Virus record (IMG/VR): IMGVR_UViG_2537562019_000014
From: a virus
Lineage: Duplodnaviria > Heunggongvirae > Uroviricota > Caudoviricetes
Direction: 5' to 3' (one strand)
Length of the DNA: 19,722 nucleotides
Shown here: in pieces, positions 1 through 19,722 of the stretch
How the letters are laid out: each line of letters begins with the position of its first letter
Position numbering within the stretch: position 1 is the stretch's first letter
Notes under the pieces: generated by a model
What the model was told of the DNA's origin: nothing
Database searches by the model: none
Seen by the model: the letters and a program-made list of their open reading frames with translations, nothing else
Position numbers and translations under genes: made by a program

Positions 1-37
1 ATTATACGCGCGTATAATGGGGAATTATGTGCTGATT
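1..37. repeat. Partial telRL (protelomerase target palindrome telO plus right flank), truncated by the window start
   Basis: Bases 1-20 ATTATACGCGCGTATAATGG are a perfect palindrome matching the recalled N15 telO core minus its first 2 bp; the following GGAATTATGTGCTGAT resembles the N15 telRL right arm; lies directly upstream of a TelN-like gene. Confidence 0.7.
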
Positions 38-200
38 TTCAGAACAAAGTCAAGGAACAAATTTTAACGTTCTGATATTGTGTTTTTATTTATTATCCGT
101 TATTGTGTTCTGTTAGTTTGTGCCTAAGTTAACGCGTTATTAGTTATCTTATTCTCAAATTGTGTTACGATAATCCGAGCGGATAATCAGGAGAGGAAAG

Positions 201-2102
201 ATGAGCAAAGTAAAAATCGGTGAATTAATAAACTCACTTGTTAGCGATGTTGAGTCAATAGATAACTCTGACCGTCCTCAAGGGGAGAAAACAAAAAAAA
301 TAAAGGCTGTTGCATTAAAATTTAAAAATGCATTATTTAATGACAAGCGAAAGTTTAGGGGGAAAGGATTAGAAAAAAGAATTACAGCCAACACATTCAA
401 TGCCTATATGAGCAGGGCCAGAAAACGGTTTGATGATAAACTTCATCATAGCTTTGAAAAAAATATACATCGCCTATCTGAAAAGTATCCTTTATATAAT
501 GAGGAGCTATTGTCATGGCTTTCTCTACCTGCTGCCGATATTCGCCAGAGAATGTCAGCTTTACAGGCAAAATTAAAATTAATTCTCCCTCTATCAGAAG
601 ATTTATCTAATATCAGAATTGGCGATAACAAAAGTCATAATAAGTTATTGAAATTATCAAATAAATATAAAGAGTGGCAATTCGCCATTTCTGATTTAAC
701 TAGCGATAACTGGAAAGATAAGCGCGATTATTTATATAAATTACTACAGCAAGGATCTGCCTTACTTGAGGAGTTGAATCAGCTAAAAGTTAACCATGAG
801 ATTCTCTATCATCTTCAACTAAGCCCTGCCGAACGTGCATCTATCCAGCAACGATGGGCGGACGTTCTGCACAATAAGAAACGTAACGTGGTGGTCATTG
901 ATTACCCTAAATATATGCAAGCTATTTACGATATTATAAATAGCCCTGCTACATTAAATAATCTAAACACTCGTTCAGGTATGGCTCCTTTGGCATTTGC
1001 ACTTGCTGCATTGTCAGGAAGACGAATGATTGAGATTATGTATCAAGGTACATTTACTGTTTCTGGTAAGTATACCGTTGATTTTTTAGGCCAAGCTAAA
1101 AAAAGAACTTCTGATGATATAACCAGAAAAATATATACATTATGCGAAGCAAAAACATTTGTTTATTTAATAAATGTACTTCGCTCATGCCCAGCAGCAT
1201 CTGATTTTGATGATGTCGTTAAAGGTTATGGAGATAACGACACACGCTCTGAAAACGGACGTATTAATGCCATATTAGCAAAGGCTTTTAACCCGTGGGT
1301 TAAATCATTTTTCAAAGATGACCGCCGTGTTTATAAAGATAGTCGTGCTATTTATGCCCGTATTGCGTATGAAATGTTTTTCCGCGTAGATCCTCGTTGG
1401 AAAAACGTAGATGAAGATGTTTTCTTTATGGAAATTTTAGGCCATGACGATGAAAACACTCAATTACACTATAAGCAATTCAAGCTGGCCAACTTCTCAA
1501 AGACATGGAGGCCAAATACTGGAAACGAAAATACCAGGCTGGAAGCATTGCAGCAGCTTGATGACGAAATGCCTGGATTCGCCAGAGGAGATGCCGGGGT
1601 TCGTCTGCATAACACAGTTAAGCAGCTGGTAGAGCAGGACCCCTCTATAAAAATCACGAACAGCACTCTAAGAGCGTTCAAATTTAGCCCAACAATGATT
1701 AGTCGATACCTGGAATTTGCTGCTGATGCTCTGGGGCAATTTGTTGGCGAAAACGGACAATGGCAACTGAAAATAGATACTCCAGAAATCGTTATGCCTG
1801 ACGAAGAAGAACTGGAAGCAATACCTGAACTGGCGGATGAATTGTCAGAGGATGACGATCTGGATGACGACGAAATTGAGATAGAGGAAGAGGAAGAGGA
1901 AGAGGAAGAGAGCGTAGAAGAACAGCAACCGCCTGCACCTTCTTCGCCTGTATCTAAGCCGGTATTTAAGCCGGTGAGAAATATTGGTGATGGCTCATAC
2001 GTTGTTGAGTTTCATTATAATGGCCAGAATTATGCGTGGTCCGGCAGTGCAAACAGCCCCATGTCAGCAATGCAGTTAGCATGGCTGACATATTTCGGTT
2101 AA
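201..2102 (+). CDS. telN: Protelomerase (telomere resolvase) TelN
   Basis: 633-aa ORF with AGGAGAGG RBS; length and N-terminal sequence (MSKVKIGELIN...) closely resemble N15 TelN (631 aa) as recalled; acidic C-terminal linker (run of E encoded by GAGGAA repeats); adjacent to the telO palindrome. Confidence 0.85.
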   Translation: MSKVKIGELINSLVSDVESIDNSDRPQGEKTKKIKAVALKFKNALFNDKRKFRGKGLEKRITANTFNAYMSRARKRFDDKLHHSFEKNIHRLSEKYPLYNEELLSWLSLPAADIRQRMSALQAKLKLILPLSEDLSNIRIGDNKSHNKLLKLSNKYKEWQFAISDLTSDNWKDKRDYLYKLLQQGSALLEELNQLKVNHEILYHLQLSPAERASIQQRWADVLHNKKRNVVVIDYPKYMQAIYDIINSPATLNNLNTRSGMAPLAFALAALSGRRMIEIMYQGTFTVSGKYTVDFLGQAKKRTSDDITRKIYTLCEAKTFVYLINVLRSCPAASDFDDVVKGYGDNDTRSENGRINAILAKAFNPWVKSFFKDDRRVYKDSRAIYARIAYEMFFRVDPRWKNVDEDVFFMEILGHDDENTQLHYKQFKLANFSKTWRPNTGNENTRLEALQQLDDEMPGFARGDAGVRLHNTVKQLVEQDPSIKITNSTLRAFKFSPTMISRYLEFAADALGQFVGENGQWQLKIDTPEIVMPDEEELEAIPELADELSEDDDLDDDEIEIEEEEEEEEESVEEQQPPAPSSPVSKPVFKPVRNIGDGSYVVEFHYNGQNYAWSGSANSPMSAMQLAWLTYFG

Positions 2103-2113
2103 AGCATACAGTA

Positions 2114-2137
2114 AAGGCACCGAATTAACGGTGCCTT
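2114..2137 (+). terminator. Stem-loop after telN, possible intrinsic terminator
   Basis: AAGGCACCG-AATTAA-CGGTGCCTT perfect 9-bp stem 11 nt after the telN stop, followed by a weak GTTGTGTG tract. Confidence 0.4.
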
Positions 2138-2273
2138 GTTGTGTGACCTACCTCGCCTGCCCCCTGCAAAGGGCAGAAGTAACGGAGGAAACGCGGATGC
2201 AACCACAGACATCACCGCCCCGACTGCGAGGCTTCCCTTCTCTAAGAAGGGCATAAATTCGGGCTGGTCAACC

Positions 2274-2459
2274 CTATTTATTGGTGATTTCTGCTGGCTT
2301 TAGCTGCGCGGATAACTGCTCAAGTTTTTGAACTGCCAGTTCAAAATGCGCGGGTAAAGCATTGCAAATATCATTCGCCACAAACCACGGATCGCCGTTA
2401 ATCATCACTACACGTACCTGATGCTCTTCCTGAAAGGAAAAGACTGCTAACGCGCTCAT
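2274..2459 (-). CDS. Small protein with Bro-N-like N-terminal motif (61 aa), possibly a truncated antirepressor-family remnant
   Basis: Segment VRVVMINGDPWFVANDICNAL matches the conserved Bro-N core pattern; protein is much shorter than a full Bro-N domain. Confidence 0.4.
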   Translation of the reverse strand: MSALAVFSFQEEHQVRVVMINGDPWFVANDICNALPAHFELAVQKLEQLSAQLKPAEITNK

Positions 2460-2689
2460 TCAGCCTCCTTACCGTGCAGCAATTGCGACGAGAGCGATGC
2501 TGAATATCCCTGTGCTTCGTGTGTTAACTCACACGCAATTTGAAGGAGTTTCCCTGCTTCTGAGAGATAAATCGACGCCTCACAGCTGGAGACTGTCCGA
2601 TGGGCTGATGATACGAGCGCATAGACCTGAGCCAGACGTTCATCCAACGATTCCAGCAGGCCAACAGTGTTCATTTTTACCTGATTCAT
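2456..2689 (-). CDS. Hypothetical protein (77 aa)
   Basis: ORF with GGTGG RBS; start overlaps upstream stop and its stop overlaps the downstream start (ATGA at both junctions). Confidence 0.5.
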   Translation of the reverse strand: MNQVKMNTVGLLESLDERLAQVYALVSSAHRTVSSCEASIYLSEAGKLLQIACELTHEAQGYSASLSSQLLHGKEAE

Positions 2690-2850
2690 GCAGCCACCTC
2701 GCGCACCGGAATACGGGCAGACAATACCAGGACAAACCGGCTGGCGAACTGGCGACGAGCTTCCCGTTCAGATGACGCGATGGTGGAAAGATGATGGATG
2801 TGTGACTTTTTGTCTGTGCGAACGACTGCCGCAAATTTGAATTTGAACAT
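2686..2850 (-). CDS. Hypothetical small protein (54 aa), first gene of a coupled three-gene operon
   Basis: ATG at 2850 preceded by GGAG; stop TGA overlaps the ATG of the next ORF (ATGA); below the 60-aa cutoff of the ORF track; own translation MFKFKFAAVVRTDKK... Confidence 0.35.
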   Translation of the reverse strand: MFKFKFAAVVRTDKKSHIHHLSTIASSEREARRQFASRFVLVLSARIPVREVAA

Positions 2851-3147
2851 GGTATGCACTCCGTTTAATTGGTCGTGCTACCACCAGAGTTCTCACGCTC
2901 TTGAATGGTGGTAGCCCAAGCGGGGGTGAGAATACCGGCAAACGAAGAAACCGGCCTGACCGAAGTCAGCCCCGCCTGAGCCACCATAAATCGGATATGC
3001 GCAGGTATATACACACAAAAAAACACGCTGGCGCGTGTTGTGCGCTTCGTTTATCCGGGTTCTCACGCCCGGCTGCGGAATTTGCCGCAGCGGAGTAACT
3101 TTACCGTCAAAACGACGCACACGTCAATAATTTGCAAAGACATTTTA

Positions 3148-3167
3148 CCCCGTGACCAGTCACGGGG
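3148..3167. terminator. Strong hairpin downstream of the minus-strand operon, candidate bidirectional terminator
   Basis: CCCCGTGA-CCAG-TCACGGGG 8-bp GC-rich stem; T-rich on the plus side (GTGTTTTTA), moderately U-rich on the minus side. Confidence 0.4.
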
Positions 3168-3228
3168 ACAGGTGTTTTTATAGTTTGCTTGAACGAGTGA
3201 TCAGAAGTTGATCGTTAATCAAAGGCCA

Positions 3229-3516
3229 TTACGGATTAAGAGAGTGGAAATACCTAACTAACTTACCGGCATCATCACATTTTTCTTTATCTTCTTCCTT
3301 AACATAGCCGCGACAGAAGGCTGAATAAAATTTCGCATTTTCAGAAGCAAAAGCAGCCGTCGAAAGGAGCAGTTCTTTGCATGATTCTTTTGATGCAGCA
3401 TCGGGATTATTTTTACATGCAAGCTCCGCTGATGAGTTAATAACAGAAATGCTATCTTCCTGGGCATAAACCGCAGCAGAAAAGGCAAAACATAAAACCA
3501 AAATAAAACTCTTCAC
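3229..3516 (-). CDS. Secreted/periplasmic small protein with signal peptide (95 aa from the GTG start)
   Basis: GTG at 3516 preceded by AGGAGA with 4-nt spacer; N-terminus MKSFILVLCFAFSAAVYA then QEDS looks like an SPase I signal peptide; 4 Cys in the mature part; the ORF track extends to 3540 without RBS support. Confidence 0.5.
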   Translation of the reverse strand: MKSFILVLCFAFSAAVYAQEDSISVINSSAELACKNNPDAASKESCKELLLSTAAFASENAKFYSAFCRGYVKEEDKEKCDDAGKLVRYFHSLNP

Positions 3517-3543
3517 TTTATCTCCTGTAACAGTTATCACAAC

Positions 3544-3939
3544 TCAATCAACTTTTTTAGCATCAGCCATACGCTTCAACCAGTAATCAACAATCGGCTG
3601 CTCATCCACAGAATGTTTACCAGGTATAACTCGCCAGCTATCTTGCGAAAATCTGCCGTACTTACGCGGGAATAGGCCTTTCTTTATCTCCCGCCATGTA
3701 CTAGGAAAACCATCCACAAAAGTACCAATTAACAGGAGAGGGACAAAAATCAGAGCTACAAACCATCGTGCAAGAAAGTGTTCAACAACAACATTTTCAC
3801 CGTTGTAGTAATACGCATACGCATCCAATATGCGAATTTTCCTTACCTTAAAAATAGCCTTATGCTGAGAACGACTTAACTTGATACGAATGTATCCCTT
3901 ATCCAAAGGGGATTCGTATTTGTATGATTGAACAGCCAT
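3544..3939 (-). CDS. Hypothetical membrane protein (131 aa from ATG)
   Basis: ATG at 3939 lies 2 nt after the stop of the upstream frameshifted ORF; central hydrophobic segment WFVALIFVPLLLIGTFV. Confidence 0.5.
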   Translation of the reverse strand: MAVQSYKYESPLDKGYIRIKLSRSQHKAIFKVRKIRILDAYAYYYNGENVVVEHFLARWFVALIFVPLLLIGTFVDGFPSTWREIKKGLFPRKYGRFSQDSWRVIPGKHSVDEQPIVDYWLKRMADAKKVD

Positions 3940-3941
3940 TT

Positions 3942-4267
3942 TTAACCCCACTCACCATCAGCAAACAAAGCGTTATACTCTGACAATGGTAGACGGTTGC
4001 CCTCGATGTAGAGATTCAGTTCATACTTCGTCTCCGGGTTTTCCTTGTCGGCTCGTTCCCAACGCTCAGCAGCCTCACGCGCCAATAATTCCACTGCTTT
4101 CAGATAATCCTCCGTACGGAACCAGCCAAAGATAAGGCCACGATCTGTTACAGCCCAGGCAACCTTTTTTCTTCCTCCTGGATAGCCTTAATGCGTCGAT
4201 CGCATTCATCCCGGCAAAACTGCAGCTGACGGTAATCAAGTTTGTCCAAAAATGCAGTAGTAGACAT
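3942..4267 (-). pseudogene. Hypothetical ~108-aa gene interrupted by a frameshift at an A6 tract (indel, slippage or sequencing error)
   Basis: ATG at 4267 with GGAG RBS; frame stops at 4148-4150 after 39 codons; the -1 frame is open from the A6 tract (T6 on plus, 4165-4170) to TAA at 3942-3944; one extra A would fuse both parts. Confidence 0.45.
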
Positions 4268-4271
4268 ATTT

Positions 4272-4463
4272 TTACTCCCCGTTCACCGAAAAATCACGAT
4301 AGAAACGTTTCCACATACGATAAGTCTGCGCGAGTTGTTCACCACGAAACATCGCCTTCCTGGCCTTCATGTTTTCCTTGTGAGACTTTCGATCTATGAA
4401 CCAAAACCATTGCTGGAACACACAAAGCAAGAGACACAAAGATAATATCCACTGATTACCCAT
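4272..4463 (-). CDS. Small membrane protein (63 aa) translationally coupled to repA
   Basis: ATG at 4463 overlaps the last codons of repA (TATGGGTAA); hydrophobic N-terminus WILSLCLLLCVFQQWFWFI followed by a basic tail; stop lies 4 nt before the next start. Confidence 0.45.
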   Translation of the reverse strand: MGNQWILSLCLLLCVFQQWFWFIDRKSHKENMKARKAMFRGEQLAQTYRMWKRFYRDFSVNGE

Positions 4464-7400
4464 AGAAAGCGCCCTGCTCTTCGTAGCTGCATGGGCTATT
4501 CCCGGTAATGTATTCACGTAACCGCCGCAGTTCATTGCTGGATAAGTGATCCATGAACTCTGTGAGGTACAGAGATGCAAACGTCATAGCTATGCTGGCT
4601 GATGACCATGATGACATAGTGGCCAGCTCCTCACCGGAAAGCGCACTCATCGCCCAGGACTCAGGTACAACCACTGGCAACACAGCCAAAGCCTCAGAAA
4701 TTACTGAATGAGGGGCGTTTTGAACCTGCTCGTTTGTGGATCGCGTTTTATCATCCATATATATATTGAGATCCAAATCGCGATCCATTTCGATGGCGGT
4801 CTTCTCGGCTTTACGCGTTTTCAGGGTTAGGCCATCTTTCTGACGCTGAGCAAGAATATCCAGCATAAATGCCGCTGATTCAGGCTCAACAAAACGCAAG
4901 GTTGGACGCTTATCGCCGTCTCTGCCGCGACGTTTACCTGTTTTAAGGCCAAGAGAGTCGCAAATGTTTTTAAACAACGCTTCCGGCACTTTAGGCTTCC
5001 CTTTTGGCGTCATAAAACCACCAATGTGCAGAACGTTATTCAACAGGTCACGGCGTTCGGCTGTCATGAGGTTATCTCGAGCAAATTTGAGACGCTCCTG
5101 AGTCGCCTCGCCGGTCATAGTCTCAGGGTTGATACCGCAGTCGATAAAGTACTGCCGGAGAGTTGCTGATTTAAGCGCATAGAAACCGCGCGCCCCGACT
5201 TCAACAGTAGGAGTAGCTTTTACCTTGTGATCGATTATTCCAGGGAATTTAGTTTTAAAGACATCATCAGCCTGCTCGCGAGTCATCGCGGTCACTACAA
5301 AATATTGCCACTGTCCCGCCTGACGGTATGCGTAGGTAAAATTGATGGCTGCTTCTTCCCGGTCGTAACGACGAGCTGTTACCTCATCTAAAAGCATTGT
5401 TTCATAGCGGCGAACTTTGTCTCGAGCACCATCGAAATAGAATTTCAGCGTGCCTTCTTCAACCGGTAGTTTCAGTTCGTTTTCAATATCCCAGCGGACA
5501 AGTTTTGCCTGTTCTTCAAGCGTCAGCGCGCGTTTTTTTAGCAGTTCTTCACGCTCTGATTCTTGTGGAGTTTCTGTATTGAGATGCAGATCCAGTGTCT
5601 GTTCCCACACAATATCCCGCGCTTCTTTACGCAGCTCTTTACCGATATCATTCGCAGCATAATCGGTGGCCAGCGGCGATACCTTATAACCGTCGCTGTG
5701 CATGATGCAGATCATGTTGCTGGCGTAGTCGTTACGCGCAGTCGCTTCAATAGCGGCTGCTTTAATTTTCATCCTGGTAAAGTCGGTATTGGCCACCCCC
5801 ATTGATATACGGTCGCCATCGAAAACGACATCCGTCAGTTCACCGTTCATACCTGCGGTAGCAAGCAATGCCTGGGCGAATGCTCGTTCTATTTTTTGCG
5901 GGTCAGTTTCACGTTTTGCACGAGCTTTATCAAAGCCGATAATAAATTCTTTTGCTGTACGGTCGCGGCGTAGCATTTGCACTGCGTCGCTGGGTACAAC
6001 TTCACCACAGAACATGCCGAAATGACGGTCAAAATGTTTTTGCTCAATCGACACGCCGGATGAAATAGACGGGCTATAAATCAGGCCGTCGTATTTTTTG
6101 ACCATCTTTTTCGGTTGATTGGTAAATGCTTCAACTTCTGGCTCTGGTTTGTTTTTCTGGTTTACACACAGAAATTTCTTACCAGGAAAATGCATTCTCA
6201 GGGTGGCTGTCACATCTTCTGCAAAGGTGGAGCTGTCGGTGGCCAACATGATTTTTTCGCCATCCGATACAGCTTTCACCACCTCGGTCATGATGCGATC
6301 TTTTTCTGTATAAAAAACCCGGATTGGCTCACCTGTTTCGCGGTTGCGAACATCAACAGGTAATTCAATTACGTGGATCTGCAGCCATGCCGGTAAACCT
6401 AGTTCTTCACGGCGTTTCATAGCCAGTTCAGCCAGGTCAACCAGCAGATCATTCGCATCAGCATCCACCATGATTGGGTGTTGTTCTGTTCTGGCCAGCG
6501 CGTCAATTAGCGTATTGAATACAGCCACCGGGTTTTCCATAGCCCGACCGGAAAGAACGGCACGTAGCCCTTGTGTGGCCTCGTCAAAGCCAAAATAGTC
6601 GTGCTGGCGCATCAACGGTTGCCAGCAGTTTTTAACAATCGAGTTTATGCAGATGGTCAGTTTACTGGCGTATGGAGCCATTTCCTGATAGCCAGGATCC
6701 TGATAGTGCAGGATATCGGCTTTTACACCTTTTCCTTCTGTCATCATTTCCCACAGGCCGCCAATAAGGGAGACACGGTGAGCAACAGAGATACCACGTT
6801 CTGAGCTATGCATTAACGGTCGTAACAATCCAGTAGATTTGCCGGAACCCATACCAGCACGGACGATGACTATCCCCTGTAGTGATTGCACGTACTTCAG
6901 GACATCATCGGTCATTACCGAAGTTTCAAAACGCTTATAGGTGATATGTTGAGGGCGTTTATTGGGATCAGTTATGCGTTCGCTGAAAGAGCGCGGAGCC
7001 TGGGCAATACGGCACTTTTTATTCAGGCGACGGGCAATGTGGTCTTTTACCGTAGCGCGATAGATATTTTCCAGTCCCATTTCACGCAGAACGATGCAGA
7101 ACATGTTAAATAAATCTGACGGACTGTTAGGAACCGGACAGGTTAGCATGCCAATATCCACCGCTCTCAGCAGCTCTTTGGCAAAAGTACGACGGTTATC
7201 CCGCTTAATTGTCTTCAGGCGGTTGAGCGTCAGAGATAGCAAATCAGTACCAGTTTTCAGGCGGTTTGCTGTTGCAAATAGTTGACGTGCTGTTTCACGA
7301 AGTCCACGTAGTTTGTGCAGGTCGTTGAAGTCACTGCACTCCATTTGCGGATCGTCTTCAAAAGTTGGATAGACGCAGCGGACATCGTTGAATTTCGATA

Positions 7401-8451
7401 AGATTTCATAGCCAGTCCGCAGGCCGGTATTCCCTTTTCCTTCTGTGGCAGATTTCCGGTCATTATCCAGTGCGCAGGTGATTTTTGCCGCCGGGTACAT
7501 GTTTACCAGTTGTTCCACAACATGAACCATGTTGTTAGCGGATACAGCGACAACCACAGCGTCAAAGCGTTTATCTTTTTTCGTGGCAAGCCAGATGGAT
7601 GCACCAGTAGCAAAACCTTCTGTAACAGCGATGTTTTGCGCCCCTTTCAGCTCACCGATAACAAAGCAGGCACCGACGAAATCGCCGCTGGTTACTGCGC
7701 TGGTCTGGTATTTTCCACCTTGTTTGTCGATTCGCTGCCAACCCACAATACGACCATCGTAACGACCGTCCAGGTGAGCCAGAGGGATAGCCATATACGT
7801 GGTTGGCCCCCTGCTCCATTTTGCGCTGTCGTGACTGGTCACGCGACGCACATCACACGAATTAAAAACGTCACGAATACCTTTTTTAATCGCATATGGC
7901 CATGAGCCGTCTTCTGCAGGAGCATGTTCCCACGCGCTGTGAAATGCCAGCCATCCCAGCAAACGTTCATGGTCAATTTGGTTGTTTTTCAGGTCATTAA
8001 TTCGTTTTTGTTCTTCACGGCGACGACGTGCTTCGGCCTGACGTTCTATTCTTGCCCGTTCTTCTTCCGGTTGTGCGACCACGGTCGCATTATTCCGTTG
8101 TTGCTCACGGCGATATTCAGAAAACAGGAAGGAGAAACCGCTCCATGAGCCAGCATCGCTGCCTTTATGGACGAAGTTAATGAACGGGTAATCAATCCCT
8201 TTGCTGTGTTCCAGCCGGGAGTAAATTTCTACGCGTCCTTTGAGGCTCTTCTCGAGAGCTTCTGGAGATGTTTTATTGTATGAAGAGTAACGCTCAACAC
8301 CCCCGCGAGGGTTGAGTTGGATGTTGTCGGAACAGGCAGGCCAGTTGATACCAGCCATCTGTGCCAGCTCGGTTAGTTCATCCCGTGCTGCTTCAATTAG
8401 CGAGAACGGATCGCTGCCAAAGCGATCCGCATAGAAATCGTTTAATGTCAT
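4456..8451 (-). CDS. repA: Replication protein RepA, multidomain primase-helicase
   Basis: 1331-aa ORF; Walker A motif GMGSGKST; TOPRIM-like primase region; size and position match N15 RepA (about 1324 aa) located between telN and cB. Confidence 0.85.
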   Translation of the reverse strand: MTLNDFYADRFGSDPFSLIEAARDELTELAQMAGINWPACSDNIQLNPRGGVERYSSYNKTSPEALEKSLKGRVEIYSRLEHSKGIDYPFINFVHKGSDAGSWSGFSFLFSEYRREQQRNNATVVAQPEEERARIERQAEARRRREEQKRINDLKNNQIDHERLLGWLAFHSAWEHAPAEDGSWPYAIKKGIRDVFNSCDVRRVTSHDSAKWSRGPTTYMAIPLAHLDGRYDGRIVGWQRIDKQGGKYQTSAVTSGDFVGACFVIGELKGAQNIAVTEGFATGASIWLATKKDKRFDAVVVAVSANNMVHVVEQLVNMYPAAKITCALDNDRKSATEGKGNTGLRTGYEILSKFNDVRCVYPTFEDDPQMECSDFNDLHKLRGLRETARQLFATANRLKTGTDLLSLTLNRLKTIKRDNRRTFAKELLRAVDIGMLTCPVPNSPSDLFNMFCIVLREMGLENIYRATVKDHIARRLNKKCRIAQAPRSFSERITDPNKRPQHITYKRFETSVMTDDVLKYVQSLQGIVIVRAGMGSGKSTGLLRPLMHSSERGISVAHRVSLIGGLWEMMTEGKGVKADILHYQDPGYQEMAPYASKLTICINSIVKNCWQPLMRQHDYFGFDEATQGLRAVLSGRAMENPVAVFNTLIDALARTEQHPIMVDADANDLLVDLAELAMKRREELGLPAWLQIHVIELPVDVRNRETGEPIRVFYTEKDRIMTEVVKAVSDGEKIMLATDSSTFAEDVTATLRMHFPGKKFLCVNQKNKPEPEVEAFTNQPKKMVKKYDGLIYSPSISSGVSIEQKHFDRHFGMFCGEVVPSDAVQMLRRDRTAKEFIIGFDKARAKRETDPQKIERAFAQALLATAGMNGELTDVVFDGDRISMGVANTDFTRMKIKAAAIEATARNDYASNMICIMHSDGYKVSPLATDYAANDIGKELRKEARDIVWEQTLDLHLNTETPQESEREELLKKRALTLEEQAKLVRWDIENELKLPVEEGTLKFYFDGARDKVRRYETMLLDEVTARRYDREEAAINFTYAYRQAGQWQYFVVTAMTREQADDVFKTKFPGIIDHKVKATPTVEVGARGFYALKSATLRQYFIDCGINPETMTGEATQERLKFARDNLMTAERRDLLNNVLHIGGFMTPKGKPKVPEALFKNICDSLGLKTGKRRGRDGDKRPTLRFVEPESAAFMLDILAQRQKDGLTLKTRKAEKTAIEMDRDLDLNIYMDDKTRSTNEQVQNAPHSVISEALAVLPVVVPESWAMSALSGEELATMSSWSSASIAMTFASLYLTEFMDHLSSNELRRLREYITGNSPCSYEEQGAFYG
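4737..4787. other. Candidate replication origin inside the 3' end of repA
   Basis: 9-bp inverted repeat TGGATCGCG / CGCGATCCA flanking a (TA)5 AT-rich core; three GATC sites within 50 bp; N15 ori is known to map within the 3' part of repA. Confidence 0.3.
8072..8089. repeat. SopB-type centromere-like palindrome, copy 1 (inside repA coding sequence)
   Basis: TGTGCGACCACGGTCGCA, 7-bp inverted arms with AC centre; closely resembles the F sopC SopB-binding repeat TGGGACCACGGTCCCA; one of four copies in the window. Confidence 0.55.
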
Positions 8452-8574
8452 TTTTTAGCCATTCCATGCGAATTATGTTTTTTCGGGTTGAAAAAATCCG
8501 CAGGAGCAGCCACAATAAACGCATCTTGAATTGACGGAATCCGTCGCTTTGTTGTGGCTGCTTCCTGAAAAGGA

Positions 8575-8602
8575 CCCGAGTTTGCCGACTCGGGTTTTTT
8601 TT
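8575..8602. terminator. Bidirectional intrinsic terminator between cB and repA
   Basis: CCCGAGT-TTGCCG-ACTCGGG 7-bp stem followed by T8 on the plus strand and preceded by an A-rich run (U-tract for the minus-strand transcript). Confidence 0.55.
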
Positions 8603-8696
8603 CGTCTTTTTTCTGCTGCTGTAACCTGAGTCAACCCACAGAACATATGCCCTGCATTAAACCAGATTTACAGCAAACAATAAACCCCGTATTAAG

Positions 8697-9293
8697 TCAT
8701 CTACCCTCAACCATGAATGATTTGATCGTTCCGACTATTTGGTGAACAAATTCAAGATCGCTTTTCCTGAAGATAGCGCGTTGTGAGTTTGTTCCATCCA
8801 GATAGTAATTTTCATCATCAAAACGGGCTAGGCGCTGGATAGTGATATTTCCTGCAGTATCACGAACCAGAACATCCTCGCCGGGGACCAGTTCCAGCGC
8901 AGAATCGACCAGGAGAAAATCGCCTGGCTGATAGTTTCCCTGCGTAAGATTGCTGATAGTTAACGCATACACAGTATTGCGCTGGCTGATGAATGGCAGG
9001 AATCGCTCAGTATTTGGAACCTGTCCCGGCTTCCACTCTTCATCAGGCCCACTTTCAGTTGTGCCAATAACAGGAATGCGATCAGGGTCATATTCTGTCC
9101 CATATAGCACCCAATGTACTGGCTTGCGTAAGCACTTAGCCAGGGCAATACCTATCTCCAGTGACGGCATTACGTCGCCACGTTCTAAGTTTTGGACGCC
9201 TGCTATAGAGATATCGACAGCCTCAGCAACTTCTCGCAACGTCAGCTTCATCTCTAAACGGCGTGCTTTCAGTCGTTCGCCTCGTGTTTTCAT
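8697..9293 (-). CDS. cB: CI-like prophage repressor (HTH N-terminal domain, LexA/CI-type C-terminal domain)
   Basis: 198-aa ORF divergent from a cro-like gene with operator palindromes between them; N-terminal XRE-type HTH (LTLREVAEAVDISIAGVQNLERG); position matches N15 cB. Confidence 0.8.
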   Translation of the reverse strand: MKTRGERLKARRLEMKLTLREVAEAVDISIAGVQNLERGDVMPSLEIGIALAKCLRKPVHWVLYGTEYDPDRIPVIGTTESGPDEEWKPGQVPNTERFLPFISQRNTVYALTISNLTQGNYQPGDFLLVDSALELVPGEDVLVRDTAGNITIQRLARFDDENYYLDGTNSQRAIFRKSDLEFVHQIVGTIKSFMVEGR

Positions 9294-9315
9294 ACTGTAA
9301 TCATAAATGATCTTC

Positions 9316-9357
9316 TTATAGCTGGCTATAAAATTTATTTATTATAGCTGGCTTTAA
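9316..9357. promoter_or_regulatory. Operator pair in the cB-cro divergent promoter region
   Basis: TTATAGC-TG-GCTATAA (9316-9331), a 16-bp near-palindrome, and a second imperfect copy TTATAGCTGGCTTTAA (9342-9357), 26 bp apart centre to centre. Confidence 0.5.
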
Positions 9358-9384
9358 TTATTGTTTATTGTTTATAATAACAAC

Positions 9385-9606
9385 ATGAAACCAGAAGAAC
9401 TTATTCGCCACTTTGGCAGTGTTGAAAAAGCAGCGGCAGGGGTAGGTGTAACACCCGGAGCTGTTTACCAATGGTTAACCGCTGGAGAGATTCCTTCATT
9501 GCGGCAAAGCGATATTGAAGTTCGTACTGCTTACAAGCTGAAGAGTGACTTTACAACTCGGCGGGTAAAGCAGTCGATTAAGGAGAGTCGTAAGCGTGGA
9601 GCTTGA
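9385..9606 (+). CDS. cro: Cro-like HTH regulator (73 aa from ATG 9385)
   Basis: Small HTH protein (GVTPGAVYQWLTAGEIP) divergent from cB; the ORF track begins at a TTG at 9361, ATG 9385 preferred. Confidence 0.65.
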   Translation: MKPEELIRHFGSVEKAAAGVGVTPGAVYQWLTAGEIPSLRQSDIEVRTAYKLKSDFTTRRVKQSIKESRKRGA

Positions 9607-10306
9607 GTATATACGCAGCTGCGTCTCTACGGCATTGGCTGATGTTCATTATCGCCAGCGTGGCATTCTGGAGGTCCAGCTTGAGCAGATGCGTCTCGGT
9701 AGATCAGGACGGTTTAACAATAAACCAGTCCGGTCAATCAGTGTGGGGGATGATAACTCATACGAAGTGTCCGTTCCCGCTGAGCCGGTTAGATTCCACC
9801 AGGGGAAAACATTTAAACAATCATCAATGTTGCTCACTGATATTGATTTTCAGAGCGCCAGCTGGCGCAGGGCTATTTGTCAGTTGAATAACGAGGAATC
9901 AGCCTGGCTTTATTATTGCTACGGATGCAAGCCTGACTACAACAATGATGTGATTGTTTGTCAGTGGTTATGGCTTGATTTTCTGGTTGCTCATTCGGGG
10001 GGCGGCTTTAAAAAAATGAAGGCCTCCACGAAAAAAGCCATGCGGAAATTGATTTATTACGCGGCACAGCAGGTTAAATCAGAACTTACGTGTGCTGAGG
10101 CAGTTGATGAGAGAGAACAGGACAGGCATCTGAGTTTTCTACTGAATATATCTATTGATAGCTGGAGACAAGATTATAAAGAACGCTGGCTTTTAATTAA
10201 GTCGCGATGTCTGAGCTTAAATCGAACCGCATTATTAAATGCGGCGGAGAAGCGCAGTGAAATCATCAAACGCCATCGGGCAGGAAGTGCCATTCTGCCT
10301 TTGTAA
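9596..10306 (+). CDS. 236-aa protein in the position of the N15 Q late-gene regulator; function not verifiable from sequence
   Basis: GTG start with AAGGAG RBS, overlaps the end of cro; synteny cB-cro-Q as in N15 immB; several Cys (YCYGC). Confidence 0.45.
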   Translation: MELEYIRSCVSTALADVHYRQRGILEVQLEQMRLGRSGRFNNKPVRSISVGDDNSYEVSVPAEPVRFHQGKTFKQSSMLLTDIDFQSASWRRAICQLNNEESAWLYYCYGCKPDYNNDVIVCQWLWLDFLVAHSGGGFKKMKASTKKAMRKLIYYAAQQVKSELTCAEAVDEREQDRHLSFLLNISIDSWRQDYKERWLLIKSRCLSLNRTALLNAAEKRSEIIKRHRAGSAILPL

Positions 10307-10559
10307 ACAAGTTATGTTCAGGAAACCGTCGAAGCCAGAATTAAGGTATTCGGGGGTAAGAAATGAATATGTCATCTGGTGTCCAACTTGCGGTTACAGG
10401 ACACGACCCGATAGTAATAAGCAGTCTGTAATTGCCGATTGGTATTTATCAAATCAGCCAGGTAATAAGCATATAGAAAATCTTTGGATTAAGCGTTATC
10501 TGGAAATTAGAGAGGGTGCGACCACGGTCGCACAAGAAAATGAAAATAACGCCATTTAA
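10257..10559 (+). CDS. Small putative zinc-ribbon protein (Cys pairs FCLC and CPTCG)
   Basis: GTG 10257 with GGAG RBS (alternative starts ATG 10239 or ATG 10316); overlaps the 3' end of the Q-position gene; contains centromere-like palindrome copy 2. Confidence 0.4.
   Translation: MKSSNAIGQEVPFCLCKQVMFRKPSKPELRYSGVRNEYVIWCPTCGYRTRPDSNKQSVIADWYLSNQPGNKHIENLWIKRYLEIREGATTVAQENENNAI
10516..10533. repeat. SopB-type centromere-like palindrome, copy 2
   Basis: GTGCGACCACGGTCGCAC, perfect 8-bp arms, inside the zinc-ribbon ORF. Confidence 0.55.
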
Positions 10560-10569
10560 ACAGGGGCCG

Positions 10570-10743
10570 ATGACGCATGATGAGGCAGAGCGTCTTTCAG
10601 ATACTTATCGGCGGCGTGGTAAGAAAGTTCTGGTTGTTCGTTCTGATTTTTTAGGTGATGGATATTGCGTTTATGTTCATTTACCTGAATCAGAAAGAGC
10701 ACCAAAACCATCCAGAACATATCAACAGAAGTTTTGGGCATAG
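10570..10743 (+). CDS. Hypothetical small protein (57 aa)
   Basis: ATG 11 nt after the upstream stop; no clear RBS; start uncertain (ORF track begins at 10516). Confidence 0.3.
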   Translation: MTHDEAERLSDTYRRRGKKVLVVRSDFLGDGYCVYVHLPESERAPKPSRTYQQKFWA

Positions 10744-10766
10744 ATAAACATTGAGGAGAATTATTC

Positions 10767-11366
10767 GTGACTAATCAGATAATTTACGACAGGAAACGGT
10801 CTGATGTAATGATTGACCTTGAAACAATGGGTACTAATACATGTGCTCCAATTGTTTCTATCGGGGCAGTGTTTTTTTCTCCTGAAAGTGAGGAATTAGG
10901 TGCCACTTTTTATGTACCAGTGAATCTCAGAAGCTCGATGTTAAATGGTGGTGTTGCCGATGGTGATACCATTTTATGGTGGTTGCGGCAGAGCAAGGAA
11001 GCCAGAGCCGCAATTTGTACTAATGATGCCCTTGATATTAATGATGCACTTTTTGAATTATCACACTTTATTACTTGCCATGCTTGTAATTTAAAAACAT
11101 TGAAAGTATGGGGAAATGGAGCAACGTTCGATAATGTAATTTTACGCGGCGCTTATGAGCGCGTTGGCTTATCCTGTCCGTGGGAATATTTTAATGATCA
11201 GGATGTTCGAACAATCGTTAATCTTGGTCAGTTTATTGGTTTTAATCCTAAAAAAGATATGCCATTTGATGGCGAACGACACAATGCCCTGGCTGATGCT
11301 ATTCATCAGGCTAAATATGTATCTGCAATTTTCTCCCGTCTTGTAAAAGGGCAAGGAGAATCGTAA
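10767..11366 (+). CDS. DEDDh-family (DnaQ-like) 3'-5' exonuclease
   Basis: GTG start with GAGGAG RBS; Exo I motif MIDLETMG near the N-terminus and C-terminal H-x4-D (ERHNALADA) typical of DEDDh exonucleases. Confidence 0.65.
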   Translation: MTNQIIYDRKRSDVMIDLETMGTNTCAPIVSIGAVFFSPESEELGATFYVPVNLRSSMLNGGVADGDTILWWLRQSKEARAAICTNDALDINDALFELSHFITCHACNLKTLKVWGNGATFDNVILRGAYERVGLSCPWEYFNDQDVRTIVNLGQFIGFNPKKDMPFDGERHNALADAIHQAKYVSAIFSRLVKGQGES

Positions 11367-11785
11367 TGGCAAAGGCTTTTACACCAGAACAGAGGGAAGA
11401 ACTGAATAAACAAATTGTGGAACTCGTGCGCCTGAATGGACGAGGAACGGTTAGGCAACTTGCGGATGAAACTGGTATTAGCCGGTGTGCTGTTAGTCGT
11501 TTATCAAGAGAGCTTGCTGCCAGTGGTGATTTGTATATCTCTGGCTCCGGGATATTTCTGTCTGCACAAGCACGCAAGGACTGGCAAAACGCCCGTAAAA
11601 AACTATCAAGAGTAAAGCCGAAGAAATCGGTAGTGGTTGATCCAGACCTTATCTGGTCATTACCTGACGGAGAAATACGTCGCTACGACAGGCGCCTGAA
11701 CATGATTTGTCACGATTGTCGGAAGAGCGAAGTTATGCAGCGTGTGTTGGCGTTTTATCAGGGAAATTTTCAGGAGGTGGCGTAG
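11366..11785 (+). CDS. Winged-helix/HTH-containing hypothetical protein (139 aa)
   Basis: AAGGAGAA RBS; start overlaps the upstream stop (TAATG); N-terminal HTH-like segment GTVRQLADETGISRCAVSRLSRELA. Confidence 0.6.
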   Translation: MAKAFTPEQREELNKQIVELVRLNGRGTVRQLADETGISRCAVSRLSRELAASGDLYISGSGIFLSAQARKDWQNARKKLSRVKPKKSVVVDPDLIWSLPDGEIRRYDRRLNMICHDCRKSEVMQRVLAFYQGNFQEVA

Positions 11786-12075
11786 TGAATATCGACACCA
11801 CGATAACGATCGATATGGCCCTAAATACCGGTCTGGCACTTCTCGGTTGGTTTTACATCATGTTCAGTGCGGGGAAGTGGGCGGCCTCTGTTTTTCTAAA
11901 GCAGTGGGGAAAGCGCCGCAAACAGGAAAAACGCCAGAAAGCGTTGGAGGCGTTCTATGACGCATTTGAACTTGGCCGCATTGAACCAGGTACAACAGCC
12001 AGGATAGCGACAAAAGGCGACCTGATGATAGTGATGTTCCGACAGGAGAGAGCAGAGAAAGGGGGATCAGCATGA
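11785..12075 (+). CDS. Small membrane protein (about 97 aa from GTG)
   Basis: GTG 11785 with AGGAGG RBS, overlapping the upstream stop (TAGTG); one predicted TM segment LALLGWFYIMF; the ORF track begins earlier at 11707. Confidence 0.45.
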   Translation: MNIDTTITIDMALNTGLALLGWFYIMFSAGKWAASVFLKQWGKRRKQEKRQKALEAFYDAFELGRIEPGTTARIATKGDLMIVMFRQERAEKGGSA

Positions 12076-12731
12076 AATTTTCCAAATTTTCTGAGTTGGT
12101 GAATCGTATTTTGTCCAACAACCACAGCCATCGTCGCGATATGGATGTAACAATCGTTGTTCATTCGCCTGGCAGCATTGGTTCAACACCTTCAGTTGAG
12201 GTTCAGTCAATTCACGCTGGTTTTGATTGGGATTCCGGGAAAGTGCTTATTTTCCCAACACAGCCACTGACCACGCTAACACCAGAACAGATTACTGATA
12301 TTACTGATAGTGTGCGCAAAGGTCAGTCTTGGCACGCATATCAGGAATATAAAAAGCATAAAGAGCAGTTGGAAAAATTGTCGATTGAGTTGGAATCAGC
12401 CAAAAATCACATAGCAGAACTGGAAGCCAAACCTGTAAGCCAAACTTACAAGTTAACTTTTGAGCAATGGCTGGAACAGCAGCATGACAAAATTGATGTT
12501 GATTGTGGATGTGTAAGTACAGAAATGCTTATGCACTGGATAAGGGTCGCGTATGAGGCTGGCAACTCTCCGGTAACTCCGGATGGTCATATTCAGTTTT
12601 CTGTTTCACTTCCTGCAGCATGTGGTGGAGATAAATATTTTATTGATGGTGTATTTCAACCTTTGAGATATGAGCGTGACTGTGAAAAAGCGGTTGTGGC
12701 CGCTGGCGGTGTAGTTAATTGGGTTAAGTAA
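12072..12731 (+). CDS. Hypothetical protein (219 aa), no recognisable domain
   Basis: ATG overlaps the upstream stop (ATGA); continues the coupled operon. Confidence 0.6.
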   Translation: MKFSKFSELVNRILSNNHSHRRDMDVTIVVHSPGSIGSTPSVEVQSIHAGFDWDSGKVLIFPTQPLTTLTPEQITDITDSVRKGQSWHAYQEYKKHKEQLEKLSIELESAKNHIAELEAKPVSQTYKLTFEQWLEQQHDKIDVDCGCVSTEMLMHWIRVAYEAGNSPVTPDGHIQFSVSLPAACGGDKYFIDGVFQPLRYERDCEKAVVAAGGVVNWVK

Positions 12732-12746
12732 TTTTCAGGAGGATTT

Positions 12747-13073
12747 ATGGCGCTGACAGCTGCAGAACGGCAAAGGAGACGCAGGGAACGGTTGAAGAAG
12801 GAAGGCACATCAAGACGGGACTGGATTCTGGAACCTGACGAGTTACGTATGTTGGGGGAAATTTGTGTATTGCGTAGACCAGGGCGAGTTCCATATTCAG
12901 AGAACGAAGTCATCGGACTGCTGATCAGGAAAAACTATAAGGAGTTGCAGAAACAGCTATCTACTACTTGTCCGCGATGTGGTCAAAGAATGCCTGTTTC
13001 AGAATGCATTTTTGATGGTGAAGGCTCATGCCACCTTACAACCACGAGGCTGAAACTTGCGCTCAAAGTGTGA
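12747..13073 (+). CDS. Hypothetical protein with Arg-rich N-terminus and a Cys/His cluster (108 aa)
   Basis: Strong AGGAGG RBS; N-terminus MALTAAERQRRRRERLKKEG suggests nucleic-acid binding; CPRCG...C..H near the C-terminus. Confidence 0.55.
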   Translation: MALTAAERQRRRRERLKKEGTSRRDWILEPDELRMLGEICVLRRPGRVPYSENEVIGLLIRKNYKELQKQLSTTCPRCGQRMPVSECIFDGEGSCHLTTTRLKLALKV

Positions 13074-13244
13074 CTGGTCACGGAGGGGTAAATGGACAAA
13101 AAGGCATTGCTTTTTGAAATGATACGAAAACGGAGCGAAAAGAGCTTTTCTGATGGTGGTGATGGGCTTTTGGAAGTGGTTGGGCGAGGCGCAGGAAGGG
13201 AACATAAGTATCGGACTACAAAGATATTTAACCAGTTAATCCAT

Positions 13245-13291
13245 TGAAAGCTGGCTATAAAATTTGAGTTTTACCCTGTAATTTTATACAG
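13245..13291. promoter_or_regulatory. Operator-like half-site plus LexA (SOS) box upstream of a small gene
   Basis: AGCTGGCTATAAAATTT (13245-13263) repeats the immB operator right half; CTGT-AATTTTAT-ACAG at 13276-13291 fits the LexA box consensus CTGT-N8-ACAG. Confidence 0.55.
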
Positions 13292-13315
13292 TATCAAATA
13301 ACCTTTTTTAATTAA

Positions 13316-13534
13316 ATGGTATTAGATTCAATGACTGAAGCACCTGTATCAACTCTTGAAGAACTCGGATCAAACCTAAAAGACATCGACGCCGTTTTGG
13401 ATCTGGTTAGCGTTGCTCTGGCTTCTCCAGAAGCCAGCTTGCATCTTGGCGAGATTTCACGACTTGTTAGTATGTCGCGGGAGATAGCTCAGAATTGCCA
13501 ACAAGTTATTGCTGTTGAGAGTTTACATCATTGA
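13316..13534 (+). CDS. Small acidic protein downstream of the LexA box; candidate antirepressor-type immA gene
   Basis: 72-aa ORF (alternative start ATG 13331); sits behind an SOS box and an operator-like motif; followed by a convergent hairpin. Confidence 0.4.
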   Translation: MVLDSMTEAPVSTLEELGSNLKDIDAVLDLVSVALASPEASLHLGEISRLVSMSREIAQNCQQVIAVESLHH

Positions 13535-13577
13535 TACACACCCCGCCCTTCCGGACGGGGTAGCGAAAAGGGTCTAA

Positions 13578-13865
13578 TCAATAGACGGCATTAATATTAA
13601 TCGTTGCACCGCATGCTTGGGCATATTTTGATAAAGTTTTCATGCTTGCCCCTAAAGGATTGCTTTCCAGGCGGCTGATAGCTGACGGGCGCAATCCCAT
13701 TCGTTCAGCCAGAGCTGACTTCGTTAAACCTGCTCTTTCCCTCATTTCGTATAACATTTCGACCATCTCCAGCTCTTTATCGGCCTCTTCATATCCTTTG
13801 ATGGCTTCTGGAGTGTTGAGAAGTTTTTCTTTTACTTCGTTAAACGGGATGCCTTTCGCTTTCAT
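13578..13865 (-). CDS. HTH (XRE-type) antitoxin, HigA-like
   Basis: 95-aa ORF with C-terminal HTH (LTKSALAERMGLRPSAISRLE); start overlaps the stop of the upstream toxin-like reading frame (TGATG). Confidence 0.7.
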   Translation of the reverse strand: MKAKGIPFNEVKEKLLNTPEAIKGYEEADKELEMVEMLYEMRERAGLTKSALAERMGLRPSAISRLESNPLGASMKTLSKYAQACGATININAVY

Positions 13866-14175
13866 CAGTTCATCTCCTTCAGGCGAGTTCTGGCGATTTC
13901 GATAGCCTTCACCGGTGTTTTCTGTGTCTTTTTTACAAATGCATGCAATAGATAAATTTCGTTACCAGTCGCGTAGGCGTACAGCGTTCTTGCGATGTTT
14001 TTTTCCCCTACTCGTATTCAAAAAGCCCTCCACCTATTACACGGCTATGGGGCATCTTCAGTTTGTTGCCTTCTTTCTCCAGTCGCTCAATTAATCTGGT
14101 CATGCGACCTCGCAAATCATCTGGTAGTTCAAGCAGTTCATCCAGTGCTGCAGGGTGGGTTATCACGTTAAACAT
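13865..14175 (-). pseudogene. HigB/RelE-like toxin (Gp49 family) disrupted by a 1-nt frameshift
   Basis: ATG 14175 with GGAGG RBS; frame stops at TAG 14008-14010 after ...GGGLFEYE; the -1 frame continues GEKNIARTLYAYATGNEIYLLHAFVKKTQKTP...; restoring one nt near 14014-14016 gives a contiguous ~103-aa toxin. Confidence 0.6.
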
Positions 14176-14233
14176 ATTATAGCCTCCATATCCATAAAAT
14201 ACACCAAAACAAGAAAACAGCGCAAATTAAAAA

Positions 14234-14251
14234 TTTCACTAAAAAGTGAAA
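14234..14251. promoter_or_regulatory. Palindromic operator candidate upstream of the toxin-antitoxin operon
   Basis: TTTCACT-AAAA-AGTGAAA perfect 7-bp inverted repeat, 59 bp upstream of the toxin start. Confidence 0.4.
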
Positions 14252-14340
14252 AATAACACTGGATGTGTTCGTTTGGCAGAGTTACAGTTCGTGTCATTGA
14301 GGGGCAATAACCCACTAACTATATGAATTTGGAGGATATT

Positions 14341-14562
14341 ATGAATTATCAAGGTAACGAAAAAATGCGCGACGACGTTGCGGAGATAGCTAACGAACTG
14401 TATGAGTTGTGGCAGAAGGTTGAACGTTTCGAAAAGGAATATGGTTTCAACAGTACCAACCTAGCAGACCGACTGGCTGGTCGCTTAGTTGGGACTATGG
14501 GGCCAAAACTGGCTGAGTTGAACCGCTTTATGGCTGATGTTGATTTCCAGTTTCAAGATTGA
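14341..14562 (+). CDS. Hypothetical protein (73 aa)
   Basis: ATG 14341 with GGAGG RBS and 5-nt spacer (the track start at 14323 has no RBS). Confidence 0.5.
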   Translation: MNYQGNEKMRDDVAEIANELYELWQKVERFEKEYGFNSTNLADRLAGRLVGTMGPKLAELNRFMADVDFQFQD

Positions 14563-14575
14563 TTAGAGAGGCGTT

Positions 14576-14803
14576 ATGAATATTAATGAAATTCGTGGAA
14601 ATATGACTGAAGCGGCCCTGAGTGTGGAATGTGTTATGCGTGGATACCCACGCATTTCCCTGAAAGAGTTAAGCGAAGCCTGTTTTTTGAGTCAGGCTGC
14701 CGTTGAATTTATCATCGAACAGATGATCTGTTTTGGGATTGCAAAGCGTAGCGGGTCTGGTCGATATTCTTTGACCGATGAATATAAGCAGGCAACTTTC
14801 TAA
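14576..14803 (+). CDS. Small winged-helix-like protein (75 aa)
   Basis: GAGAGG RBS; HTH-like segment ISLKELSEACFLSQAAVEFIIEQMICFGIAKRSG. Confidence 0.5.
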   Translation: MNINEIRGNMTEAALSVECVMRGYPRISLKELSEACFLSQAAVEFIIEQMICFGIAKRSGSGRYSLTDEYKQATF

Positions 14804-14806
14804 AAA

Positions 14807-14828
14807 CTGTGCGACCACGGTCGCACAG
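14807..14828. repeat. SopB-type centromere-like palindrome, copy 3 (extended to 10-bp arms)
   Basis: CTGTGCGACC-AC-GGTCGCACAG immediately after the stop of the preceding gene and upstream of the late-region hairpins. Confidence 0.55.
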
Positions 14829-14845
14829 CACAAAAACGAAAAAGC

Positions 14846-14874
14846 TTGGCAAAATGACGGTTTTTAGTTATTGT
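14846..14874 (+). promoter_or_regulatory. Candidate late promoter
   Basis: TTGGCA, 17-nt spacer, TATTGT; located upstream of a terminator and of the methylase/lysis/terminase genes, analogous to lambda PR'-tR'. Confidence 0.3.
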
Positions 14875-14911
14875 TTTGTTAAGTTGGGTTTTTTGTACCC
14901 AACAGCTAACA

Positions 14912-14935
14912 AGCCGCCTTTATGGCGGTTTTTTT
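14912..14935 (+). terminator. Intrinsic terminator (tR'-like) ahead of the late genes
   Basis: AGCCGCC-TTTAT-GGCGG stem followed by T7. Confidence 0.6.
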
Positions 14936-15070
14936 GTGCCTGAAAAGTGGGCGCAGGACAAGTTGCAGCTTGTCCTGCGGTCAACCCATGCCAGAGCTAT
15001 AGGCTGAACCTAAAGCCCACCCGCGATGCGCATCGCCGGGTTAGCTTACCCAGGCAAAAAAATAATAGCT

Positions 15071-16147
15071 ATGTTCAAAACCACTAATATTCATGGCGCG
15101 CAACTCGTTTGCGCAGATTCTCTGCAATTTATCAAAACCATCCCTGATAACTCGGTCAATTTGATTGCAACAGACCCACCATACTTCGGCGTAAAGGCTA
15201 ACGCATGGGATAACCAGTGGGATAGCGATGCTGACTTTTTGGGGTGGATTGACGAATTTTTGGCAGAATTTTGGCGGATATTGGCCCCTAATGGCAGCCT
15301 GTATATGTTTACCGGCTCTCGCCTTGCGTCAAAAATTGAATTATTAACTCGCGACCGTTTCAATGTTCTGAACCATATCATTTGGGCTAAACCCAGTGGT
15401 ATGTGGCGCGGTTGTCATAAAGAAAGTTTAAGGGCTTATTTTCCTGCTACTGAAAGAATATTATTTGCAGAGCATTACGGCGCGTCAGGTTATGCGAAAG
15501 GTCAGTCAGGTTATGCTTCAAAATGTGCAGATTTAAGAAAAAATATTTTTTCTCCACTAATTGATGCTTTTTCGCTGGCTCGCCGTCAGTTAGATATATC
15601 AGCCGCAGACATTAATTCAGCGACAGGAAAGCAGATGTGTTCACACTGGTTTTCTTATTCGCAGTGGCGGCTTCCATCATTAATTGATTTTAATAAACTA
15701 TGCGAATTATTTCGCAGGAAGGCAGATTCACTCGGTGTCCAGTGTCCATATCCTTTTAATGTTGATTATTCAGAACATGAAAAGCGTTATAGCGATCTGA
15801 AATTACATTATGAGGAAGTAAAGAAGCAGTATGATGATTTGAAGGTGCAGTATGAAAATTTACGCCGTCCATTTCATGTTACTGCTGATGTACCTTATAC
15901 CGATGTATGGGAGTTTCCTCCTGTGCAATATTATCCTGGCAAGCACCCATGTGAAAAACCTGCAGCGATGATGGAACATATTATAAAGAGTAGTTCACGC
16001 CCCGGAGATATCGTTGCCGATTTCTTTATGGGATCAGGCTCAACTATTAAAGCTGCGCTGAAGTTAGGACGTCAGGCAATAGGTATTGAGATTGAGAGCG
16101 AACGTTATCTTCAGACAGTTGATGAAGTGAAAAAGTTATTTGAGTAA
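15071..16147 (+). CDS. DNA methyltransferase (N6-adenine/N4-cytosine class), no cognate restriction enzyme seen
   Basis: DPPY catalytic motif near the N-terminus (LIATDPPYFG) and AdoMet-binding FxGxG (FFMGSGST) near the C-terminus; ATG 15071 preferred over 15026, which lies inside a palindrome. Confidence 0.8.
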   Translation: MFKTTNIHGAQLVCADSLQFIKTIPDNSVNLIATDPPYFGVKANAWDNQWDSDADFLGWIDEFLAEFWRILAPNGSLYMFTGSRLASKIELLTRDRFNVLNHIIWAKPSGMWRGCHKESLRAYFPATERILFAEHYGASGYAKGQSGYASKCADLRKNIFSPLIDAFSLARRQLDISAADINSATGKQMCSHWFSYSQWRLPSLIDFNKLCELFRRKADSLGVQCPYPFNVDYSEHEKRYSDLKLHYEEVKKQYDDLKVQYENLRRPFHVTADVPYTDVWEFPPVQYYPGKHPCEKPAAMMEHIIKSSSRPGDIVADFFMGSGSTIKAALKLGRQAIGIEIESERYLQTVDEVKKLFE

Positions 16148-16242
16148 CTGGAGAATATATTCCCCTGCCGTTTTTGGTAGGGGTTATTTTTGCCATATAG
16201 TTTCCAAGCCGAAACCTCAGCAACTATTGCGAGGTAAGAGAT

Positions 16243-16515
16243 ATGAAGATGGATGAACGATACAGCAGTGCATCTTATGGTAGCGCTGGTCTTGCTGCGT
16301 TCTTTGCCAGCCTGTCATTGCAGGATTGGGGCTTCATTATCGGTGTCGCGTTCAGCATTATCCTCGGTGTGCTTACATACCGGCTCAATAAACGCGAGCA
16401 GATGAAGCGCACGAAGATATTGCAGGACATATTGGATAAAACTGATGCCAATAATATTTCTGCCACGGCGATGGTTATTGGTGAATTGGGAAAGAGAGCA
16501 CCGAAGGAAATATGA
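16243..16515 (+). CDS. Holin, phage-21 S-type pinholin-like
   Basis: 90 aa with two hydrophobic segments; pattern [10 protein letters not shown]...[12 protein letters not shown] resembles the S21 pinholin; directly precedes a SAR endolysin. Confidence 0.6.
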
Positions 16516-17012
16516 TGCAGTCATCATTACGCAAAGCTGTCGCAACTGCTATTGGTGGCGGGGCTATTGCCATAGCATCTGTGCTCATCTCTGGTCCGAG
16601 CGGCAACGATGGTCTGGAAGGTGTGAAATATAACCCCTACAAAGACATCGTTGGTGTATGGACTGTATGTTACGGGCATACAGGAAAAGACATTATGCTC
16701 GGTAAAACGTATACCGAAGCAGAATGCAAAGCTCTCCTGAATAAAGACCTTGCTACTGTCGCCATACAAATTAACCCGTACATCAAAGTCGATATACCGG
16801 AAACAACGCGCGGTGCTCTTTACTCGTTCGTTTACAACGTGGGTGCAGGCAATTTCAGAACATCGACACTTCTTCGCAAAATCAACCAGGGCGATATCAA
16901 AGGTGCATGTGATCAACTACGTCGCTGGACATATGCTGGCGGTAAGCAATGGAAAGGCCTGATGACTCGTCGTGAGATTGAGCGTGAAGTCTGTTTGTGG
17001 GGGCAACAATGA
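16512..17012 (+). CDS. SAR endolysin (GH24 lysozyme, phage-21 R-like)
   Basis: N-terminal Gly/Ala-rich signal-anchor-release segment [20 protein letters not shown], then a lysozyme domain; start overlaps the holin stop. Confidence 0.85.
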
Positions 17013-17476
17013 GCAGAGTAACCGCAATTATCTCCGCTCTGGTTATCTGCATCATCGTCTGCCTGTCGTGGGCGGTCAATCATTACCGTGATAACGCCAT
17101 CGTCTACAAAGAACAGCGAGATAAAAAAGTCAGTGAGCTGAAGCAGGCGACCGCCACCATTACTGACATGCAGCAGCGCCAGCGTTCTGCTGATGCACTC
17201 GATGCTAAATACACGAAGGAGTTAGCTTATGCGAAAGCTGAAAATGATGCTCTTCGGCGCAAGCTTGATAATGGTGGTCGGGTGTTCGTCAAAGGAAAAT
17301 GCCCTGTGCCATCCTCAGCCGAAACCTCCAGCGCCTCCGGCATGGGCAATGATGCCACCGTCGAACTCTCTCCAGTTGCTGGACGAAACGTTCTCGGTAT
17401 CCGGGACGGAATTATCCGCGACCAAACAGCACTGAGAACGCTTCAGGAATACATCGGGACGCAATGCCTTCGATGA
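17009..17476 (+). CDS. Rz: Rz-like inner-membrane spanin
   Basis: ATG overlaps the endolysin stop (ATGA); N-terminal TM segment then coiled-coil-like region; contains an embedded +1-frame lipoprotein gene. Confidence 0.75.
17229..17435 (+). CDS. Rz1: Rz1-like outer-membrane lipoprotein spanin, embedded in Rz
   Basis: Entirely within Rz in another frame; lipobox VVGC; proline-rich mature region [11 protein letters not shown], similar to lambda Rz1. Confidence 0.7.
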
Positions 17477-17649
17477 TAGCGATAATTTTACTCATCATCC
17501 TTCACATCTGGCTCTGTAGACAGGATGGTGATCACTTCTGGAGTGAATCCAGATTAAACATCTCATTGCTGATGCTTGATATTGAGCATCTTGCGCGCGG
17601 TAAGGGGCTGCGTTGAGATAAGAGCCAGTCATTACAAATACCAGGATTT

Positions 17650-17674
17650 AGCCTCGCATTCGCGGGGCTTTTTA
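17650..17674 (+). terminator. Intrinsic terminator downstream of the lysis cassette
   Basis: AGCCTCGC-ATTC-GCGGGGCT stem with one G-U pair, followed by TTTTTA. Confidence 0.5.
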
Positions 17675-17885
17675 TATCTGAATTTCACAGCGCATCTCAC
17701 GCGCATATTAACGAGAGCCTTTCAGTAAGCGAGCCTGAGAAATGCCGTGAACGGGATTATTTCACACTCAGAGAGCGAATCGTCACAGTGACGAAACAGG
17801 TTGGATATTTGCAGGAGTACATCAGGACGCAATGCCTGAATTAATCCATCTGCATCAAACACGAACTCAATTTGTTGGATAGTGA

Positions 17886-18197
17886 ATGAAAATTTATATT
17901 GCCGGGCCAATGACGGGATATGAGAACTCTAATCGTGACGCCTTTAATAAAGAGGCTGATCGTTTGTCACGACATGGTCACTCTGTCTTGAATCCAGCCT
18001 CTTTGCCTAATGGTCTGACACAACGTGAATACATGGATATTTGCTTTGCAATGCTCCGTTGTGCTGATGCTATTTTGATGCTTCCTGGCTGGAAAGCGTC
18101 TGCTGGAGCAACTGCTGAGTATCATTACGCATACAAGATGGAGATGCCGGTATTCACTACGTTGAATTACCCGCCAGCTTGTTCCTCTGTAGCATAA
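17886..18197 (+). CDS. Hypothetical protein (103 aa), nucleoside 2-deoxyribosyltransferase-like (DUF4406-type) N-terminal signature
   Basis: N-terminus MKIYIAGPMTG, recalled as characteristic of that phage-associated family. Confidence 0.45.
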   Translation: MKIYIAGPMTGYENSNRDAFNKEADRLSRHGHSVLNPASLPNGLTQREYMDICFAMLRCADAILMLPGWKASAGATAEYHYAYKMEMPVFTTLNYPPACSSVA

Positions 18198-18216
18198 AAA
18201 TCTCTTTGTTTCTCGT

Positions 18217-18234
18217 GTGCGACCGTGGTCGCAC
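18217..18234. repeat. SopB-type centromere-like palindrome, copy 4 (centre GT, inverted orientation)
   Basis: GTGCGACC-GT-GGTCGCAC, 20 nt after the stop of the preceding gene. Confidence 0.55.
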
Positions 18235-18262
18235 GCATTTCTTTTATTGCTTTGAGGTAGAT

Positions 18263-18472
18263 ATGTCAGTAGCTGTTTTCGAGGCACTCAATGCACGTAT
18301 TAACCAACTTGAAAGTAAGGTGAAGGAATACGAGCAGCGACAGGCTGAGGCAGATGAGAAGACTCAGAACGAACTTTTCCTGGAGTTTCTTGCCATCGTT
18401 CACGAACTGATGCCGTTAGTTAATCAGGCGCTGATGACAGGACTGAAGGATGGAGATTTACACAGTAGGTAA
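18263..18472 (+). CDS. Hypothetical small helical protein (69 aa)
   Basis: ATG 18263 with GAGG RBS; the ORF track begins earlier at 18179 without RBS support. Confidence 0.5.
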   Translation: MSVAVFEALNARINQLESKVKEYEQRQAEADEKTQNELFLEFLAIVHELMPLVNQALMTGLKDGDLHSR

Positions 18473-18489
18473 ACCTGATCTTCTGTCTT

Positions 18490-18700
18490 ACGGGTCCTTT
18501 CCGGTGATCCGGAGCGTTACGGGGCGGAAGGCGCGCGGGTTTTCGCTATTTATGAAAATTTTCCGGTTTAAGGCGTTTCCGTTCTTCTTCTCCGTAACTT
18601 CATGTTTTTATTTAAAACACCCCCTGAAAAGAAAGGAAACGACAGATGCTGAAAACGGGCTTTTTGGCCTTTGTCGTTTCCTTTCTCTGTTTTTGTCCGT
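18490..18700. other. Lambda-type cos region (cosQ/cosN/cosB); cosN 12-mer at 18522-18533
   Basis: Near-identical to recalled lambda genome termini: ...TTACGGGTCCTTTCCGGTGATCC...GTTACG | GGGCGGAAGGCG | CGCGGGTTTTCGCTATTTATGAAAATTTTCCGG...; R-site-like CGTTTCCTTTCT upstream of Nu1. Confidence 0.7.
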
Positions 18701-18710
18701 GGAATGAATA

Positions 18711-19256
18711 ATGGAAGTCAACAAAAAGCAGCTGGCTGATATTTTCGGTGCGAGTATCCGTACCATTCAGAACTGGCAGGAGCAGGGAATGCCCGTTTTA
18801 CGAGGCGGTGGCAAGGGTAATGAGGTGCTTTATGATTCTGCCGCCGTCATAAAATGGTATGCCGAAAGGGATGCTGAAATTGAGAACGAAAAGCTGCGCC
18901 GGGAGGTTGAAGAACTGCGGCTGGCCAGCGAGGCAGATCTTCACCCCGGAACACTTGAATTTGAGCGCCATCGCCTGACTCGTGCTCAGGCGACGGCGCA
19001 GGAACTGAAAAATGCCAAAGAATCGGCTGAAGTGGTGGAAACCGCATTCTGTACTTTCGTGCTGTCGCGTATAGCAAGGGAAATATCCAGTATTCTCGAC
19101 GGTATTCCTCTGTCGGTGCAGCGACGTTTTCCTGAGCTGGATAACCGGCATATTGATTTTCTGAAACGGGATATTATCAAAGCCATGAACAAAGCAGCCG
19201 CGCTGGATGAACTGATACCGGGGTTGCTGAGTGAATATATCGAACAGTCAGGTTGA
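18711..19256 (+). CDS. nu1: Terminase small subunit (lambda Nu1-like)
   Basis: 181-aa protein nearly identical to recalled lambda Nu1 (MEVNKKQLADIFGASIRTIQNWQEQGMPV...). Confidence 0.9.
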   Translation: MEVNKKQLADIFGASIRTIQNWQEQGMPVLRGGGKGNEVLYDSAAVIKWYAERDAEIENEKLRREVEELRLASEADLHPGTLEFERHRLTRAQATAQELKNAKESAEVVETAFCTFVLSRIAREISSILDGIPLSVQRRFPELDNRHIDFLKRDIIKAMNKAAALDELIPGLLSEYIEQSG

Positions 19257-19722
19257 CAGGCTGCGGCATTTTGTCCGCGCCGGGCTTCGTGCCCTGTTCA
19301 GGCCGGAGCCACAGACCGCCGTTGAATGGGCGGATGCTAATTACTATCTCCCGAAAGAATCCGCATACCAGGAAGGGCGCTGGGAAACACTGCCCTTTCA
19401 GCGGGCCATCATGAATGCGATGGGCAGCGACTACATCCGTGAGGTGAATGTGGTGAAGTCTGCCCGTGTCGGTTATTCCAAAATGCTGCTGGGTGTTTAT
19501 GCCTACTTCATAGAGCATAAGCAACGCAACACACTTATCTGGTTGCCGACGGATGGTGATGCCGAGAACTTCATGAAAACCCACGTTGAGCCGACCATAC
19601 GTGATATTCCGTCGCTGCTGGCGCTGGCCCCGTGGTATGGCAAAAAGCACCGGGATAACACGCTCACCATGAAGCGTTTCACCAATGGGCGTGGCTTCTG
19701 GTGCCTGGGGGGTAAAGCGGCA
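19231..19722 (+). CDS. A: Terminase large subunit (lambda gpA-like), 5' partial, runs off the window end
   Basis: GTG start at 19231 overlapping the nu1 3' end; own translation MNISNSQVDRLRHFVRAGL...AVEWADANYYLPKESAYQEGRWETLPFQ matches the lambda gpA N-terminus; absent from the ORF track because no stop falls inside the window. Confidence 0.9.
   Translation, partial: MNISNSQVDRLRHFVRAGLRALFRPEPQTAVEWADANYYLPKESAYQEGRWETLPFQRAIMNAMGSDYIREVNVVKSARVGYSKMLLGVYAYFIEHKQRNTLIWLPTDGDAENFMKTHVEPTIRDIPSLLALAPWYGKKHRDNTLTMKRFTNGRGFWCLGGKAA

Follow-up and report, generated by a model that had tools for sequence, protein, structure and literature searches.

A probable half telomere-resolution site beside telN at the start of an N15-like Escherichia phage-plasmid sequence

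Introduction

Hairpin telomeres of the N15 type and the protelomerase TelN have been understood since about 2000. Tel of Yersinia phage PY54, ResT of Borrelia and TelA of Agrobacterium are likewise tyrosine-recombinase-like enzymes that resolve a palindromic junction into two hairpins, and of these ResT and TelA are only distantly related and act on target sequences that are unrelated.

The window analysed here, by which we mean the whole stretch of 19,722 nucleotides in IMG/VR record IMGVR_UViG_2537562019_000014, begins with a short palindrome located upstream of a telN gene. This arrangement raises two questions, namely whether the first bases belong to a protelomerase target site and whether the window starts there at a telomere or derives from a molecule in which the site is internal. 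The answer that we prefer, and to which we assign a probability of about 85%, is that positions 1-36 comprise one half of the site at which telomeres are resolved in an N15-like Escherichia phage-plasmid, together with nine bases past the centre of that site, and that the window starts at the hairpin end adjoining telN.

Results

The first 36 positions and the protelomerase target site

Three overlapping features describe the left edge of the window:

Positions 1 to 9, no strand assigned: bases past the palindrome centre, the perfect complement of bases 10-18.
Positions 1 to 20, no strand assigned: telO core, 20 of the 22 bp of N15 telO, with the predicted hairpin turn and resolution centre between 9 and 10 (N15 identity; unique in the window).
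Positions 10 to 36, plus strand: telN-proximal 27-nt arm GCGTATAATGGGGAATTATGTGCTGAT of the protelomerase target site (conserved in N15, phiKO2 and MStein).

The window opens with ATTATACGCGCGTATAATGG (positions 1-20), which equals bases 3-22 of the N15 sequence CCATTATACGCGCGTATAATGG at 20 of 20 positions. The latter is a perfect 22-bp palindrome at the centre of the 56-bp inverted repeat annotated in N15 (NC_001901), and the N15 annotation places the prophage-formation cut at the centre of that repeat. Within the window, bases 1-18 form a perfect palindrome whose symmetry centre lies between 9 and 10. This 18-mer is single-copy in the 19.7 kb, even when up to three mismatches are permitted (chance expectation 0.01). 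Beyond the centre, positions 10-36 align free of gaps with the telN-side arm of N15, phiKO2 and Enterobacter phage MStein-2023a, and most columns are invariant.

A reading made from the sequence alone had placed both halves of telO in the first 20 bases and had described the palindrome as missing only 2 bp. The first statement stands. The second holds solely when the 22-bp telO of N15 is the reference: of the central telO palindrome that contains TACGCGCGTA, 20 of 22 bases are in the window and identical, and the remaining two lie beyond its edge. The full functional site, however, has 27-nt arms and spans 54-56 bp, and 18 of the 27 bases of the other arm are absent from the window. The same reading identified a telRL-like right arm. 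That name is correct in phage-genome order, in which the telN-side end is the right half of telRL; the N15 plasmid convention, where the left arm is the arm with ori/repA and hence telN (PMC2847241), makes it telL, and the PhiR46_1 record labels its telN-proximal end 'telL site'. The overall identification of the site, as telO plus an arm adjoining telN, is correct.

Short palindromes are common, but a chance match or an unrelated operator is refuted by the N15 telO identity, the uniqueness of the palindrome in the window with three mismatches allowed, and the conserved arm next to telN, and we give such an explanation practically no credence.

The adjoining telN gene

The gene to the right of the site encodes the enzyme expected to act on it:

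Positions 201 to 2102, plus strand: telN, protelomerase (telomere resolvase), 633 aa, nucleophile Tyr424 (Pfam, 2V6E and N15 TelN).

All four protelomerase domains score far above their Pfam gathering cut-offs of 27-28 bits: TelK_N at 140.6, the muzzle at 170.9, the ResT-TelK catalytic domain at 88.7 and the stirrup at 162.1 bits. The protein matches the TelK structure 2V6E with E = 2.4e-295 and shares 77% identity with N15 TelN; in the alignments Tyr424 falls opposite Tyr425 of both N15 TelN and TelK. A Y425F mutant of N15 TelN is catalytically dead (PMC12624138). An identical TelN protein is encoded in 232 blocks of the assembly collection, chiefly on contigs of 10-50 kb. The C-terminal part is variable and includes, at window 1884-1910 (residues 562-570), a poly-glutamate run coded by GAG and GAA; it has 9 Glu here and 3 to 17 among close relatives, which explains most of the TelN size range of 627-641 aa.

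The leader between the site and telN

The interval between the arm and telN carries a set of short boxes, one relative of which lies in the arm itself:

Positions 24 to 31, plus strand: ATTATGTG box within the arm (ATTRTGTK match).
Positions 37 to 200, plus strand: AT-rich leader resembling the N15 tos region (GC content and conserved boxes).
Positions 41 to 49 and 54 to 62, plus strand: GAACA boxes in the leader (sequence).
Positions 77 to 84, 102 to 109 and 159 to 166, plus strand: ATTGTGTT boxes (motif scan).

An AT-rich region with short repeats in front of telN had been recognized from the sequence alone, and this is borne out by positions 37-200, which contain the three ATTGTGTT boxes. 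The leader has a GC content of 32.3%, compared with 45.4% for the whole window, and falls in the lowest 2.4% of 164-nt windows. Four of the six matches to ATTRTGTK in the whole window lie inside 166 nt, all on the plus strand (Poisson P of about 4e-8), and an ATTRTGT core is common to the leader boxes and the arm. The related pattern TTGTGTTMY gives 2 matches over the whole window when 0.77 are expected; because this count is not significant, the leader signal is the clustering of ATTRTGTK and not TTGTGTTMY.

Box positions in the leader are kept in N15 and phiKO2, and on the sop side of relative L004 GAACAY boxes are found in mirror orientation. The 56-bp core of N15 is described as having 'additional repeats in the flanking DNA' (PMC12624138), and a primer used for the 0.4-kb N15 telRL region has the conserved GTGTTACGATA box at its end (PMC2847241). 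Judged by sequence, the leader boxes correspond to these additional repeats. We infer that the ATTGTGTT and GAACA boxes are probably accessory TelN sites, and they may also regulate telN. A promoter and terminator scan of positions 1-2400 returned 8 promoter-like sites, with 5.9 expected, and none on the plus strand in 1-200, a yield no higher than chance. Directly upstream of the telN ribosome-binding site, at 174-185, there is also a short inverted repeat (ATCCG-AG-CGGAT) with a GATAATC direct repeat flanking it. It is kept in the lineage of the window, is absent from N15 and phiKO2, and could serve as an operator or in translational control.

Gene order and prophage permutation

To the right of telN the window carries, in order, a C4-type antisense RNA region, repA, a cI-like repressor, Q, exonuclease, methylase, holin, endolysin, Rz, Nu1 and terminase A. 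The elements that bear on the form of the molecule are:

Positions 4456 to 8451, minus strand: repA, N15-type primase/helicase linear-plasmid replication protein (Toprim and Herpes_ori_bp matches).
Positions 18522 to 18533, plus strand: joined cos, cosN-like GGGCGGAAGGCG, upstream of Nu1 and between Rz and Nu1.
Positions 18711 to 19256: Nu1.
From position 19231, running off the window: N-terminus of lambda-type terminase A.

In relatives, the repA product is annotated as 'plasmid replication protein, CyRepA1 family' or as 'primase'. The joined virion ends of N15 align with window 18488-18562. As cos is joined and internal and the tel site is at the edge, the window has the plasmid-prophage permutation; it is in linear-plasmid prophage order, not virion order. 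The window ORFs scanned included no integrase, and a scan for tRNA genes gave no match. The sopAB genes lie outside the window and in relatives are at the other telomere. The late region (16522-19722) and lambda-like phages share about 93% identity. Lambda cosN (GGGCGGCGACCT), searched for in the window with up to two mismatches, gave no match; the cosN-like GGGCGGAAGGCG is unlike both this sequence and the N15 equivalent GGGCGGCGTCCG, and the DNA on its right is lambda-like by eye.

Three Rfam matches above gathering score occupy the minus strand between telN and repA:

Positions 2904 to 2991, minus strand: C4 antisense RNA.
Positions 3018 to 3091, minus strand: isrK.
Positions 3052 to 3104, minus strand: c4-a1b1 target.

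This RNA cluster (2904-3104) looks like a secondary-immunity module of the P1/N15 type, which controls an antirepressor.

The other arm and variation between arms

The second arm is outside the window, and its equivalent is present in a near-identical relative, L018 (GCA_050759235.1), which over 5093 nt differs from the window by a single 1-nt gap, without any mismatch (99.98% identity). L018 runs leftward through a genuine left arm into sopA and sopB; the sopA-side arm reads ...AACGGAACATAATTCCCC. Modelled on this relative, the complete site of the window is probably CAACGGAACATAATTCCCCATTATACGC joined at the centre to GCGTATAATGGGGAATTATGTGCTGATT.

Every independent relative of the lineage with clean sequence has a site that is symmetric for at least 21 nt. 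Left arms are of two types: in one the symmetry extends over 27 nt, and in the other the sequence departs from the right arm at positions 22-26. In L004 the telN-side arm and the genuine sop-side arm together make a perfect 54-bp palindrome. The L018 type is perfect to 21 nt and then diverges at positions 22-26; between the sop-side and telN-side arms there are 4-5 differences within positions 22-27, and the inner 21 bp remain symmetric. Whether they came from hairpin read-through onto the opposite strand or from the inner end of the other arm, window positions 1-9 would read identically; because the relatives are symmetric on each side for 21 nt or more, these bases have no discriminating power.

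Position 13 from the centre (window position 22 is +13) was compared in the arms of L004, L006, L017, L018 and L024-L030. It is G, A or T among strains and is usually symmetric between arms, and contigs with G and with T at this position encode identical TelN. Constant covariation of +13 and -13 held in the first five independent pairs and was rejected when OY754439 and the two ends of YDC107 failed to follow it. Homogenization of the inner telomere between ends by recombination or telomere exchange, with TelN needing the outer arm on one side only, would be one account of these patterns, and a doubtful one, given the asymmetry of position 13 in OY754439 and between the ends of YDC107.

How contigs of relatives end at the site

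If the molecule ends in a hairpin, contigs of its relatives should stop close to the palindrome centre or continue past it as their own mirror image. A query with window 1-2200 matches 18 complete E. coli genomes and 32 plasmid records; the latter are mostly from Escherichia, and also from Shigella, Enterobacter and Citrobacter. PhiR46_1 and YDC107_1 are about 98% identical to the window over this region.

One plasmid record, NZ_JBRAXZ010000005, has its first base exactly at the palindrome centre. CP088746 begins 5 nt to the right of the centre, a Shigella record about 10 nt to the right, and two contigs with identical TelN (L022 and L023) begin short of it, 10-13 nt to the right. Three others with identical TelN (L021, L020 and L019) extend 23, 38 and 79 nt beyond the centre as their own mirror. 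Taken together, contigs with identical TelN end from -13 to +79 nt relative to one centre, and the overhangs are mirrors: at position -22, for example, L021 has the mirror base C, compared with A in the true left arm of L018. The nine bases to the left of the centre in the window are consistent with this scatter.

Longer mirrors also occur. L005 and L016 are exact mirrors about the centre over 1759 of 1759 and 2809 of 2809 bp, respectively, and the telN side of YDC107_1 (CP025712) is a 99.9% mirror over 3011 bp. On the sop side of YDC107 the order is tail fibre, sopB, sopA, site, sopA, sopB, tail fibre, with 99.8% identity over 4010 bp. The mirror structure was verified in L001, L005, L016 and L031. 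An assembler may run on past a hairpin and into the opposite strand; this is a recognized signature, and reads of this kind serve as evidence for covalently closed ends (PMC12460055; PMC13293297). Among contigs with identical TelN, all the outcomes that assembly of a hairpin end would be expected to give are seen: a stop short of the centre, a short mirror beyond it, a kilobase-scale mirror and a join to the sopAB end. Since YDC107 is mirrored on both its telN and its sop side, both prophage ends in this close relative appear, from their assembled sequence, to behave as hairpins.

The sop-side mirror of YDC107 lies inside a 'complete' chromosome record (L031; NZ_CP025707.1, 12284-20319), spans at least 8 kb and is centred after L031:4009; it looks like a hairpin read-through contig that was misplaced in the chromosome. 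L019 (GCA_037911005.1, JAWJKF010000023.1) carries at 4168-5172, in the variable region that separates the antirepressor genes from repA, a gene with a Colicin_M domain and a YebF-like gene, which may be bacteriocin cargo comparable to the 'telocins' reportedly found in Klebsiella telomere phages.

Contig end or internal site

The most serious alternative is that the site is internal in the parent molecule, whether as virion or replicative circular DNA, as a graph joined through the palindrome, or as a record rotated to the site, and that the left arm was lost by cutting. The same phage does also assemble with an internal site: the site is joined to a genuine left arm followed by sopA and sopB in L004, L006, L017 and L018, and the order sopBA, site, telN is found in L018, L017, L004 and many 'circular' records of about 46 kb. 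PhiR46_1 is moreover a curated record that was deliberately begun at the first base of telO. A random window edge would, however, fall inside a 22-bp site with a chance of only about 0.1%, and many draft contigs of this phage do stop no more than a few tens of bases from the centre. Exact-pattern scans of the genome_contigs, metagenome_contigs and viral_contigs sets found the close relatives L004 and L005 and no contig starting at window position 1; a look-up of the exact TelN in the assembly collection returned L018 and likewise no contig with that start. We consider an internal site unlikely, and it would alter the description of the contig only, as the element would still have the telomere site of a linear prophage.

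It is far less probable that the window comes from a circular plasmid or an integrated prophage that retains telN and a relic tel site. Most public relatives are labelled 'circular', but these labels sit on records that start at the site or are mirrored around it, and they look like assembler defaults. The window ORFs scanned also include no integrase, telN is intact, with its protein unchanged in 232 blocks, and the kilobase mirrors at both ends of YDC107 need hairpins as their explanation.

The window is very probably a contig, and its start is most probably a real contig end at the telomere, because a random edge in the site is so improbable and because 19.7 kb fits the commonest contig-size class. 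A start at the hairpin end is favoured by that same chance and also by the joined cos, the lack of an integrase together with an N15-type repA, and the mirrored ends of relatives. The sequence-only reading had left open whether the contig begins at the hairpin of a linear prophage, was assembled through it, or carries telRL internally as in the virion form; prophage order and mirrored contig ends favour a start at the hairpin or slightly past it and make the internal form less likely. Neither of the two observations that it had set against a telomere, upstream sequence lacking the complementary left arm or a circular replicon with an integrase, applies to the window, in which no integrase was found.

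Discussion

A model for the telomere cycle

Work published on phiKO2 TelK and N15 TelN supplies a model into which the window can be placed. After infection the genome would circularize at cos. [quoted passage not shown] The catalytic tyrosine (Tyr424 here) would make staggered cuts around the centre, and the self-complementary ends would fold back and be rejoined to give a hairpin-ended linear plasmid. The protelomerases of N15, PY54 and phiKO2 are described as acting, once the genome has circularized at cos, by such staggered cuts in a palindrome, fold-back and rejoining, the product being a linear plasmid circularly permuted by about 50% relative to the virion (PMC10612081). By homology, and from records of relatives that start exactly there, the hairpin turn would lie between window positions 9 and 10.

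Replication driven by RepA would proceed around the hairpin and produce a junction that consists of the reverse complement of the arm followed by the arm, which TelN would resolve again; TelN is reported to convert the junction sites of a circular dimer replication intermediate into hairpin ends (PMC12624138). Reads that pass around the hairpin would show the same inverted-repeat junction, as the mirror-imaged assemblies of relatives about the centre do. TelN remains on its product in N15 and protects the hairpin from SbcCD (PMC12624138), and in the phage of the window it probably also stays on the end and shields it. Covalent closure at the end of the window itself is likewise what the sequence leads us to predict.

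Comparison with known systems

The closest characterized system is N15 telRL/tos (NC_001901, 24775-24830) with TelN (gene 29). The two have in common the 22-bp telO core, the 27-nt arm layout, the leader boxes, the site located about 190 nt upstream of telN, a TelN with an aligned catalytic tyrosine, and the order telN, antirepressor region, repA, cI-like repressor and Q. The arms differ at a few positions, with GGGGAATTATG in the window and GGACTATTGTG in N15. The perfect palindrome is 42-54 bp in the lineage of the window, whereas in N15 it is 22 bp within a 56-bp imperfect repeat. The DNA of the site and telN is only about 73% identical to N15. The late genes of the window are, at about 93%, lambda-like; like the arm substitutions and the longer palindrome, they are a minor departure from N15.

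PhiR46_1 (PV340565), YDC107_1 (CP025712) and about 30 plasmid records from Escherichia and Shigella belong to the same lineage, with 96-99.5% DNA identity and the same site, leader and telN. PhiR46_1 has tel sites annotated at both record ends, and YDC107_1 is an uncorrected hairpin read-through assembly. Both have A at +13 from the centre, where the window has G, and the accessory genes between telN and repA are unlike those of the window. Klebsiella phage phiKO2, from another host genus, has the same central core in its telRL, and its TelK (2V6E) aligns over residues 1-536, but its outer arm and leader have diverged from the window. The pal site of Yersinia phage PY54 has the central TACGCGCGTA in common (PMC3540006), and its DNA similarity to the window is weak, partial and confined to telN. 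On in silico evidence the window belongs with the telomere phages of the N15 group: the defining features that can be tested in this way are present, with the second arm lying beyond the window.

Implications for annotation

The finding is correct and already known, and it adds no new biology; an earlier survey covers phage-plasmids of this N15-like type, with exactly this mosaic, from Escherichia and Shigella (bioRxiv 10.1101/2025.09.12.675607). Its value is for annotation. All 11 of the plasmid records of this lineage that we fetched are labelled 'circular', including some beginning at the telomere centre. Among other records, several of 62-91 kb carry the query region twice (NZ_CP014491 at 62.5 kb and CP088430 at 91.5 kb are examples), which suggests that they are uncorrected inverted duplications. 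For annotators, the concern is that public entries for this replicon are in many cases labelled circular, assembled as over-long mirrors or wrongly placed. A contig that starts with (CC)ATTATACGCGCGTATAATGG beside telN marks a physical hairpin end, and such a contig should be handled as linear.

What the first reader, a model, noticed from the sequence alone, without database searches (positions are those of the whole stretch)
2274..2850. Three overlapping small genes (54, 77, 61 aa) downstream of telN, the last with a truncated Bro-N motif
The three ORFs are joined by ATGA overlaps and form one compact operon. The last carries the Bro-N core (INGDPWFVANDICNAL) but is far too short for a full domain. 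It may be a decayed antirepressor or a miniaturised regulatory module. It is preceded by a 290-bp non-coding stretch rich in hairpins (2860-3147).
Basis: seen in the sequence. Interest (0 to 1): 0.45.

Follow-up and report, generated by a model that had tools for sequence, protein, structure and literature searches.

The report
N15-type antirepressor operon, truncated antB
The three small genes are the already-described "anti-immunity" (immA) operon of an N15-like linear phage-plasmid, controlled by a C4-type antisense RNA in the "hairpin-rich" spacer. The odd 61-aa last gene is what remains of a 257-aa Bro-N gene (antB) after a clean 588-bp in-frame deletion, so this is ordinary and explained.

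Summary
On the minus strand, convergent with telN, lie three ORFs: 2850..2686 (54 aa), 2689..2456 (77 aa) and 2459..2274 (61 aa). They are joined by ATGA overlaps and follow a strongly structured leader. They are orthologues of phage N15 genes 32/31/30, the immA operon icd-antA-antB. The leader holds, above Rfam gathering scores, a C4 antisense RNA (2991..2904) and an isrK/a1b1 target leader with terminator (3091..3018). A second target pair lies downstream, and its a2 element covers the icd Shine-Dalgarno. Across eight N15-like phages, the C4 loop b' and both targets change together; b'-b2 is paired in 56 of 56 cells. The 61-aa ORF is an internal in-frame deletion allele of antB. A 99.8%-identical plasmid has a 257-aa gene there; the window lacks codons 36-231, with the junction at 2357/2358 on TAA microhomology. 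Only 23 of 96 Bro-N profile positions remain, below Pfam's threshold. The allele is real (89 contigs) but its sampled carriers are ≥98.4% identical, differing mostly by one telN repeat indel. A second, independent 54-aa antB stub dominates E. coli N15-like plasmids. AntA is the reported antirepressor and AntB is called auxiliary or of unknown role, so the operon probably still works. Low novelty.

The parts
3098..3127 (-). Candidate promoter Pa of the operon: -35 TTGACG (3127..3122), 18-nt spacer, -10 TAAAGT (3103..3098). The inferred start is about 3091, the first base of the isrK model match.
   Evidence: Consensus scan. The -35 box and spacer region are invariant or nearly so across 8 N15-like leaders. 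The function is inferred, not shown.
3018..3091 (-). IsrK-like leader RNA. It carries the upstream C4 targets b1 (GUGAGAA, 3066..3060, in a hairpin loop) and a1 (UAAACGAAG, 3053..3045).
   Evidence: Rfam isrK RF01394 scores 68.1 bits (gathering 50). c4-a1b1 RF03163 scores 48.8 bits (gathering 46.7) at 3104..3052. Complementarity to the C4 loops is shown.
3015..3039 (-). Intrinsic terminator Ta: AACACGCGCCAGCGUGUU followed by a U-run. It lies between the a1/b1 targets and the C4 RNA.
   Evidence: Terminator scan. N15 has an annotated 'putative rho-indep. transcription terminator' at the homologous place, as does phiKO2. The element is invariant in alignment A3.
2904..2991 (-). C4-family antisense RNA, the orthologue of N15 CA RNA. 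Its loop a' is CUUCGUUUG (2947..2939) and its single-stranded b' is UUCUCAC (2932..2926).
   Evidence: Rfam C4 RF01695 scores 82.2 bits (gathering 45), E=4e-15, over the full model 1-87. The same RNA is found in N15, phiKO2, PY54 and others.
2859..2896 (-). Downstream C4 targets: b2 GUGAGAA (2896..2890, in a hairpin loop) and a2 UAAACGGAG (2867..2859). The a2 element contains the icd Shine-Dalgarno GGAG (2862..2859), 8 nt before the ATG at 2850.
   Evidence: Seen in the sequence. Duplex search. b'-b2 is paired in 56/56 cells; 4 of 7 pairs have compensatory changes; 0/500 shuffles reach the covariation score.
2686..2850 (-). icd, a host cell-division inhibitor Icd-like protein of 54 aa.
   Evidence: NCBIfam NF033153 phage_ICD_like scores 67 bits against a cut-off of 25. 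It is 94% identical to the C-terminal 54 aa of N15 gp32. The same CDS is annotated in RefSeq relatives.
2456..2689 (-). antA, 77 aa, the orthologue of the N15 antirepressor AntA (gp31). It is predicted to be a two-helix hairpin.
   Evidence: It is 62% identical to N15 gp31, E=1e-30. It matches phrog_6301 (2e-36) and phrog_10889 'anti-repressor' (2e-18). The phiKO2 record calls its homologue 'similar to antirepressor ... N15 AntA'. The AF2 model has helices at 2-32 and 36-73, pLDDT 78. Homologues occur only in N15-like phages, 14 records.
2274..2459 (-). antB deletion allele, 61 aa: residues 1-35 and 232-257 of a 257-aa Bro-N protein fused in frame. The junction is at 2357/2358, within TAA microhomology (2355..2357).
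   Evidence: Alignment with CP088379.1 shows a single 588-bp gap and identical flanks. Translations are and the protein alignment. Full-length AntB has a complete Bro-N domain (74.7 bits, positions 1-96) whereas the remnant keeps positions 1-23 (22.2 bits). The exact protein is on 89 contigs.
2114..2137 (.). Hairpin AAGGCACCG-AATTAA-CGGTGCCTT between the convergent telN and antB. It is probably a shared bidirectional terminator.
   Evidence: RNA fold of 2280..2095. phiKO2 annotates a 'terminator, putative bidirectional' at the same place.

Best explanation
The locus 2274-3127 (minus strand) is the secondary-immunity, or anti-immunity, operon immA of an N15-like linear phage-plasmid. Its order is Pa promoter, leader with targets a1/b1, terminator Ta, C4-type 'CA' antisense RNA, targets a2/b2, then icd, antA and antB. 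In a lysogen, the roughly 88-nt C4/CA RNA processed from the leader pairs through its a' and b' elements with a1/b1 and a2/b2 on new transcripts. This favours termination at Ta and masks the icd ribosome-binding site. Because icd, antA and antB are translationally coupled by ATGA overlaps, the whole operon stays silent. When control fails or is out-titrated, Icd blocks cell division and AntA antagonises the primary repressor CB, which is encoded in the same window at 8697..9293. The result is lytic growth. The third gene has lost codons 36-231 through one microhomology-mediated 588-bp in-frame deletion. That deletion removes three quarters of the Bro-N domain and the conserved central part of the protein. 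The 61-aa product is most likely an inactive remnant. It is tolerated because AntB is only auxiliary, and its 5' end persists because it overlaps the end of antA. What is shown here: gene and RNA identities, the deletion, and covariation between the RNA and its targets. What is inferred from N15, P1 and P4 work: RNA processing, termination and translational repression, AntA acting on CB, and the remnant being inactive.
For: Context. The window carries telN (201..2102), repA (4456..8451), and a CB-like repressor, Cro-like and Q-like genes, so it is the N15 right arm. The locus is syntenic with N15 genes 30-32 at 74% nucleotide identity, and with phiKO2 gp27-29. The phiKO2 record annotates those genes as AntB 'auxiliary anti-repressor', AntA 'antirepressor' and icd.

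RNA elements. C4, isrK and c4-a1b1 all score above their gathering thresholds, and the same trio occurs in 7-8 relatives. The b' element co-varies with b1 (89% of cells paired, 4 compensatory pairs) and with b2 (100% paired, 4 compensatory pairs), against 23-61% paired when the partner is slid. The a' loop is complementary to a1 and a2 over 7-10 nt in most relatives; PY54 and the LR883007 plasmid are exceptions for a2. Where it pairs, a2 ends 8-13 nt before the ATG. The minimum-free-energy fold of the leader pairs a1/b1 with a'/b' in cis, z=-5.2.

Proteins. Icd matches NF033153 at 67 bits. AntA is 62% identical to N15 gp31.

Deletion. There is a single 588-bp gap relative to a 99.8%-identical plasmid. 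The deleted part is the most conserved region of AntB between E. coli and Klebsiella homologues.

Literature. immA is described as icd, antA and antB, with the function of antB 'not elucidated' (PMC4488713, PMC10612081).

Dispensability. An independent 54-aa antB stub is present in 13 of the 17 complete E. coli genomes that carry this locus, and in the deposited phage PhiR46_1.
Against: No expression or functional data exist for this element. The original N15 papers (Ravin 1999; Mardanov & Ravin 2007) could not be read here, so the exact roles of AntA, AntB and Ta are taken second-hand and from memory.

The promoter and terminator are consensus matches only.

The remnant keeps a strong SD, its start codon, its reading frame and its native stop, so it is probably still translated. 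Inactivity is therefore inferred, not shown.

In the sister 54-aa stub, segregating changes are 4 synonymous to 3 non-synonymous (pN/pS about 0.2). This hints weakly at constraint, but it is underpowered and all three non-synonymous changes sit in a single record.
Confidence: 0.88

Rival explanations
1. The 61-aa product is a functional mini-protein, a 'miniaturised regulatory module'. One version is a Bro-N beta-hairpin fused to the C-terminal helix that still binds AntB's partner and acts as a modulator or dominant-negative. Another version is that translation of the stub is needed for antA expression or mRNA stability.
For: The deletion is exactly in frame and keeps the SD, the start codon, the ATGA coupling and the native C-terminus and stop. 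The allele persists on 89 contigs from independent genomes and metagenomes. A second, independent truncation (54 aa) keeps the same N-terminal segment and is the majority allele in E. coli. That stub shows 4 synonymous to 3 non-synonymous segregating sites.
Against: Only 23 of 96 Bro-N positions remain, below the Pfam threshold. The conserved core of AntB is gone. The AF2 model is poor, pLDDT 54. All sampled carriers are one lineage with ≥98.4% identity across telN, and the 186-bp ORF is identical in all of them, so persistence carries little information. An in-frame outcome has a 1-in-3 prior. Retention of the 5' end follows from the overlap with antA. The two stubs share no C-terminal part. 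The pN/pS count is too small to mean much.
Confidence: 0.08
2. The short third gene is an assembly or sequencing artefact, and the real element has full-length antB.
For: No complete E. coli RefSeq genome (0 of 5,426) and no PLSDB plasmid contains the deletion junction. The closest finished plasmid has the full 257-aa gene. The window does contain one probable homopolymer error or frameshift elsewhere, at about 4155.
Against: The exact 61-aa protein is indexed in 166 blocks and on 89 contigs. These come from NCBI draft genomes and from ENA and JGI metagenomes. Ten loci were fetched, and all show the identical 186-bp ORF in the same context.
Confidence: 0.01
3. The operon as a whole is a decaying, non-functional relic of a defective plasmid-prophage, not only its antB gene.
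For: antB is deleted. A neighbouring 108-aa gene is frameshifted in the window. One carrier (L006) has a further deletion that removes C4 and the 5' end of icd.
Against: icd and antA are intact, identical among carriers, and conserved mostly by synonymous change across the sister lineage: antA 15 synonymous to 5 non-synonymous, icd 4 to 1. The C4 RNA, both target pairs, the promoter and the terminator are all intact with perfect b pairing. The rest of the right arm, including repA, cB, cro, Q, endolysin and terminase, has full-length ORFs.
Confidence: 0.05

Closest known systems
Phage N15 immA (anti-immunity) locus: Pa, CA RNA, icd (within gene 32), antA (gene 31), antB (gene 30). Source: Ravin, Svarchevsky & Deho 1999, Mol Microbiol 34:980, as cited in PMC4488713.
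   Same: Same position between telN and repA, same orientation and same gene order. The same leader elements are present: isrK/a1b1, terminator and C4 RNA. Icd is 94% identical and AntA 62%. The N- and C-termini of AntB are recognisable.
   Different: antB lacks codons 36-231 (61 aa against 264 aa in N15). Nucleotide identity is only about 74%. The C4 specificity elements differ: b is GUGAGAA here and UCUCAAC in N15; a is AAACGAAG here and ACAAGAAG in N15. The two elements should therefore not cross-regulate.
Phage P1/P7 immI operon: c4 antisense RNA, icd, ant1/ant2. Sources: Citron & Schuster 1990; Riedel et al. 1993, cited in PMC8201110.
   Same: A C4-family RNA is made from the same transcript it controls. 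There are two target pairs, a1/b1 and a2/b2, with one covering the icd ribosome-binding site. An Icd-like first ORF is coupled to the antirepressor gene(s). Specificity classes are set by a'/b' (the P1 mechanism is from the literature and memory).
   Different: The antirepressor here is the small helical AntA plus a Bro-N AntB remnant, not P1 Ant1/2. An intrinsic terminator lies between a1/b1 and C4, as in N15 and P4. The repressor it targets is a lambda-CI-like CB, not P1 C1.
Satellite phage P4 immunity: CI RNA with seqA/seqB/seqC, acting by premature termination.
   Same: The leader shows DNA similarity to the P4 cI region, 77% over about 235 nt. The proposed mode of action is RNA-induced premature termination (from memory of P4 and N15 work).
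   Different: P4 controls its replication and alpha operon, not an icd-ant operon. The ORF called 'ash/cI' over the RNA is an annotation relic.
Salmonella Gifsy-1 isrK-orf45-anrP locus (PMC4825925).
   Same: The leader matches the isrK covariance model at 68 bits. A short terminated leader RNA is followed by a small ORF coupled by ATGA to an antirepressor-like gene. An approximately 80-nt processed RNA lies in between.
   Different: In Gifsy-1 the short IsrK RNA acts in trans as an activator of orf45/anrP translation. Whether the leader RNA here does the same is untested. The downstream genes differ.
Bro-N domain proteins (Pfam PF02498), including prophage 'antirepressor' proteins.
   Same: The remnant derives from a bona fide Bro-N protein: the parent allele scores 74.7 bits over profile positions 1-96.
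   Different: The remnant keeps only positions 1-23 and scores below threshold. It cannot form the domain.

Membership tests
C4-RNA-controlled icd-ant anti-immunity operon (N15 immA / P1 immI type) | A C4-family antisense RNA is encoded in the leader, on the same strand as the operon. | tested here: met
   RF01695 scores 82.2 bits against a gathering score of 45, over the full-length model, at 2991..2904 (-).
C4-RNA-controlled icd-ant anti-immunity operon (N15 immA / P1 immI type) | There are two sets of target sequences (a1/b1 upstream, a2/b2 downstream) complementary to the C4 loops, and the downstream set overlaps the ribosome-binding site of the first ORF. | tested here: met
   RF03163 scores 48.8 bits. 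9-nt a duplexes form with both targets, and a2 contains the SD GGAG, 8 nt from the ATG. The b pairs co-vary in 8 relatives.
C4-RNA-controlled icd-ant anti-immunity operon (N15 immA / P1 immI type) | The first ORF is Icd-like. | tested here: met
   NF033153 scores 67 bits against a cut-off of 25. It is 94% identical to N15 Icd.
C4-RNA-controlled icd-ant anti-immunity operon (N15 immA / P1 immI type) | The antirepressor gene is translationally coupled downstream of icd. | tested here: met
   ATGA overlap at 2689..2686. AntA is 62% identical to N15 gp31. The phiKO2 annotation names the homologue as AntA-like.
C4-RNA-controlled icd-ant anti-immunity operon (N15 immA / P1 immI type) | The RNA is processed from the leader and represses the operon by termination and/or translational block; the product inactivates the primary repressor. 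| not testable with these tools
   This needs Northern blots or RNA-seq, reporter fusions and repressor-binding assays. A CB-like repressor gene is present at 8697..9293.
N15 AntB (gp30) orthologue | A full-length protein of about 257-264 aa with a complete Bro-N domain and the conserved central and C-terminal region. | tested here: not met
   Only residues 1-35 and 232-257 remain, after a 588-bp deletion. Descent from antB is shown by identical flanks and synteny.
Bro-N domain (Pfam PF02498) | Score at or above the gathering threshold, covering the domain. | tested here: not met
   22.2 bits, below 25.6, over profile positions 1-23 of 96. The parent allele scores 74.7 bits over positions 1-96.
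IsrK sRNA (Rfam RF01394) | A match to the covariance model above the gathering score, ending in an intrinsic terminator. | tested here: met
   68.1 bits against 50, at 3091..3018. The terminator is at 3039..3015. Hfq binding and trans-activation were not testable.

The most novel reading that the evidence does not exclude
Loss of the body of AntB is adaptive in Escherichia N15-like phage-plasmids, and the retained N-terminal stub is kept by selection. Supporting this, two independent truncations exist (the 61-aa in-frame allele here and the widespread 54-aa allele), and both keep the SD, the start codon and at least 35 codons. The stub could act as a micro-protein or as a translated spacer needed for antA expression. 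Losing the Bro-N body could tune spontaneous induction or avoid a host defence that senses it.
Probability: 0.08. Interest if true: 0.35.

Novelty: new member of a known kind. Interest (0 to 1): 0.15.

Why it matters
This matters mainly for annotation. It shows that a puzzling 'BRO family, N-terminal domain protein' of 61 aa, and the 54-aa 'BRO family protein' common in E. coli and Shigella N15-like plasmids, are deletion remnants of antB inside an otherwise intact immA operon. It also shows that the 'ash family protein' CDS called upstream lies on a C4-type RNA gene.

There is some biological content. AntB appears dispensable in natural Escherichia telomere phages, which agrees with its reported auxiliary or unknown role. 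The C4 RNA and its targets fall into at least four co-varying specificity classes among N15-like elements, which would define heteroimmunity groups.

None of this changes current understanding of the system.

Tried and rejected
(1) Assembly artefact. The junction is absent from complete E. coli genomes and from PLSDB, but the exact protein lies on 89 contigs and ten fetched loci are identical. Rejected.

(2) Weak family hits. These were Pfam LtuB for the 57-aa form of icd (E=0.004, 18 bits, below the cut-off of 25), Img2, NCBIfam XseB and SoxR. All are below their cut-offs and were treated as chance.

(3) The 92-aa ORF on the + strand (2497..2775), antisense to icd/antA. It matches no PHROG family and was treated as a shadow ORF.

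(4) The GTG start at 2859 (57 aa). It lies inside the SD and relatives annotate the ATG at 2850. Rejected.

(5) Selection test on antB stubs. The 61-aa allele offers no diversity. The 54-aa allele gives 4 synonymous to 3 non-synonymous sites. Inconclusive.

(6) Structure prediction. The single-sequence AF2 model of the remnant has pLDDT 54 and is uninformative. AntA is predicted as a two-helix hairpin, too generic to justify a fold search. The PDB sequence search for AntA found nothing.

(7) Literature. The primary N15 papers (Ravin 1999; Mardanov & Ravin 2007, PMC1951935) are not held. Nothing was found on PhiR46_1 or on antB truncation.

(8) One cluster look-up was wasted on wrong coordinates and repeated correctly.

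Full report
**What is in the sequence.** The window is the right arm of an N15-like linear phage-plasmid.
- It carries telN (201..2102, +), a large RepA-type gene (4456..8451, -) and a CI-like repressor (8697..9293, -).
- It also carries Cro-like and Q-like genes, an endolysin and a small terminase.
- The ATGA stop/start overlaps sit at 2689..2686 and 2459..2456, and each gene has a Shine-Dalgarno sequence.
- The 5' flank is non-coding and far more structured than shuffled controls (z = -5.2, 0 of 200 shuffles).

**Identity of the genes.** DNA searches place the locus in synteny with phage N15 genes 32-31-30 (74% identity) and with phiKO2 gp29-28-27. Many Escherichia, Klebsiella and Enterobacter plasmids also match.
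- The 54-aa protein matches NCBIfam phage_ICD_like (67 bits, cut-off 25). It is 94% identical to the C-terminal 54 aa of N15 gp32.
- The 77-aa protein is 62% identical to N15 gp31. It matches phrog_6301 and phrog_10889 'anti-repressor'.
- Homologues of the 77-aa protein occur only in N15-like phages within a 50,697-record phage collection. It has no Pfam, NCBIfam or PDB relative and is predicted to be a two-helix hairpin.
- The phiKO2 GenBank record names the three homologues icd, antirepressor AntA and auxiliary anti-repressor AntB.
- Two reviews of telomere phages describe immA as an operon of icd, antA and antB, with the function of AntB 'not elucidated' (PMC4488713, PMC10612081).

**The 'hairpin-rich' spacer.** Rfam finds three elements above their gathering scores on the operon strand:
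- a C4 antisense RNA at 2991..2904 (82 bits);
- an isrK-type leader at 3091..3018 (68 bits);
- the a1/b1 target motif at 3104..3052 (49 bits).

A sigma-70-like promoter (TTGACG-18-TAAAGT, 3127..3098) sits just upstream of the first base of the isrK match. An intrinsic terminator (3039..3015) separates the a1/b1 targets from C4, as annotated in N15 and phiKO2.

In the C4 RNA, loop a' (CUUCGUUUG) and the single-stranded b' (UUCUCAC) are complementary to two target sets.
- Upstream: b1 GUGAGAA (3066..3060) and a1 UAAACGAAG (3053..3045).
- Downstream: b2 GUGAGAA (2896..2890) and a2 UAAACGGAG (2867..2859). The a2 element contains the icd SD GGAG, 8 nt before the ATG.

**Comparative test of the RNA model.** The same leader architecture is found in N15, PhiR46_1, two E. 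coli plasmids, phiKO2, KpLi5 and PY54.
- In an eight-sequence alignment, the b' heptamer and both targets change together through four classes: GUGAGAA, UCUCAAC, UCGCAA and GUAGGAA.
- b'-b2 is paired in 56 of 56 cells, with compensatory changes at 4 of 7 pairs.
- b1-b' is paired in 89% of cells; the failures come from one row that is shifted in the alignment.
- Sliding the partner by 1-3 columns drops pairing to 23-61%.
- The a' loop also co-varies with a1 and a2 in most relatives; PY54 and the LR883007 plasmid are exceptions for a2.

This is good comparative evidence that the RNA-RNA contacts are functional. They work as in P1 immI (the c4 RNA blocks the icd RBS; cited in PMC8201110) and in N15 immA, where a CA RNA processed from the leader controls the operon (title and citation; details from memory). 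The relation to Gifsy-1 isrK-orf45-anrP is at the level of the leader RNA model and the ATGA-coupled small ORF (PMC4825925).

**The truncated Bro-N gene.** The closest finished plasmid is CP088379.1, 99.8% identical to the window. It carries a 774-bp, 257-aa gene where the window has 186 bp.
- Pairwise alignment shows one gap of 588 bp (196 codons) and otherwise identical flanks.
- The junction is at window 2357/2358, within a TAA shared by both breakpoints. Around it lies an imperfect repeat that encodes D[IL]xxAL on both sides.
- The product is therefore residues 1-35 fused in frame to residues 232-257.
- Full-length AntB has a complete Bro-N domain (74.7 bits, profile positions 1-96). The remnant keeps positions 1-23 and scores 22.2 bits, under the 25.6 threshold.
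- The deleted part is the most conserved region between the E. coli, N15 and Klebsiella proteins.
- A single-sequence AF2 model of the remnant is of low confidence: pLDDT 54, a beta-hairpin plus one helix.

**Is the allele real, and how common is it?**
- The junction is absent from 5,426 complete E. coli genomes and from 72,556 PLSDB plasmids.
- The exact 61-aa protein is nevertheless recorded on 89 contigs, from draft E. coli genomes and from ENA and JGI metagenomes. Its parental 257-aa allele is on 244 contigs.
- Ten carriers were fetched. All have an identical 186-bp ORF and are ≥98.4% identical to the window across telN, the lowest value reflecting one indel in the acidic repeat. This is one deletion event in one lineage, not an artefact.
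- A second, independent truncation exists. Phage PhiR46_1 and many plasmids carry a 54-aa stub that runs into the telN-side intergenic region.
- The 54-aa stub is on more than 1,000 contigs. It is in 13 of the 17 complete E. coli genomes that carry this locus; four have full-length antB.
- Klebsiella elements keep full-length antB.

**Does the stub matter?** In ten loci with the 54-aa allele, the segregating sites were counted as synonymous to non-synonymous.

| Gene | Synonymous | Non-synonymous |
|---|---|---|
| antB stub (54 aa) | 4 | 3 |
| antA | 15 | 5 |
| icd | 4 | 1 |

All three non-synonymous changes in the stub occur in one record, which also has a frameshifted telN. The count is too small to separate constraint from recent descent. 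Retention of the first codons is expected anyway, because they overlap the end of antA and carry its stop codon. I therefore rate the 'functional mini-protein' reading as possible but unlikely (about 0.08).

**Conclusion.** The finding is the known immA/immI-type anti-immunity module in an uncharacterised N15 relative.
- Its RNA control region, icd and antA are intact.
- Its antB is gutted by a microhomology-mediated in-frame deletion.
'Miniaturised regulatory module' is not supported.
- The suggested sRNA in the spacer is real and belongs to a curated family.
- Novelty is low: this is a new member of a known kind, and interest is 0.15.

Noticed in passing
window 2859-3066; loci L002, L004, L005, L021, L024, L025, L026 (alignment A3): The C4 RNA b' element and its two targets fall into four co-varying specificity classes among N15-like elements: GUGAGAA, UCUCAAC, UCGCAA and GUAGGAA. 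The a' loop varies independently of b: the window and LR883007 share b but differ in a. This suggests heteroimmunity groups reshuffled by recombination.
   Followed up: partly
window 3942-4267 (-), homopolymer near 4155: A 108-aa gene (phrog_10878; intact in L001 and in L007-L015) is split into 39-aa and 50-aa ORFs by a 1-bp loss in an A7 run. This is either a frameshift or a sequencing error.
   Followed up: yes
window 1-18: The window starts inside the telomere palindrome ATTATACGCGCGTATAAT. Contigs L008 and L009 continue past this point as an inverted copy of telN, which means the assembly read through the covalently closed hairpin end.
   Followed up: partly
window ~1880-1915 (telN acidic GAA/GAG repeat): The length of the Glu-rich repeat in TelN varies (629-643 aa) among carriers that are otherwise nearly identical.
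   Followed up: no
L006 3556-3679 (ENA metagenome scaffold carrying the same 61-aa allele): A further deletion removes most of the leader, including the C4 RNA, and the first 69 nt of icd. This is another decay event in the same locus.
   Followed up: no
L015 734-2423 (GCA_000356745.2): An IS200/IS605-family element (Y1 transposase plus TnpB/OrfB) is inserted in the gene cluster upstream of immA, in a carrier that is otherwise 100% identical to the window over telN-immA.
   Followed up: no
window 2865-2987 equivalent; L001 2854-2976, L003 2863-2985: RefSeq and GenBank annotate an 'ash family protein' CDS (Pfam Phage_ASH) directly on top of the C4 RNA gene. N15 gene 32 is likewise annotated 96 aa long, reaching into the RNA. 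Both are probably over-calls of an RNA gene.
   Followed up: partly
window 3229-3540 (-): The gene just upstream of Pa encodes a protein of 103 aa, or 95 aa from the annotated start, matching phrog_26765. The PhiR46_1 record labels it 'Spackle exclusion protein'. It is followed by a perfect hairpin, CCCCGTGACTGGTCACGGGG (3167..3148).
   Followed up: no
window 2099-2254 (-): A 51-aa ORF in the telN-antB intergenic region matches phrog_35352 (E=9e-25). Most of this stretch is deleted in the 54-aa-allele lineage, so it is probably dispensable or not a gene.
   Followed up: no

What the first reader, a model, noticed from the sequence alone, without database searches (positions are those of the whole stretch)
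3942..4267. Frameshift at an A6 tract followed by a rare AGG codon inside the operon
The reading frame that starts at ATG 4267 stops after 39 codons, while the -1 frame stays open for 81 further codons. One extra A in the A6 run (plus-strand T6 at 4165-4170) would give a single 108-aa protein. In the zero frame the ribosome reads AAA then AGG, so a -1 slip would read AAA AAG. This could be a programmed -1 frameshift, a phase-variable homopolymer, a real pseudogene or a sequencing error.
Basis: seen in the sequence. Interest (0 to 1): 0.5.

Follow-up and report, generated by a model that had tools for sequence, protein, structure and literature searches.

The report
Frameshift mutation in a prophage gene
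One A has been lost from a run of seven in a small gene of unknown function on an N15-like phage-plasmid, splitting a normally single 108-amino-acid protein; this is an ordinary, recurrent slippage mutation and not a programmed frameshift.

Summary
The ORF from ATG 4267 stops after 39 codons (TAA 4150-4148). An A6 run lies at 4165-4170, and the -1 frame is open to TAA 3944-3942. Adding one A gives a 108-aa protein.

The gene is the orthologue of phage N15 gp35 (phrog_10878, function unknown). It sits in the repA operon of an N15-like linear plasmid-prophage (contig APXB01000119.1).

Every orthologue examined has A7 or a broken-up run and one uninterrupted ORF of 107-111 codons. The repaired product is identical to WP_001495878.1. 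There is also no canonical slippery heptamer, no downstream structure, no Rfam hit and no conserved tract.

It is probably not a sequencing error either. A separate assembly of run SRR446711 reproduces A6. In the window, 31 of 32 other homopolymers of 6 nt or more match the nearest relative. A6 and A8 alleles also occur in other strains, always as tree tips 0-1 substitutions from an A7 neighbour, on about 0.6% of contigs at most.

Best reading: a recent replication-slippage mutation giving a null or leaky allele. Low interest.

The parts
4148..4267 (-). 5' fragment of the N15 gp35-family gene: 39 codons plus a premature TAA (4150-4148). Residues 1-34 are wild type and the last 5 (RLPGL) are out of frame.
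   Evidence: Identical to residues 1-34 of WP_001495878.1. Exact 39-aa product on record as P0076.
4165..4170 (-). A6 homopolymer (T6 on the plus strand). It is a contracted form of the A7 run found in all close orthologues, and it is the frameshift site.
3942..4187 (-). Open -1 frame (81 codons plus TAA 3944-3942). From AAG/GTT onward it encodes residues 35/36-108 of the family protein: the whole beta-sheet and helical core, including the invariant A37 W38 W49 R51 T52 Y55 K57.
   Evidence: frame. (conservation). (model, pLDDT 92).
4456..8451 (-). repA (CyRepA1-family primase/origin-binding replication protein, 1331 aa). First large gene of the operon; intact.
3544..3939 (-). Next gene downstream (131 aa, phrog_15458, function unknown). 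Its ATG lies 2 nt after the gp35-like stop (TAAAAATG), so the premature stop 200 nt upstream may uncouple or polarise its expression (inferred).
3229..3516 (-). Last gene of the operon (95 aa, phrog_26765). Intact.
3022..3039 (-). Terminator-like stem-loop followed by a T-run, closing the repA-gp35-like operon. N15 has an annotated rho-independent terminator at the equivalent place.

Best explanation
The window is part of an N15-like linear plasmid-prophage (telomere phage) of E. coli. The gene is the orthologue of N15 gene 35. It encodes a conserved single-chain protein of about 108 aa with unknown function, and it is transcribed in the repA operon.

In this particular prophage copy, a run of seven A's (GAA GAA AAA AAG) has lost one A, most likely by replication slippage. 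Ribosomes therefore read AAA AGG TTG CCT GGG CTG TAA and release a 39-aa peptide. That peptide holds only the N-terminal helix and lacks the entire conserved core.

The allele is therefore a null allele. At most it is a weak hypomorph, if a small fraction of ribosomes slip -1 on AAA while waiting for the rare AGG codon, or if RNA polymerase adds an A. Either event would regenerate exactly the wild-type protein.

Shown here:
- The ancestral state is A7.
- The mutation is recent: no other change in the gene, and 1-2 substitutions from an A7 relative over 2-3 kb.
- The same kind of change recurs in other lineages, always at tree tips and at very low frequency.

Inferred, not shown:
- Replication slippage as the mechanism.
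- Loss of function.
- Possible polarity on the downstream genes.
- Any leaky rescue.
For: Ancestral state and gene identity:
- Orthologues have A7 and one 108-aa CDS: 17 RefSeq E. coli plasmids and 27 PLSDB plasmids by alignment length, base-level checks, 11 of 11 IMG/VR loci, 10 of 10 metagenome loci and 8 of 8 P0079 carriers.
- N15 gp35 is a 109-aa single ORF with the run broken up as GAA GAG AAA AAG.
- All 39 complete distant loci are single ORFs of 107-111 codons, with runs of A3 to A7.
- The protein is conserved on both sides of the site. The family profile matches the repaired protein end to end.
- The confident model places the site between helix 12-31 and strand 34-41.

Recent origin:
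- The repaired product is identical to WP_001495878.1/P0074.
- The nearest A7 relative, L028, differs by 1 substitution in 2256 nt and 2 in 3188 nt.

Real rather than artefact:
- The same allele appears in the SRR446711 assembly, 100% identical over 4522 nt.
- 31 of 32 homopolymers of 6 nt or more match L028 in length.
- The second frameshift in the window (RelE) is not in a homopolymer.

Recurrent and transient:
- A6 occurs on two other clean backbones and on the GGTC haplotype. A8 alleles also exist.
- Fitch parsimony needs at least 6 changes from an A7 root, and every variant is a tip.
- Variants are on about 20 contigs, against more than 3300 contigs with intact products.
Against: - No read pileup could be inspected, so a platform-specific miscall in the window's read set cannot be strictly excluded. 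SRR446711 is probably the same read set as the NCBI assembly, so it is independent in assembler only.
- About half of the other A6/A8 contigs carry further homopolymer indels and are probably noisy-read artefacts. The true recurrence count is therefore lower than 6.
- The loss-of-function claim rests on conservation and a predicted structure, not on experiment. The function of the protein is unknown.
Confidence: 0.78

Rival explanations
1. Sequencing or assembly error: the strain really has A7 and the contig miscalls the homopolymer length.
For: - All close relatives have A7.
- The gene carries no other change.
- Homopolymer miscalls at this very run clearly occur in noisy public assemblies: L035, L045, L046, L049, L050 and L052-L054 carry other homopolymer indels too.
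- CP088430.1 shows the error style of such assemblies.
Against: - An independent k-mer assembly of SRR446711 gives the identical A6 sequence.
- In the window, 31 of 32 runs of 6 nt or more, including A/T runs of 7-8, match the nearest relative in length over 14.7 kb.
- The only other 1-nt indel is outside any homopolymer.
- A6 is also seen in clean contigs of other strains: L021/L023, L047, L048 and L051.
Confidence: 0.1
2. Phase-variable (contingency) tract: the A7 run is maintained because reversible A6/A7/A8 switching turns the lysogen-expressed gene off and on to the phage's or host's advantage.
For: - Length changes at this run are recurrent, in both directions and on both local haplotypes (P0075/P0076 for A6, P0071/P0087 for A8).
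- At least 6 changes are needed on the tree.
- A7 occurs in several distinct codon contexts across homologues.
Against: - Off alleles are on about 0.6% of contigs or fewer, and roughly half of these look like read errors.
- Every variant is a tip with no persistence.
- The tract is not conserved at the nucleotide level: A3, A4, A5 and A7 all encode the same E-K-K.
- Seven A's is short for an efficient switch. Selection against A/T runs typically becomes evident at about 9 nt (PMC1088944).
Confidence: 0.06
3. Functional recoding: full-length protein is made from the A6 allele by programmed -1 ribosomal frameshifting (P-site tRNA-Lys slipping on A_AAA at the hungry AGG codon) or by transcriptional slippage.
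For: - A -1 slip on AAA before the rare AGG, or one extra A in the mRNA, would give exactly the wild-type 108-aa protein.
- P-site slippage next to rare arginine codons, and unprogrammed suppression of 1-nt deletions at a few percent, are documented in E. coli (PMC10861913).
- Lys codons in A-runs are notably shifty in E. coli (PMC5009743).
Against: - The two-frame arrangement is absent from every orthologue.
- There is no X_XXY_YYZ heptamer in the A6 allele.
- Downstream folds are no more stable than shuffles (z = +0.3 to +1.25).
- No Rfam frameshift element is found.
- The upstream AGGAGG is only 5 nt from the AAA codon. To my knowledge that spacing favours +1 shifts and not -1 shifts.
- Hungry codons matter more for +1 than for -1 shifts (PMC5009743).
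- A6 is well below the roughly 9-nt runs used for transcriptional slippage (PMC1088944).
Confidence: 0.04

Closest known systems
Phage N15 gene 35 product (gp35, AAC19077.1) / phrog_10878
   Same: Same family: the repaired protein matches the PHROG profile over its full length (E = 4e-52). It aligns with N15 gp35 along its whole length. The position is the same, downstream of repA in an operon closed by a terminator.
   Different: In the window the gene is split by a 1-nt deletion. N15 and all other members are single ORFs, and N15 has no A7 run at the site (GAA GAG AAA AAG).
E. coli dnaX programmed -1 frameshift (A_AAA_AAG plus upstream SD-like element plus downstream stem-loop)
   Same: Lysine-codon A-run. 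The wild-type A7 allele carries A_AAA_AAG in frame. A -1 shift at the window's site would use the same tRNA-Lys.
   Different: The window's allele has A_AAA_AGG, which is not a tandem-slippage heptamer. There is no stimulatory hairpin. The SD-like AGGAGG is at the wrong spacing. The arrangement is not conserved, and the shift would be needed to make the only functional product rather than a second one.
Homopolymer frameshift pseudogenes and 'savior indel' alleles with compensatory low-level frameshifting (for example the G7 run of herpesvirus thymidine kinase; PMC5009743)
   Same: A 1-nt change in a 7-nt homopolymer inactivates the gene, while leaving open a route to trace amounts of full-length protein.
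   Different: There is no evidence here that the off allele is selected or that the trace product matters. The alleles are rare and confined to tree tips.
Simple-sequence contingency loci (phase variation by mononucleotide tracts, as in Neisseria, Haemophilus and Campylobacter)
   Same: Recurrent +1 and -1 changes in a coding mononucleotide run.
   Different: The tract is short and not conserved at the nucleotide level, off alleles are under 1%, and there is no sign of maintained switching.

Membership tests
N15 gp35 family (phrog_10878) | Full-length sequence match to the family profile | tested here: met
   Repaired 108-aa product: E = 4e-52, profile positions 1-104 of 104. 72 homologues, mostly 108-109 aa.
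N15 gp35 family (phrog_10878) | Position downstream of repA in an N15-like telomere phage-plasmid | tested here: met
   RepA at 4456-8451, protelomerase at 201-2102, and the same gene order as N15 and its relatives.
N15 gp35 family (phrog_10878) | Single uninterrupted ORF of about 108 codons | tested here: not met
   The window copy is split at the A6 run. It is a disrupted allele of a family member.
Programmed -1 ribosomal frameshift site | Slippery heptamer X_XXY_YYZ in the zero frame | tested here: not met
   The zero frame reads GA A_AAA_AGG, so only a tetramer A_AAA is available for P-site slippage.
Programmed -1 ribosomal frameshift site | Stimulatory downstream stem-loop or pseudoknot | tested here: not met
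   Folds of the 60-81 nt downstream of and spanning the site give z = +0.32 to +1.25 against shuffles. No Rfam match at E up to 1.
Programmed -1 ribosomal frameshift site | Two-frame arrangement conserved among orthologues | tested here: not met
   All orthologues are single ORFs.
Programmed -1 ribosomal frameshift site | Measurable trans-frame product | not testable with these tools
   Needs a reporter assay or proteomics.
Transcriptional-slippage recoding site | Long A/T run (typically 9 nt or more) conserved with an out-of-frame downstream ORF | tested here: not met
   The run is 6 nt. Homologues have 3-7 nt, all in frame. The length criterion is from PMC1088944.
Phase-variable simple-sequence contingency locus | Recurrent independent length changes of the tract | tested here: inconclusive
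   At least 6 changes on the NJ tree, but about half of the variant contigs show other homopolymer errors.
Phase-variable simple-sequence contingency locus | Appreciable frequency of both on and off alleles among close relatives | tested here: not met
   About 20 variant contigs against more than 3300 contigs with intact exact products. 0 of 21 IMG/VR and metagenome loci are variant.
Phase-variable simple-sequence contingency locus | Tract conserved at the nucleotide level beyond the coding requirement | tested here: not met
   The same E-K-K is encoded with A3, A4, A5 or A7 in different lineages.
Sequencing artefact (homopolymer miscall) | Other homopolymer-length discrepancies in the same contig | tested here: not met
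   31 of 32 runs of 6 nt or more are identical in length to L028 over 14.7 kb.
Sequencing artefact (homopolymer miscall) | Allele not reproducible from the reads or in other samples | tested here: not met
   The same A6 appears in the Logan assembly of SRR446711, and in SRR25936202 and SRR25936285 on a different backbone.

The most novel reading that the evidence does not exclude
The A7 tract could be a low-rate contingency switch for a lysogen-expressed gene of the repA operon. Under this reading, A6 and A8 'off' alleles arise repeatedly. The A6 form would stay slightly leaky through -1 P-site slippage of tRNA-Lys at AAA before the rare AGG codon, giving a 'savior-indel'-like hypomorph. Such a hypomorph might be favoured when the gp35-family protein is costly or is targeted by the host.
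Probability: 0.05. Interest if true: 0.45.

Novelty: already known. Interest (0 to 1): 0.12.

Why it matters
The practical value is for annotation. The two small ORFs called at 4148-4267 and 3942-4094 should be annotated as one frameshifted gp35-family gene, not as two genes or a recoding site.

The case also illustrates a general point. An A_AAA_AAG-type run in a phage accessory gene is a minor mutational hotspot, and its variants appear at tree tips in large sequence collections. About half of such public 'alleles' are read-error artefacts, recognisable by other homopolymer indels in the same contig.

Nothing here bears on an open question about recoding.

Tried and rejected
- Pfam and NCBIfam scans of the repaired protein and its neighbours gave nothing for the gp35-like gene.
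- PHROGs gave only 'unknown function' families.
- The GTDB representative-genome scan for the site found 0 matches.
- Foldseek of the confident model (pLDDT 92) found nothing significant in the PDB (best E = 4.6). In BFVD it found only a weak match to N15 Gp34 (E = 0.24, TM 0.57), so no function could be assigned.
- The only paper mentioning gp35 together with N15 and protelomerase (PMC12042878) uses the gene numbering of phage NAR688, so it is not informative about this family.
It succeeded later through its protein id.
- A single origin of A6 shared by the window and L021/L023 was considered, because they share a near-identical block from 4080 to 7267. It was rejected as the simplest reading. 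Each has an A7 neighbour that is closer (1 substitution) than they are to each other (6 substitutions in 2256 nt). The R-to-C change in L021/L023 is an existing intact haplotype (P0079, 147 contigs). Recombinational transfer cannot be fully excluded.
- The 50-aa GTG-initiated ORF (3942-4094) as an independent gene was rejected. It has no convincing Shine-Dalgarno sequence upstream, and it lacks strands 34-50 with the invariant W38, W49, R51 and T52.

Full report
**1. The observation**

Read on the minus strand:
- ATG at 4267 opens an ORF that reads ...ATC CAG GAG GAA GAA AAA AGG TTG CCT GGG CTG TAA. It ends after 39 codons at TAA 4150-4148.
- The A6 run corresponds to plus-strand T6 at 4165-4170.
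- The -1 frame is open for 81 codons (4187-3945) and stops at TAA 3944-3942.
- Adding one A gives a continuous 108-aa ORF.

With the local base composition, an open stretch of 73-81 codons has a chance probability of about 0.01-0.015.

**2. What the locus is**

The window is contig APXB01000119.1 of NCBI assembly GCA_000356365.2. It carries the left-central part of an N15-like linear plasmid-prophage:
- protelomerase (201-2102, + strand)
- the 1331-aa CyRepA1-type RepA primase (4456-8451, - strand)
- a CI-like repressor (8697-9293, - strand)
- Cro, Q, a RelE/antitoxin pair, a methyltransferase, lysis genes and terminase

The split gene lies directly downstream of repA. It is followed by a 131-aa gene and a 95-aa gene, then a terminator-like hairpin at 3039-3022. 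N15 has the same layout and an annotated terminator at the equivalent place. 'Inside the operon' is therefore correct.

The repaired protein matches phrog_10878 over its full length (E = 4e-52). The gene aligns with N15 gene 35. Pfam and NCBIfam have no model for it.

**3. Orthologues**

In E. coli plasmids pG749_3 and p13TMH22-2 and in phage PhiR46_1, the same position carries one annotated 327-nt CDS with GAA GAA AAA AAG, that is A7. The window's repaired product is identical to WP_001495878.1 of pG749_3.

| Collection | Result |
|---|---|
| RefSeq E. coli plasmids | All 17 matches are one base longer than the query over the region |
| PLSDB plasmids | 25 of the 27 likewise; the outliers are CP088430.1 (A7 at base level, with G-run deletions typical of noisy assemblies) and OY754439.1 (79% identity, four bases longer) |
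| IMG/VR viral contigs | 11 of 11 are A7 |
| Metagenome contigs | 10 of 10 are A7 |
| Carriers of haplotype P0079 | 8 of 8 are A7 |
| N15 gp35 | 109-aa single ORF with GAA GAG AAA AAG |

Among 40 more distant viral loci, the E-K-K motif is encoded with runs of A3, A4, A5 or A7, and all 39 complete ones are a single ORF of 107-111 codons; the fortieth (L083) runs off its contig end. A database search gives 72 homologues across Escherichia, Salmonella, Citrobacter, Klebsiella, Enterobacter and Serratia, overwhelmingly 108-109 aa.

The alignment shows invariant residues on both sides of the site: S2, L7, L10, Q14 and C22 upstream, and A37, W38, W49, R51, T52, Y55, K57 and A58 onward downstream.

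An AlphaFold model (pLDDT 92.1) has this order of elements: helix 12-31, strands 34-41 and 46-50, helix 52-72, strand 87-94, helix 95-101. The frameshift sits at the helix-strand junction. The 39-aa product therefore keeps only the N-terminal helix.

**4. Programmed frameshift?**

In addition:
- The A6 allele offers A_AAA_AGG, which is not an X_XXY_YYZ heptamer.
- The 60-81 nt downstream of and spanning the site fold no better than shuffled sequence (z = +0.32 to +1.25).
- No Rfam family matches at E up to 1.
- The upstream AGGAGG ends 5 nt before the AAA codon. From my own knowledge of dnaX and prfB, that spacing is associated with +1 stimulation and not -1 stimulation. The element is absent in N15.
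- Six A's is well below the roughly 9-nt runs at which transcriptional slippage becomes significant in many bacteria (PMC1088944).

What remains possible is unprogrammed leakiness. A -1 P-site slip of tRNA-Lys on AAA before the rare AGG, or one extra A in the transcript, would give exactly the wild-type protein. Unprogrammed suppression of 1-nt deletions at a few percent, including at sites next to rare arginine codons, has been documented in E. coli (PMC10861913). The review PMC5009743 notes that hungry codons matter more for +1 than for -1 shifts.

**5. Error or real mutation?**

The exact 39-aa product is on record in the NCBI contig and in three Logan assemblies.
- SRR446711 is 100% identical to the window over 4522 nt. 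It is probably the same strain, so it is independent only in assembler.
- SRR25936202 and SRR25936285 carry one and the same different phage: 97 and 55 mismatches to the window, with a mosaic boundary near 4080.

Against its nearest A7 relative L028, the window has only three indels in 14.7 kb (13 substitutions):
- a 6-nt repeat-unit difference in the protelomerase gene
- the A-run
- a 1-nt deletion in the RelE toxin that is not in a homopolymer

Of 32 runs of 6 nt or more, 31 have the same length in the window and L028. This is not the signature of a homopolymer-error-prone data set. I could not inspect reads, so a residual chance of error of about 10% remains.

**6. Recurrence**

Exact look-ups gave these contig counts:

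| Product | Allele | Contigs |
|---|---|---|
| ...KRLPGL (39 aa, P0076) | A6, window haplotype | 4 |
| ...KRSPGL (39 aa, P0075) | A6, GGTC haplotype | 10 |
| 64 aa (P0087) | A8 | 3 |
| 64 aa (P0071) | A8 | 2 |
| Intact 108 aa (P0078) | A7 | 966 |
| Intact 108 aa (P0074) | A7 | 173 |
| Intact 108 aa (P0079) | A7 | 147 |

On a 2256-nt alignment, every A6 or A8 carrier is 0-1 substitutions from an A7 neighbour, while the window and L021 are 6 apart. Fitch parsimony on the NJ tree needs at least 6 changes from an A7 root, and all variants are tips.

A quality check splits the variant contigs:
- **Clean** (the A-run is the only homopolymer indel): window/L022, L021/L023, L047, L048, L051, and L036 for A8.
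- **Noisy** (further homopolymer indels, probably read errors): L035, L045, L046, L049, L050 and L052-L054.

Conservatively, A7 to A6 has therefore happened several times in real genomes, never persists, and accounts for well under 1% of copies. This is the behaviour of a modest replication-slippage hotspot producing short-lived, probably mildly deleterious or neutral, loss-of-function alleles. It is not the behaviour of a maintained switch.

**7. State of the prophage**

Of 29 genes compared with pZ1323HEC0355-3, only two are split in the window: the gp35-like gene and the RelE/ParE toxin. The element is otherwise intact.

**8. Verdict**

The finding is a correct observation of an ordinary event: a recent 1-nt contraction of an A7 run in an N15 gp35-family gene. 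This gives a truncated 39-aa product and an orphaned 3' reading frame.

Programmed frameshifting is not supported. Sequencing error is unlikely but not excluded. Adaptive phase variation is unsupported. The protein's function remains unknown: there is no significant structural neighbour, and the best hit is N15 Gp34 with TM 0.57 and E = 0.24.

Novelty: already known kind. Interest is low.

Noticed in passing
window 13865-14175 (- strand), deletion at about 14016: The RelE/ParE (Gp49-like) toxin gene has a 1-nt deletion outside any homopolymer (GAACTACGAG becomes GAA-TACGAG), giving a 55-aa truncated product. The HTH antitoxin (13578-13865) is intact. This is the only other split gene among 29 compared. 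The truncated product was found only in this NCBI contig.
   Followed up: partly
window 1883-1910 (+ strand, inside the protelomerase gene 201-2102): A perfect hexanucleotide tandem repeat (AGAGGA x 4.7) varies in copy number among relatives. It gives protelomerases of 629, 631, 633, 635, 637, 639 and 641 aa, in steps of 2 aa. This is a genuine in-frame simple-sequence polymorphism.
   Followed up: partly
window 4164-4171 and orthologous A7 loci (for example L016, L017): The wild-type A7 allele places the dnaX-type heptamer A_AAA_AAG in the zero frame. A -1 slip there would give the same 64-aa product as the A8 alleles (P0071/P0087). In N15 the -1 frame closes after about 7 codons, so a conserved second product seems unlikely.
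   Followed up: partly
window about 3920-4080 compared with L021/L023: There is a sharp mosaic boundary inside or just after the gp35-like gene. Upstream (4080-7267) the two phages differ by about 0.4%. Downstream (3540-3950, the 131/133-aa gene) they differ by about 10%. This suggests recombination between telomere-phage lineages at this point.
   Followed up: partly
model of P0001 compared with N15 Gp34 (O64344): The best structural neighbour of the gp35-family model is the adjacent N15 gene product Gp34 (Foldseek probability 0.87, TM 0.57, E = 0.24, 16% identity). This is a weak hint that genes 34 and 35 are diverged tandem paralogues.
   Followed up: no
window 2865-2987 (- strand): A 40-aa Phage_ASH (PF10554) remnant. 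The equivalent locus is annotated in RefSeq relatives as an incomplete 'ash family protein' pseudogene.
   Followed up: no
window 3229-3516 (- strand): The 95-aa last gene of the operon is labelled 'Spackle exclusion protein' in the PhiR46_1 record. It matches only unknown-function PHROGs (phrog_26765). In Klebsiella telomere phages the repA-to-protelomerase interval holds a toxin-immunity cassette (PMC12042878), so this interval appears to be a lysogen-expressed cargo region.
   Followed up: no

Follow-up and report, generated by a model that had tools for sequence, protein, structure and literature searches.

Four small genes behind repA in an N15-like linear phage-plasmid: a probable mosaic operon tail with putative envelope-directed cargo

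Results

Layout of the locus

Four small genes, called P1 to P4 here, lie tightly packed on the minus strand directly after repA, the first gene of the operon (4456-8451, minus strand in the ORF list), whose 1331-aa product is a primase/origin-binding replication protein, annotated in PhiR46_1 and RefSeq plasmids as a primase or CyRepA1 replication protein. This arrangement, which the sequence-only reading had taken directly from the letters, stands as described. Indeed, the ATG of P1 (63 aa, 4272-4463) at 4463 overlaps the repA stop (ATGGGTAA), the ATG of the disrupted gene P2 (3942-4267) at 4267 lies 4 nt past the P1 stop, the ATG of P3 (131 aa, 3544-3939) comes 2 nt past the P2 stop, and P4 (95 aa, 3229-3516) begins with a GTG that has an AGGAG 6 nt upstream. 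Using the best 19-residue Kyte-Doolittle window of each protein, membrane or secretion signals were found in three of the four products (P1, P3 and P4), which, with the absence of a hydrophobic segment in P2, backs the earlier localisation calls for all four proteins.

The window, by which we mean the whole stretch of 19,722 nucleotides analysed here, constitutes, according to its ORF map and alignment, the right arm of a linear phage-plasmid of the N15 type. This assignment follows from the presence of a protelomerase gene (201-2102, plus strand), repA and a LexA-type CB repressor gene (8697-9293, minus strand), from an overall identity of 96-99% to Escherichia phage PhiR46_1 (from E. coli ECOR13; PV340565), and from the cassette being always plasmid-borne: it is present in 29 PLSDB plasmids and, among 5426 complete E. 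coli genomes, in 17, every copy on a plasmid. The ORF map further includes genes resembling cro and Q, together with a Dam methylase gene, a lysis cassette and a small terminase gene. Identity to PhiR46_1 reaches 99.1% across the cassette region (3100-4600), against ~96-98% for the remainder of the window. Note that the plus strand bears a long hairpin of 16 pairs, terminator-like and followed by a T tract, at 8567-8602, between cB and repA, at the position of the stem-loop annotated upstream of repA in N15.

A scan of the coding strand from 4700 to 3128 found no sigma-70-like promoter inside the cassette. Since no promoter-like site was found between repA and P4 and the genes overlap, P1 to P4 are probably co-transcribed with repA, and would be made whenever the plasmid prophage expresses it. 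The operon had been read as ending at a strong hairpin, and the structure itself was recovered after P4 at 3148-3167 (minus strand), where the fold gives a perfect G+C-rich 8-bp stem with a 4-nt loop and the tail UAAAAUGUCUUUG; as a terminator it fared less well, in that the coding strand lacks the U tract of an intrinsic terminator and the terminator scan did not call it. The equivalent stem of N15 is weaker. The hairpin marks a possible operon boundary, and a canonical terminator is found farther downstream at 3039-3022, inside the immA leader.

The immA region, which is like immI of phage P1, starts at 2904-3127 on the same strand, as placed by Rfam and the promoter and terminator scans. 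It contains a promoter-like site (3127-3098) and three Rfam matches at the gathering threshold, namely c4-a1b1 (3052-3104), an isrK-like RNA (3018-3091) that includes the terminator at 3039-3022, and the C4 antisense RNA (2904-2991, 82 bits). This segment is the phage P1 immI-type secondary immunity region of N15-like phages, adjoining the cassette. Further downstream are an icd-like gene, a gp31-like gene and a Bro-N anti-repressor remnant of 61 aa.

P1, a small helix protein coupled to repA

P1, which is an annotated CDS in PV340565, combines an N-terminal hydrophobic helix (best window at residues 5-23, score 1.85) with a basic 40-aa tail of pI 10.4. No PHROG or Pfam family was found for it. 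Translated matches identified it in 80 plasmids (52 from Klebsiella, 25 from Escherichia, 2 from Citrobacter and 1 from Shigella); in the Klebsiella copy the start likewise overlaps the repA stop, and the Citrobacter homologue directly follows repA. P1 is therefore a small N-terminal-helix protein coupled to the repA stop and shared with Klebsiella and Citrobacter telomere phages. Compared with Klebsiella, its dN/dS is 0.28, with synonymous sites near saturation.

P2, a broken orthologue of N15 gene 35

The sequence-only reading had described a cytoplasmic protein of ~108 aa, and P2 is indeed acidic and free of hydrophobic segments; the window, though, holds no intact ORF of that size, and 108 aa are reached only when the frame is repaired. 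The 5′ frame (4267-4148) meets a stop after 39 codons and the remainder, down to 3942, lies in the -1 frame. Alignment to PhiR46_1 places the break, a 1-nt deletion, in a homopolymer at 4165-4170 (minus strand): the split arises because the window has A6 where PhiR46_1 has A7. An intact 108-aa ORF was found in pF16EC0617-5, pG749_3 and pCAVP367-48 as well as in PhiR46_1. A programmed -1 frameshift at the A run was considered and rejected, given the A7 and unbroken frame of PhiR46_1, the intact frames of these three further close relatives, the absence of the run from distant relatives, and a zero-frame AAA-AGG that forms no standard slippery heptamer.

The repaired translation is 63.6% identical to N15 gp35 over 107 aa (E 7e-51) and matches phrog_10878, a family with no assigned function, over residues 1-104 of 104 (E 4e-52). 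The gene also occupies the place of the gp35 family directly downstream of repA in telomere phages, and only the intact reading frame of that family is lacking in the window. Eight telomere-phage homologues share 47 invariant columns, and the identity of the family (63-80%) compares with ~35% for P1 and ~30% for P3 over equal telomere-phage distances. These comparisons show P2 to be orthologous to N15 gene 35; its product is a conserved, predicted cytoplasmic acidic protein, and the gene is inactivated here by a 1-nt deletion. P2 is no novel cargo: at 64% identity it is a conserved telomere-phage gene that happens to be disrupted in the window.

The 'gp35' of the NAR688 lysogen proteome was discarded as expression evidence for P2, as it designates a RelE/ParE toxin in that paper's own numbering. 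The P1 and gp35 homologues of NAR688 (gp48 and gp49) are not listed as detected in that proteome, and RepA is likewise unlisted.

Over the ~17 kb aligned to PhiR46_1, only two gene-breaking indels were observed. One is in P2; the other, a 1-nt deletion at ~14016, cuts a RelE/ParE-type toxin gene (14008-14175, minus strand) to 55 aa, while the PhiR46_1 toxin is intact at 103 aa. This gene sits upstream of an HTH antitoxin (13578-13865). Both indels could be true pseudogenes or assembly errors.

P3, a promiscuous phage family

P3 carries one strongly hydrophobic helix (~58-78; best window at residues 60-78, score 2.27), followed by a conserved G77-x-P79-x-T81. It matches phrog_15458, again a family with no assigned function, along its entire length (1-131 of 131, E 9e-92), and all the conserved positions of the family (R23, H26, Y43, G77, P79, T81 and D100) are present. 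The secondary-structure string of the AF2 model has strands contributed by both flanks of the hydrophobic helix, which leaves in doubt whether this helix spans the membrane.

The profile search retrieved 103 clusters, and all those with an organism name belong to Enterobacterales. In Pectobacterium and Pantoea lambdoid prophages, relatives of P3 open the nin region, directly behind O and DnaB; in Proteus Gorganvirus the relative follows a DNA polymerase gene; in a Citrobacter prophage it lies among recombination genes near the integrase; and in Swiduovirus-like phages it is placed between the large terminase and portal genes. The proposal that P3 always follows replication genes is contradicted by the last two contexts. 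P3 thus belongs to a promiscuous family of phage proteins, each with a single hydrophobic helix, that is spread over the accessory regions of many Enterobacterales phages.

P4 and its Spackle label

P4 is a precursor with a Sec signal peptide (residues 1-18; best hydrophobic window 1-19, score 1.59) and a predicted cleavage motif AVYA|QE. The mature protein of 77 aa is acidic and is predicted to form four helices with four conserved cysteines. It matches phrog_26765 along its full extent (E 4e-63), a family with no assigned function, and the family is rare: exhaustive HMMER searches found 12 relatives at E<=1e-3 among 1.84 billion representatives, and tblastn against 50,697 phage records found a P4-type gene in PhiR46_1 only. 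Distant full-length relatives (32-45% identity) keep the signal peptide and the four invariant cysteines. An assignment to DUF2385/TIGR02301 was rejected, as it relied on weak single-member matches under the cut-off that family members did not have in common. P4 is therefore a rare, predicted Sec-exported four-cysteine helical protein, which occupies the last and most variable slot before C4/icd/ant. P4-like genes were found in further settings: in another telomere phage, where one precedes icd in the last slot behind other upstream genes; on a metagenome contig (ERZ27284841 k141_5454), where one sits between tail genes I and J of lambda type together with a gene for a 137-aa lipoprotein; and between an Arc/Bro-N/ORF6N anti-repressor cluster and a tape measure gene. 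In ERZ27284841 k141_5454, the P4-like gene and its lipoprotein neighbour lie at 4937-5723 of the compared segment, which gives a second instance of a P4-type protein next to a lipoprotein.

In GenBank, P4 is labelled 'Spackle exclusion protein' (PV340565.1, 3086-3373, equal to 3229-3516 of the window). T4 Spackle (gene sp) acts in the periplasm to inhibit the gp5 tail lysozyme, and under this annotation P4 would block the tail lysozyme of a superinfecting phage as a member of the same family. The two proteins are alike in general terms, both being (for P4 by prediction) small, Sec-exported, largely helical, disulfide-containing periplasmic proteins of comparable length. Beyond the signal peptide, however, the likeness ends: when the P4 family profile was compared with T4 Sp in hhalign, residues 1-16 alone could be aligned, phmmer and hmmsearch against the PDB gave no Spackle match, and no Spackle structure stood among the matches listed in either fold search. 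Membership of the Spackle family is thus contradicted and extremely unlikely, and the label, which rests on signal-peptide similarity, looks like an annotation artefact and has no support as an assignment to that family.

Many P4 'homologues' in the databases are copies of the same gene with a frameshift that takes them into the alternative frame 3258-3488, and several of them trace to a single series of plasmid assemblies from E. coli blood isolates, a pattern that suggests assembly errors in homopolymers.

Searches and selection

None of the four proteins resembles a recognisable replication or structural protein, and on this point our searches agree with the sequence-only reading. Indeed, nothing was found above threshold in Pfam and NCBIfam for P1 to P4, PADLOC-DB v2 gave no family match for any of the four at E values up to 1, and PDB sequence and profile searches returned no match for P2, P3 and P4. 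Fold searches with P3 and P4 were also negative, a result that is not decisive since the models were of moderate confidence (pLDDT 75-79). A search of the literature turned up no functions for N15 genes 33-36 or for PhiR46_1.

PHROG matches for P2 to P4, translated matches for P1 and dN/dS values together indicate that the genes are more than chance ORFs. On divergent pairs, dN/dS (Nei-Gojobori) ranged from 0.09 to 0.28, with 0.09-0.13 for P2, 0.27 for P3 and 0.21 for P4, the last from just nine substitutions; on the closest pair it ranged from 0.41 to 0.76 (from 0.21 if the P4 value is included), values which carry little weight as they come from just 5-9 substitutions per gene. The divergent pairs point to purifying selection on all four genes. 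It could be argued that the genes are passengers in decay that no longer serve a function, as P2 is frameshifted in the window, P1 is deleted in one relative, the cassette is missing in others and many database copies of P4 are frameshifted. We consider this most improbable, because dN/dS remains well under 1 on divergent pairs, the four cysteines are invariant in distant P4 relatives, P3 is spread over 103 clusters across many genera, and the frameshifted P4 copies may be assembly errors.

Gene content in relatives

The variability of the cassette among N15-like phage-plasmids, which had been proposed as a check, was confirmed, as gene content after repA differs between relatives. The order P1-P2-P3-P4 is found in the window, PhiR46_1 and pF16EC0617-5. 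In pG749_3 (NZ_CP014491.1), P1-P2-P3 are followed in the P4 slot by a 270-aa lipoprotein gene with an LLSGC lipobox; p23GD35035_P4 has lost most of P1 and then keeps P2-P3-P4; pS142-3 retains P2 and remnants; YDC107_1 has gp36-P3; Enterobacter phage MStein-2023a has gp36-gp35-P3-like genes; and pEC12401-3 and E. albertii pEA26_5 have only a single 74-aa gene. Among Klebsiella elements, NAR688 carries a P1-like and a gp35-like gene followed by ImmA/TelA, and K. pneumoniae INF305 plasmid 7 carries P1-like, gp35-like and P3-like genes followed by a pesticin-like muramidase and an opposed periplasmic immunity gene. The last slot or region is thus filled by P4, the lipoprotein, the muramidase with its immunity gene, the pore-forming telocin with ImmA, or nothing. 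Note that the 270-aa predicted lipoprotein replaces P4 in six plasmids (2648-3460 of the compared segment in pG749_3) and gave no Pfam match and no tblastn match among the 50,697 phage records.

These patterns argue for independently mobile accessory genes and not for one co-inherited system. The single undescribed four-gene system of the sequence-only reading, in which all four products would form one envelope superinfection-exclusion or abortive-infection machine, agrees with the tight translational coupling of the genes, with the membrane or secretion signals of three of them and with the presence of all four together in at least 18 plasmids. Against it, the genes assort independently, each being also found without the others, relatives of P3 and P4 occur alone in unrelated phages, P2 is broken in the window and PADLOC gave no match, and we regard a single machine as very unlikely.

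The order P1-gp35-P3 is kept from E. coli to a Klebsiella plasmid despite identities of 30-70%, so these three genes could work together. A module of P1, gp35 and P3 linked to RepA and serving replication, copy control or membrane attachment, with P4 as unrelated cargo, would account for the recurrence of this order in INF305 plasmid 7, for the overlap of the P1 start with the repA stop in E. coli and Klebsiella and the location of the Citrobacter homologue directly after repA, for the far better conservation of gp35 (63-80%) than of its neighbours, and for those P3 relatives that lie behind replication genes in other phages. Such a module sits badly with other relatives: P1 is deleted in some plasmids, gp35 is missing in YDC107_1, the whole set is missing in pEC12401-3 and pEA26_5, and P3 is also found beside portal or recombination genes. 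In addition, replication of the linear plasmid needs only repA, telN and the telomere site, according to a statement in PMC10612081 that cites Ziegelin 2005 and Mardanov & Ravin 2006. We judge the RepA-linked module unlikely, and nevertheless consider it the main alternative worth testing, given that the order is conserved between E. coli and Klebsiella.

Discussion

A probable mosaic tail of the repA operon

Our results suggest that a mosaic of independent small accessory genes very probably forms the promoter-distal tail of the repA operon. Within this mosaic, four small genes would be packed for coupled translation at the distal end of the operon, and P4, possibly together with P1 and P3, would most likely act in the envelope, because of their predicted location and of what relatives carry in the same interval. 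Prophage 'moron' envelope proteins act by binding envelope or incoming components. By analogy, P4, P1 or P3 might bind such a component and thereby keep out superinfecting phages or shield the cell from muralytic or pore-forming attack; that the envelope-directed cargo specifically serves exclusion or protection is a possibility that we put forward with little confidence. For the statement as a whole, a mosaic repA-operon tail with envelope-directed cargo, we estimate a probability of roughly 0.6. The sequence-only reading is thus partly supported, being right on the accessory and envelope-directed character of the genes and wrong on their forming one system.

Comparison with known systems

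N15 itself has this layout, in that repA is followed on the same strand by four small genes (gp36, gp35, gp34 and gp33) and then by C4/icd/ant. Apart from gp35, the content differs, as BLASTP found no similarity of P1, P3 and P4 to gp36, gp34 and gp33. The Klebsiella telocin and immunity cassettes likewise lie in the repA-telN interval, directly after P1-like and gp35-like genes. In NAR688, the order is RepA (gp47), two hypothetical proteins (gp48 and gp49, which our ORF reading identifies as P1-like and gp35-like) and ImmA (gp50), so that the telocin locus TelA/ImmA, reported between repA and telN (PMC12042878), follows both genes. The window cassette shares this location between repA and telN and differs in having no toxin-sized gene (no ORF >131 aa), no cognate immunity gene and no Pfam match.

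The telocin comparison raises the question of whether P4, or the lipoprotein of pG749_3, is an orphan bacteriocin immunity factor that would correspond, in E. coli, to the products of the telocin immunity genes. The Klebsiella interval does hold TelA/ImmA, or a pesticin-like muramidase with a periplasmic immunity protein, and P4 is itself predicted to be periplasmic. Yet P4 resembles the Klebsiella pesticin-type immunity protein in the signal peptide only, the window cassette has no toxin gene, and a survey of N15-like elements of clinical Enterobacteriaceae reported no telocin homologues and no complete defence systems (bioRxiv 10.1101/2025.09.12.675607). An immunity role of this kind is quite unlikely in our opinion.

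The simABC operon of phage P1 is comparable in that it encodes small proteins with hydrophobic, signal-peptide-like N-termini and adjoins c4-icd-ant in a phage-plasmid; in the phage P1 annotation, SimC is the superimmunity protein and SimA and SimB have putative accessory functions. In contrast, sim is divergent from c4, while the window cassette runs in the same direction and is part of the repA operon, and the best BLASTP match of P1 to P4 with SimA, SimB or SimC had an E value of 0.24, which is no similarity. The resemblance is best described as a positional and architectural analogy. Lambdoid moron and nin-region genes are also small, mobile and accessory, and P3 relatives are themselves found in nin regions after O/DnaB, but these genes form a category and not a family, and the likeness predicts no specific mechanism.

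Significance

Phage-plasmids of the N15 type are frequent in clinical E. coli, Shigella and Klebsiella. The repA-telN interval of the Klebsiella elements holds bacteriocins that alter strain competition, and the E. coli elements carry different small envelope-directed genes there, which makes this interval a concrete place to seek exclusion or protection functions. The analysis also corrects a misleading public 'Spackle' label and sets the conserved gp35 family apart from true cargo. The finding is modest, as it concerns hypothetical proteins in an already known variable, cargo-carrying region, where they add further phage genes of the accessory or moron kind.

A bolder reading has two parts. 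P1-gp35-P3 could be a conserved three-gene module, coupled in translation to RepA, that ties this replication protein to the membrane or else excludes related telomere phages; and P4 could found a new family of disulfide-stapled periplasmic four-helix proteins with Spackle-like or immunity-like action and an unrelated fold. The repA-telN interval of telomere phages, in E. coli as in Klebsiella, would then serve generally as an 'envelope warfare' slot. We hold this reading to be rather unlikely.

A last observation concerns the immunity region that adjoins the cassette, whose immA anti-repressor is reduced to the 61-aa Bro-N fragment at 2274-2459 (minus strand). The anti-repressor measures 259-264 aa in N15, NAR688 and pG749_3, and the truncation is common to PhiR46_1 and pCAVP367-48; the lineage of the window may have lost anti-repressor-mediated induction.

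Follow-up and report, generated by a model that had tools for sequence, protein, structure and literature searches.

The window, that is, the whole analyzed stretch of 19,722 nucleotides, begins inside a telomere-resolution palindrome and carries a protelomerase gene with four TelK domains (E-values down to 1e-50), the latter identifying the replicon as a linear plasmid-prophage. Further along lie a long repA gene, the Q gene with an overlapping zinc-ribbon open reading frame (ORF), a late promoter-like site and, toward the right end, a DUF4406 ORF and cosN. The window was about 76% identical to N15 over the early region that the two share and about 97% identical to PhiR46_1; no record in the collection was identical to the whole of it. 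Judged by these sequences, the window belongs to an E. coli N15-like telomere phage, a relative of N15 and not N15 itself. Four copies of one palindrome, labeled IR1 to IR4 below, are scattered over approximately 10 kb of this DNA, 8 to 18 kb from the tel site (Table 1).

Table 1. Positions of the four palindromes and of neighboring features in the window
Feature	Coordinates	Strand	Remarks
Telomere-resolution palindrome ATTATACGCGCGTATAAT	1..20	.	Core same as in N15 telRL
Protelomerase (TelN/TelK family)	201..2102	+	
repA, primase/helicase-type replication protein	4456..8451	-	1,331 aa; contains IR1 in its 5' part
IR1-type SopB box GTGCGACCACGGTCGCAT (putative)	8073..8090	.	Inside repA, codons 122-126, encoding A-T-V-V-A
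Zinc-ribbon (Lar-like) ORF	10239..10559	+	Contains IR2; overlaps end of Q
IR2-type SopB box GTGCGACCACGGTCGCAC (putative)	10516..10533	.	210 bp past Q stop codon
IR3-type SopB box (putative)	14809..14826	.	Extended 22-bp palindrome CTGTGCGACCACGGTCGCACAG at 14807-14828
Late (Q-dependent) promoter-like site TTGGCA-17-TATTGT	14846..14874	+	Adjoins IR3
Terminator-like hairpin	14911..14931		After the promoter-like site
IR4-type SopB box GTGCGACCGTGGTCGCAC (putative)	18217..18234	.	Extended stem 18215-18236

The four dispersed copies noticed in a preliminary description of this DNA were confirmed by motif search. The motif GTGCGACC-NN-GGTCGCAC occurred four times in the window, and the query GTGCGACCNNGGTCGCAC, run over the whole window with up to 2 mismatches, returned exactly four matches. 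No match to this query was found in any of 200 dinucleotide-preserving shuffles of the window: four copies are present where none is expected by chance. The coordinates given earlier for copies 2 and 4 held, whereas copy 1 had been placed at 8072 to 8089, and the interval given for copy 3 proved to be that of its extended palindrome. At the level of 18 bp, three of the four copies are perfect and IR1 has a single mismatch at its outermost base (last base T); the 16-bp core TGCGACC-NN-GGTCGCA is perfect in all four. The centers AC and GT are one site read from opposite strands. With spacings of 2,443, 4,293, and 3,408 bp, the palindromes rank first among the direct-repeat families of the window. 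Their 8-bp arm GTGCGACC was observed 7 times against 0.33 expected, always within a palindrome, and isolated half-sites were not found in the window. Relaxing the 14-bp core to 3 mismatches yielded extra matches at chance level only, with no degenerate additional sites in the window. Searches of the window for the F-type box TGGGACC-NN-GGTCCCA (1 mismatch or less) and for a sopC-like tandem array of 43-bp repeats found neither.

All four sites are orthologous to those of N15, which in its GenBank sequence lie at 33479, 35930, 41124, and 45561. IR1 is the positional orthologue of N15 IR1 (L002, 33479) and of the phiKO2 "putative plasmid partitioning site" at 37905 to 37922, and its position is also matched by an F-type site in repA of PY54. 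IR2 falls within the 3' end of the conserved zinc-ribbon ORF (106 aa here and in N15, 100 aa in phiKO2), whose match to Lar_restr_allev (E = 3.5e-4) lies below the Pfam cut-off; its orthologues are N15 IR2, phiKO2 40345 to 40362, and PY54 34394, the last within ORF44, annotated Lar-like. As described earlier, these two copies lie in coding sequence and encode mirrored peptides, ...N-A-T-V-V-A-Q-P... in repA and ...G-A-T-T-V-A-Q-E... in the zinc-ribbon ORF. They share the codon phase GCG ACC NNG GTC GCA. IR3 begins 6 bp past the stop codon of a gp51-like ORF, and 19 bp separate its end from the late-promoter -35 element downstream. Its orthologues are N15 IR3 (-35 at 41162) and phiKO2 45384 to 45401, which precedes a "putative late promoter," and the late-promoter arrangement is annotated likewise in both records. 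IR4 lies 20 bp past the DUF4406 ORF and approximately 300 bp upstream of cosN, and its counterparts are N15 IR4, annotated as a terminator stem-loop, and phiKO2 48618 to 48635. The earlier statement that two copies adjoin promoter-like regions was thus borne out for IR3 and not for IR4, which neighbors a terminator-like pattern and cos.

The sopAB genes, predicted earlier to lie just beyond the telomere site, are absent from the window itself and were found there in three related records. Contig L135, retrieved through an exact TelN protein match, is 99.99% identical to window positions 1 to 12101; there, a gap of 429 bp separates position 1 from the end of sopA on its left, sopB lies beyond sopA, and the encoded SopB carries the domain PF18090 SoPB_HTH. 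The genes are arranged likewise beyond tel in pZ1323HEC0355-3 and in PhiR46_1, the record of which opens with telL, and in both the palindromes are confined to the region equivalent to the window. Because the window starts inside the tel palindrome, sopAB would be located at the opposite end of the molecule in the linear prophage. The record of YDC107_1 (L006) was not used for locating sopAB, as it contains a palindromic hairpin-telomere read-through with telN and repA duplicated in inverted orientation; L132 and L133 contain the same type of read-through.

The type of site tracks the recognition helix of SopB. The helix D-R-N-I-(I/V)-x-R-C is accompanied by GCGACC arms in N15 (D-R-N-I-V-N-R-C), phiKO2, PhiR46_1, L003, and L135 (D-R-N-I-I-(S/T)-R-C in the last three), and the helix S-R-K-I-I-x-R-C is accompanied by GGGACC arms in F SopB (S-R-K-I-I-T-R-C) and PY54 SpyB. 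What sets F apart from N15 in specificity has been mapped to two places, this helix and site position 4 (PMC2910045). Since IR1 and IR2 lie in coding sequence, their conservation could partly stem from constraint on the encoded protein. At IR1, the repA codons are GCG ACC GTG GTC GCA, for A-T-V-V-A, in phiKO2, in the window, and, with GCT for the last alanine, in N15, whereas PY54 has GGG ACC ACG GTC CCA (G-T-T-V-P) at the same place. The codons change with the box type, which indicates that the protein follows the DNA site and makes protein constraint unlikely as the main cause.

We consider it very probable that the four palindromes are dispersed parS-like centromere sites of a type Ia SopABC system in an N15-like linear plasmid-prophage. 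By analogy with work on N15 and F, a dimer of the phage SopB, a helix-turn-helix protein of the ParB family, would bind each 16- to 18-bp inverted repeat with one recognition helix per arm, leaving the two central bases free to vary. The SopB-DNA complexes, together with the Walker-type ATPase SopA, would then place plasmid copies in both daughter cells and so stabilize the low-copy linear prophage. The sites are spread across the early and late-regulatory regions, whereas those of F cluster beside sopAB. Two of them adjoin elements of lytic control, one the Q gene and the other the late promoter, and SopB probably also influences late gene expression there. An effect of SopB binding on late gene expression has reportedly been seen in N15.

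Palindromes that fold at -12 to -16 kcal/mol might instead be RNA or DNA hairpins, serving as intrinsic terminators or RNA-stability elements and not as protein-binding centromeres. IR4 has the appearance of a terminator: directly past the DUF4406 ORF, its 9-bp stem is followed by the tail ATTTCTTTTA, and in the N15 record the corresponding site is listed as a putative rho-independent terminator. However, IR4 alone among the four sites scored as terminator-like: IR3 has no T tract on the plus strand, and termination at IR1 or IR2, which lie within ORFs, would truncate repA and the zinc-ribbon ORF. The arms are also invariant, without free compensatory change; among telomere phages they depart symmetrically only in PY54, where position 4 has G in place of C, and this departure tracks the SopB helix. 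For the four sites together we regard this explanation as very unlikely; IR4 may nevertheless double as a transcription terminator. A role as operators for another regulator (the CB repressor, Cro, Q, RepA, or TelN) would suit the two sites that adjoin Q and the late promoter, but the CB/Cro operators consist of another repeat, TTATAGCTGGCTATAA, located at 9313 to 9364 (annotated in N15 at 34056 to 34094 and 34729 to 34793), and the tel palindrome also differs from that of the four sites. As the kind of box present matches the SopB helix, and as foci of N15 SopB were reported on an array carrying the four IRs (PMC7205306), operators for a protein other than SopB appear extremely improbable.

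A narrower question concerns IR4, which on its own could be a passenger of the lambda-type cos/late module, marking recombination junctions and having no partition role here. E. coli CI5 has an integrated lambdoid prophage in which the exact palindrome precedes cos by about 110 bp, and exact copies also occur in IMG/VR loci with a lambda-type P/ren/nin or late-region context. Relatives also vary at the place of IR4, with two copies 220 bp apart in PhiR46_1 and YDC107_1 and one in L003, and flanks switch exactly at the palindrome. Against this, IR4 is perfect to the SopB consensus, N15 has its own IR4 at the corresponding place near the right end and that site went into the functional 4xIR centromere (PMC7205306), and a perfect site sharing a molecule with SopB would be bound regardless of its origin. 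A pure passenger at IR4 seems quite unlikely to us.

An identical 18-bp palindrome approximately 110 bp upstream of cos was observed in some integrated lambdoid prophages. It is exact in E. coli CI5, L048, and L103, occurs as the symmetric variant GTGCAACC-GT-GGTTGCAC in Lambda_2B8, and is precisely deleted in Lambda_4C10; the stretches examined around the lambdoid copies had a lambda-type or chromosomal-prophage context with no N15-type genes. As it occurs in such prophages, its sequence alone is no proof of centromere function at every copy. Among 157 exact sites in IMG/VR, 90 occupy positions of the IR2, IR3, or IR4 type in N15-like loci. The idea that the sites without N15 markers are chance hits in G+C-rich phages was considered and rejected: just one of them is in a locus exceeding 58% G+C (L098), and by their flanks the others group into three recurrent families. 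The late-gene and cos module common to the N15-like and lambdoid groups is about 97% identical, and the palindrome marks module junctions in the N15-like lineage too. The more likely reading is that the lambdoid copy is a neutral passenger, carried by recombination in this shared module. It is improbable, though somewhat less so than any of the rival accounts above, that an N15-type SopB box beyond the plasmid-prophages is a functional decoy or a hitch-hiking site; an independent role of the palindrome near cos is an alternative to the decoy. Such a site could titrate or recruit SopB of a co-resident N15-like plasmid-prophage, with silencing around cos or centromere incompatibility as the outcome. 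The only loose end of wider interest is this occurrence of the box beside cos in integrated lambdoid prophages.

The dispersed SopB centromere is already known and well described; this is a further instance of it, in a relative of N15 that had gone unstudied, and conservation of its layout opens no new question. In terms of annotation, the four sites deserve a centromere (SopB-binding) label in this lineage, as they were unannotated in the PhiR46_1 and RefSeq plasmid records examined. The F sopC box, TGGGACCACGGTCCCA (PMC3597684), is likewise a 16-bp inverted repeat, bound in F by a SopB dimer of a type Ia SopA/SopB system. As the preliminary description stated, it differs from the palindromes of the window by one base per arm. 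This base is at position 4, the same difference that separates the N15 and F boxes (PMC2910045). F has 12 tandem 43-bp repeats adjoining sopB, whereas the sites in the window are kilobases apart and remote from sopAB. Chromosomal parS sites of Spo0J/ParB are also single scattered 16-bp palindromes without a tandem array and bound by a helix-turn-helix ParB (PMC3597684), but have the consensus tGTTNCACGTGNAACa and cluster around oriC. The Yersinia telomere phage PY54 has dispersed boxes, among them one at the corresponding spot of repA and another within the Lar-like ORF that follows Q; its box, however, is TGGGACC-NN-GGTCCCA, with 11 copies at 1 mismatch or less, and its SpyB has the F-like SRK helix. 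In phiKO2, an identical core is found at the same four syntenic positions, annotated as "putative plasmid partitioning sites" (NC_005857 misc_features). This is a Klebsiella phage with HK97-like structural genes, and its site annotation is predictive only.

The N15 centromere sites IR1 to IR4 are said to have been described by Ravin and Lane in 1999 and by Grigoriev and Lobocka in 2001, and binding of SopB and SopAB-dependent stabilization by the sites have reportedly been shown in N15 only. Oligonucleotides used to rebuild the N15 centromere from IR1 to IR4 contain the 18-bp core of the window (PMC7205306, Table 4; Lane and co-workers), and their flanks are recognizably homologous to those in the window. 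Of two further papers, one (bioRxiv 2024.03.26.585537) treats N15 merely as the source of TelN and is silent on its sites, and the other (PMC4488713) contains nothing on partition. The earlier interpretation, dispersed SopB sites of the N15 kind with sopAB beyond the telomere, was supported in each of its elements. The resemblance to N15 covers core, flanks, and positions: the window has the same 18-bp core in four dispersed copies with homologous flanks, which lie toward the 5' end of repA, past Q, ahead of the late promoter, and at the right end ahead of cos, and the SopB helix of its lineage is of the same type. The window differs in that its phage is another species with lambda-like late genes, the imperfect base of IR1 is on the opposite arm, the central dinucleotides are AC/GT and not AC, TC, AT, and AC as in N15, and IR4 comes after DUF4406, the gene 58 methylase being the preceding gene in N15. 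Across telomere phages of E. coli, Klebsiella, and Yersinia, the dispersed-centromere layout known from N15 keeps its positions, even where the specificity of the box has switched together with SopB.

The window was searched for the 18-bp palindrome GTGCGACCNNGGTCGCAC, allowing up to two mismatches. Exactly four matches were obtained, here named IR1 to IR4 after the centromere sites of the telomere phage N15, and none was found in any of 200 dinucleotide-preserving shuffles of the window. This confirmed the four copies claimed in a preliminary description, the coordinates of which were correct apart from a first copy placed one base off and a third range, 14807-14828, that delimits an extended 22-bp palindrome. 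The copies rank first among the window's repeat families, with spacings of 2443, 4293, and 3408 bp, and no tandem array was found in the window. Relaxing the 14-bp core to three mismatches added window matches at chance level only, and the 8-bp arm did not occur in the window outside the four palindromes. AC and GT centres represent one site seen from opposite strands.

Coordinates of palindromes and neighbouring features in the window and in the sequences compared
Sequence	Feature	Position	Strand	Remark
Window	Telomere-resolution palindrome ATTATACGCGCGTATAAT	1-20		Core same as N15 telRL
Window	Protelomerase	201-2102
Window	repA	4456-8451	-
Window	IR1 box GTGCGACCACGGTCGCAT	8073-8090		One mismatch, outermost base
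Window	Q antiterminator	9596-10306
Window	Four-cysteine ORF	10239-10559	+	Overlaps Q end
Window	IR2 box	10516-10533		Perfect match
Window	IR3 box	14809-14826		Perfect match
Window	Promoter-like site TTGGCA-17-TATTGT	14846-14874
Window	Terminator-like hairpin	14911-14931		Downstream of promoter-like site
Window	IR4 box	18217-18234		Perfect match
Window	cos	about 18520-18566		cosN ~18520-18535; lambda-like cosB-side sequence GGTTTTCGCTATTTATGAAAATTTTCCGG at 18538-18566
N15	Site	33479		In gene 37 repA
N15	Site	35930		Past gene 40 Q
N15	Site	41124		21 bp upstream of annotated late-promoter -35
N15	Site	45561		Annotated terminator stem-loop
PY54 (L005)	F-type boxes	508, 6566, 22251, 26513, 30984, 31240, 34394, 39870, 40976, 41121, 44409
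L127	Pre-cos spot	48654
L130	Pre-cos spot	560-600

Identity to the window is about 97% for Escherichia phage PhiR46_1 and for a group of E. coli and Shigella plasmids of ~46 kb, whose annotations include protelomerase and CyRepA1-type replication proteins. The window is not N15 itself, with which it shares ~76% identity over part of the early region. The telomere-resolution palindrome occupies positions 1-20 and the PhiR46_1 record opens with telL, two bases earlier than the window start, so the window starts at the terminus of the linear prophage. The public assemblies L132, L133, and YDC107_1 of this element each contain two facing telN genes and are inverted-duplicate read-throughs of hairpin telomeres. 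On the minus strand at 2904-3104, Rfam matches to C4 antisense RNA (82 bits), isrK (68 bits), and the c4 a1/b1 target (49 bits) together mark an anti-immunity region of P1/P4/N15 type under antisense control, with icd/ant-like genes downstream of it.

No sopAB genes are present within the window, and the preliminary description had placed them just outside it. This was borne out by contig L135 (GCA_050759235.1), found via the exact TelN protein, which aligns to window positions 1-12101 without a mismatch and with a single gap. The contig codes for SopB (PF18090, SoPB_HTH; 321 aa) and SopA (388 aa); sopA ends 429 bp left of the first window base, and ParA/ParB occupy the same place in PhiR46_1 and pZ1323HEC0355-3. 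The PhiR46_1 ParB is 74% identical to N15 SopB and also matches solved structures of F SopB. The repeat had further been described as one base per arm apart from the F sopC repeat, in agreement with the published observation that F and N15 boxes differ solely at position 4 of each half-site (PMC2910045). SopB specificity was swapped by exchanging residues 177-198 (F) and 179-200 (N15) (PMC2910045). In our alignment, the helix D-R-N-I-(I/V)-x-R-C is found in SopB of N15, phiKO2, PhiR46_1, the relative L003, and L135, all with GCGACC boxes, and S-R-K-I-I-x-R-C in F SopB and PY54 SpyB. Recognition helix and box type agree across the alignment.

Four copies of the same 18-mer are present in N15, and the phiKO2 GenBank record lists four "putative plasmid partitioning sites" in which the core is identical and the location syntenic in all four cases. 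An artificial centromere has been assembled from "the four IR sites" of N15, and N15 SopB foci on it were normal (PMC7205306, Table 4); the oligonucleotides used have the same core as the window's palindromes and flanks that can be aligned with those of the window. For N15 IR1 (L002, 33479-33496), GenBank gives GAGCGACC... and the Table 4 oligonucleotide of PMC7205306 gives GTGCGACC..., differing by one base, the second of the 18-mer. PhiR46_1 carries five copies and pZ1323HEC0355-3 four, all in the window-equivalent region and none in the structural genes of either. Around IR4 the relatives show a mosaic junction: two copies lie 220 bp apart in PhiR46_1 (L001, 17793-17810 and 18013-18030) and YDC107_1 (L006, 18300 and 18520), and a single copy is found in the window and in pZ1323HEC0355-3. 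To the right of the IR4 palindrome the relatives' sequence diverges, the flank switching exactly at the box, as seen in PhiR46_1.

The best-supported reading is that SopB dimers bind each box. SopA would act on the SopB-box complexes to segregate the low-copy linear plasmid, and the sites would be redundant in action; for the window's phage, we infer both SopB binding and partition activity. Grigoriev and Lobocka are said to have found in 2001 that any single N15 palindrome can stabilise a test plasmid. A role of the palindromes as hairpins or terminators alone would fit only IR4, the sole copy of the four to match an intrinsic-terminator pattern as well, situated 20 bp past a DUF4406 ORF and ~300 bp upstream of cosN. 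For IR1, within repA codons 122-126, such a role is contradicted by a location inside an ORF, as it is for IR2, which lies towards the 3' end of a four-cysteine ORF of 106 aa. This ORF, the "zinc-ribbon ORF" of the preliminary description, is probably a real gene. It is kept in N15 and phiKO2 (100-106 aa), lacks annotation in N15 and PhiR46_1, and is named 'orf QD1' in YDC107_1 and Lar-like ORF44 in PY54; its Lar_restr_allev match is weak, under the Pfam cut-off. The listed ORF 18450-18707 spans cos and is probably no gene. The cohesive-end sequence of the window is GGGCGGAAGGCG; the E. coli CI5 prophage has the same one, and lambda a different one, GGGCGGCGACCT.

IR3 begins 6 bp past a gp51-like ORF and ends 19 bp upstream of the promoter-like site, an arrangement annotated as the late promoter in N15 and phiKO2. 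Where boxes lie close to Q and the late promoter, SopB binding would probably also be tied to late gene expression. That the palindromes are instead operators of another regulator is unlikely, since the CB/Cro repeat (9313-9364) is different and the box type follows SopB. The window holds three TTATAGCTGGCTATAA-type palindromes, at 9313-9364 and 13242-13267; two, between the repressor and cro genes, are likely CB/Cro operators, and the third stands alone, upstream of ORF 13316-13534.

Scanning IMG/VR for the exact pattern yielded at least 157 sites in at least 120 loci. Among the matches listed, at least 29 were of IR2 type, 33 of IR3 type, and 28 of IR4 type, and at least about 56 lay in loci without N15 markers, falling into three flank families. 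Two of these directly follow an HK97/PY54-like major capsid gene (L024, 4071; L010, 7220; at least ~40 further IMG/VR loci), some with arms extended to 13 bp. When one such locus was used as a BLAST query, its only matches were to the capsid genes of phiKO2-like Klebsiella phages, so these boxes probably represent additional sites in Klebsiella phage-plasmids of the phiKO2 type; in phiKO2 itself, an ordinary terminator and no box is found at that spot.

The third family lies ~110 bp upstream of cos and includes some N15-like loci (L015, L110). The exact pre-cos box also occurs in lambda-type P/ren/nin or late-region context (L048, 5987; L103, 2250) and in the chromosome of E. coli CI5, in an integrated prophage beside int/xis at mdtA (L138, 20097-20114). 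No N15-type genes were found in the examined stretches of box-bearing lambdoid prophages, where the context is lambda-type or chromosomal-prophage. At this spot Lambda_2B8 carries a symmetric two-base variant, GTGCAACCGTGGTTGCAC, and Lambda_4C10 lacks the palindrome, showing a 29-bp gap flanked by GGTCTGT repeats. When 221 bp around the pre-cos site were used as query, 1312 chromosomal matches were obtained in E. coli genomes, and 157 genomes covered at least 80% of the query. The late/cos module is ~97% identical between the N15-like and lambdoid groups, and its exchange is the simplest explanation for the pre-cos box in lambdoids, in which the box may be functional.

Dispersed sites of the other box type are found in the Yersinia phage PY54, which has 11 F-type boxes, TGGGACC-NN-GGTCCCA, with at most one mismatch, compared with ~0.1 expected. 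One occupies the equivalent place in repA and another lies in ORF44, after Q; the box at 22251, a GGGACC/GGTCGC hybrid, is within spyB itself. At the repA site, the window and phiKO2 read GCG ACC GTG GTC GCA (A-T-V-V-A), as does N15 except that its final alanine codon is the synonymous GCT; PY54 reads GGG ACC ACG GTC CCA (G-T-T-V-P). The RepA protein sequence therefore tracks the DNA box, which argues for selection on the DNA site beyond selection on RepA alone. The interpretation offered in the preliminary description is supported: the feature is a dispersed centromere of the kind already described for N15, carried here by an uncharacterised N15 relative.

What the first reader, a model, noticed from the sequence alone, without database searches (positions are those of the whole stretch)
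10767..13073. Translationally coupled accessory operon: DEDDh exonuclease, wHTH protein, small membrane protein, 219-aa and 108-aa unknowns
Five genes after the Q-position gene are joined by overlapping stop/start codons (TAATG, TAGTG, ATGA) and strong RBSs, which indicates co-expression as one unit; two small upstream genes (10257-10743) may belong to the same transcript. Only the exonuclease has a recognisable fold. A nuclease with a DNA-binding protein and a membrane protein in a phage-plasmid accessory position is a plausible anti-defence or defence module, which makes this the second candidate for an undescribed system.
Basis: partly seen in the sequence, partly recalled or inferred. Interest (0 to 1): 0.6.

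Follow-up and report, generated by a model that had tools for sequence, protein, structure and literature searches.

The report
Mosaic early accessory genes, N15-like phage
The five tightly packed genes are real, but they are an ordinary patchwork of independently shuffled phage accessory genes sitting in a variable slot of an N15-like linear phage-plasmid, not a new multi-gene defence or anti-defence system.

Summary
The sequence observation holds. Window 10767-13073 carries five same-strand ORFs with Shine-Dalgarno sites. Three junctions overlap (TAATG, TAGTG, ATGA) and the fourth is a 15-nt gap. This packing is normal for the genome: 8 of 29 co-directional junctions in a 97%-identical phage overlap by 1 or 4 nt.

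The window is an N15-like (Ravinvirus) phage-plasmid. The genes lie between Q and the late promoter, in a hypervariable slot bounded by conserved Lar-like/p75 genes and N15 gp46.

All five proteins fall into existing families:
- a DexA/EcD-type DEDDh exonuclease (PF16473)
- a lambda-Ren-like winged-helix protein (DUF977, phrog_142)
- DUF4752
- a modular Ea22/DUF551-type protein
- N15 gp46

Diverged homologues of the exonuclease and of DUF977 never occur together outside this lineage. Each has its own usual context in lambdoid prophages. N15 fills the same slot with different genes, and 95-99%-identical relatives differ in the DUF4752/p219 part. GC3 ranges from 0.29 to 0.56 between neighbouring genes.

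The best reading is a mosaic array of independent early (CB-repressed, cro-Q operon) accessory genes. Anti-defence roles for single genes remain plausible, but as members of known kinds.

The parts
9596..10306 (+). Q-type antiterminator gene (context; upstream end of the early-right operon cro-Q)
   Evidence: PF06323 at 2.7e-84. 67% identical to N15 gp40.
10257..10559 (+). Lar-like zinc-ribbon protein (100 aa). It overlaps the Q 3' end and is conserved in N15, where it is unannotated.
   Evidence: phrog_6795 'Lar-like restriction alleviation' at 9.6e-45. Pfam Lar_restr_allev scores 21.4 bits, below the 28.6 cut-off. 77% identical to an N15 ORF.
10516..10743 (+). p75, a small conserved protein of unknown function. 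The true start is probably 10540 or 10570. It is the left border of the variable slot.
   Evidence: phrog_1212 at 6.7e-25, matching residues 9-74. 53% identical to an N15 ORF. PGAP and PhiR46_1 annotate the 57-aa form.
10767..11366 (+). DEDDh 3'-5' exonuclease of the Rv2179c/DexA/EcD family (199 aa; PGAP prefers the ATG at 10809, giving 185 aa)
   Evidence: PF16473 at 3e-68 and phrog_255 at 2e-80. PDB best hit is T4 DexA 8KEL at 6e-7. D17, E19, D122, H172 and D177 are present; D17, E19 and D122 were counted as invariant in 66 homologues, and the H172/D177 motif was conserved in the homologue rows displayed. 34% identical to EcD.
11366..11785 (+). DUF977 winged-helix protein, lambda-Ren family (139 aa; annotated 'LygF' in PhiR46_1)
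   Evidence: PF06163 at 1.1e-29 and phrog_142 at 2.7e-42. Lambda Ren is also phrog_142, at 1.6e-41. The two share a C-terminal motif by BLASTP, E 9e-6.
11785..12075 (+). DUF4752 small protein with one hydrophobic N-terminal segment (96 aa)
   Evidence: PF15944 at 1.7e-40 and phrog_667. Hydropathy. 92-97% nt identity to P1/D6-type phage-plasmids.
12072..12731 (+). p219, a modular protein: N-domain (1-~120), coiled coil (~87-119), middle module (128-163), GNSPVTPDG linker, and an alternative C-terminal module (172-219)
   Evidence: phrog_6026, 368, 924 and 60. Segment-wise tblastn hits to different phages. The homologue alignment shows module swapping, with DUF551 as the alternative C-terminus. 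No Pfam Ead_Ea22 or DUF551 hit.
12747..13073 (+). p108, the orthologue of N15 gp46 and the right border of the variable slot. It has a basic N-terminal arm and a C-terminal Cys cluster (C75, C78, C87, C95).
   Evidence: 78% identical to N15 gp46. phrog_536 'transcriptional regulator' at 3.3e-32. Narrow family of 27 clusters, all at least 66% identical. The invariant Cys residues are seen.
13092..13247 (+). p51, a short gp47-like ORF and the last gene of the tightly packed run
   Evidence: phrog_13995 at 1.1e-17. 43% identical to the N15 gp47 region. 96% identical alleles in L016, L017 and L022.
13245..13260 (+). CB-operator-like 16-mer upstream of p72. It marks a probable separate, repressor-controlled promoter and so the 3' limit of the array.
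   Evidence: TGAAAGCTGGCTATAA differs at 2 positions from the OR palindrome at 9316-9331. My estimate of the chance expectation is about 0.01 per window.
14846..14931 (+). Late-promoter-like site (14846-14874) followed by a strong intrinsic terminator (14911-14931). This is the probable Q target and shows that the array lies upstream of the late operon.
   Evidence: N15 annotates a -35/-10 pair plus a stem-loop at the homologous place, upstream of gene 52.

Best explanation
The region is the variable accessory slot of the early-right (cro-Q) operon of an N15-like linear phage-plasmid. It is probably transcribed from the CB-repressed cro promoter after infection or induction, before Q acts on the late promoter further downstream. 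This resembles the nin and exo-xis regions of lambda.

The slot is filled by illegitimate or homologous exchange with lambdoid prophages and P1/D6-type phage-plasmids. It therefore holds a patchwork of genes that act independently:
1. A DexA/EcD-family DEDDh 3'-5' exonuclease. Its relatives sit beside Rad52-type annealase and SSB genes, so the likeliest substrate is DNA 3' ends.
2. A lambda-Ren-family winged-helix protein. The inferred role is protection from a Rex-type abortive-infection system, or DNA binding.
3. A small, probably membrane-anchored DUF4752 protein.
4. A modular coiled-coil protein of the Ea22/DUF551 type, often next to DUF4752.
5. The conserved backbone gene gp46, a putative small DNA-binding or zinc-binding regulator.

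The overlapping stop/start codons are the standard module joints of such arrays, not a sign of a dedicated multi-protein machine.

Shown: the anatomy, family memberships, mosaic distribution and slot variability. Inferred: co-transcription, early timing and all biochemical roles.
For: Identity of the element:
- 97% nt identity to Ravinvirus phage YDC107_1, with the same gene order as N15.

Slot variability:
- Q, Lar-like, p75, gp46, gp47 and p72 are conserved with N15. Exo, DUF977, DUF4752 and p219 are not. N15 carries gp41-45 there instead.
- Among 48 N15-like loci the slot has about 20 or more gene arrangements. Its first gene is this Exo (17 loci), a gp41-type RNase_T exonuclease (17) or a small protein (14).
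- Relatives that are 95-99% identical in Q through DUF977 lack DUF4752 or carry a split or replaced p219.

Independence of the genes:
- None of 63 Exo homologues (54-68% identical) has DUF977 within 5 kb. Their neighbours are Rad52_Rad22, SSB, AlpA-type excisionase and integrase.
- None of 70 DUF977 homologues (72-76% identical) has Exo. They follow DnaC/IstB-like and DUF1627 genes, which is the position of lambda ren.
- The full four-gene block is found in 17 of 5426 E. coli genomes, while parts of it match in 2641.
- DNA-level mosaic: window 11784-12424 is 92% identical to P1/D6-type phages, 11367-11788 is 78% identical to lambdoid 'LygF' genes, and 12489-12587 is 86-88% identical to Stx phages.
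- GC3 is 0.29 / 0.44 / 0.56 / 0.36 / 0.46 for the five genes.

Expression and defence screens:
- There are no internal promoter or terminator signals. The late promoter plus terminator lies at 14846-14931.
- PADLOC finds no defence model.
- A survey preprint found no complete defence system in N15-like phage-plasmids, only 'DEDDh proteins in all sequences'.
Against: - No expression data were available, so co-transcription and early timing are inferred.
- Exo and DUF977 are always adjacent within the one lineage that carries them. That lineage is too closely related (95-99%) to say anything either way.
- DUF4752 and the p219 N-domain are adjacent in about 47 of 62 non-N15 loci, in both orders. 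At least this pair may be functionally linked.
- gp46-like genes directly precede Exo homologues in five prophage loci.
- A DEDDh exonuclease of one type or another opens the slot in 34 of 48 loci, and in N15 it is fused to a Lar domain. This hints at selection for a shared theme rather than random cargo.
Confidence: 0.75

Rival explanations
1. Counter-defence island. The genes are not one machine. The slot is selected as a collection of anti-defence functions expressed early: Lar-like against type I restriction, Ren-like against Rex-type abortive infection, and the exonuclease against a nucleic-acid-based defence component.
For: - Lar-like phrog_6795 lies upstream.
- The wHTH protein shares phrog_142 with lambda Ren.
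- N15 gp41 fuses an RNase_T exonuclease to a Pfam Lar domain scoring above its cut-off.
- 34 of 48 slots open with a DEDDh exonuclease.
- The early, repressor-controlled position is inferred.
Against: - No anti-defence activity has been shown for any of these exact families apart from the lambda Ren and Rac Lar type members.
- The window's Lar-like ORF scores below the Pfam cut-off and shows no pairwise similarity to the gp41 Lar domain.
- Exo homologues elsewhere sit in recombination modules.
- Ea22-type proteins are linked in the literature to the lysis-lysogeny decision rather than to defence (PMC7093339 abstract).
Confidence: 0.3
2. The exonuclease is a prophage-borne defence gene of the HREX/EcD type that destroys 5hmC-modified DNA of T-even phages, and the other genes are accessories to it.
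For: - Exo is in the same Pfam and PHROG families as T4 DexA and EcD.
- Exo is 34% identical to EcD over the full length.
- EcD protected E. coli from T4 (PMC12153337).
Against: - The residue aligned with DexA W152 is F142.
- The residue aligned with DexA D90, whose loss defines the EcD-like dimer state, is still Asp (D93).
- No acidic residue aligns clearly with D169.
- The gene lies in the repressor-controlled lytic operon with no promoter of its own, so it is probably silent in the lysogen.
- PADLOC gives only a sub-threshold generic DEDDh hit.
Confidence: 0.07
3. A single undescribed five-gene defence or anti-defence system (nuclease, DNA-binding sensor, membrane effector and two unknowns) that works as one unit.
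For: - Tight packing and translational-coupling-type junctions.
- A nuclease/wHTH/membrane-protein composition resembles some defence operons in a general way.
Against: - The genes do not co-occur outside one closely related lineage.
- Close relatives lack or replace members.
- Each gene has a different usual context.
- The same junction types are common across the genome.
- No defence HMM matches.
Confidence: 0.04
4. Core recombination/replication module of the phage-plasmid: the exonuclease plus DNA-binding proteins are needed for N15-type replication or telomere processing.
For: - Exo homologues neighbour Rad52-type annealase and SSB genes in lambdoid prophages.
- N15 has another 3'-5' exonuclease at the same position.
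Against: - 14 of 48 N15-like loci have no exonuclease in the slot.
- No annealase or SSB gene lies in this window's array.
- Four of the five genes are absent from N15 itself.
Confidence: 0.1

Closest known systems
N15 genes 41-47 (region between Q and the late promoter of phage N15 and other Ravinvirus/telomere phages)
   Same: - Same position, strand and borders: Q, an unannotated Lar-like ORF and p75 on the left; gp46, gp47 and p72 on the right.
- The slot is also opened by a DEDDh exonuclease and also ends with a coiled-coil mosaic protein.
   Different: - The four inner genes are not homologous. N15 has gp41 (RNase_T + Lar fusion) and gp42-45. The window has a PF16473 exonuclease, DUF977, DUF4752 and p219.
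T4 DexA and E. coli EcD (HREX exonucleases; PDB 8KEL; PMC12153337)
   Same: - Same Pfam (PF16473) and PHROG (255) family.
- Complete DEDDh catalytic set.
- Same size as EcD, 34% identical to EcD and 27% to DexA.
   Different: - The residues reported to read 5hmC (W152, D169) and the D90-to-Ala change of EcD are not reproduced: F142, no clear acidic equivalent, and D93.
- The substrate is untested.
Lambda Ren (first gene of the nin region; its loss makes lambda sensitive to Rex exclusion. This rests on my own knowledge of Toothman & Herskowitz 1980. Thomason & Court 2022 is listed in the references of PMC11077077.)
   Same: - Same PHROG family 142, matched over the full length.
- N-terminal winged helix and the C-terminal motif C-R-x-S-x-x-M-x-R-V-L-A-x-Y.
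- Lambdoid homologues of the window protein occupy the ren position after the replication genes.
   Different: - 139 aa against 96 aa.
- Pairwise similarity is confined to 20 residues.
- Lambda Ren does not hit Pfam DUF977.
- Here the gene follows an exonuclease, not replication genes.
Lambda exo-xis / ea-region proteins (Ea22) and the DUF551/EaA proteins of Stx phages and P1 (pmg region)
   Same: - Modular build with a central coiled coil.
- Shares phrog_368 with lambda Ea22.
- Segment-wise similarity to Stx-phage EaA/DUF551 proteins and to P1.
- An early-transcribed accessory position.
   Different: - No Pfam Ead_Ea22 or DUF551 domain in the window protein.
- No pairwise similarity to lambda Ea22.
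- The C-terminal module is a different one.

Membership tests
Rv2179c-like / DexA DEDDh exonucleases (PF16473, phrog_255) | Profile match above the curated cut-off | tested here: met
   229.5 bits against a cut-off of 27. phrog_255 at 2e-80.
Rv2179c-like / DexA DEDDh exonucleases (PF16473, phrog_255) | DEDDh catalytic residues (DxE, D, Hx4D) | tested here: met
   D17, E19, D122, H172 and D177 are present. D17, E19 and D122 are invariant in 66 homologues and align with DexA; the ERHNALAD motif (H172/D177) is conserved in the homologue rows displayed.
Rv2179c-like / DexA DEDDh exonucleases (PF16473, phrog_255) | 3'-5' exonuclease activity and substrate (DNA or RNA) | not testable with these tools
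   Needs biochemistry. Family members include DNases (DexA, EcD) and, from my own knowledge, an RNase (Rv2179c).
HREX defence exonuclease (EcD type, PMC12153337) | Trp equivalent to DexA W152 and an acidic residue equivalent to D169 (5hmC recognition) | tested here: not met
   F142 aligns with W152. EcD has W there. 15 of 66 homologues have W. No acidic residue aligns reliably with D169.
HREX defence exonuclease (EcD type, PMC12153337) | Loss of the tetramer-forming Asp (DexA D90; A78 in EcD) | tested here: not met
   D93 aligns with DexA D90.
HREX defence exonuclease (EcD type, PMC12153337) | Protection of the host against 5hmC phages, with expression in the uninfected cell | not testable with these tools
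   There is no promoter of its own, and the gene lies in the repressor-controlled operon. This is an inference only.
Lambda Ren family (phrog_142) / DUF977 (PF06163) | Profile match | tested here: met
   PF06163 at 103.6 bits against a cut-off of 22.1. phrog_142 at 2.7e-42. Lambda Ren itself scores 1.6e-41 against phrog_142.
Lambda Ren family (phrog_142) / DUF977 (PF06163) | Position directly after the replication genes (start of the nin region) | tested here: not met
   In the window it follows the exonuclease. Its 72-76%-identical lambdoid homologues do follow DnaC/IstB-like and DUF1627 genes.
Lambda Ren family (phrog_142) / DUF977 (PF06163) | Confers resistance to Rex exclusion | not testable with these tools
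   Needs plating of a deletion mutant on lambda rex+ lysogens.
Ead/Ea22 (PF13935) and DUF551 (PF04448) | Pfam domain present in p219 | tested here: not met
   No hit even at E<=5. Lambda Ea22 hits PF13935 at 1.1e-28. Homologues with another C-terminus carry PF04448. The only link is shared phrog_368.
Lar restriction-alleviation family (PF14354 / TIGR03655), for the upstream ORF 10257-10559 | Profile match above the cut-off | tested here: inconclusive
   Pfam gives 21.4 bits against a cut-off of 28.6. NCBIfam gives 19.3 against 39.6. phrog_6795 'Lar-like' scores 9.6e-45.
N15 gp46 (phrog_536) | Orthology by sequence and synteny | tested here: met
   78% identity over 108 aa, and the same place before gp47. 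Fold not obtained: AF2 pLDDT 55.
Known anti-phage defence systems (PADLOC-DB 2.0) | Any component HMM match | tested here: not met
   Only sub-threshold generic hits: DEDDh at E 1.3e-3 over 33 residues, and CasR HTH at E 2.9e-3.
Multi-gene 'system' (any) | Conserved co-occurrence of the components in diverged genomes | tested here: not met
   0 of 63 Exo loci carry DUF977 and 0 of 70 DUF977 loci carry Exo. The slot is variable in 48 N15-like loci. Only DUF4752 and the p219 N-domain recur together.

The most novel reading that the evidence does not exclude
The p75-gp46 slot of N15-like phage-plasmids may be a counter-defence island in two parts.

- A DEDDh 3'-5' exonuclease opens the slot. Two non-orthologous types do so in 34 of 48 loci, and one is fused to a Lar domain in N15. 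It would act together with Lar-type zinc-ribbon and Ren-type proteins to disarm nuclease- or abortive-infection-type host defences.
- DUF4752 plus the p219 N-domain would form a separate two-gene membrane-associated module. The pair is adjacent in both orders in lambdoid and P1-type elements, and its function is still unknown.
Probability: 0.15. Interest if true: 0.55.

Novelty: already known. Interest (0 to 1): 0.2.

Why it matters
As found, this is ordinary. It is a well-populated type of phage accessory gene array, and it is already present and annotated in published phage genomes (YDC107_1, PhiR46_1).

Its modest value lies in three points:
- It maps a hypervariable early-gene slot in N15-like phage-plasmids. 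These are common in Shigella sonnei and E. coli.
- Two unrelated 3'-5' exonucleases alternate at the head of that slot.
- It places the slot's exonuclease and winged-helix protein next to the only studied relatives (T4 DexA/EcD and lambda Ren), which gives concrete, cheap experiments.

If single genes prove to be anti-defence factors, they would extend known families rather than found a new system.

Tried and rejected
- AlphaFold2 of p108 (14-sequence alignment, pLDDT 54.8) and of p219 (pLDDT 49.0) was too poor, so no fold search was run. The only confident element is the p219 helix 87-119.
- PDB sequence searches of DUF977, p219 and p108 gave nothing below E about 0.03.
- NCBIfam gave no family for any of the five genes.
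- PADLOC gave nothing usable.
- Pairwise BLASTP of p219 against lambda Ea22 found no similarity, so the GenBank label 'Ea22' is not accepted as family membership.
- Pairwise BLASTP of the window's Lar-like ORF against the N15 gp41 Lar domain found no similarity, so the exonuclease-Lar 'Rosetta stone' link is weak.
- Literature searches for DUF977 and for Rv2179c in phages found nothing relevant.
- The Thomason & Court 2022 paper on ren is not held.
- I considered a terminator after p72. The hairpin at 13541-13561 has no U-run and a z-score of -0.7, so it was rejected as evidence.
- EcD was not available by accession. It was recovered from the primer sequences in the paper's supplement and a viral-contig scan. 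Its 3' end differs from the printed reverse primer by one base, but A78 matches the paper.
Full report
**What the window is.**
- The window is an N15-like (Ravinvirus) linear phage-plasmid.
- Region 9300-13300 is 97.1% identical over 97% of its length to Escherichia phage YDC107_1 and 96.5% identical to PhiR46_1.
- The surrounding genes run in N15 order: protelomerase, RepA, the CB repressor, cro, Q, a RelE/HTH pair, a Dam-type methylase, lysis genes and terminase.

**Checking the observation.**
  - Exo: 10767-11366.
  - DUF977: 11366-11785, with a TAATG junction.
  - DUF4752: 11785-12075, with a TAGTG junction.
  - p219: 12072-12731, with an ATGA junction.
  - p108: 12747-13073, after a 15-nt spacer.
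- Each start has a good Shine-Dalgarno sequence.
- The run continues with p51 (13092-13247).
- Consensus scans find no promoter-like or terminator-like site above the shuffled expectation inside 9361-13247.
- A promoter-like site followed by a strong terminator lies at 14846-14931. N15 annotates its -35/-10 pair and stem-loop at the homologous place, upstream of gene 52.
- The array therefore sits between Q and the probable Q target. It is most simply part of the CB-repressed cro-Q early operon. This is an inference, because no expression data exist.
- The overlaps themselves are not unusual. In the YDC107_1 annotation, 11 of 29 co-directional neighbouring gene pairs overlap, 8 of them by 1 or 4 nt.

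**What the proteins are.** All five, and their neighbours, fall into existing families.
- **Exo.**
  - It matches PF16473 (Rv2179c-like) at 3e-68 and phrog_255.
  - T4 DexA belongs to the same Pfam and PHROG families and is the best PDB match (8KEL, 6e-7).
  - The DEDDh set D17/E19/D122/H172/D177 is present; D17, E19 and D122 were counted as invariant in 66 homologues, and the H172/D177 motif was conserved in the homologue rows displayed.
- **The wHTH protein.**
  - It matches Pfam DUF977 and phrog_142.
  - Lambda Ren scores 1.6e-41 against the same PHROG.
  - It shares the C-terminal motif with lambda Ren.
- **The small protein.**
  - It matches DUF4752.
  - It has a single hydrophobic N-terminal stretch followed by a basic cluster. 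The hydropathy is borderline for a membrane helix.
- **p219.**
  - It is modular: an N-domain (phrog_6026), a coiled coil, a swappable middle module, a conserved GNSPVTPDG linker and a swappable C-terminus.
  - Homologues carry a DUF551 domain in place of the window's C-terminus.
  - It shares phrog_368 with lambda Ea22. It has neither the Pfam Ead_Ea22 domain nor any pairwise similarity to Ea22.
- **p108.**
  - It is N15 gp46 (78% identical) and matches phrog_536, 'transcriptional regulator'.
  - The family is narrow: 27 clusters, all at least 66% identical.
  - It has a basic N-terminal arm and four invariant cysteines.
- **Upstream ORFs.**
  - One is a Lar-like zinc-ribbon ORF: phrog_6795 at 9.6e-45, but below the Pfam cut-off.
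  - The other is a phrog_1212 protein.
  - Both are conserved in N15, although unannotated there.
- PADLOC finds no defence component.

**Is it one system? The comparative data say no.**
1. **N15 has different genes in the slot.**
   - N15 conserves Q, Lar-like, p75, gp46, gp47 and p72. It has none of Exo, DUF977, DUF4752 or p219.
   - The same slot holds gp41-45 instead. gp41 is an RNase_T exonuclease fused to a Lar domain.
2. **The slot is variable across N15-like loci.**
   - Among 48 N15-like loci anchored on gp46, the slot shows about 20 or more arrangements.
   - It opens with this Exo in 17 loci, with a gp41-type exonuclease in 17, and with a small unrelated protein in 14.
3. **Close relatives already differ.** Within the lineage that is 95-99% identical from Q to DUF977, some members lack DUF4752. 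Others have p219 split or replaced by DUF551 proteins and extra genes.
4. **Diverged homologues do not travel together.**
   - None of 63 Exo homologues at 54-68% identity has DUF977 nearby. They sit between Rad52_Rad22/SSB genes and AlpA-type excisionase/integrase genes.
   - None of 70 DUF977 homologues at 72-76% identity has Exo. They follow DnaC/IstB-like and DUF1627 genes, which is the place of lambda ren.
5. **The block is rare, its parts are common.** In complete E. coli genomes the four-gene block occurs in 17 of 5426, while parts of it match in 2641.
6. **The DNA is a patchwork.**
   - Window 11784-12424 is 92% identical to P1/D6-type phage-plasmids.
   - Window 11367-11788 is 78% identical to lambdoid genes.
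   - Window 12489-12587 is 86-88% identical to Stx phages.
   - GC3 jumps from 0.29 to 0.44, 0.56, 0.36 and 0.46 across the five genes.
7. **The ATGA joint is a module joint.** It is kept at the DUF4752 3' end in 68 of 73 loci, whichever of three different genes follows.

**Residual links worth recording.**
- DUF4752 and the p219 N-domain are neighbours in about 47 of 62 non-N15 loci, in both orders.
- gp46-like genes directly precede Exo homologues in five integrase-bearing prophage loci.
- A DEDDh exonuclease of one type or the other opens 34 of 48 slots.
- These links keep alive a looser 'counter-defence island' reading and a possible two-gene DUF4752/p219-N module. They do not rescue a five-gene system.

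**Relation to the only studied relatives of the exonuclease.**
- A 2025 paper reports that T4 DexA, and an E. coli homologue called EcD, recognise 5hmC-DNA, and that EcD protects against T4 ('HREX'; PMC12153337).
- I recovered EcD from the primers in the paper's supplement and a viral-contig scan. It is 189 aa, and A78 matches the paper.
- EcD is 34% identical to the window's Exo over its full length (E 2e-31).
- The window protein has F142 where DexA and EcD have the 5hmC-stacking Trp. It keeps Asp (D93) where EcD has lost the tetramer-forming Asp. No clear equivalent of D169 is present.
- The window protein is therefore a family member but does not meet the reported HREX signature.
- Its position in a lytic operon also argues against a prophage defence role.

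**What led nowhere.**
- AF2 models of p108 and p219 were of low confidence (pLDDT 55 and 49), so no fold searches were run.
- PDB sequence searches for DUF977, p219 and p108 were empty.
- The window's Lar-like ORF shows no pairwise similarity to the gp41 Lar domain.

**Verdict.**
- The interpretation as a candidate undescribed system is not supported.
- The region is a mosaic array of independently exchangeable early accessory genes in a hypervariable slot of an N15-like phage-plasmid. Near-identical, annotated copies exist in public phage genomes.
- Individual anti-defence functions (Ren-like, Lar-like, possibly the exonuclease) are plausible and cheaply testable. They would be new members of known kinds.

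Noticed in passing
window 13245-13260 (with 9316-9331 and 9342-9357): A CB-operator-like 16-mer, TGAAAGCTGGCTATAA, lies in the AT-rich gap before p72 (13316-13534; phrog_6301, with a weak anti-repressor-like hit). It differs at 2 positions from the OR palindrome and has a chance expectation of about 0.01 per window. It is absent at the same place in YDC107_1. This suggests a separate repressor-controlled promoter for p72 in this allele group.
   Followed up: partly
window 2904-3104 (- strand): Rfam finds a P1/P7-type secondary immunity set: C4 antisense RNA (82 bits), its a1/b1 targets and isrK. This indicates antisense control of an antirepressor in the left arm.
   Followed up: no
L003 (N15) 12161-13072: N15 gp41 is a fusion of an RNase_T-type DEDDh exonuclease (PF00929, 3.8e-25) and a Lar restriction-alleviation domain (PF14354, 47.5 bits, above its cut-off). 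It is annotated only as 'DNA polymerase exonuclease subunit'.
   Followed up: partly
N15-like loci L168-L215, slot between p75 and gp46 (window 10744-12746): The slot is hypervariable, with about 20 or more arrangements in 48 loci. It opens with one of two unrelated DEDDh exonucleases in 34 loci and with a small protein in 14.
   Followed up: yes
window 11784-12424; L006 3911-4550; phages D6 and vB_EcoM-Ro157c2YLVW: A 641-bp segment (DUF4752 plus the first 119 codons of p219) is 92% identical to P1/D6-type circular phage-plasmids, and 96.6% identical for DUF4752 in D6. This indicates recent exchange between the two phage-plasmid groups.
   Followed up: partly
L047 4631-5561, also L051, L052, L053, L058: In integrase-bearing prophages a gp46-like gene (38-40% identical, phrog_536) sits 2 nt upstream of an Exo homologue, next to the integrase. 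This is a second, independent gp46-Exo neighbourhood.
   Followed up: partly
L219, L224, L234, L237, L240 (viral contigs): The 189-aa EcD ('HREX') gene of PMC12153337 was located from its published primers. The printed reverse primer has one extra A relative to the natural 3' end (GAAAC against GAAC).
   Followed up: partly
window 10257-10306 and 10516-10559: The Lar-like ORF overlaps the 3' end of Q by 50 nt, and p75 (longest form) overlaps Lar-like by 44 nt. Both ORFs are conserved in N15 (77% and 53% aa identity) but are missing from the N15 RefSeq and PGAP annotations.
   Followed up: partly
window 13092-13247: p51 is 51 aa here, but its counterpart (gp47-like) is 80 aa in YDC107_1 and PhiR46_1. 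The short form is 96% identical in three other contigs, so it is an allele rather than a sequencing error.
   Followed up: no

What the first reader, a model, noticed from the sequence alone, without database searches (positions are those of the whole stretch)
13245..13534. SOS box next to a repressor-operator half-site upstream of a small acidic gene
CTGT-AATTTTAT-ACAG (13276-13291) is a canonical LexA box. It lies 13 bp downstream of a 17-bp motif identical to the right half of the immB operator, and in front of a 72-aa acidic ORF. In N15 the antirepressor operon is under both CB and LexA control, so this looks like the induction switch of this element, although the downstream protein is short and unassigned.
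Basis: partly seen in the sequence, partly recalled or inferred. Interest (0 to 1): 0.5.

Follow-up and report, generated by a model that had tools for sequence, protein, structure and literature searches.

The report
SOS-controlled antirepressor gene antC of prophage
This is the DNA-damage switch of an N15-like linear plasmid prophage: a host LexA binding site guarding a small antirepressor gene (antC). The mechanism is already known from phage N15, and the only unusual feature is a nearby copy of most of a phage-repressor operator.

Summary
CTGTAATTTTATACAG (13276-13291) is the only CTGT-N8-ACAG site in the window. An exact 17-mer (13249-13265) repeats 9320-9336, which covers 12 of 16 bases of operator OR3 plus 5 flanking bases. 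A small acidic ORF follows.

The window is an N15-like telomere phage-plasmid. The ORF, most likely 67 aa from the conserved ATG at 13332, is the ortholog of an unannotated N15 ORF between genes 47 and 48. It shares position, promoter and LexA box with that ORF. This fits antC, the LexA-repressed antirepressor that inactivates the non-cleavable CB repressor (Mardanov & Ravin 2007). The promoter core and LexA box are conserved in nine lineages.

Databases still call the protein hypothetical.

The claimed CB co-control is unproven. The 16-mer TGAAAGCTGGCTATAA ranks 4th in the window as a CB site. However, it breaks the invariant T-A-N10-T-A rule and lies upstream of the -35. It is also absent from sister plasmids with an identical CB, and from N15 and phiKO2. 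Most relatives carrying this antC allele have a T at 13251, which breaks the exact 17-mer. Substitutions in this lineage all move towards OR3, so a weak accessory CB or Cro site remains possible (about 35%).

The parts
13274..13293 (.). LexA (SOS) box, 20-mer CCCTGTAATTTTATACAGTA with core CTGT-N8-ACAG at 13276-13291
   Evidence: It is the only such site in the window. It is conserved in N15, phiKO2, Enterobacter and Klebsiella relatives. The approximate heterology index is about 5 on the reverse strand, within the range of working E. coli boxes (matrix recalled from memory).
13264..13269 (+). Inferred -35 hexamer TTGAGT of the antC promoter
   Evidence: I read this from the sequence. TTTG(A/C)G is invariant or nearly so in nine lineages. 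It is 17 bp from the -10. The pair scores 8 of 12, below the scan threshold. No transcription start has been mapped.
13287..13292 (+). Inferred -10 hexamer TACAGT, lying inside the LexA box
   Evidence: I read this from the sequence. TATACAGTA is invariant in nine lineages. The overlap with the LexA box is the usual arrangement for repression (inference).
13332..13534 (+). antC ortholog: 67-aa acidic predicted helical-hairpin antirepressor (alternative start 13316 gives 72 aa)
   Evidence: It is 57% identical to the unannotated N15 ORF at 39604-39807 and 50% identical to phiKO2 Gp47. It lies in the same position as in N15, phiKO2 and YDC107_1. It matches phrog_6301 (E 3e-36) and phrog_10889 'anti-repressor' (E 1e-6). 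The AlphaFold2 model has two helices, residues 11-35 and 44-71, with pLDDT 81.5. The second ATG is the conserved one.
13245..13260 (.). OR3-like 16-mer TGAAAGCTGGCTATAA, a possible weak CB or Cro site. The exact 17-mer shared with OR3 spans 13249-13265.
   Evidence: It has 2 mismatches to OR3. The exact 17-mer repeat was confirmed. It ranks 4th in the window and 5th in a 46-kb relative by operator weight matrix. It is specific to one lineage.
13540..13561 (.). GC-rich hairpin between the convergent genes antC and gene 48. It is a possible terminator but has no T-run.
   Evidence: Fold. The energy z-score is only -0.86, and the terminator scan found nothing here. N15 has a different hairpin at the same place.
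8697..9293 (-). cB prophage repressor, the inferred target of AntC
   Evidence: It is 77.8% identical to N15 CB. It has an HTH domain plus a sub-threshold S24-like domain. Thr and Gln align with LexA Ser119 and Lys156, in a weak alignment.
9316..9331 (.). Operator OR3, TTATAGCTGGCTATAA. It is identical to N15 OR3 and is the source of the shared 17-mer.
   Evidence: [quoted passage not shown]

Best explanation
The locus is the antC module of an N15-like linear plasmid prophage. In the lysogen, host LexA binds the SOS box at 13274-13293. The box covers the spacer and the -10 of a weak sigma-70 promoter (-35 TTGAGT, -10 TACAGT) and keeps antC silent. DNA damage activates RecA, LexA cleaves itself, and antC is transcribed. 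The 67-aa acidic, two-helix AntC protein then binds the CB repressor. CB cannot cleave itself because it lacks the Ser/Lys dyad. CB is released from OR and OL, so cro, Q and repA are derepressed and lytic growth starts.

Shown here: the sequence elements, their conservation, and the orthology to the N15 locus.

Inferred from N15 experiments and from orthology: LexA binding, the AntC-CB interaction, and the induction phenotype.

The adjacent OR3-like 16-mer is an allele-specific extra. My estimate is about 35% that it is a weak CB or Cro site that modulates the promoter. Otherwise it is a non-functional by-product.
For: - The window carries telN, repA, cB, cro and Q in N15 order and matches Ravinvirus phages and E. 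coli plasmid prophages.
- The ORF is 57% identical to an N15 ORF lying between gene 47 and the gene 48/49 toxin-antitoxin pair.
- In N15 only two AT-rich LexA boxes exist. One precedes the umuD-like gene 26 and the other precedes this ORF.
- The promoter core and LexA box are conserved in nine lineages while the flanks diverge.
- Literature: antC starts N15 induction, acts on CB, and is LexA-controlled (PMC4488713, PMC3121763, PMC11652158). N15 and phiKO2 CB lack the cleavage site and catalytic residues (PMC4997575), and N15 CB is not proteolysed during SOS (PMC10432266).
- The window's CB shows Thr and Gln at the catalytic positions.
- AntC shares a PHROG family with a 77-aa immA protein and matches an 'anti-repressor' PHROG.
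Against: - The primary paper (Mardanov & Ravin 2007) was not readable here. That N15 antC is exactly this ORF rests on my memory plus the LexA-box argument.
- All databases call the protein hypothetical.
- The promoter hexamers are weak (8 of 12) and unmapped.
- No binding or expression data exist for this element.
- Identity to N15 AntC is only 57%, and CB is 78% identical, so the partner specificity is assumed.
Confidence: 0.85

Rival explanations
1. Dual lock. CB binds the OR3-like 16-mer at 13245-13260 just upstream of the -35 and, together with LexA, represses antC. Full expression would then need both LexA cleavage and falling CB occupancy, giving positive feedback once AntC starts to titrate CB.
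For: - The site matches OR3 at 14 of 16 positions, with an exact 17-mer that no shuffle reproduced.
- By weight matrix it outranks the inferred OR1 and OL2, and it is the best site outside immB in a 46-kb relative.
- The same matrix picks out a site upstream of the immA operon in both this window and N15, so it has some predictive value.
- Five derived substitutions in this lineage all move towards OR3 or its flank and none move away (my reading). My hand estimate of the chance of that is about 1e-4 to 1e-5, but the comparison was chosen after seeing the data.
- phiKO2 CB has 'rather low binding specificity' and forms tetramers and probably octamers (PMC4997575).
- In phage phi11, CI and LexA jointly control the gp07 antirepressor (PMC13492144).
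Against: - The left half reads T-G-A, not T-T-A. This breaks the T-A-N10-T-A motif shared by all ten known N15 and phiKO2 operators. OR3 half-sites alone are not bound (PMC4997575).
- The site lies upstream of the -35 (centre about -46) and does not overlap the core promoter.
- Sister plasmids with a 99.5-100% identical CB and identical OR3 and OR2 carry TGAAAATTGACCGTAA here, scoring 3-6 bits.
- N15, phiKO2, Enterobacter and Klebsiella relatives have nothing comparable at this position.
- Most relatives carrying this antC allele have T at 13251, giving 13 of 16.
Confidence: 0.3
2. The OR3-like stretch has no regulatory role. It is drift or a short gene-conversion patch in a poorly constrained region that also holds the end of gene 47. 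antC would then be controlled by LexA alone, as in N15.
For: - The region from -60 to -38 is the most variable part of the promoter alignment.
- The motif is absent in group-B elements with the same CB.
- The identity extends into spacer bases that are not part of the 16-bp operator, as expected for copying rather than selection for binding.
- TGA at 13245-13247 is under coding constraint as the gene 47 stop codon.
Against: All changes run in the direction of OR3. The weight-matrix rank is high. A 13-17-bp identity between two regulatory regions of the same immunity circuit is unlikely by chance.
Confidence: 0.5
3. The site is bound by Cro rather than CB, shutting antC off once lytic growth is under way.
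For: In phiKO2, Cro binds only OR3 (PMC4997575), and the motif resembles OR3 more than any other operator.
Against: Cro is the more sequence-specific of the two proteins. It does not bind OR3 half-sites, and it does not bind a PY54 variant that differs only in the outer bases (PMC4997575). This site has two changes in the left half. The conservation problems are the same as for CB.
Confidence: 0.1
4. The ORF is an SOS-induced gene with some other function, not an antirepressor.
For: There are no Pfam or NCBIfam assignments, no structural matches, and every database entry reads 'hypothetical'.
Against: The ORF is orthologous to the N15 locus. It belongs to the same PHROG family as the immA small protein and matches an 'anti-repressor' PHROG. 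The CB repressor cannot cleave itself, so it needs an antirepressor for induction (PMC4997575, PMC10432266).
Confidence: 0.05

Closest known systems
N15 antC (LexA-repressed antirepressor of CB; Mardanov & Ravin 2007, J Bacteriol 189:6333)
   Same: Same genomic slot between gene 47 and the gene 48/49 toxin-antitoxin pair. Same -35, LexA box, -10 and start region. The proteins are 57% identical, and the partner repressor CB is 78% identical with an identical OR3.
   Different: This allele has an OR3-like 16-mer just upstream of the -35, which N15 lacks. Gene 47 is shortened by an 87-bp in-frame deletion. The C-terminal tail of the protein differs.
N15 immA small protein gp31 (AntA by position) and its homolog in this window at 2459-2689 (-)
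   Same: Same PHROG families (phrog_6301 and phrog_10889 'anti-repressor'). Collinear profile match to AntC: 28% identity over 54 columns, E 5.6e-5. Both are small helical proteins of the same immunity circuit.
   Different: It sits in the P1-like C4 RNA / icd operon, which has a CB-operator-like site at its promoter and no LexA box. Pairwise BLAST finds no significant similarity.
Phage 186 Tum and the Gifsy prophage antirepressors GfoA and GftA
   Same: Same logic: a non-cleavable repressor is inactivated by a small antirepressor whose gene lies outside the immunity region and is directly repressed by LexA (PMC3121763).
   Different: I did not demonstrate any sequence relationship. Tum is 146 aa and has a DinI-like half.
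Staphylococcus phage phi11 gp07
   Same: An antirepressor-type gene reported to be under both the phage CI repressor and host LexA (PMC13492144). This is the closest precedent for the dual-lock reading.
   Different: It is an unrelated phage and protein. In phi11 CI is cleavable, and Gp07 acts through Cro.

Membership tests
E. coli-type LexA (SOS) box | CTGT-N8-ACAG dyad with an AT-rich spacer | tested here: met
   CTGTAATTTTATACAG at 13276-13291. The spacer is entirely A/T.
E. coli-type LexA (SOS) box | Heterology index within the range of functional boxes | tested here: met
   About 5.0 on the reverse strand, against 0.3-9.8 for 19 known boxes. The matrix was rebuilt from boxes recalled from memory, so the value is approximate.
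E. coli-type LexA (SOS) box | Overlaps the promoter of the regulated gene | tested here: inconclusive
   It overlaps the inferred -10 and spacer. The promoter scores only 8 of 12 and no transcription start is mapped.
E. coli-type LexA (SOS) box | Conserved at the orthologous position | tested here: met
   TGT..TT.TATACAGTA is invariant in nine lineages, including ones found by protein similarity only.
E. coli-type LexA (SOS) box | LexA binding and SOS induction | not testable with these tools
   Needs gel-shift or footprinting and reporter assays.
N15 AntC antirepressor | Sequence homology to the N15 protein | tested here: met
   57% identity over 68 aa, E 9e-18. The phiKO2 homolog is 50% identical. 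That this N15 ORF is antC is from memory.
N15 AntC antirepressor | Position between gene 47 and the gene 48/49 toxin-antitoxin pair | tested here: met
N15 AntC antirepressor | Partner repressor CB cannot cleave itself | tested here: met
   Thr and Gln align with LexA Ser119 and Lys156, in a weak alignment. The S24 domain is sub-threshold. Published for N15 and phiKO2 (PMC4997575, PMC10432266).
N15 AntC antirepressor | Binds and inactivates CB | not testable with these tools
   Needs two-hybrid or pull-down assays and derepression assays.
N15/phiKO2-type CB operator | 16-bp dyad with the T-A-N10-T-A motif | tested here: not met
   The site reads T-GA-N10-TA-A. All ten reference operators have TA on both sides (PMC4997575).
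N15/phiKO2-type CB operator | Scores like the known operators | tested here: met
   15.0 bits, rank 4 in the window. This is above OR1 (14.5) and OL2 (10.3).
N15/phiKO2-type CB operator | Overlaps a core promoter | tested here: not met
   It ends 3 bp upstream of the inferred -35 (sequence).
N15/phiKO2-type CB operator | Conserved in elements with the same repressor | tested here: not met
   Group-B elements with 99.5-100% identical CB lack it.
N15/phiKO2-type CB operator | CB binding | not testable with these tools
   Needs gel-shift or footprinting.

The most novel reading that the evidence does not exclude
In one antC allele lineage of E. coli N15-like plasmid prophages, an OR3-like site has evolved next to the LexA-controlled promoter. 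The phage's own CB (or Cro) would then also gate the antirepressor. This would turn a simple SOS trigger into a two-input switch with positive feedback: AntC removes CB, and less CB allows more antC. Sister elements with the same repressor would lack this extra input.
Probability: 0.3. Interest if true: 0.45.

Novelty: new member of a known kind. Interest (0 to 1): 0.27.

Why it matters
The result gives a function to a gene that every database lists as hypothetical across hundreds of Enterobacteriaceae plasmid prophages. It also shows that AntC is a distant paralog of the small immA protein. If the OR3-like site works, it would be a natural polymorphism in how tightly prophage induction is coupled to the SOS response. 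That could be tested directly by comparing the three promoter variants (C, T and group B). Otherwise this is an ordinary ortholog of a described switch.

Tried and rejected
- Reading the primary papers. Mardanov & Ravin 2007 and Lobocka 1996 are not held. Further literature searches found only secondary mentions.
- Pfam, NCBIfam and PDB sequence searches of AntC gave nothing meaningful.
- Database names are all 'hypothetical'.
- A profile search of 1.84 billion representative proteins found only 8 hits, so the family is small.
- Foldseek of the two-helix model against viral structures gave no hit with E at or below 0.001.
- The promoter scan finds no match of 9 of 12 or better at antC, and the terminator scan finds nothing after antC.
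- I considered other roles for the 17-mer and rejected them because the partner hexamers are poor: an upstream promoter using TTGAAA or TATAAA/TAAAAT, an extended -10, and a leftward promoter using TAGCCA as at OR3 (for the OR3 case).
- I considered that the C at 13251 was a long-read sequencing error. I rejected this because an independent metagenome contig that is 99.86% identical also has it.
- A scan of one genome per species found no exact copy of the motif.

Full report
**What the window is.** The ORF map shows telN (201-2102), repA (4456-8451, minus strand), cB (8697-9293, minus strand), cro and Q. A run of small rightward genes follows. The region around the finding is 92-93% identical to Escherichia phages YDC107_1 (genus Ravinvirus) and PhiR46_1. 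Its antC stretch (13080-13600) is 100% identical to plasmid 2 of an ETEC isolate, NZ_LR883007.1, and the two are about 98% identical over the longer aligned stretches. A metagenome contig is 99.86% identical over 14.7 kb. The window starts inside the telomere palindrome (ATTATACGCGCGTATAATGG). This is an N15-like linear plasmid prophage.

**Checking the observation.**
- CTGTAATTTTATACAG lies at 13276-13291 and is the only CTGT-N8-ACAG in the window.
- The bare pattern is not rare: 0.23 are expected, and 40 of 200 shuffles have at least one. The pattern alone therefore proves little.
- The 17-mer AGCTGGCTATAAAATTT occurs exactly at 9320-9336 and 13249-13265. No shuffle out of 200 gave a match.
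- The gap to CTGT is 10 bp, not 13.
- The 17-mer covers operator positions 5-16 of OR3 (TTATAGCTGGCTATAA, 9316-9331) plus five spacer bases.
- The full 16-mer at 13245-13260, TGAAAGCTGGCTATAA, differs from OR3 at two left-half positions. Its TGA is the stop codon of gene 47 (ORF 13092-13247).
- The ORF 13316-13534 is real and acidic.

**What the gene is.**
- tblastn finds the protein in 13 phage records. All are N15-like: YDC107_1 and PhiR46_1 (76%), N15 (57%, E 9e-18, unannotated at 39604-39807), phiKO2 Gp47 (50%), and Enterobacter and Klebsiella phages.
- In N15, phiKO2 and YDC107_1 the gene sits between gene 47 and the convergent gene 48/49 antitoxin-toxin pair, as it does here.
- The N15 copy is preceded by CCCTGTGTTTATATACAGTA.
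- The whole N15 genome has three CTGT-N8-ACAG sites. One has a GC-rich spacer inside the tape-measure gene. One precedes the umuD-like gene 26. One precedes this ORF.
[quoted passage not shown] It also says antC is a separate gene outside immA and immB (PMC4488713) and that AntC is a LexA-controlled antirepressor (PMC3121763, PMC11652158).
- The primary paper was not available. I recall that antC lies between genes 47 and 48. One search leaves no other candidate.

**Conservation.** An alignment of nine lineages includes two found only by protein similarity. It shows an invariant TTTG at the -35, an invariant TGT..TT.TATACAGTA covering the LexA box and -10, a conserved GGTA, and the second ATG. 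The region upstream of the -35 and the leader both vary. The first ATG (13316) is CTG or CGG in other lineages, so 13332 is the likely start (67 aa). RefSeq uses that start too. An approximate heterology index of about 5 places the box among working E. coli boxes (the matrix was recalled from memory).

**The protein.**
- It has no Pfam, NCBIfam or PDB relatives.
- Every database name is 'hypothetical'.
- PHROGs places it, N15 AntC and phiKO2 Gp47 in phrog_6301 (unknown function). All three have a weaker match to phrog_10889 'anti-repressor'.
- The family is small: 8 hits among 1.84 billion representative proteins.
- AlphaFold2 predicts a two-helix hairpin with pLDDT 81.5. It has no informative structural neighbours.
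- Unexpectedly, the 77-aa protein of the immA operon (2459-2689, minus strand) belongs to the same two PHROG families. It aligns collinearly with the AntC profile (hhalign E 5.6e-5).
- That immA protein is the homolog of N15 gp31, which by position is AntA. AntC and the immA antirepressor therefore look like distant paralogs.

**The repressor.** CB is 78% identical to N15 CB. It has an HTH domain and a sub-threshold S24-like domain. In a weak alignment, Thr and Gln sit where LexA has Ser119 and Lys156. This agrees with published statements for N15 and phiKO2 CB (PMC4997575) and with the demonstrated lack of proteolysis of N15 CB (PMC10432266). An antirepressor is therefore required for SOS induction.

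**The OR3-like site: evidence for a role.**
- I inferred the five operators of this element by comparison with N15: OR3 9316, OR2 9342, OR1 9365, OL1 8668 and OL2 8645.
- A weight matrix built from these plus the N15 operators ranks the antC-upstream site 4th in the window (15.0 bits), above OR1 and OL2. It ranks 5th in a 46-kb relative.
- The next-best sites lie upstream of the immA operon (3178-3193; N15 28576). This is a plausible repressor target next to the C4-type RNA, so the matrix has some predictive value.
- Outgroup comparison suggests five derived changes in this lineage. All move towards the OR3 or flank sequence and none move away. My hand estimate is that this happens by chance about 1 in 10,000 to 100,000 times, but the comparison was chosen after seeing the data.

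**The OR3-like site: evidence against a role.**
- The site has G where every known operator has the T of the T-A-N10-T-A motif. OR3 half-sites alone are not bound (PMC4997575).
- It lies upstream of the -35, centred near -46.
- Among 18 IMG/VR loci, 21 plasmids and the phage records, the same CB (99.5-100% identical) and identical OR3 and OR2 occur with two antC alleles.
  - Group A (antC 93-100% identical) carries TGAAAG(T/C)TGGCTATAA.
  - Group B (76-78% identical, including YDC107_1 and PhiR46_1) carries TGAAAATTGACCGTAA, which is not operator-like.
- N15, phiKO2, Enterobacter and Klebsiella relatives have nothing comparable at that position. N15 has only a modest 9-bit site overlapping its LexA box.
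- The C at 13251 that makes the exact 17-mer is a real but rare sub-lineage variant. It is found in the window, in NZ_LR883007.1 and in one metagenome contig. It is present in 1 of 21 plasmids.

**Mechanism.** The best-supported model is the N15 one. LexA occludes the antC promoter. SOS removes LexA. AntC then titrates the non-cleavable CB, and lytic and replication promoters open. No rightward terminator of note lies between cro and antC. Read-through from the CB-controlled cro operon could therefore add antC transcripts after derepression (inference). The OR3-like site may be a weak extra CB or Cro input (about 30-40%) or a functionless relic (about 50%).

**Comparison and verdict.** This is an ortholog of a described switch, so it is a new member of a known kind. 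The cited N15 precedent for joint CB and LexA control is not borne out by the papers available or by the N15 sequence. CB control here remains a hypothesis limited to one allele lineage. Interest is modest.

Noticed in passing
window 2459-2689 (-): A 77-aa protein in the immA operon falls in the same PHROG families as AntC (phrog_6301 E 2e-36; phrog_10889 'anti-repressor' E 2e-18). It aligns with the AntC profile (hhalign E 5.6e-5). It is the homolog of N15 gp31, so AntC and the immA small antirepressor look like distant paralogs.
   Followed up: partly
window 2277-2459 (-): Only a 61-aa BRO-N / Ant fragment remains where N15 has the 264-aa gene 30 product. The large immA antirepressor-like gene therefore appears truncated next to telN.
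   Followed up: partly
window 2904-3104 (-) and 3178-3193: Rfam finds a C4 antisense RNA (2904-2991), isrK (3018-3091) and the c4 a1b1 target (3052-3104). Together these form a P1-like C4/icd/ant operon leader. Just upstream is a CB-operator-like site, TTATAGTTTGCTTGAA (12.9-13.2 bits), with an N15 counterpart at 28576.
   Followed up: partly
window 13865-14176 (-): The RelE/ParE-family toxin gene next to the gene 48 antitoxin is frameshifted in the window. It is intact in NZ_LR883007.1. This could be a real inactivation or an assembly error.
   Followed up: partly
window 13092-13247 (+): Gene 47 encodes 51 aa here, because of an 87-bp in-frame deletion relative to YDC107_1 (80 aa) and N15. 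The short form appears to travel with the group A antC allele.
   Followed up: partly
window 1-20: The window begins inside the telomere-resolution palindrome ATTATACGCGCGTATAATGG. From memory this resembles telO of N15. It lies directly upstream of telN.
   Followed up: no
window 2099-2114: TTAAAGCATACAGTAA overlaps the telN stop codon and scores 13-15 bits as a CB operator. Its significance is unknown.
   Followed up: no
L024 15565-15590 (N15 record 39564-39585): In N15 the right half of the antC LexA box overlaps TTATATACAGTATTAA. This sequence keeps the T-A-N10-T-A operator motif and scores about 9-11 bits, similar to OL2. The window has no equivalent.
   Followed up: no
L026 (NZ_LR883007.1) 39986-44320: The RefSeq record is annotated as circular and carries an inverted duplication of the telN-immA end plus many frameshifted genes. 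This looks like an assembly artefact of a hairpin-ended linear plasmid.
   Followed up: no

Follow-up and report, generated by a model that had tools for sequence, protein, structure and literature searches.

Organisation of the module

The DNA analysed here, a stretch of 19,722 bp referred to as the window, carries on its minus strand a toxin gene followed by an antitoxin gene. The toxin ORF opens at the ATG at 14175, and its 5′ part (14008..14175, minus strand) is a 55-aa ORF that reads MFNVITHPAALDELLELPDDLRGRMTRLIERLEKEGNKLKMPHSRVIGGGLFE, then Tyr-Glu and a TAG at 14010-14008, the first 53 residues being native. This stub, MFNV...RVIGGGLFE-YE-stop, is deposited as ENA71219.1. The 3′ remainder of the gene (13865..14016, minus strand) comprises the last 2 nt of codon 54, codons 55-103 and a TGA at 13867-13865. 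It is open from 14016 in another frame, (L)RVGEKNIARTLYAYATGNEIYLLHAFVKKTQKTPVKAIEIARTRLKEMN-stop, and is out of frame with the start codon. A tblastn search with the intact toxin was split accordingly, residues 1-60 matching in frame -1 and residues 52-103 in frame -3. A Shine-Dalgarno sequence for the toxin, GGAGG (14183..14187, minus strand), is invariant in N15, phiKO2 and KpLi5.

The antitoxin gene (13578..13865, minus strand) is intact and encodes a 95-aa protein of the XRE/HTH_3 type (47.7 bits against HTH_3), an orthologue of N15 gp48 (Ata/HigA-like). Its product is 100% identical to WP_001386918.1, and the exact sequence is found on at least 1000 contigs. The toxin TGA and the antitoxin ATG overlap by 1 nt, at base 13865 (TGATG). 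The order of the operon is thus reversed, the toxin coming first and the XRE-HTH antitoxin second with overlapping stop and start codons, as is known for modules with a Gp49 domain (PMC2701414, PMC5906591). The sequence GAAGGAG, read as a Shine-Dalgarno site 8 nt upstream of the antitoxin ATG (13874..13880, minus strand), would permit translation of the antitoxin uncoupled from the toxin ORF.

When the frame is repaired, the toxin matches the Pfam family Gp49 (PF05973) with 101.3 bits (cut-off 23.9) over profile positions 1-90. The deposited stub scores 30.1 bits and covers positions 1-42 of 90 only. No NCBIfam model matched the toxin. An uninterrupted ORF of ~100 aa with the C-terminal ELR and HxFxKxTQKTP motifs is not present in the deposited allele, and as written the toxin gene is a pseudogene of the Gp49 family. 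The nearest solved structures are those of the HigBA system of S. pneumoniae (6AF3/6AF4; E = 5.5e-5) and HigB1 of M. tuberculosis (7AWK, 7NBU; E = 0.04). The HigB toxins of 6AF3 and 7AWK share with the present family the ELR and LLHxFxKxTQKTP motifs, and the solved systems also have XRE-HTH partner antitoxins (matches to 6af3_B and 7ewc). They differ in being distant, with weak similarity over ~80 residues, and in being chromosomal rather than carried by a phage-plasmid. As the shared motifs lie at or beyond the break, the 55-aa stub, which lacks the C-terminal half that bears them, should be inactive, i.e. a null toxin.

The lesion in the toxin gene

The frame is lost in codon 54, just past the GGGLFE motif, and TAG follows two codons on. 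The deletion junction is at 14016..14017, where one base is missing (C on the minus strand, G on the plus strand) outside any homopolymer. In alignment A1 all five relatives read GAA-CTA-CGA where the window reads GAATACGA; the C of Leu54 is absent, turning CTA into TA. Comparisons over the whole window showed the missing base to be present in every relative.

A second private change lies 13 nt downstream of the deletion. At 14003 the plus strand has T where all relatives have A, which on the minus strand is GAT>GAA and replaces Asp58 by Glu (D58E); the sequence ATAAAAA thereby becomes a run of seven A. Asp58 is invariant as far as N15, phiKO2 and KpLi5. Apart from D58E, the 49 toxin codons downstream of the break are wild type. 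The lesion-bearing allele within 13990-14030 reads GAATACGAGTAGGGGAAAAAAAC and the wild-type allele at 14003-14017 reads GAACTACGAGTAGGGGATAAAAAC; the pairs of lesion and alternative alleles are GAATACG against GAACTACG and GGGGAAAAAAAC against GGGGATAAAAAC.

A templated mutation or gene conversion was considered as the source of the two changes and rejected: no second copy of the mutated 26-mer exists in the window with up to 3 mismatches allowed, and local folding revealed no hairpin or quasi-palindrome involving either changed site.

It could also be imagined that a full-length toxin is made from the interrupted gene by programmed ribosomal frameshifting or another form of recoding. A T5 tract does lie just upstream of the break, and this is all that speaks for such a mechanism. 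A -1 slip at the tract would meet a TGA at once in the target frame, and the sole stretch in which a shift could rescue the protein (AATACGAG, between the TGA and the TAG) has no slippery sequence. No stable local structure was found, and the toxin is encoded in a single frame in all relatives. Recoding can virtually be dismissed.

These comparisons bear on most of a preliminary description of this DNA, which had been made from the sequence alone. It had assigned the gene to a HigB/Gp49-type toxin, attributed the loss of frame after GGGLFE to a single missing base and found the antitoxin intact at 13578-13865, and all of this was borne out. Its repair by insertion of 1 nt to give Leu was correct, the relatives having CTA at codon 54. 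It had called the repaired protein a typical family sequence, and this holds for the Leu residue; it does not hold for VGEKNI, which is VGDKNI in every relative, D58E having been overlooked. The alignment with intact orthologues that it had proposed confirmed the missing base and brought the second private change to light.

The region upstream of the toxin

An inverted repeat, TTTCACT-TTTT-AGTGAAA (14234..14251), lies 59-76 nt upstream of the toxin ATG and is followed on the minus strand by T5. It was previously described as a perfect palindromic operator. The repeat is indeed intact and its 7-nt arms are perfect; the TTTT spacer (7+4+7) means that it is not strictly a palindrome. It is kept in N15, in phiKO2 with one change in the spacer and in KpLi5 with one change in an arm, and the intergenic region around it shows a mean column identity of 83%. 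This conservation supports a function. With its flanks the repeat folds at -10.8 kcal/mol (z = -4.75), and the equivalent site in the N15 record is annotated as a stem_loop, a putative rho-independent terminator.

Between the repeat and the toxin Shine-Dalgarno sequence a weak sigma-70-like promoter candidate, TTGCGC-18 nt-TATTTT (14196..14225, minus strand), was picked out by eye. The aligned N15 sequence is TTGTGT-17-TATATT. A consensus promoter scan from the inverted repeat to the toxin start gave nothing above threshold, and the hexamers may be taken as a putative promoter. The inverted repeat lies upstream of these, the only promoter-like hexamers, and bears the label of putative terminator in N15; candidate antitoxin operator is a reasonable description of it.

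Just upstream of the repeat, between the gp50 homologue and the toxin, is a non-coding block at 14258-14300, CACGAACTGTAACTCTG...ACATCCAG. It has hardly changed between the E. coli plasmids and N15, phiKO2 and KpLi5 and, judged by eye in alignment A2, is better conserved than the remaining sequence of this intergenic region.

Relationship to the module of N15

The locus is the gp49-gp48 toxin-antitoxin (addiction) module, of the Tad-Ata type, of an N15-like phage-plasmid. Over its full 103 aa the intact toxin allele has 92.2% identity to N15 gp49; its identity to Gp49 of phiKO2 is 91.3%. At 95 aa, N15 gp48 and the antitoxin are equal in length, and their codons show 42 synonymous and 13 nonsynonymous differences. 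Also common to the two loci are the toxin-first order, the stop/start overlap, the upstream inverted repeat and the gp47-gp51 neighbourhood, the neighbours of the module in the window being homologues of gp47, gp50 and gp51. The one difference of note is that, in the deposited contig alone, the toxin is interrupted at codon 54 and carries D58E.

N15 gp49 is the namesake of the Pfam family Gp49, and Makarova et al. 2009 (PMC2701414) give it as their example of the Tad/COG4679/DUF891 family. According to the citations of Dziewit et al. 2007 in PMC2701414 and PMC5906591, N15 has a stabilising toxin-antitoxin system of the tad-ata type that was demonstrated experimentally.

Closer still are the ~46-kb plasmids of E. 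coli, Shigella and E. albertii, and the phages YDC107_1 and PhiR46_1, that encode WP_001495871.1 and WP_001386918.1. Their 771-bp module is 93.5-99.7% identical in DNA sequence to that of the window. They differ from it in that all have an uninterrupted 103-aa toxin, to which the toxin of the window is identical save for its two private changes.

The replicon

The whole 19,722-bp window is the contig APXB01000119.1 of a draft genome of 2013 (GCA_000356365.2, E. coli 179550). E. coli 179550 is a CS7-expressing ETEC isolate that features in a paper on ETEC phages (PMC6301781). The contig is ~97% identical to ~45 plasmids of E. coli, Shigella and E. albertii (~46 kb) and to the phages YDC107_1, which belongs to the genus Ravinvirus, and PhiR46_1. 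Its genes include those for a protelomerase, a 1331-aa RepA, a repressor (cB), cro-like and Q proteins, a DNA methyltransferase, lysis proteins and the small subunit of terminase. The window is thus the left arm of an N15-like linear phage-plasmid of the Ravinvirus type. N15 itself is likewise a linear phage-plasmid with protelomerase and RepA, and its DNA around the toxin module is only ~75% identical to that of the window.

Several complete plasmid records begin at window positions 20-60, directly upstream of the protelomerase gene, and for this reason the left end of the contig (1-60) probably lies at the plasmid's hairpin telomere. The protelomerase gene itself (201-2099) contains at 1883-1894 an in-frame tract of GAGGAA-type repeats whose length varies among relatives: in pairwise comparisons the window has 12 nt more than LT906558, 6 nt more than CP061364 and 12 nt less than LR883007. 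The tract is a variable acidic repeat within the telomere resolvase. In the closest complete plasmid, NZ_LR883007.1, the protelomerase region (201-2376) differs from the window by at least five single-base indels, and that stretch has no annotated intact protelomerase CDS; either the record contains errors or the gene is a pseudogene there.

Two further genes differ between the window and its relatives or their annotation. A gene for a 219-aa protein (12072-12731) has, relative to LR883007 and CP061364, a 15-nt in-frame deletion at ~12100 between direct repeats (TGAATCGTAT). The exact 219-aa protein served as a marker for the sibling group; the index of the protein collection lists it in 27 blocks, of which 24 contigs were read. 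The DNA methyltransferase gene (15026-16147) encodes 373 aa here and in the Logan, ENA and JGI calls, and 358 aa (start at 15071) in the RefSeq annotation of relatives, making its start codon ambiguous.

Distribution of the interrupted allele

An exact-protein look-up placed the 55-aa stub on 1 contig and the intact 103-aa toxin on at least 1000. A 28-mer spanning the lesion had no matches in the GTDB representative genomes or in IMG/VR, and the repaired toxin with Glu58 was absent from a collection of 15 billion proteins. The intact toxin is annotated in all of the ~45 complete plasmid and phage records.

Two neighbouring proteins (the 219-aa protein and the 373-aa methyltransferase) led to sibling contigs in NCBI, ENA, JGI and Logan that have at least 99.8% identity to the window, similar places being collapsed. 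All 18 are wild type at both sites and carry the 103-aa Gp49 gene. Compared with AQFH01000007.1 over 3986-17455 (about 13.5-13.7 kb), the window differs at 3 sites only: the two toxin changes and the length of a homopolymer at 4164-4169. Both the identity of the module and the confinement of the lesion to this one contig can be regarded as practically certain.

A single substitution was also seen at 18709, 2 nt upstream of the start codon of the terminase small subunit (18711), where the window has T and all seven siblings that cover the site have C.

Codon comparisons show how the toxin evolves elsewhere. E. coli lineages differ from one another by 16-17 synonymous and 0 nonsynonymous codon changes; the corresponding counts relative to N15 are 41 and 8. 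By this measure purifying selection on the toxin is strong in the family, and the normal state is therefore that of a functional toxin. The lesion, for its part, has no evolutionary depth, since outside it the replicon is all but identical to plasmids in which the toxin is intact; if real, it would be very recent.

The preliminary description had taken the locus to fit toxin decay, with the antitoxin retained as a regulator or anti-addiction factor. Such an evolved state, in which selection would maintain the antitoxin as a transcriptional regulator or as a defence against the addiction modules of related plasmids, could be read from the integrity of the antitoxin ORF, its Shine-Dalgarno sequence and the upstream inverted repeat, and from nothing else. 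The distribution of the lesion contradicts it. The lesion is a singleton among the at least 1000 occurrences and is found in none of the 18 near-identical siblings, and no inheritance of the toxin-less state along a lineage was seen with the stub, with the 28-mer in the two collections or among the siblings. The remainder of the toxin shows no further decay beyond the single lesion, the 49 downstream codons being unaltered except for D58E. As the window is otherwise essentially identical to its siblings, the intact antitoxin carries no signal of selection: it has had no time to decay, and its integrity is therefore not evidence of selective retention. The module has acquired no substitutions since the split from the siblings beyond the two private toxin changes, and hence gives no indication of selection on the antitoxin either way. 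An evolved retention of the antitoxin is thus very improbable. As written, the locus resembles the orphan-antitoxin or anti-addiction concept in having an intact antitoxin beside a dead toxin. It differs in lacking both persistence in a lineage and any sign of selection, and does not qualify as a case of it.

Error or mutation

The remaining question is whether the lesion belongs to the plasmid or to the draft sequence. The two private changes are 13 nt apart, and if they were independent the chance of their falling so close within 13.7 kb would be ~0.002; they are therefore to be treated as one event. A deletion combined with a nearby substitution is an uncommon class of mutation in vivo.

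The quality of the contig was assessed by a survey for split genes, using tblastn with ~90 annotated proteins from three relatives. Only 2 of ~30 genes in the window are split, ~28 being intact, the gene for the 1331-aa RepA among them. The second split gene results from the homopolymer at 4164-4169, which is T6 on the plus strand (A6 on the minus strand) where most relatives have 7. The A6 run divides a hypothetical gene of 108 aa (WP_001555405-like) into minus-strand ORFs at 4148-4267 and 3942-4094. The independent Logan assembly of run SRR446711, whose sequence matches the window with 100.000% identity over 8946 nt, has this allele too, as do two divergent runs of 2023. The A6/A7 difference is thus a real and apparently recurrent length polymorphism.

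Among 2012-era runs the A6 allele is found in SRR446711 alone, and among NCBI contigs in APXB01000119.1 alone. For this reason SRR446711 is probably the read set of strain 179550 itself, the alternative being a clonal sibling. The 55-aa stub occurs on no read-assembly contig in the collection, though the gene caller used there reports ORFs as short as 32-39 aa; the toxin state in SRR446711 is judged solely from this absence of the stub protein from the index.

A generally poor assembly was considered and rejected as an explanation, only two genes in the window being split and the other split being reproduced in read assemblies. Consensus errors must therefore be rare in the contig, and an error at the toxin would be an isolated one. 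The deleted base also lies outside a homopolymer and hence is not at a classic 454 or nanopore error site.

Such accuracy also speaks for the opposite explanation, a genuine and very recent null mutation that arose as one complex event in the plasmid of 179550, in the patient or in culture, and that might in one version coexist with wild-type plasmid copies in a mixed population. Elsewhere the contig is accurate, the second frameshift having been confirmed by an independent read assembly, and the position of the deletion outside a homopolymer is in keeping with a real event. The ordinary substitution at 18709, found in no sibling that covers the site, suggests some real divergence of this plasmid. 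Toxin genes are commonly hit by real loss-of-function mutations, and the antitoxin has a GGAG site of its own 8 nt upstream of its ATG. Set against this, the stub is missing from all read-based assemblies, including that of the probable read set of the strain. The combination of a deletion with a substitution 13 nt away would belong to the rare class of mutation noted above, no nearby template or quasi-palindrome accounts for it, and the toxin is strongly purified by selection everywhere else. A genuine mutation is therefore possible, if somewhat doubtful.

Since the two private changes are clustered and the stub is absent from the read assemblies, it seems more probable that the toxin lesion arose as an error in the consensus or assembly of the 2013 draft than that it is a biological state. 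A sequencing error had been raised in the preliminary description as a caveat, and with the stub missing from every independent read assembly it is now the favoured explanation.

Implications

By analogy with the family, the first gene of the module would encode a Gp49/Tad toxin, a RelE/HigB-like enzyme that cleaves mRNA, an activity established for the family. The second, overlapping gene would encode an XRE-HTH antitoxin (Ata/HigA-like) that binds the toxin and should also act as repressor of the operon. A cell without the plasmid would then lose the labile antitoxin and be stopped by the toxin. The deposited allele would give a 55-aa stub as a null toxin, with the antitoxin translatable from its own GGAG site.

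If the lesion is an error, as seems probable, the cell would carry a normal, functional module. If it is real, it would be a single, very recent complex mutation in the isolate and not an evolved orphan-antitoxin arrangement; the plasmid would have lost post-segregational killing, and production of Ata from its own ribosome-binding site would continue. It is unlikely that a real lesion has left 179550 with a 'disarmed', toxin-null phage-plasmid, possibly beside wild-type copies, whose Ata guards the host against killing by N15-type plasmids.

The module and the type of element are already known, and the lesion is either an artefact or a mutation of one isolate; there is nothing new in kind. 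The significance of the locus is small, it being an orthologue of N15 gp49/gp48, and toxin frameshifts in single genomes are commonplace. It does provide a lesson in method: an intact antitoxin beside a broken toxin is no evidence of retention when the replicon is almost identical to relatives with an intact toxin. Were the lesion real, it would mean merely that one clinical ETEC isolate has an N15-like phage-plasmid minus its killing function. Should the unlikely reading of a disarmed plasmid prove true, the locus would capture, in nature, the first step in the conversion of an addiction module into an anti-addiction module.

Follow-up and report, generated by a model that had tools for sequence, protein, structure and literature searches.

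The window analysed here is a 19,722-nt stretch of DNA from a virus of the Caudoviricetes (IMG/VR record IMGVR_UViG_2537562019_000014). Its positions 14805–15070 form a 265-bp gap between a small gp51-like ORF and a gene for a DNA adenine methylase. The initial annotation had listed six features in this gap (a centromere-like palindrome, a promoter, a 7-bp hairpin, an intrinsic terminator, an 11-bp hairpin and a 14-bp palindrome) and had likened their layout to PR′-qut-tR′ of lambda with extra elements; all six were found in the sequence where they had been placed. We consider it highly probable that the gap is made of two adjoining units, a late-gene switch (14807–14946) and a leader of the methylase gene (~14947–15070). 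The genes around the gap and the features of the first unit are as follows.

9596–10306, plus strand: antiterminator Q of the Q82-type family (PF06323), presumed to carry polymerase past the terminator
10516–10533, no strand assigned: second centromere site, an exact copy of the 18-bp core just 3′ of Q, at the position of N15 IR2
14576–14803, plus strand: gp51-like small winged-helix ORF of 75 aa, just upstream of the gap
14807–14828, no strand assigned: SopB/ParB centromere site, ortholog of N15 IR3, with core GTGCGACCACGGTCGCAC at 14809–14826
14846–14874, plus strand: late promoter, ortholog of N15 p52 (–35 TTGGCA at 14846–51, 17-nt spacer, –10 TATTGT at 14869–74)
14880–14888, plus strand: TAAGTTGGG, a –10-like hexamer plus GGG at –1 to +8, candidate sigma-70-dependent pause or Q-engagement element
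14883–14903, plus strand: H1, a 7-bp hairpin in the nascent RNA (+3 to +23), arms 14883–14889 and 14897–14903
14911–14935, plus strand: intrinsic terminator, ortholog of t52 (stem 14911–14931 of 8 pairs, CCGCC/GGCGG extended, followed by a T7 tract)
14936–14946, plus strand: GTGCCTGAAAA, directly after the T tract
15071–16147, plus strand: DNA adenine methylase, the first gene past the terminator, with its start taken as ATG 15071
16162–16190, plus strand: second intrinsic terminator, in the methylase–holin gap (9-pair stem and T run)

The 901 bases around the gap are 99.4% identical to those of Escherichia phages YDC107_1 and PhiR46_1. Annotation of PhiR46_1 gives, in order, the telL site, a 1331-aa primase and cI, with the methylase, holin, lysozyme, Rz and lambda-like head/tail genes after them; ParA and ParB are encoded beside telR, an arm that the window, ending before it, does not include. 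From this near-identity and annotation the window can be assigned to an N15-type linear (telomere) phage-plasmid. In a low-stringency search with a 311-base query, the gap was 83.1% identical to N15 positions 41124–41400 (query positions 30–305, 276 bp); phiKO2, several Klebsiella phages and PY54 matched over shorter parts, and 210 plasmid records were matched as well. The methylase (PF01555, E = 5e-47) has 83% amino acid identity to N15 gp52 and 55–58% to lambdoid orthologs. The gp51-like ORF, with weak HTH_24 and PCI matches in Pfam, is 69% and 68% identical to gp51 of N15 and phiKO2, respectively.

The arms of the palindrome, CTGTGCGACC (14807–14816) and GGTCGCACAG (14819–14828), are 100% complementary across a 2-nt spacer (a perfect 10+10 repeat), and the 18-bp core occurs in four copies in the window (at 8073, 10516, 14809 and 18217) against 0.00 expected. 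Upstream of the promoter the SopB-type inverted repeat GTGCGACC-NN-GGTCGCAC has its exact core at 14809–26; this core is identical to N15 IR1 and IR4 but is placed where N15 has IR3. The oligonucleotides used to rebuild the N15 centromere give the sequences of IR1–4 (PMC7205306, Table 4), and IR3, GTCTGATATCGTGCGACCATGGTCGCACGGAATAGAAAT, can be aligned with the palindrome at 14807–14828. At the homologous position phiKO2 carries the annotation ‘putative plasmid partitioning site’. Core sequence, position and the phiKO2 annotation thus bear out the earlier description of the palindrome as centromere-like.

The palindrome differs by clade: GTGCGACC in the N15 type, TTGGGACC in PY54-like phages and GTGGGGCC in one further locus (L108). 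In locus L009 it is found only farther than 85 bp upstream of the start, and no palindrome was seen within 85 bp upstream of the start in L100 or in the group of L088, L099 and L122. Measured from centre to centre, the distance from the palindrome to the –35 is ~31 bp in the N15 type versus ~20 bp in the PY54 type. Through three changes of specificity the centromere site has stayed upstream of the late promoter, and its spacing has shifted by about one helical turn; such a pattern would fit direct action of the partition protein at the late promoter, dependent on the face of the helix. N15 mutants in IR2 or IR3 are reportedly delayed in late expression. If N15 is a guide, the centromere site would be required in cis for timely late expression.

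The call of the late promoter is supported by conservation and by the annotation of N15 and phiKO2, not by the match of its hexamers: 9 of 12 positions agree with the consensus, and promoter matches taken alone were at chance level (8 sites in 3 kb, 5.8 ± 2.3 expected). GenBank entry AF064539 (N15) has a –35, a –10 and a rho-independent terminator annotated at homologous positions between genes 51 and 52; phiKO2 likewise has a ‘putative late promoter’ and a terminator at positions homologous to those of the window. The –35 and –10 of the late promoter are conserved in alignments A1 and A4, and clades also differ in these hexamers. Transcription is predicted to start at about A14881. With the start set 7 nt past the –10, TAAGTT falls at –1 to +5 and is followed by GGG, an arrangement conserved in all 22 sequences compared. 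Within TAAGTTGGG columns A13, G15, T17, G18 and G19 are invariant and T12 and T16 nearly so, in 22 sequences from clades with differing –35/–10 hexamers and palindromes. By analogy with lambdoid PR′, TAAGTTGGG looks like a sigma-70-dependent pause element, and we treat it as a candidate.

Folding of the 55-nt RNA that would run from the predicted start through the T tract gives precisely two hairpins, H1 and the terminator (–23.3 kcal/mol, z = –4.97; none of 200 shuffles was as good). The terminator lies shortly past the predicted start, at +31 to +55; its stem is invariant, with 99.5% of cells paired in 31 distinct sequences. H1 pairs in 88% of the cells of the same 31 sequences. Variation is confined to its 3′ arm and consists mostly of transitions that keep a wobble pair (26 wobble-preserving cells and one G-C/C-G swap); the excess of covariation over shuffles was not significant for H1 in these sequences. 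The element GTGCCTGAAAA is kept with the terminator even where no leader follows; its columns C71, C72 and T73 are invariant in alignment A4, and (A/G)UGCCUGAAA likewise follows the PR′-proximal terminator of Stx2_EH1846. Three parts are fixed across clades, TTTCTAAGTTGG(G/C), the CCGCC/GGCGG stem with its T tract and GCCU(G/U)AAA; the columns of TAAGTTGG and of the terminator are invariant over clades with divergent promoters, palindromes and Q proteins.

Pattern scans yielded 64 viral and 3 genomic loci with the terminator–leader junction, and more loci with the hairpin–terminator pattern. A covariance model of the short transcript (R1) had 38 instances with scores of 67–91 bits; matches to it lie immediately 3′ of Q as well, scoring 43 bits in Stx2_EH1846, 40 bits in phiP27 and 29.5 bits in mEp460. 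One locus (L042), considered as a natural recombinant, was rejected as such: it carries an IS3-family insertion in the terminator loop.

The protein at 9596–10306, proposed earlier to hold the position of Q, did turn out to be an antiterminator of this family (PF06323, E = 2.7e-84, 282.7 bits with a cut-off of 25). It shares 66.5% identity with Q of N15 and only 31% with that of PY54; Q of Gifsy-1, a more distant relative, is annotated as similar to phage 82 Q. No solved structure in PDB matched the window Q by sequence. Q ends at 10306 and the –35 begins at 14846, with ~10 ORFs between them, so that Q is not adjacent to its promoter.

The late control region of N15 (IR3–p52–terminator–gene 52, AF064539) has the same order of elements, i.e. 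palindrome, –35, –10, hairpin, terminator, leader and methylase; common to N15 and the window are also a Q homolog encoded several kb before this region, another centromere site immediately following Q and a total of four dispersed centromere sites. The window, a different phage, departs from N15 in its –10 (TATTGT versus TATCTT), in Q and in H1 and P2 (a leader helix, see below), which have compensated substitutions. The PR′-qut-tR′ regions of lambda and phage 82, with their ‘6S’ RNA, have in common with the window a sigma-70 promoter of constitutive appearance, a –10-like hexamer where transcription starts (in the window, the predicted start), a terminator ~50 nt downstream that yields a short RNA, a Q-family antiterminator and lysis genes after the first post-terminator gene. 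In contrast to lambda and phage 82, the window has Q 4.5 kb away from the promoter and a plasmid centromere site upstream of it; there is also no sequence similarity to the 82-like PR′ region, and the regions downstream of Q in 82-like phages, Gifsy-1 and phiES15 showed none to p52. The comparison with lambda thus stands, extra elements included, given the homology to the N15 and phiKO2 late promoters, the terminator and the Q-family ORF.

The predicted RNA of the window is short, terminated and derived from an antitermination-controlled late promoter, as is StxS, which arises in lysogens by termination at tR′ and shows that short RNAs of this origin can become regulators (PMC7547250). StxS differs in size: in Sakai-type phages a 247-nt precursor is processed to 74 nt, versus 55 nt for the window RNA.

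In N15, p52 is reportedly the late promoter, and a Q analogue is said to act there as antiterminator. Borrowing promoter activity and Q dependence from N15, the switch of the window would work from a sigma-70 promoter, with the centromere site ~31 bp upstream of the –35 centre. Transcription would begin near 14881 inside the conserved TAAGTTGGG, which probably holds sigma-70 and pauses polymerase; polymerase would then pass the small hairpin and halt at the strong intrinsic terminator, leaving an RNA of ~55 nt. In the lytic phase, polymerase at the late promoter would be modified by the Q82-family antiterminator, whose gene lies 4.5 kb upstream, and would then read past the terminators at 14911–14935 and 16162–16190 (N15, phiKO2 and SfV have a terminator annotated at the place matching the latter) into the methylase, lysis and structural genes. 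The switch corresponds to the p52 system of N15, here in a closely related phage, and is known biology.

The second unit is a structured leader of ~135 nt with strong covariation that is not catalogued in Rfam. Its elements are given below.

14947–15050, plus strand: core of the methylase-leader motif (P1, P2, P3, P4 and a conserved tail)
14947–52 with 15015–20, plus strand: P1, which encloses P2 and P3
14953–62 with 14969–78, plus strand: P2, the 11-bp hairpin of the initial annotation (arms within 14952–14979)
14979–86 with 15002–10, plus strand: P3, a helix inside P1
15021–27 with 15032–39, plus strand: P4, containing the 14-bp palindrome GCGATGCGCATCGC at 15023–36 (inverted-repeat arms 15020–15039)
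15042–50, plus strand: conserved tail TAGCTTACC, the end of the leader core
14937–15056, plus strand: tentative closing helix P0, UGCCUG (14937–42) with CAGGCA (15051–56), in N15-like clades only

The 138-nt stretch after the terminator folds with z = –4.66 (0 of 200 shuffles as good). N15, phiKO2 and PY54 all keep the 11-bp hairpin and the 14-bp palindrome, with different sequences. We tested covariation in an unbiased MAFFT alignment of 13 leaders of phiKO2/PY54 type, with five helices (P0–P4) and 37 pairs. In this alignment 91.6% of cells were paired versus 82.8% in shuffles, and 17 of the 37 pairs had changed on both sides versus 6.9 ± 1.7 in shuffles (0 of 500 reached as many) and 3–5 with partners slid. 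A model built from these 13 leaders alone recovered the window with 58 bits (E ~1e-11), N15 with 57, and two further loci (L100 and L108) with 40 and 33. When sequences were aligned to this model, the number of pairs changed on both sides rose to 25 of 37, including an A-U to G-C change at the end pair of P1. In the cross-clade alignment 86.3% of cells were paired and 28 of 37 pairs had changed on both sides (10 of 11 in P2, 6 of 7 in P4 and 6 of 8 in P3).

Helix P0 is present in the minimum-energy fold of the window and in the RNAalifold consensus; just 74–80% of its cells pair, and the lambdoid versions of the leader have no counterpart of it. An alternative hairpin, P5, is not conserved across clades and is missing in mEp460, SfV and phiNP. 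A CCCAU closer by offers the 5′ strand of P1 another partner (97.6% paired), and the leader fold may therefore not be unique. The proximal form of P1 and the helices P0′ and P5 do pair, with no excess of covariation; none was seen for a hairpin GGGU/GCCC either.

Searches against Rfam with 14936–15073 gave nothing at the gathering score (the best overlap was ctRNA_pGA1, 22.9 bits with a cut-off of 45); nothing was returned for the region at E ≤ 10 or with the whole window at the gathering score, and lambdoid copies of the leader had no match. A match to AgrB (29.7 bits, cut-off 40) was set aside as a generic hairpin-plus-terminator match. Full-text literature searches found no description of the p52 leader. 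A search of viral contigs with the pattern TGGGCGC..CCCATGCC lacked specificity, with no match to model R2 among its 75 new loci.

The most likely fold of the leader transcript would have P1 closing around hairpins P2 and P3, followed by P4, with conserved unpaired segments. The ‘extra’ elements downstream of the terminator are, on the comparisons made here, helices P2 and P4 of this conserved methylase leader; they would lie outside the antitermination unit and are not predicted to be terminators. Several other readings of the same stretch have to be weighed against this one.

The hairpin at 14952–79 and the palindrome at 15023–36 could be sites in duplex DNA for dimeric proteins, such as the gp51-like protein or the methylase, rather than RNA helices. 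Both elements show dyad symmetry over a short distance, self-complementarity is kept at the centre of P4 (GCGC, or GGCC in L009), and wobble asymmetry gives no sign of selection on a single RNA strand; a small winged-helix gene sits next to the leader (exceptions are Serratia OS31 and L099), and the palindrome farther upstream in the gap, itself a site for a protein, varies in sequence with clade. We nevertheless regard this reading as unlikely: 10 of the 11 pairs of P2 change, with up to six pair types per position and complementarity kept, which is unexpected for a site recognized by its sequence. Furthermore, P1, with partners ~70 nt apart, and P3 covary though they are not local palindromes (the A-U to G-C change at the P1 end pair; 6 of 8 pairs in P3), and bulges break the dyad in P4 of phiKO2 type.

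If the helices form in a single strand, the strand has to be assigned. G·U cells number 35 and A·C cells 48 overall (12 and 11 in P2); since wobble pairs favour neither strand, we infer the plus strand of the leader from its context. That the structure belongs to the minus strand, as antisense RNA or as a fold of single-stranded DNA facing the methylase leader, appears quite improbable. Folding of the minus strand is indeed no worse than that of the plus strand (–61.6 kcal/mol and z = –4.61 for the minus strand), and several A·C mismatches of the plus strand in P2 of N15, phiKO2 and PY54 would be G·U on the minus strand; yet in lambdoid P2 it is plus-strand G·U pairs that would become A·C on the minus strand. 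The neighbouring genes, the promoter and the terminator are all on the plus strand, and no conserved minus-strand promoter or terminator flanks the leader, the nearest promoter-like site on that strand being at 15488.

Elements past the first terminator could also be further termination or pause signals, together forming a compound tR′. They do sit between the late promoter and the first gene, where N15 work is said to place ‘terminator sequences’ (between p52 and the first ORF), and conservation of the terminator extends to the GCCUGAAA motif behind the T tract. However, no T run follows P2 or P4, a terminator scan of the gap returned only 14911–31, and in lambdoid phages the structure lies ~320 nt past the PR′-proximal terminator, beyond an ORF, and is still attached to the methylase start. 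With these points against it, we find a compound tR′ very improbable.

A palindrome ‘just before the methylase start’, as described earlier, is correct for ATG 15071, which aligns with the starts in phiKO2, PY54 and lambdoid phages, and incorrect for the longest ORF, whose ATG 15026 is inside the palindrome. That the stretch is coding, either by lengthening the methylase at its N-terminus (start at ATG 15026) or as the small ORF that PhiR46_1 annotates at window positions 14846–15007, has next to no chance of being right: the longest methylase ORF does start at 15026, PhiR46_1 annotates both this start and the small ORF, and the annotated methylases of Klebsiella phages 48ST307 and Kpn74 begin at the first base of the leader, but the differences in leader length from clade to clade are not multiples of 3, in 15 of 16 sequences checked the frame runs into a stop within 1–24 codons upstream of the conserved ATG, substitutions in the leader are those of base-pair compensation, and the small ORF would begin inside the –35 hexamer, so that the coding reading was rejected on frame and stop codons.

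The reading retained here, a structured RNA leader of the methylase gene, can be followed beyond telomere phages. Directly upstream of orthologous methylases the leader model matched Hafnia phage yong2 (66 bits), mEp460 (59.5), SfV (59), Morganella phage IME1369_02 (55), phiNP (53), Stx2_EH1846 (47), phiP27 (44), VHML (39), Vibrio phage ST2-1pr (35) and Serratia OS31 (30); Aeromonas phage phiARM81ld matched weakly (20 bits). Lambdoid phages that have an annotated Q show the order Q, promoter-proximal terminator, a 64–67-aa ORF, leader and methylase, then holin or tRNA genes and stx2. The gp51-like ORF can be aligned end to end with these 64–67-aa ORFs (pairwise E = 9e-5). In telomere phages the palindrome–promoter–terminator unit is placed between gp51 and the leader, while in lambdoid phages it is upstream of both; by gene order, the leader appears to travel with the methylase and not with the terminator. 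The group of L088, L099 and L122 has the same order of promoter, terminator and methylase with a shorter, different leader that does not match the model; no gp51-like gene is adjacent in L099, the only locus of this group with upstream ORFs listed. In every enterobacterial example looked at except Serratia OS31 the gp51-like ORF adjoins the leader, and the link we draw between the two is one of synteny.

Of 5426 complete E. coli genomes, 2636 carry the version of the leader found in mEp460, with up to eight copies in each; in an O157:H7 chromosome it corresponds to an unannotated 150-bp gap. In Stx2_EH1846 and phiP27 the leader is on the late-operon path upstream of the stx2 genes.

A conserved secondary structure with compensatory changes at a fixed place before one gene family is what would be expected of a cis-regulatory leader. 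Such a leader would control translation of the methylase or the fate of its mRNA, possibly via the neighbouring gp51-like winged-helix protein; that control of the methylase is post-transcriptional is our guess. The com-mom operon of Mu similarly combines a late DNA-modifying enzyme with a structured leader and a small regulatory gene. Com-like zinc-ribbon ORFs were found at the leader in two relatives only, Aeromonas phiARM81ld and Vibrio ST2-1pr; these ORFs recall com-mom and, by analogy, suggest translational control. Unlike Mu, the window has no Com-like ORF and no room for one between 15050 and 15071 (ORFs of at least 40 aa in the gap were judged non-coding), its adjacent small protein is of the winged-helix type, its enzyme is an N6_N4 methylase, not Mom, and no hairpin sequestering the start codon was found. 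We put forward as a tentative but real possibility that the ~135-nt stretch is an undescribed class of cis-regulatory RNA, with a P1/P2/P3 three-way junction, P4 and a tail of GAGCCUAUCA type, which may bind the gp51-like protein or a metabolite such as SAM and would gate the first late gene.

For the switch, the parts that do not change, TAAGTTGGG, the CCGCC/GGCGG terminator and GCCUGAAA, stand out from the promoter hexamers, the centromere specificity and Q, which diverge; the invariant parts direct experiments to where Q is likely to engage in a Q82-type system, a kind that lacks a solved structure. For the leader, a strongly covarying and uncatalogued RNA structure is common in E. coli and, in some Shiga-toxin phages, is situated upstream of stx2; existing EHEC data sets of RNA ends and RNA interactomes could test it at once.

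Copies of the centromere palindrome recur at three further places in the window, and a second strong terminator stands downstream of the methylase gene:

8073-8090: centromere palindrome copy, 18 bp, one mismatch, within the primase gene
10516-10533: centromere palindrome copy, 18 bp, directly after the antiterminator gene Q
18217-18234: centromere palindrome copy, 18 bp, among the late genes
16162-16201: second strong terminator, with an overlapping promoter-like site, between methylase and holin

This scatter of copies mirrors that of IR1-IR4 in N15. Upstream of the late promoter, the palindrome switches specificity by clade, being GTGCGACC in the N15 type, TTGGGACC in PY54-like relatives and GTGGGGCC in locus L108 (loci L007, L016 and L108 compared with window 14807-14851); its distance to the -35 element differs between the GTGCGACC and TTGGGACC types by ∼11 bp, i.e. 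one helical turn. Klebsiella phage 48ST307 (L005, ∼1490-1560) carries two tandem centromere palindromes upstream of the late promoter, not one.

Straight after the T tract of the late terminator stands (A/G)UGCCUGAAA (window 14936-14946; 1128-1141 in locus L255). The telomere-phage units share this sequence with Stx2_EH1846, a lambdoid phage that has it after its promoter-proximal terminator, with no leader following; phiP27 has GCGCCCAAAAA at the same position. In an N15-like contig (L042, 6260-6350), the loop of the late terminator holds an inserted IS3-family element, which cuts off leader and methylase gene from the promoter.

In a related group of three loci (L088, L099 and L122) the terminator is the same, and TAAGTTGGG, GCCUGAAA and the methylase are likewise retained; no palindrome was found within 85 bp, and the leader is shorter and does not match R2, the covariance model of the methylase leader. 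Upstream ORFs were listed for one member of this group, L099, where gp50/gp51 give way to a VapBC pair together with a TnpB gene.

The near-identical record PhiR46_1 puts the methylase start at an ATG inside the 14-bp palindrome shortly before the gene (window 15026) and annotates a 53-aa ‘hypothetical protein’ (window 14846-15007) across the -35 and -10 elements, the terminator and the leader. Since the conserved methylase start is at 15071, both look like annotation artefacts. The second terminator, overlapped by the promoter-like site TTGGTA-16-TATAGT, lies on the other side of the methylase gene, which thus has a terminator at either end.

Elsewhere in the window, the N15-type anti-immunity locus, its small processed RNA included, lies at 2904-3104 on the minus strand: three Rfam families match there above their gathering scores, namely C4 antisense RNA at 82 bits, isrK at 68 bits and the c4-a1b1 target at 49 bits.

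In some relatives, a Com-like zinc-ribbon ORF lies between leader and methylase (L261, 1404-1541; L257, 1435-1650); in Vibrio phage ST2-1pr this ORF lacks an annotation, and in Aeromonas phiARM81ld it has one. Of 5426 complete E. coli genomes, 2636 carry the leader in its lambdoid version (L252, 1455-1603; L264, 1782-1931), with up to eight copies per genome. In the one O157:H7 chromosome examined, the leader occupies a gap that bears no annotation, ahead of a prophage methyltransferase gene that has tRNA genes behind it; Stx2_EH1846 and phiP27 likewise have tRNAs after the methyltransferase, and then comes stx2.
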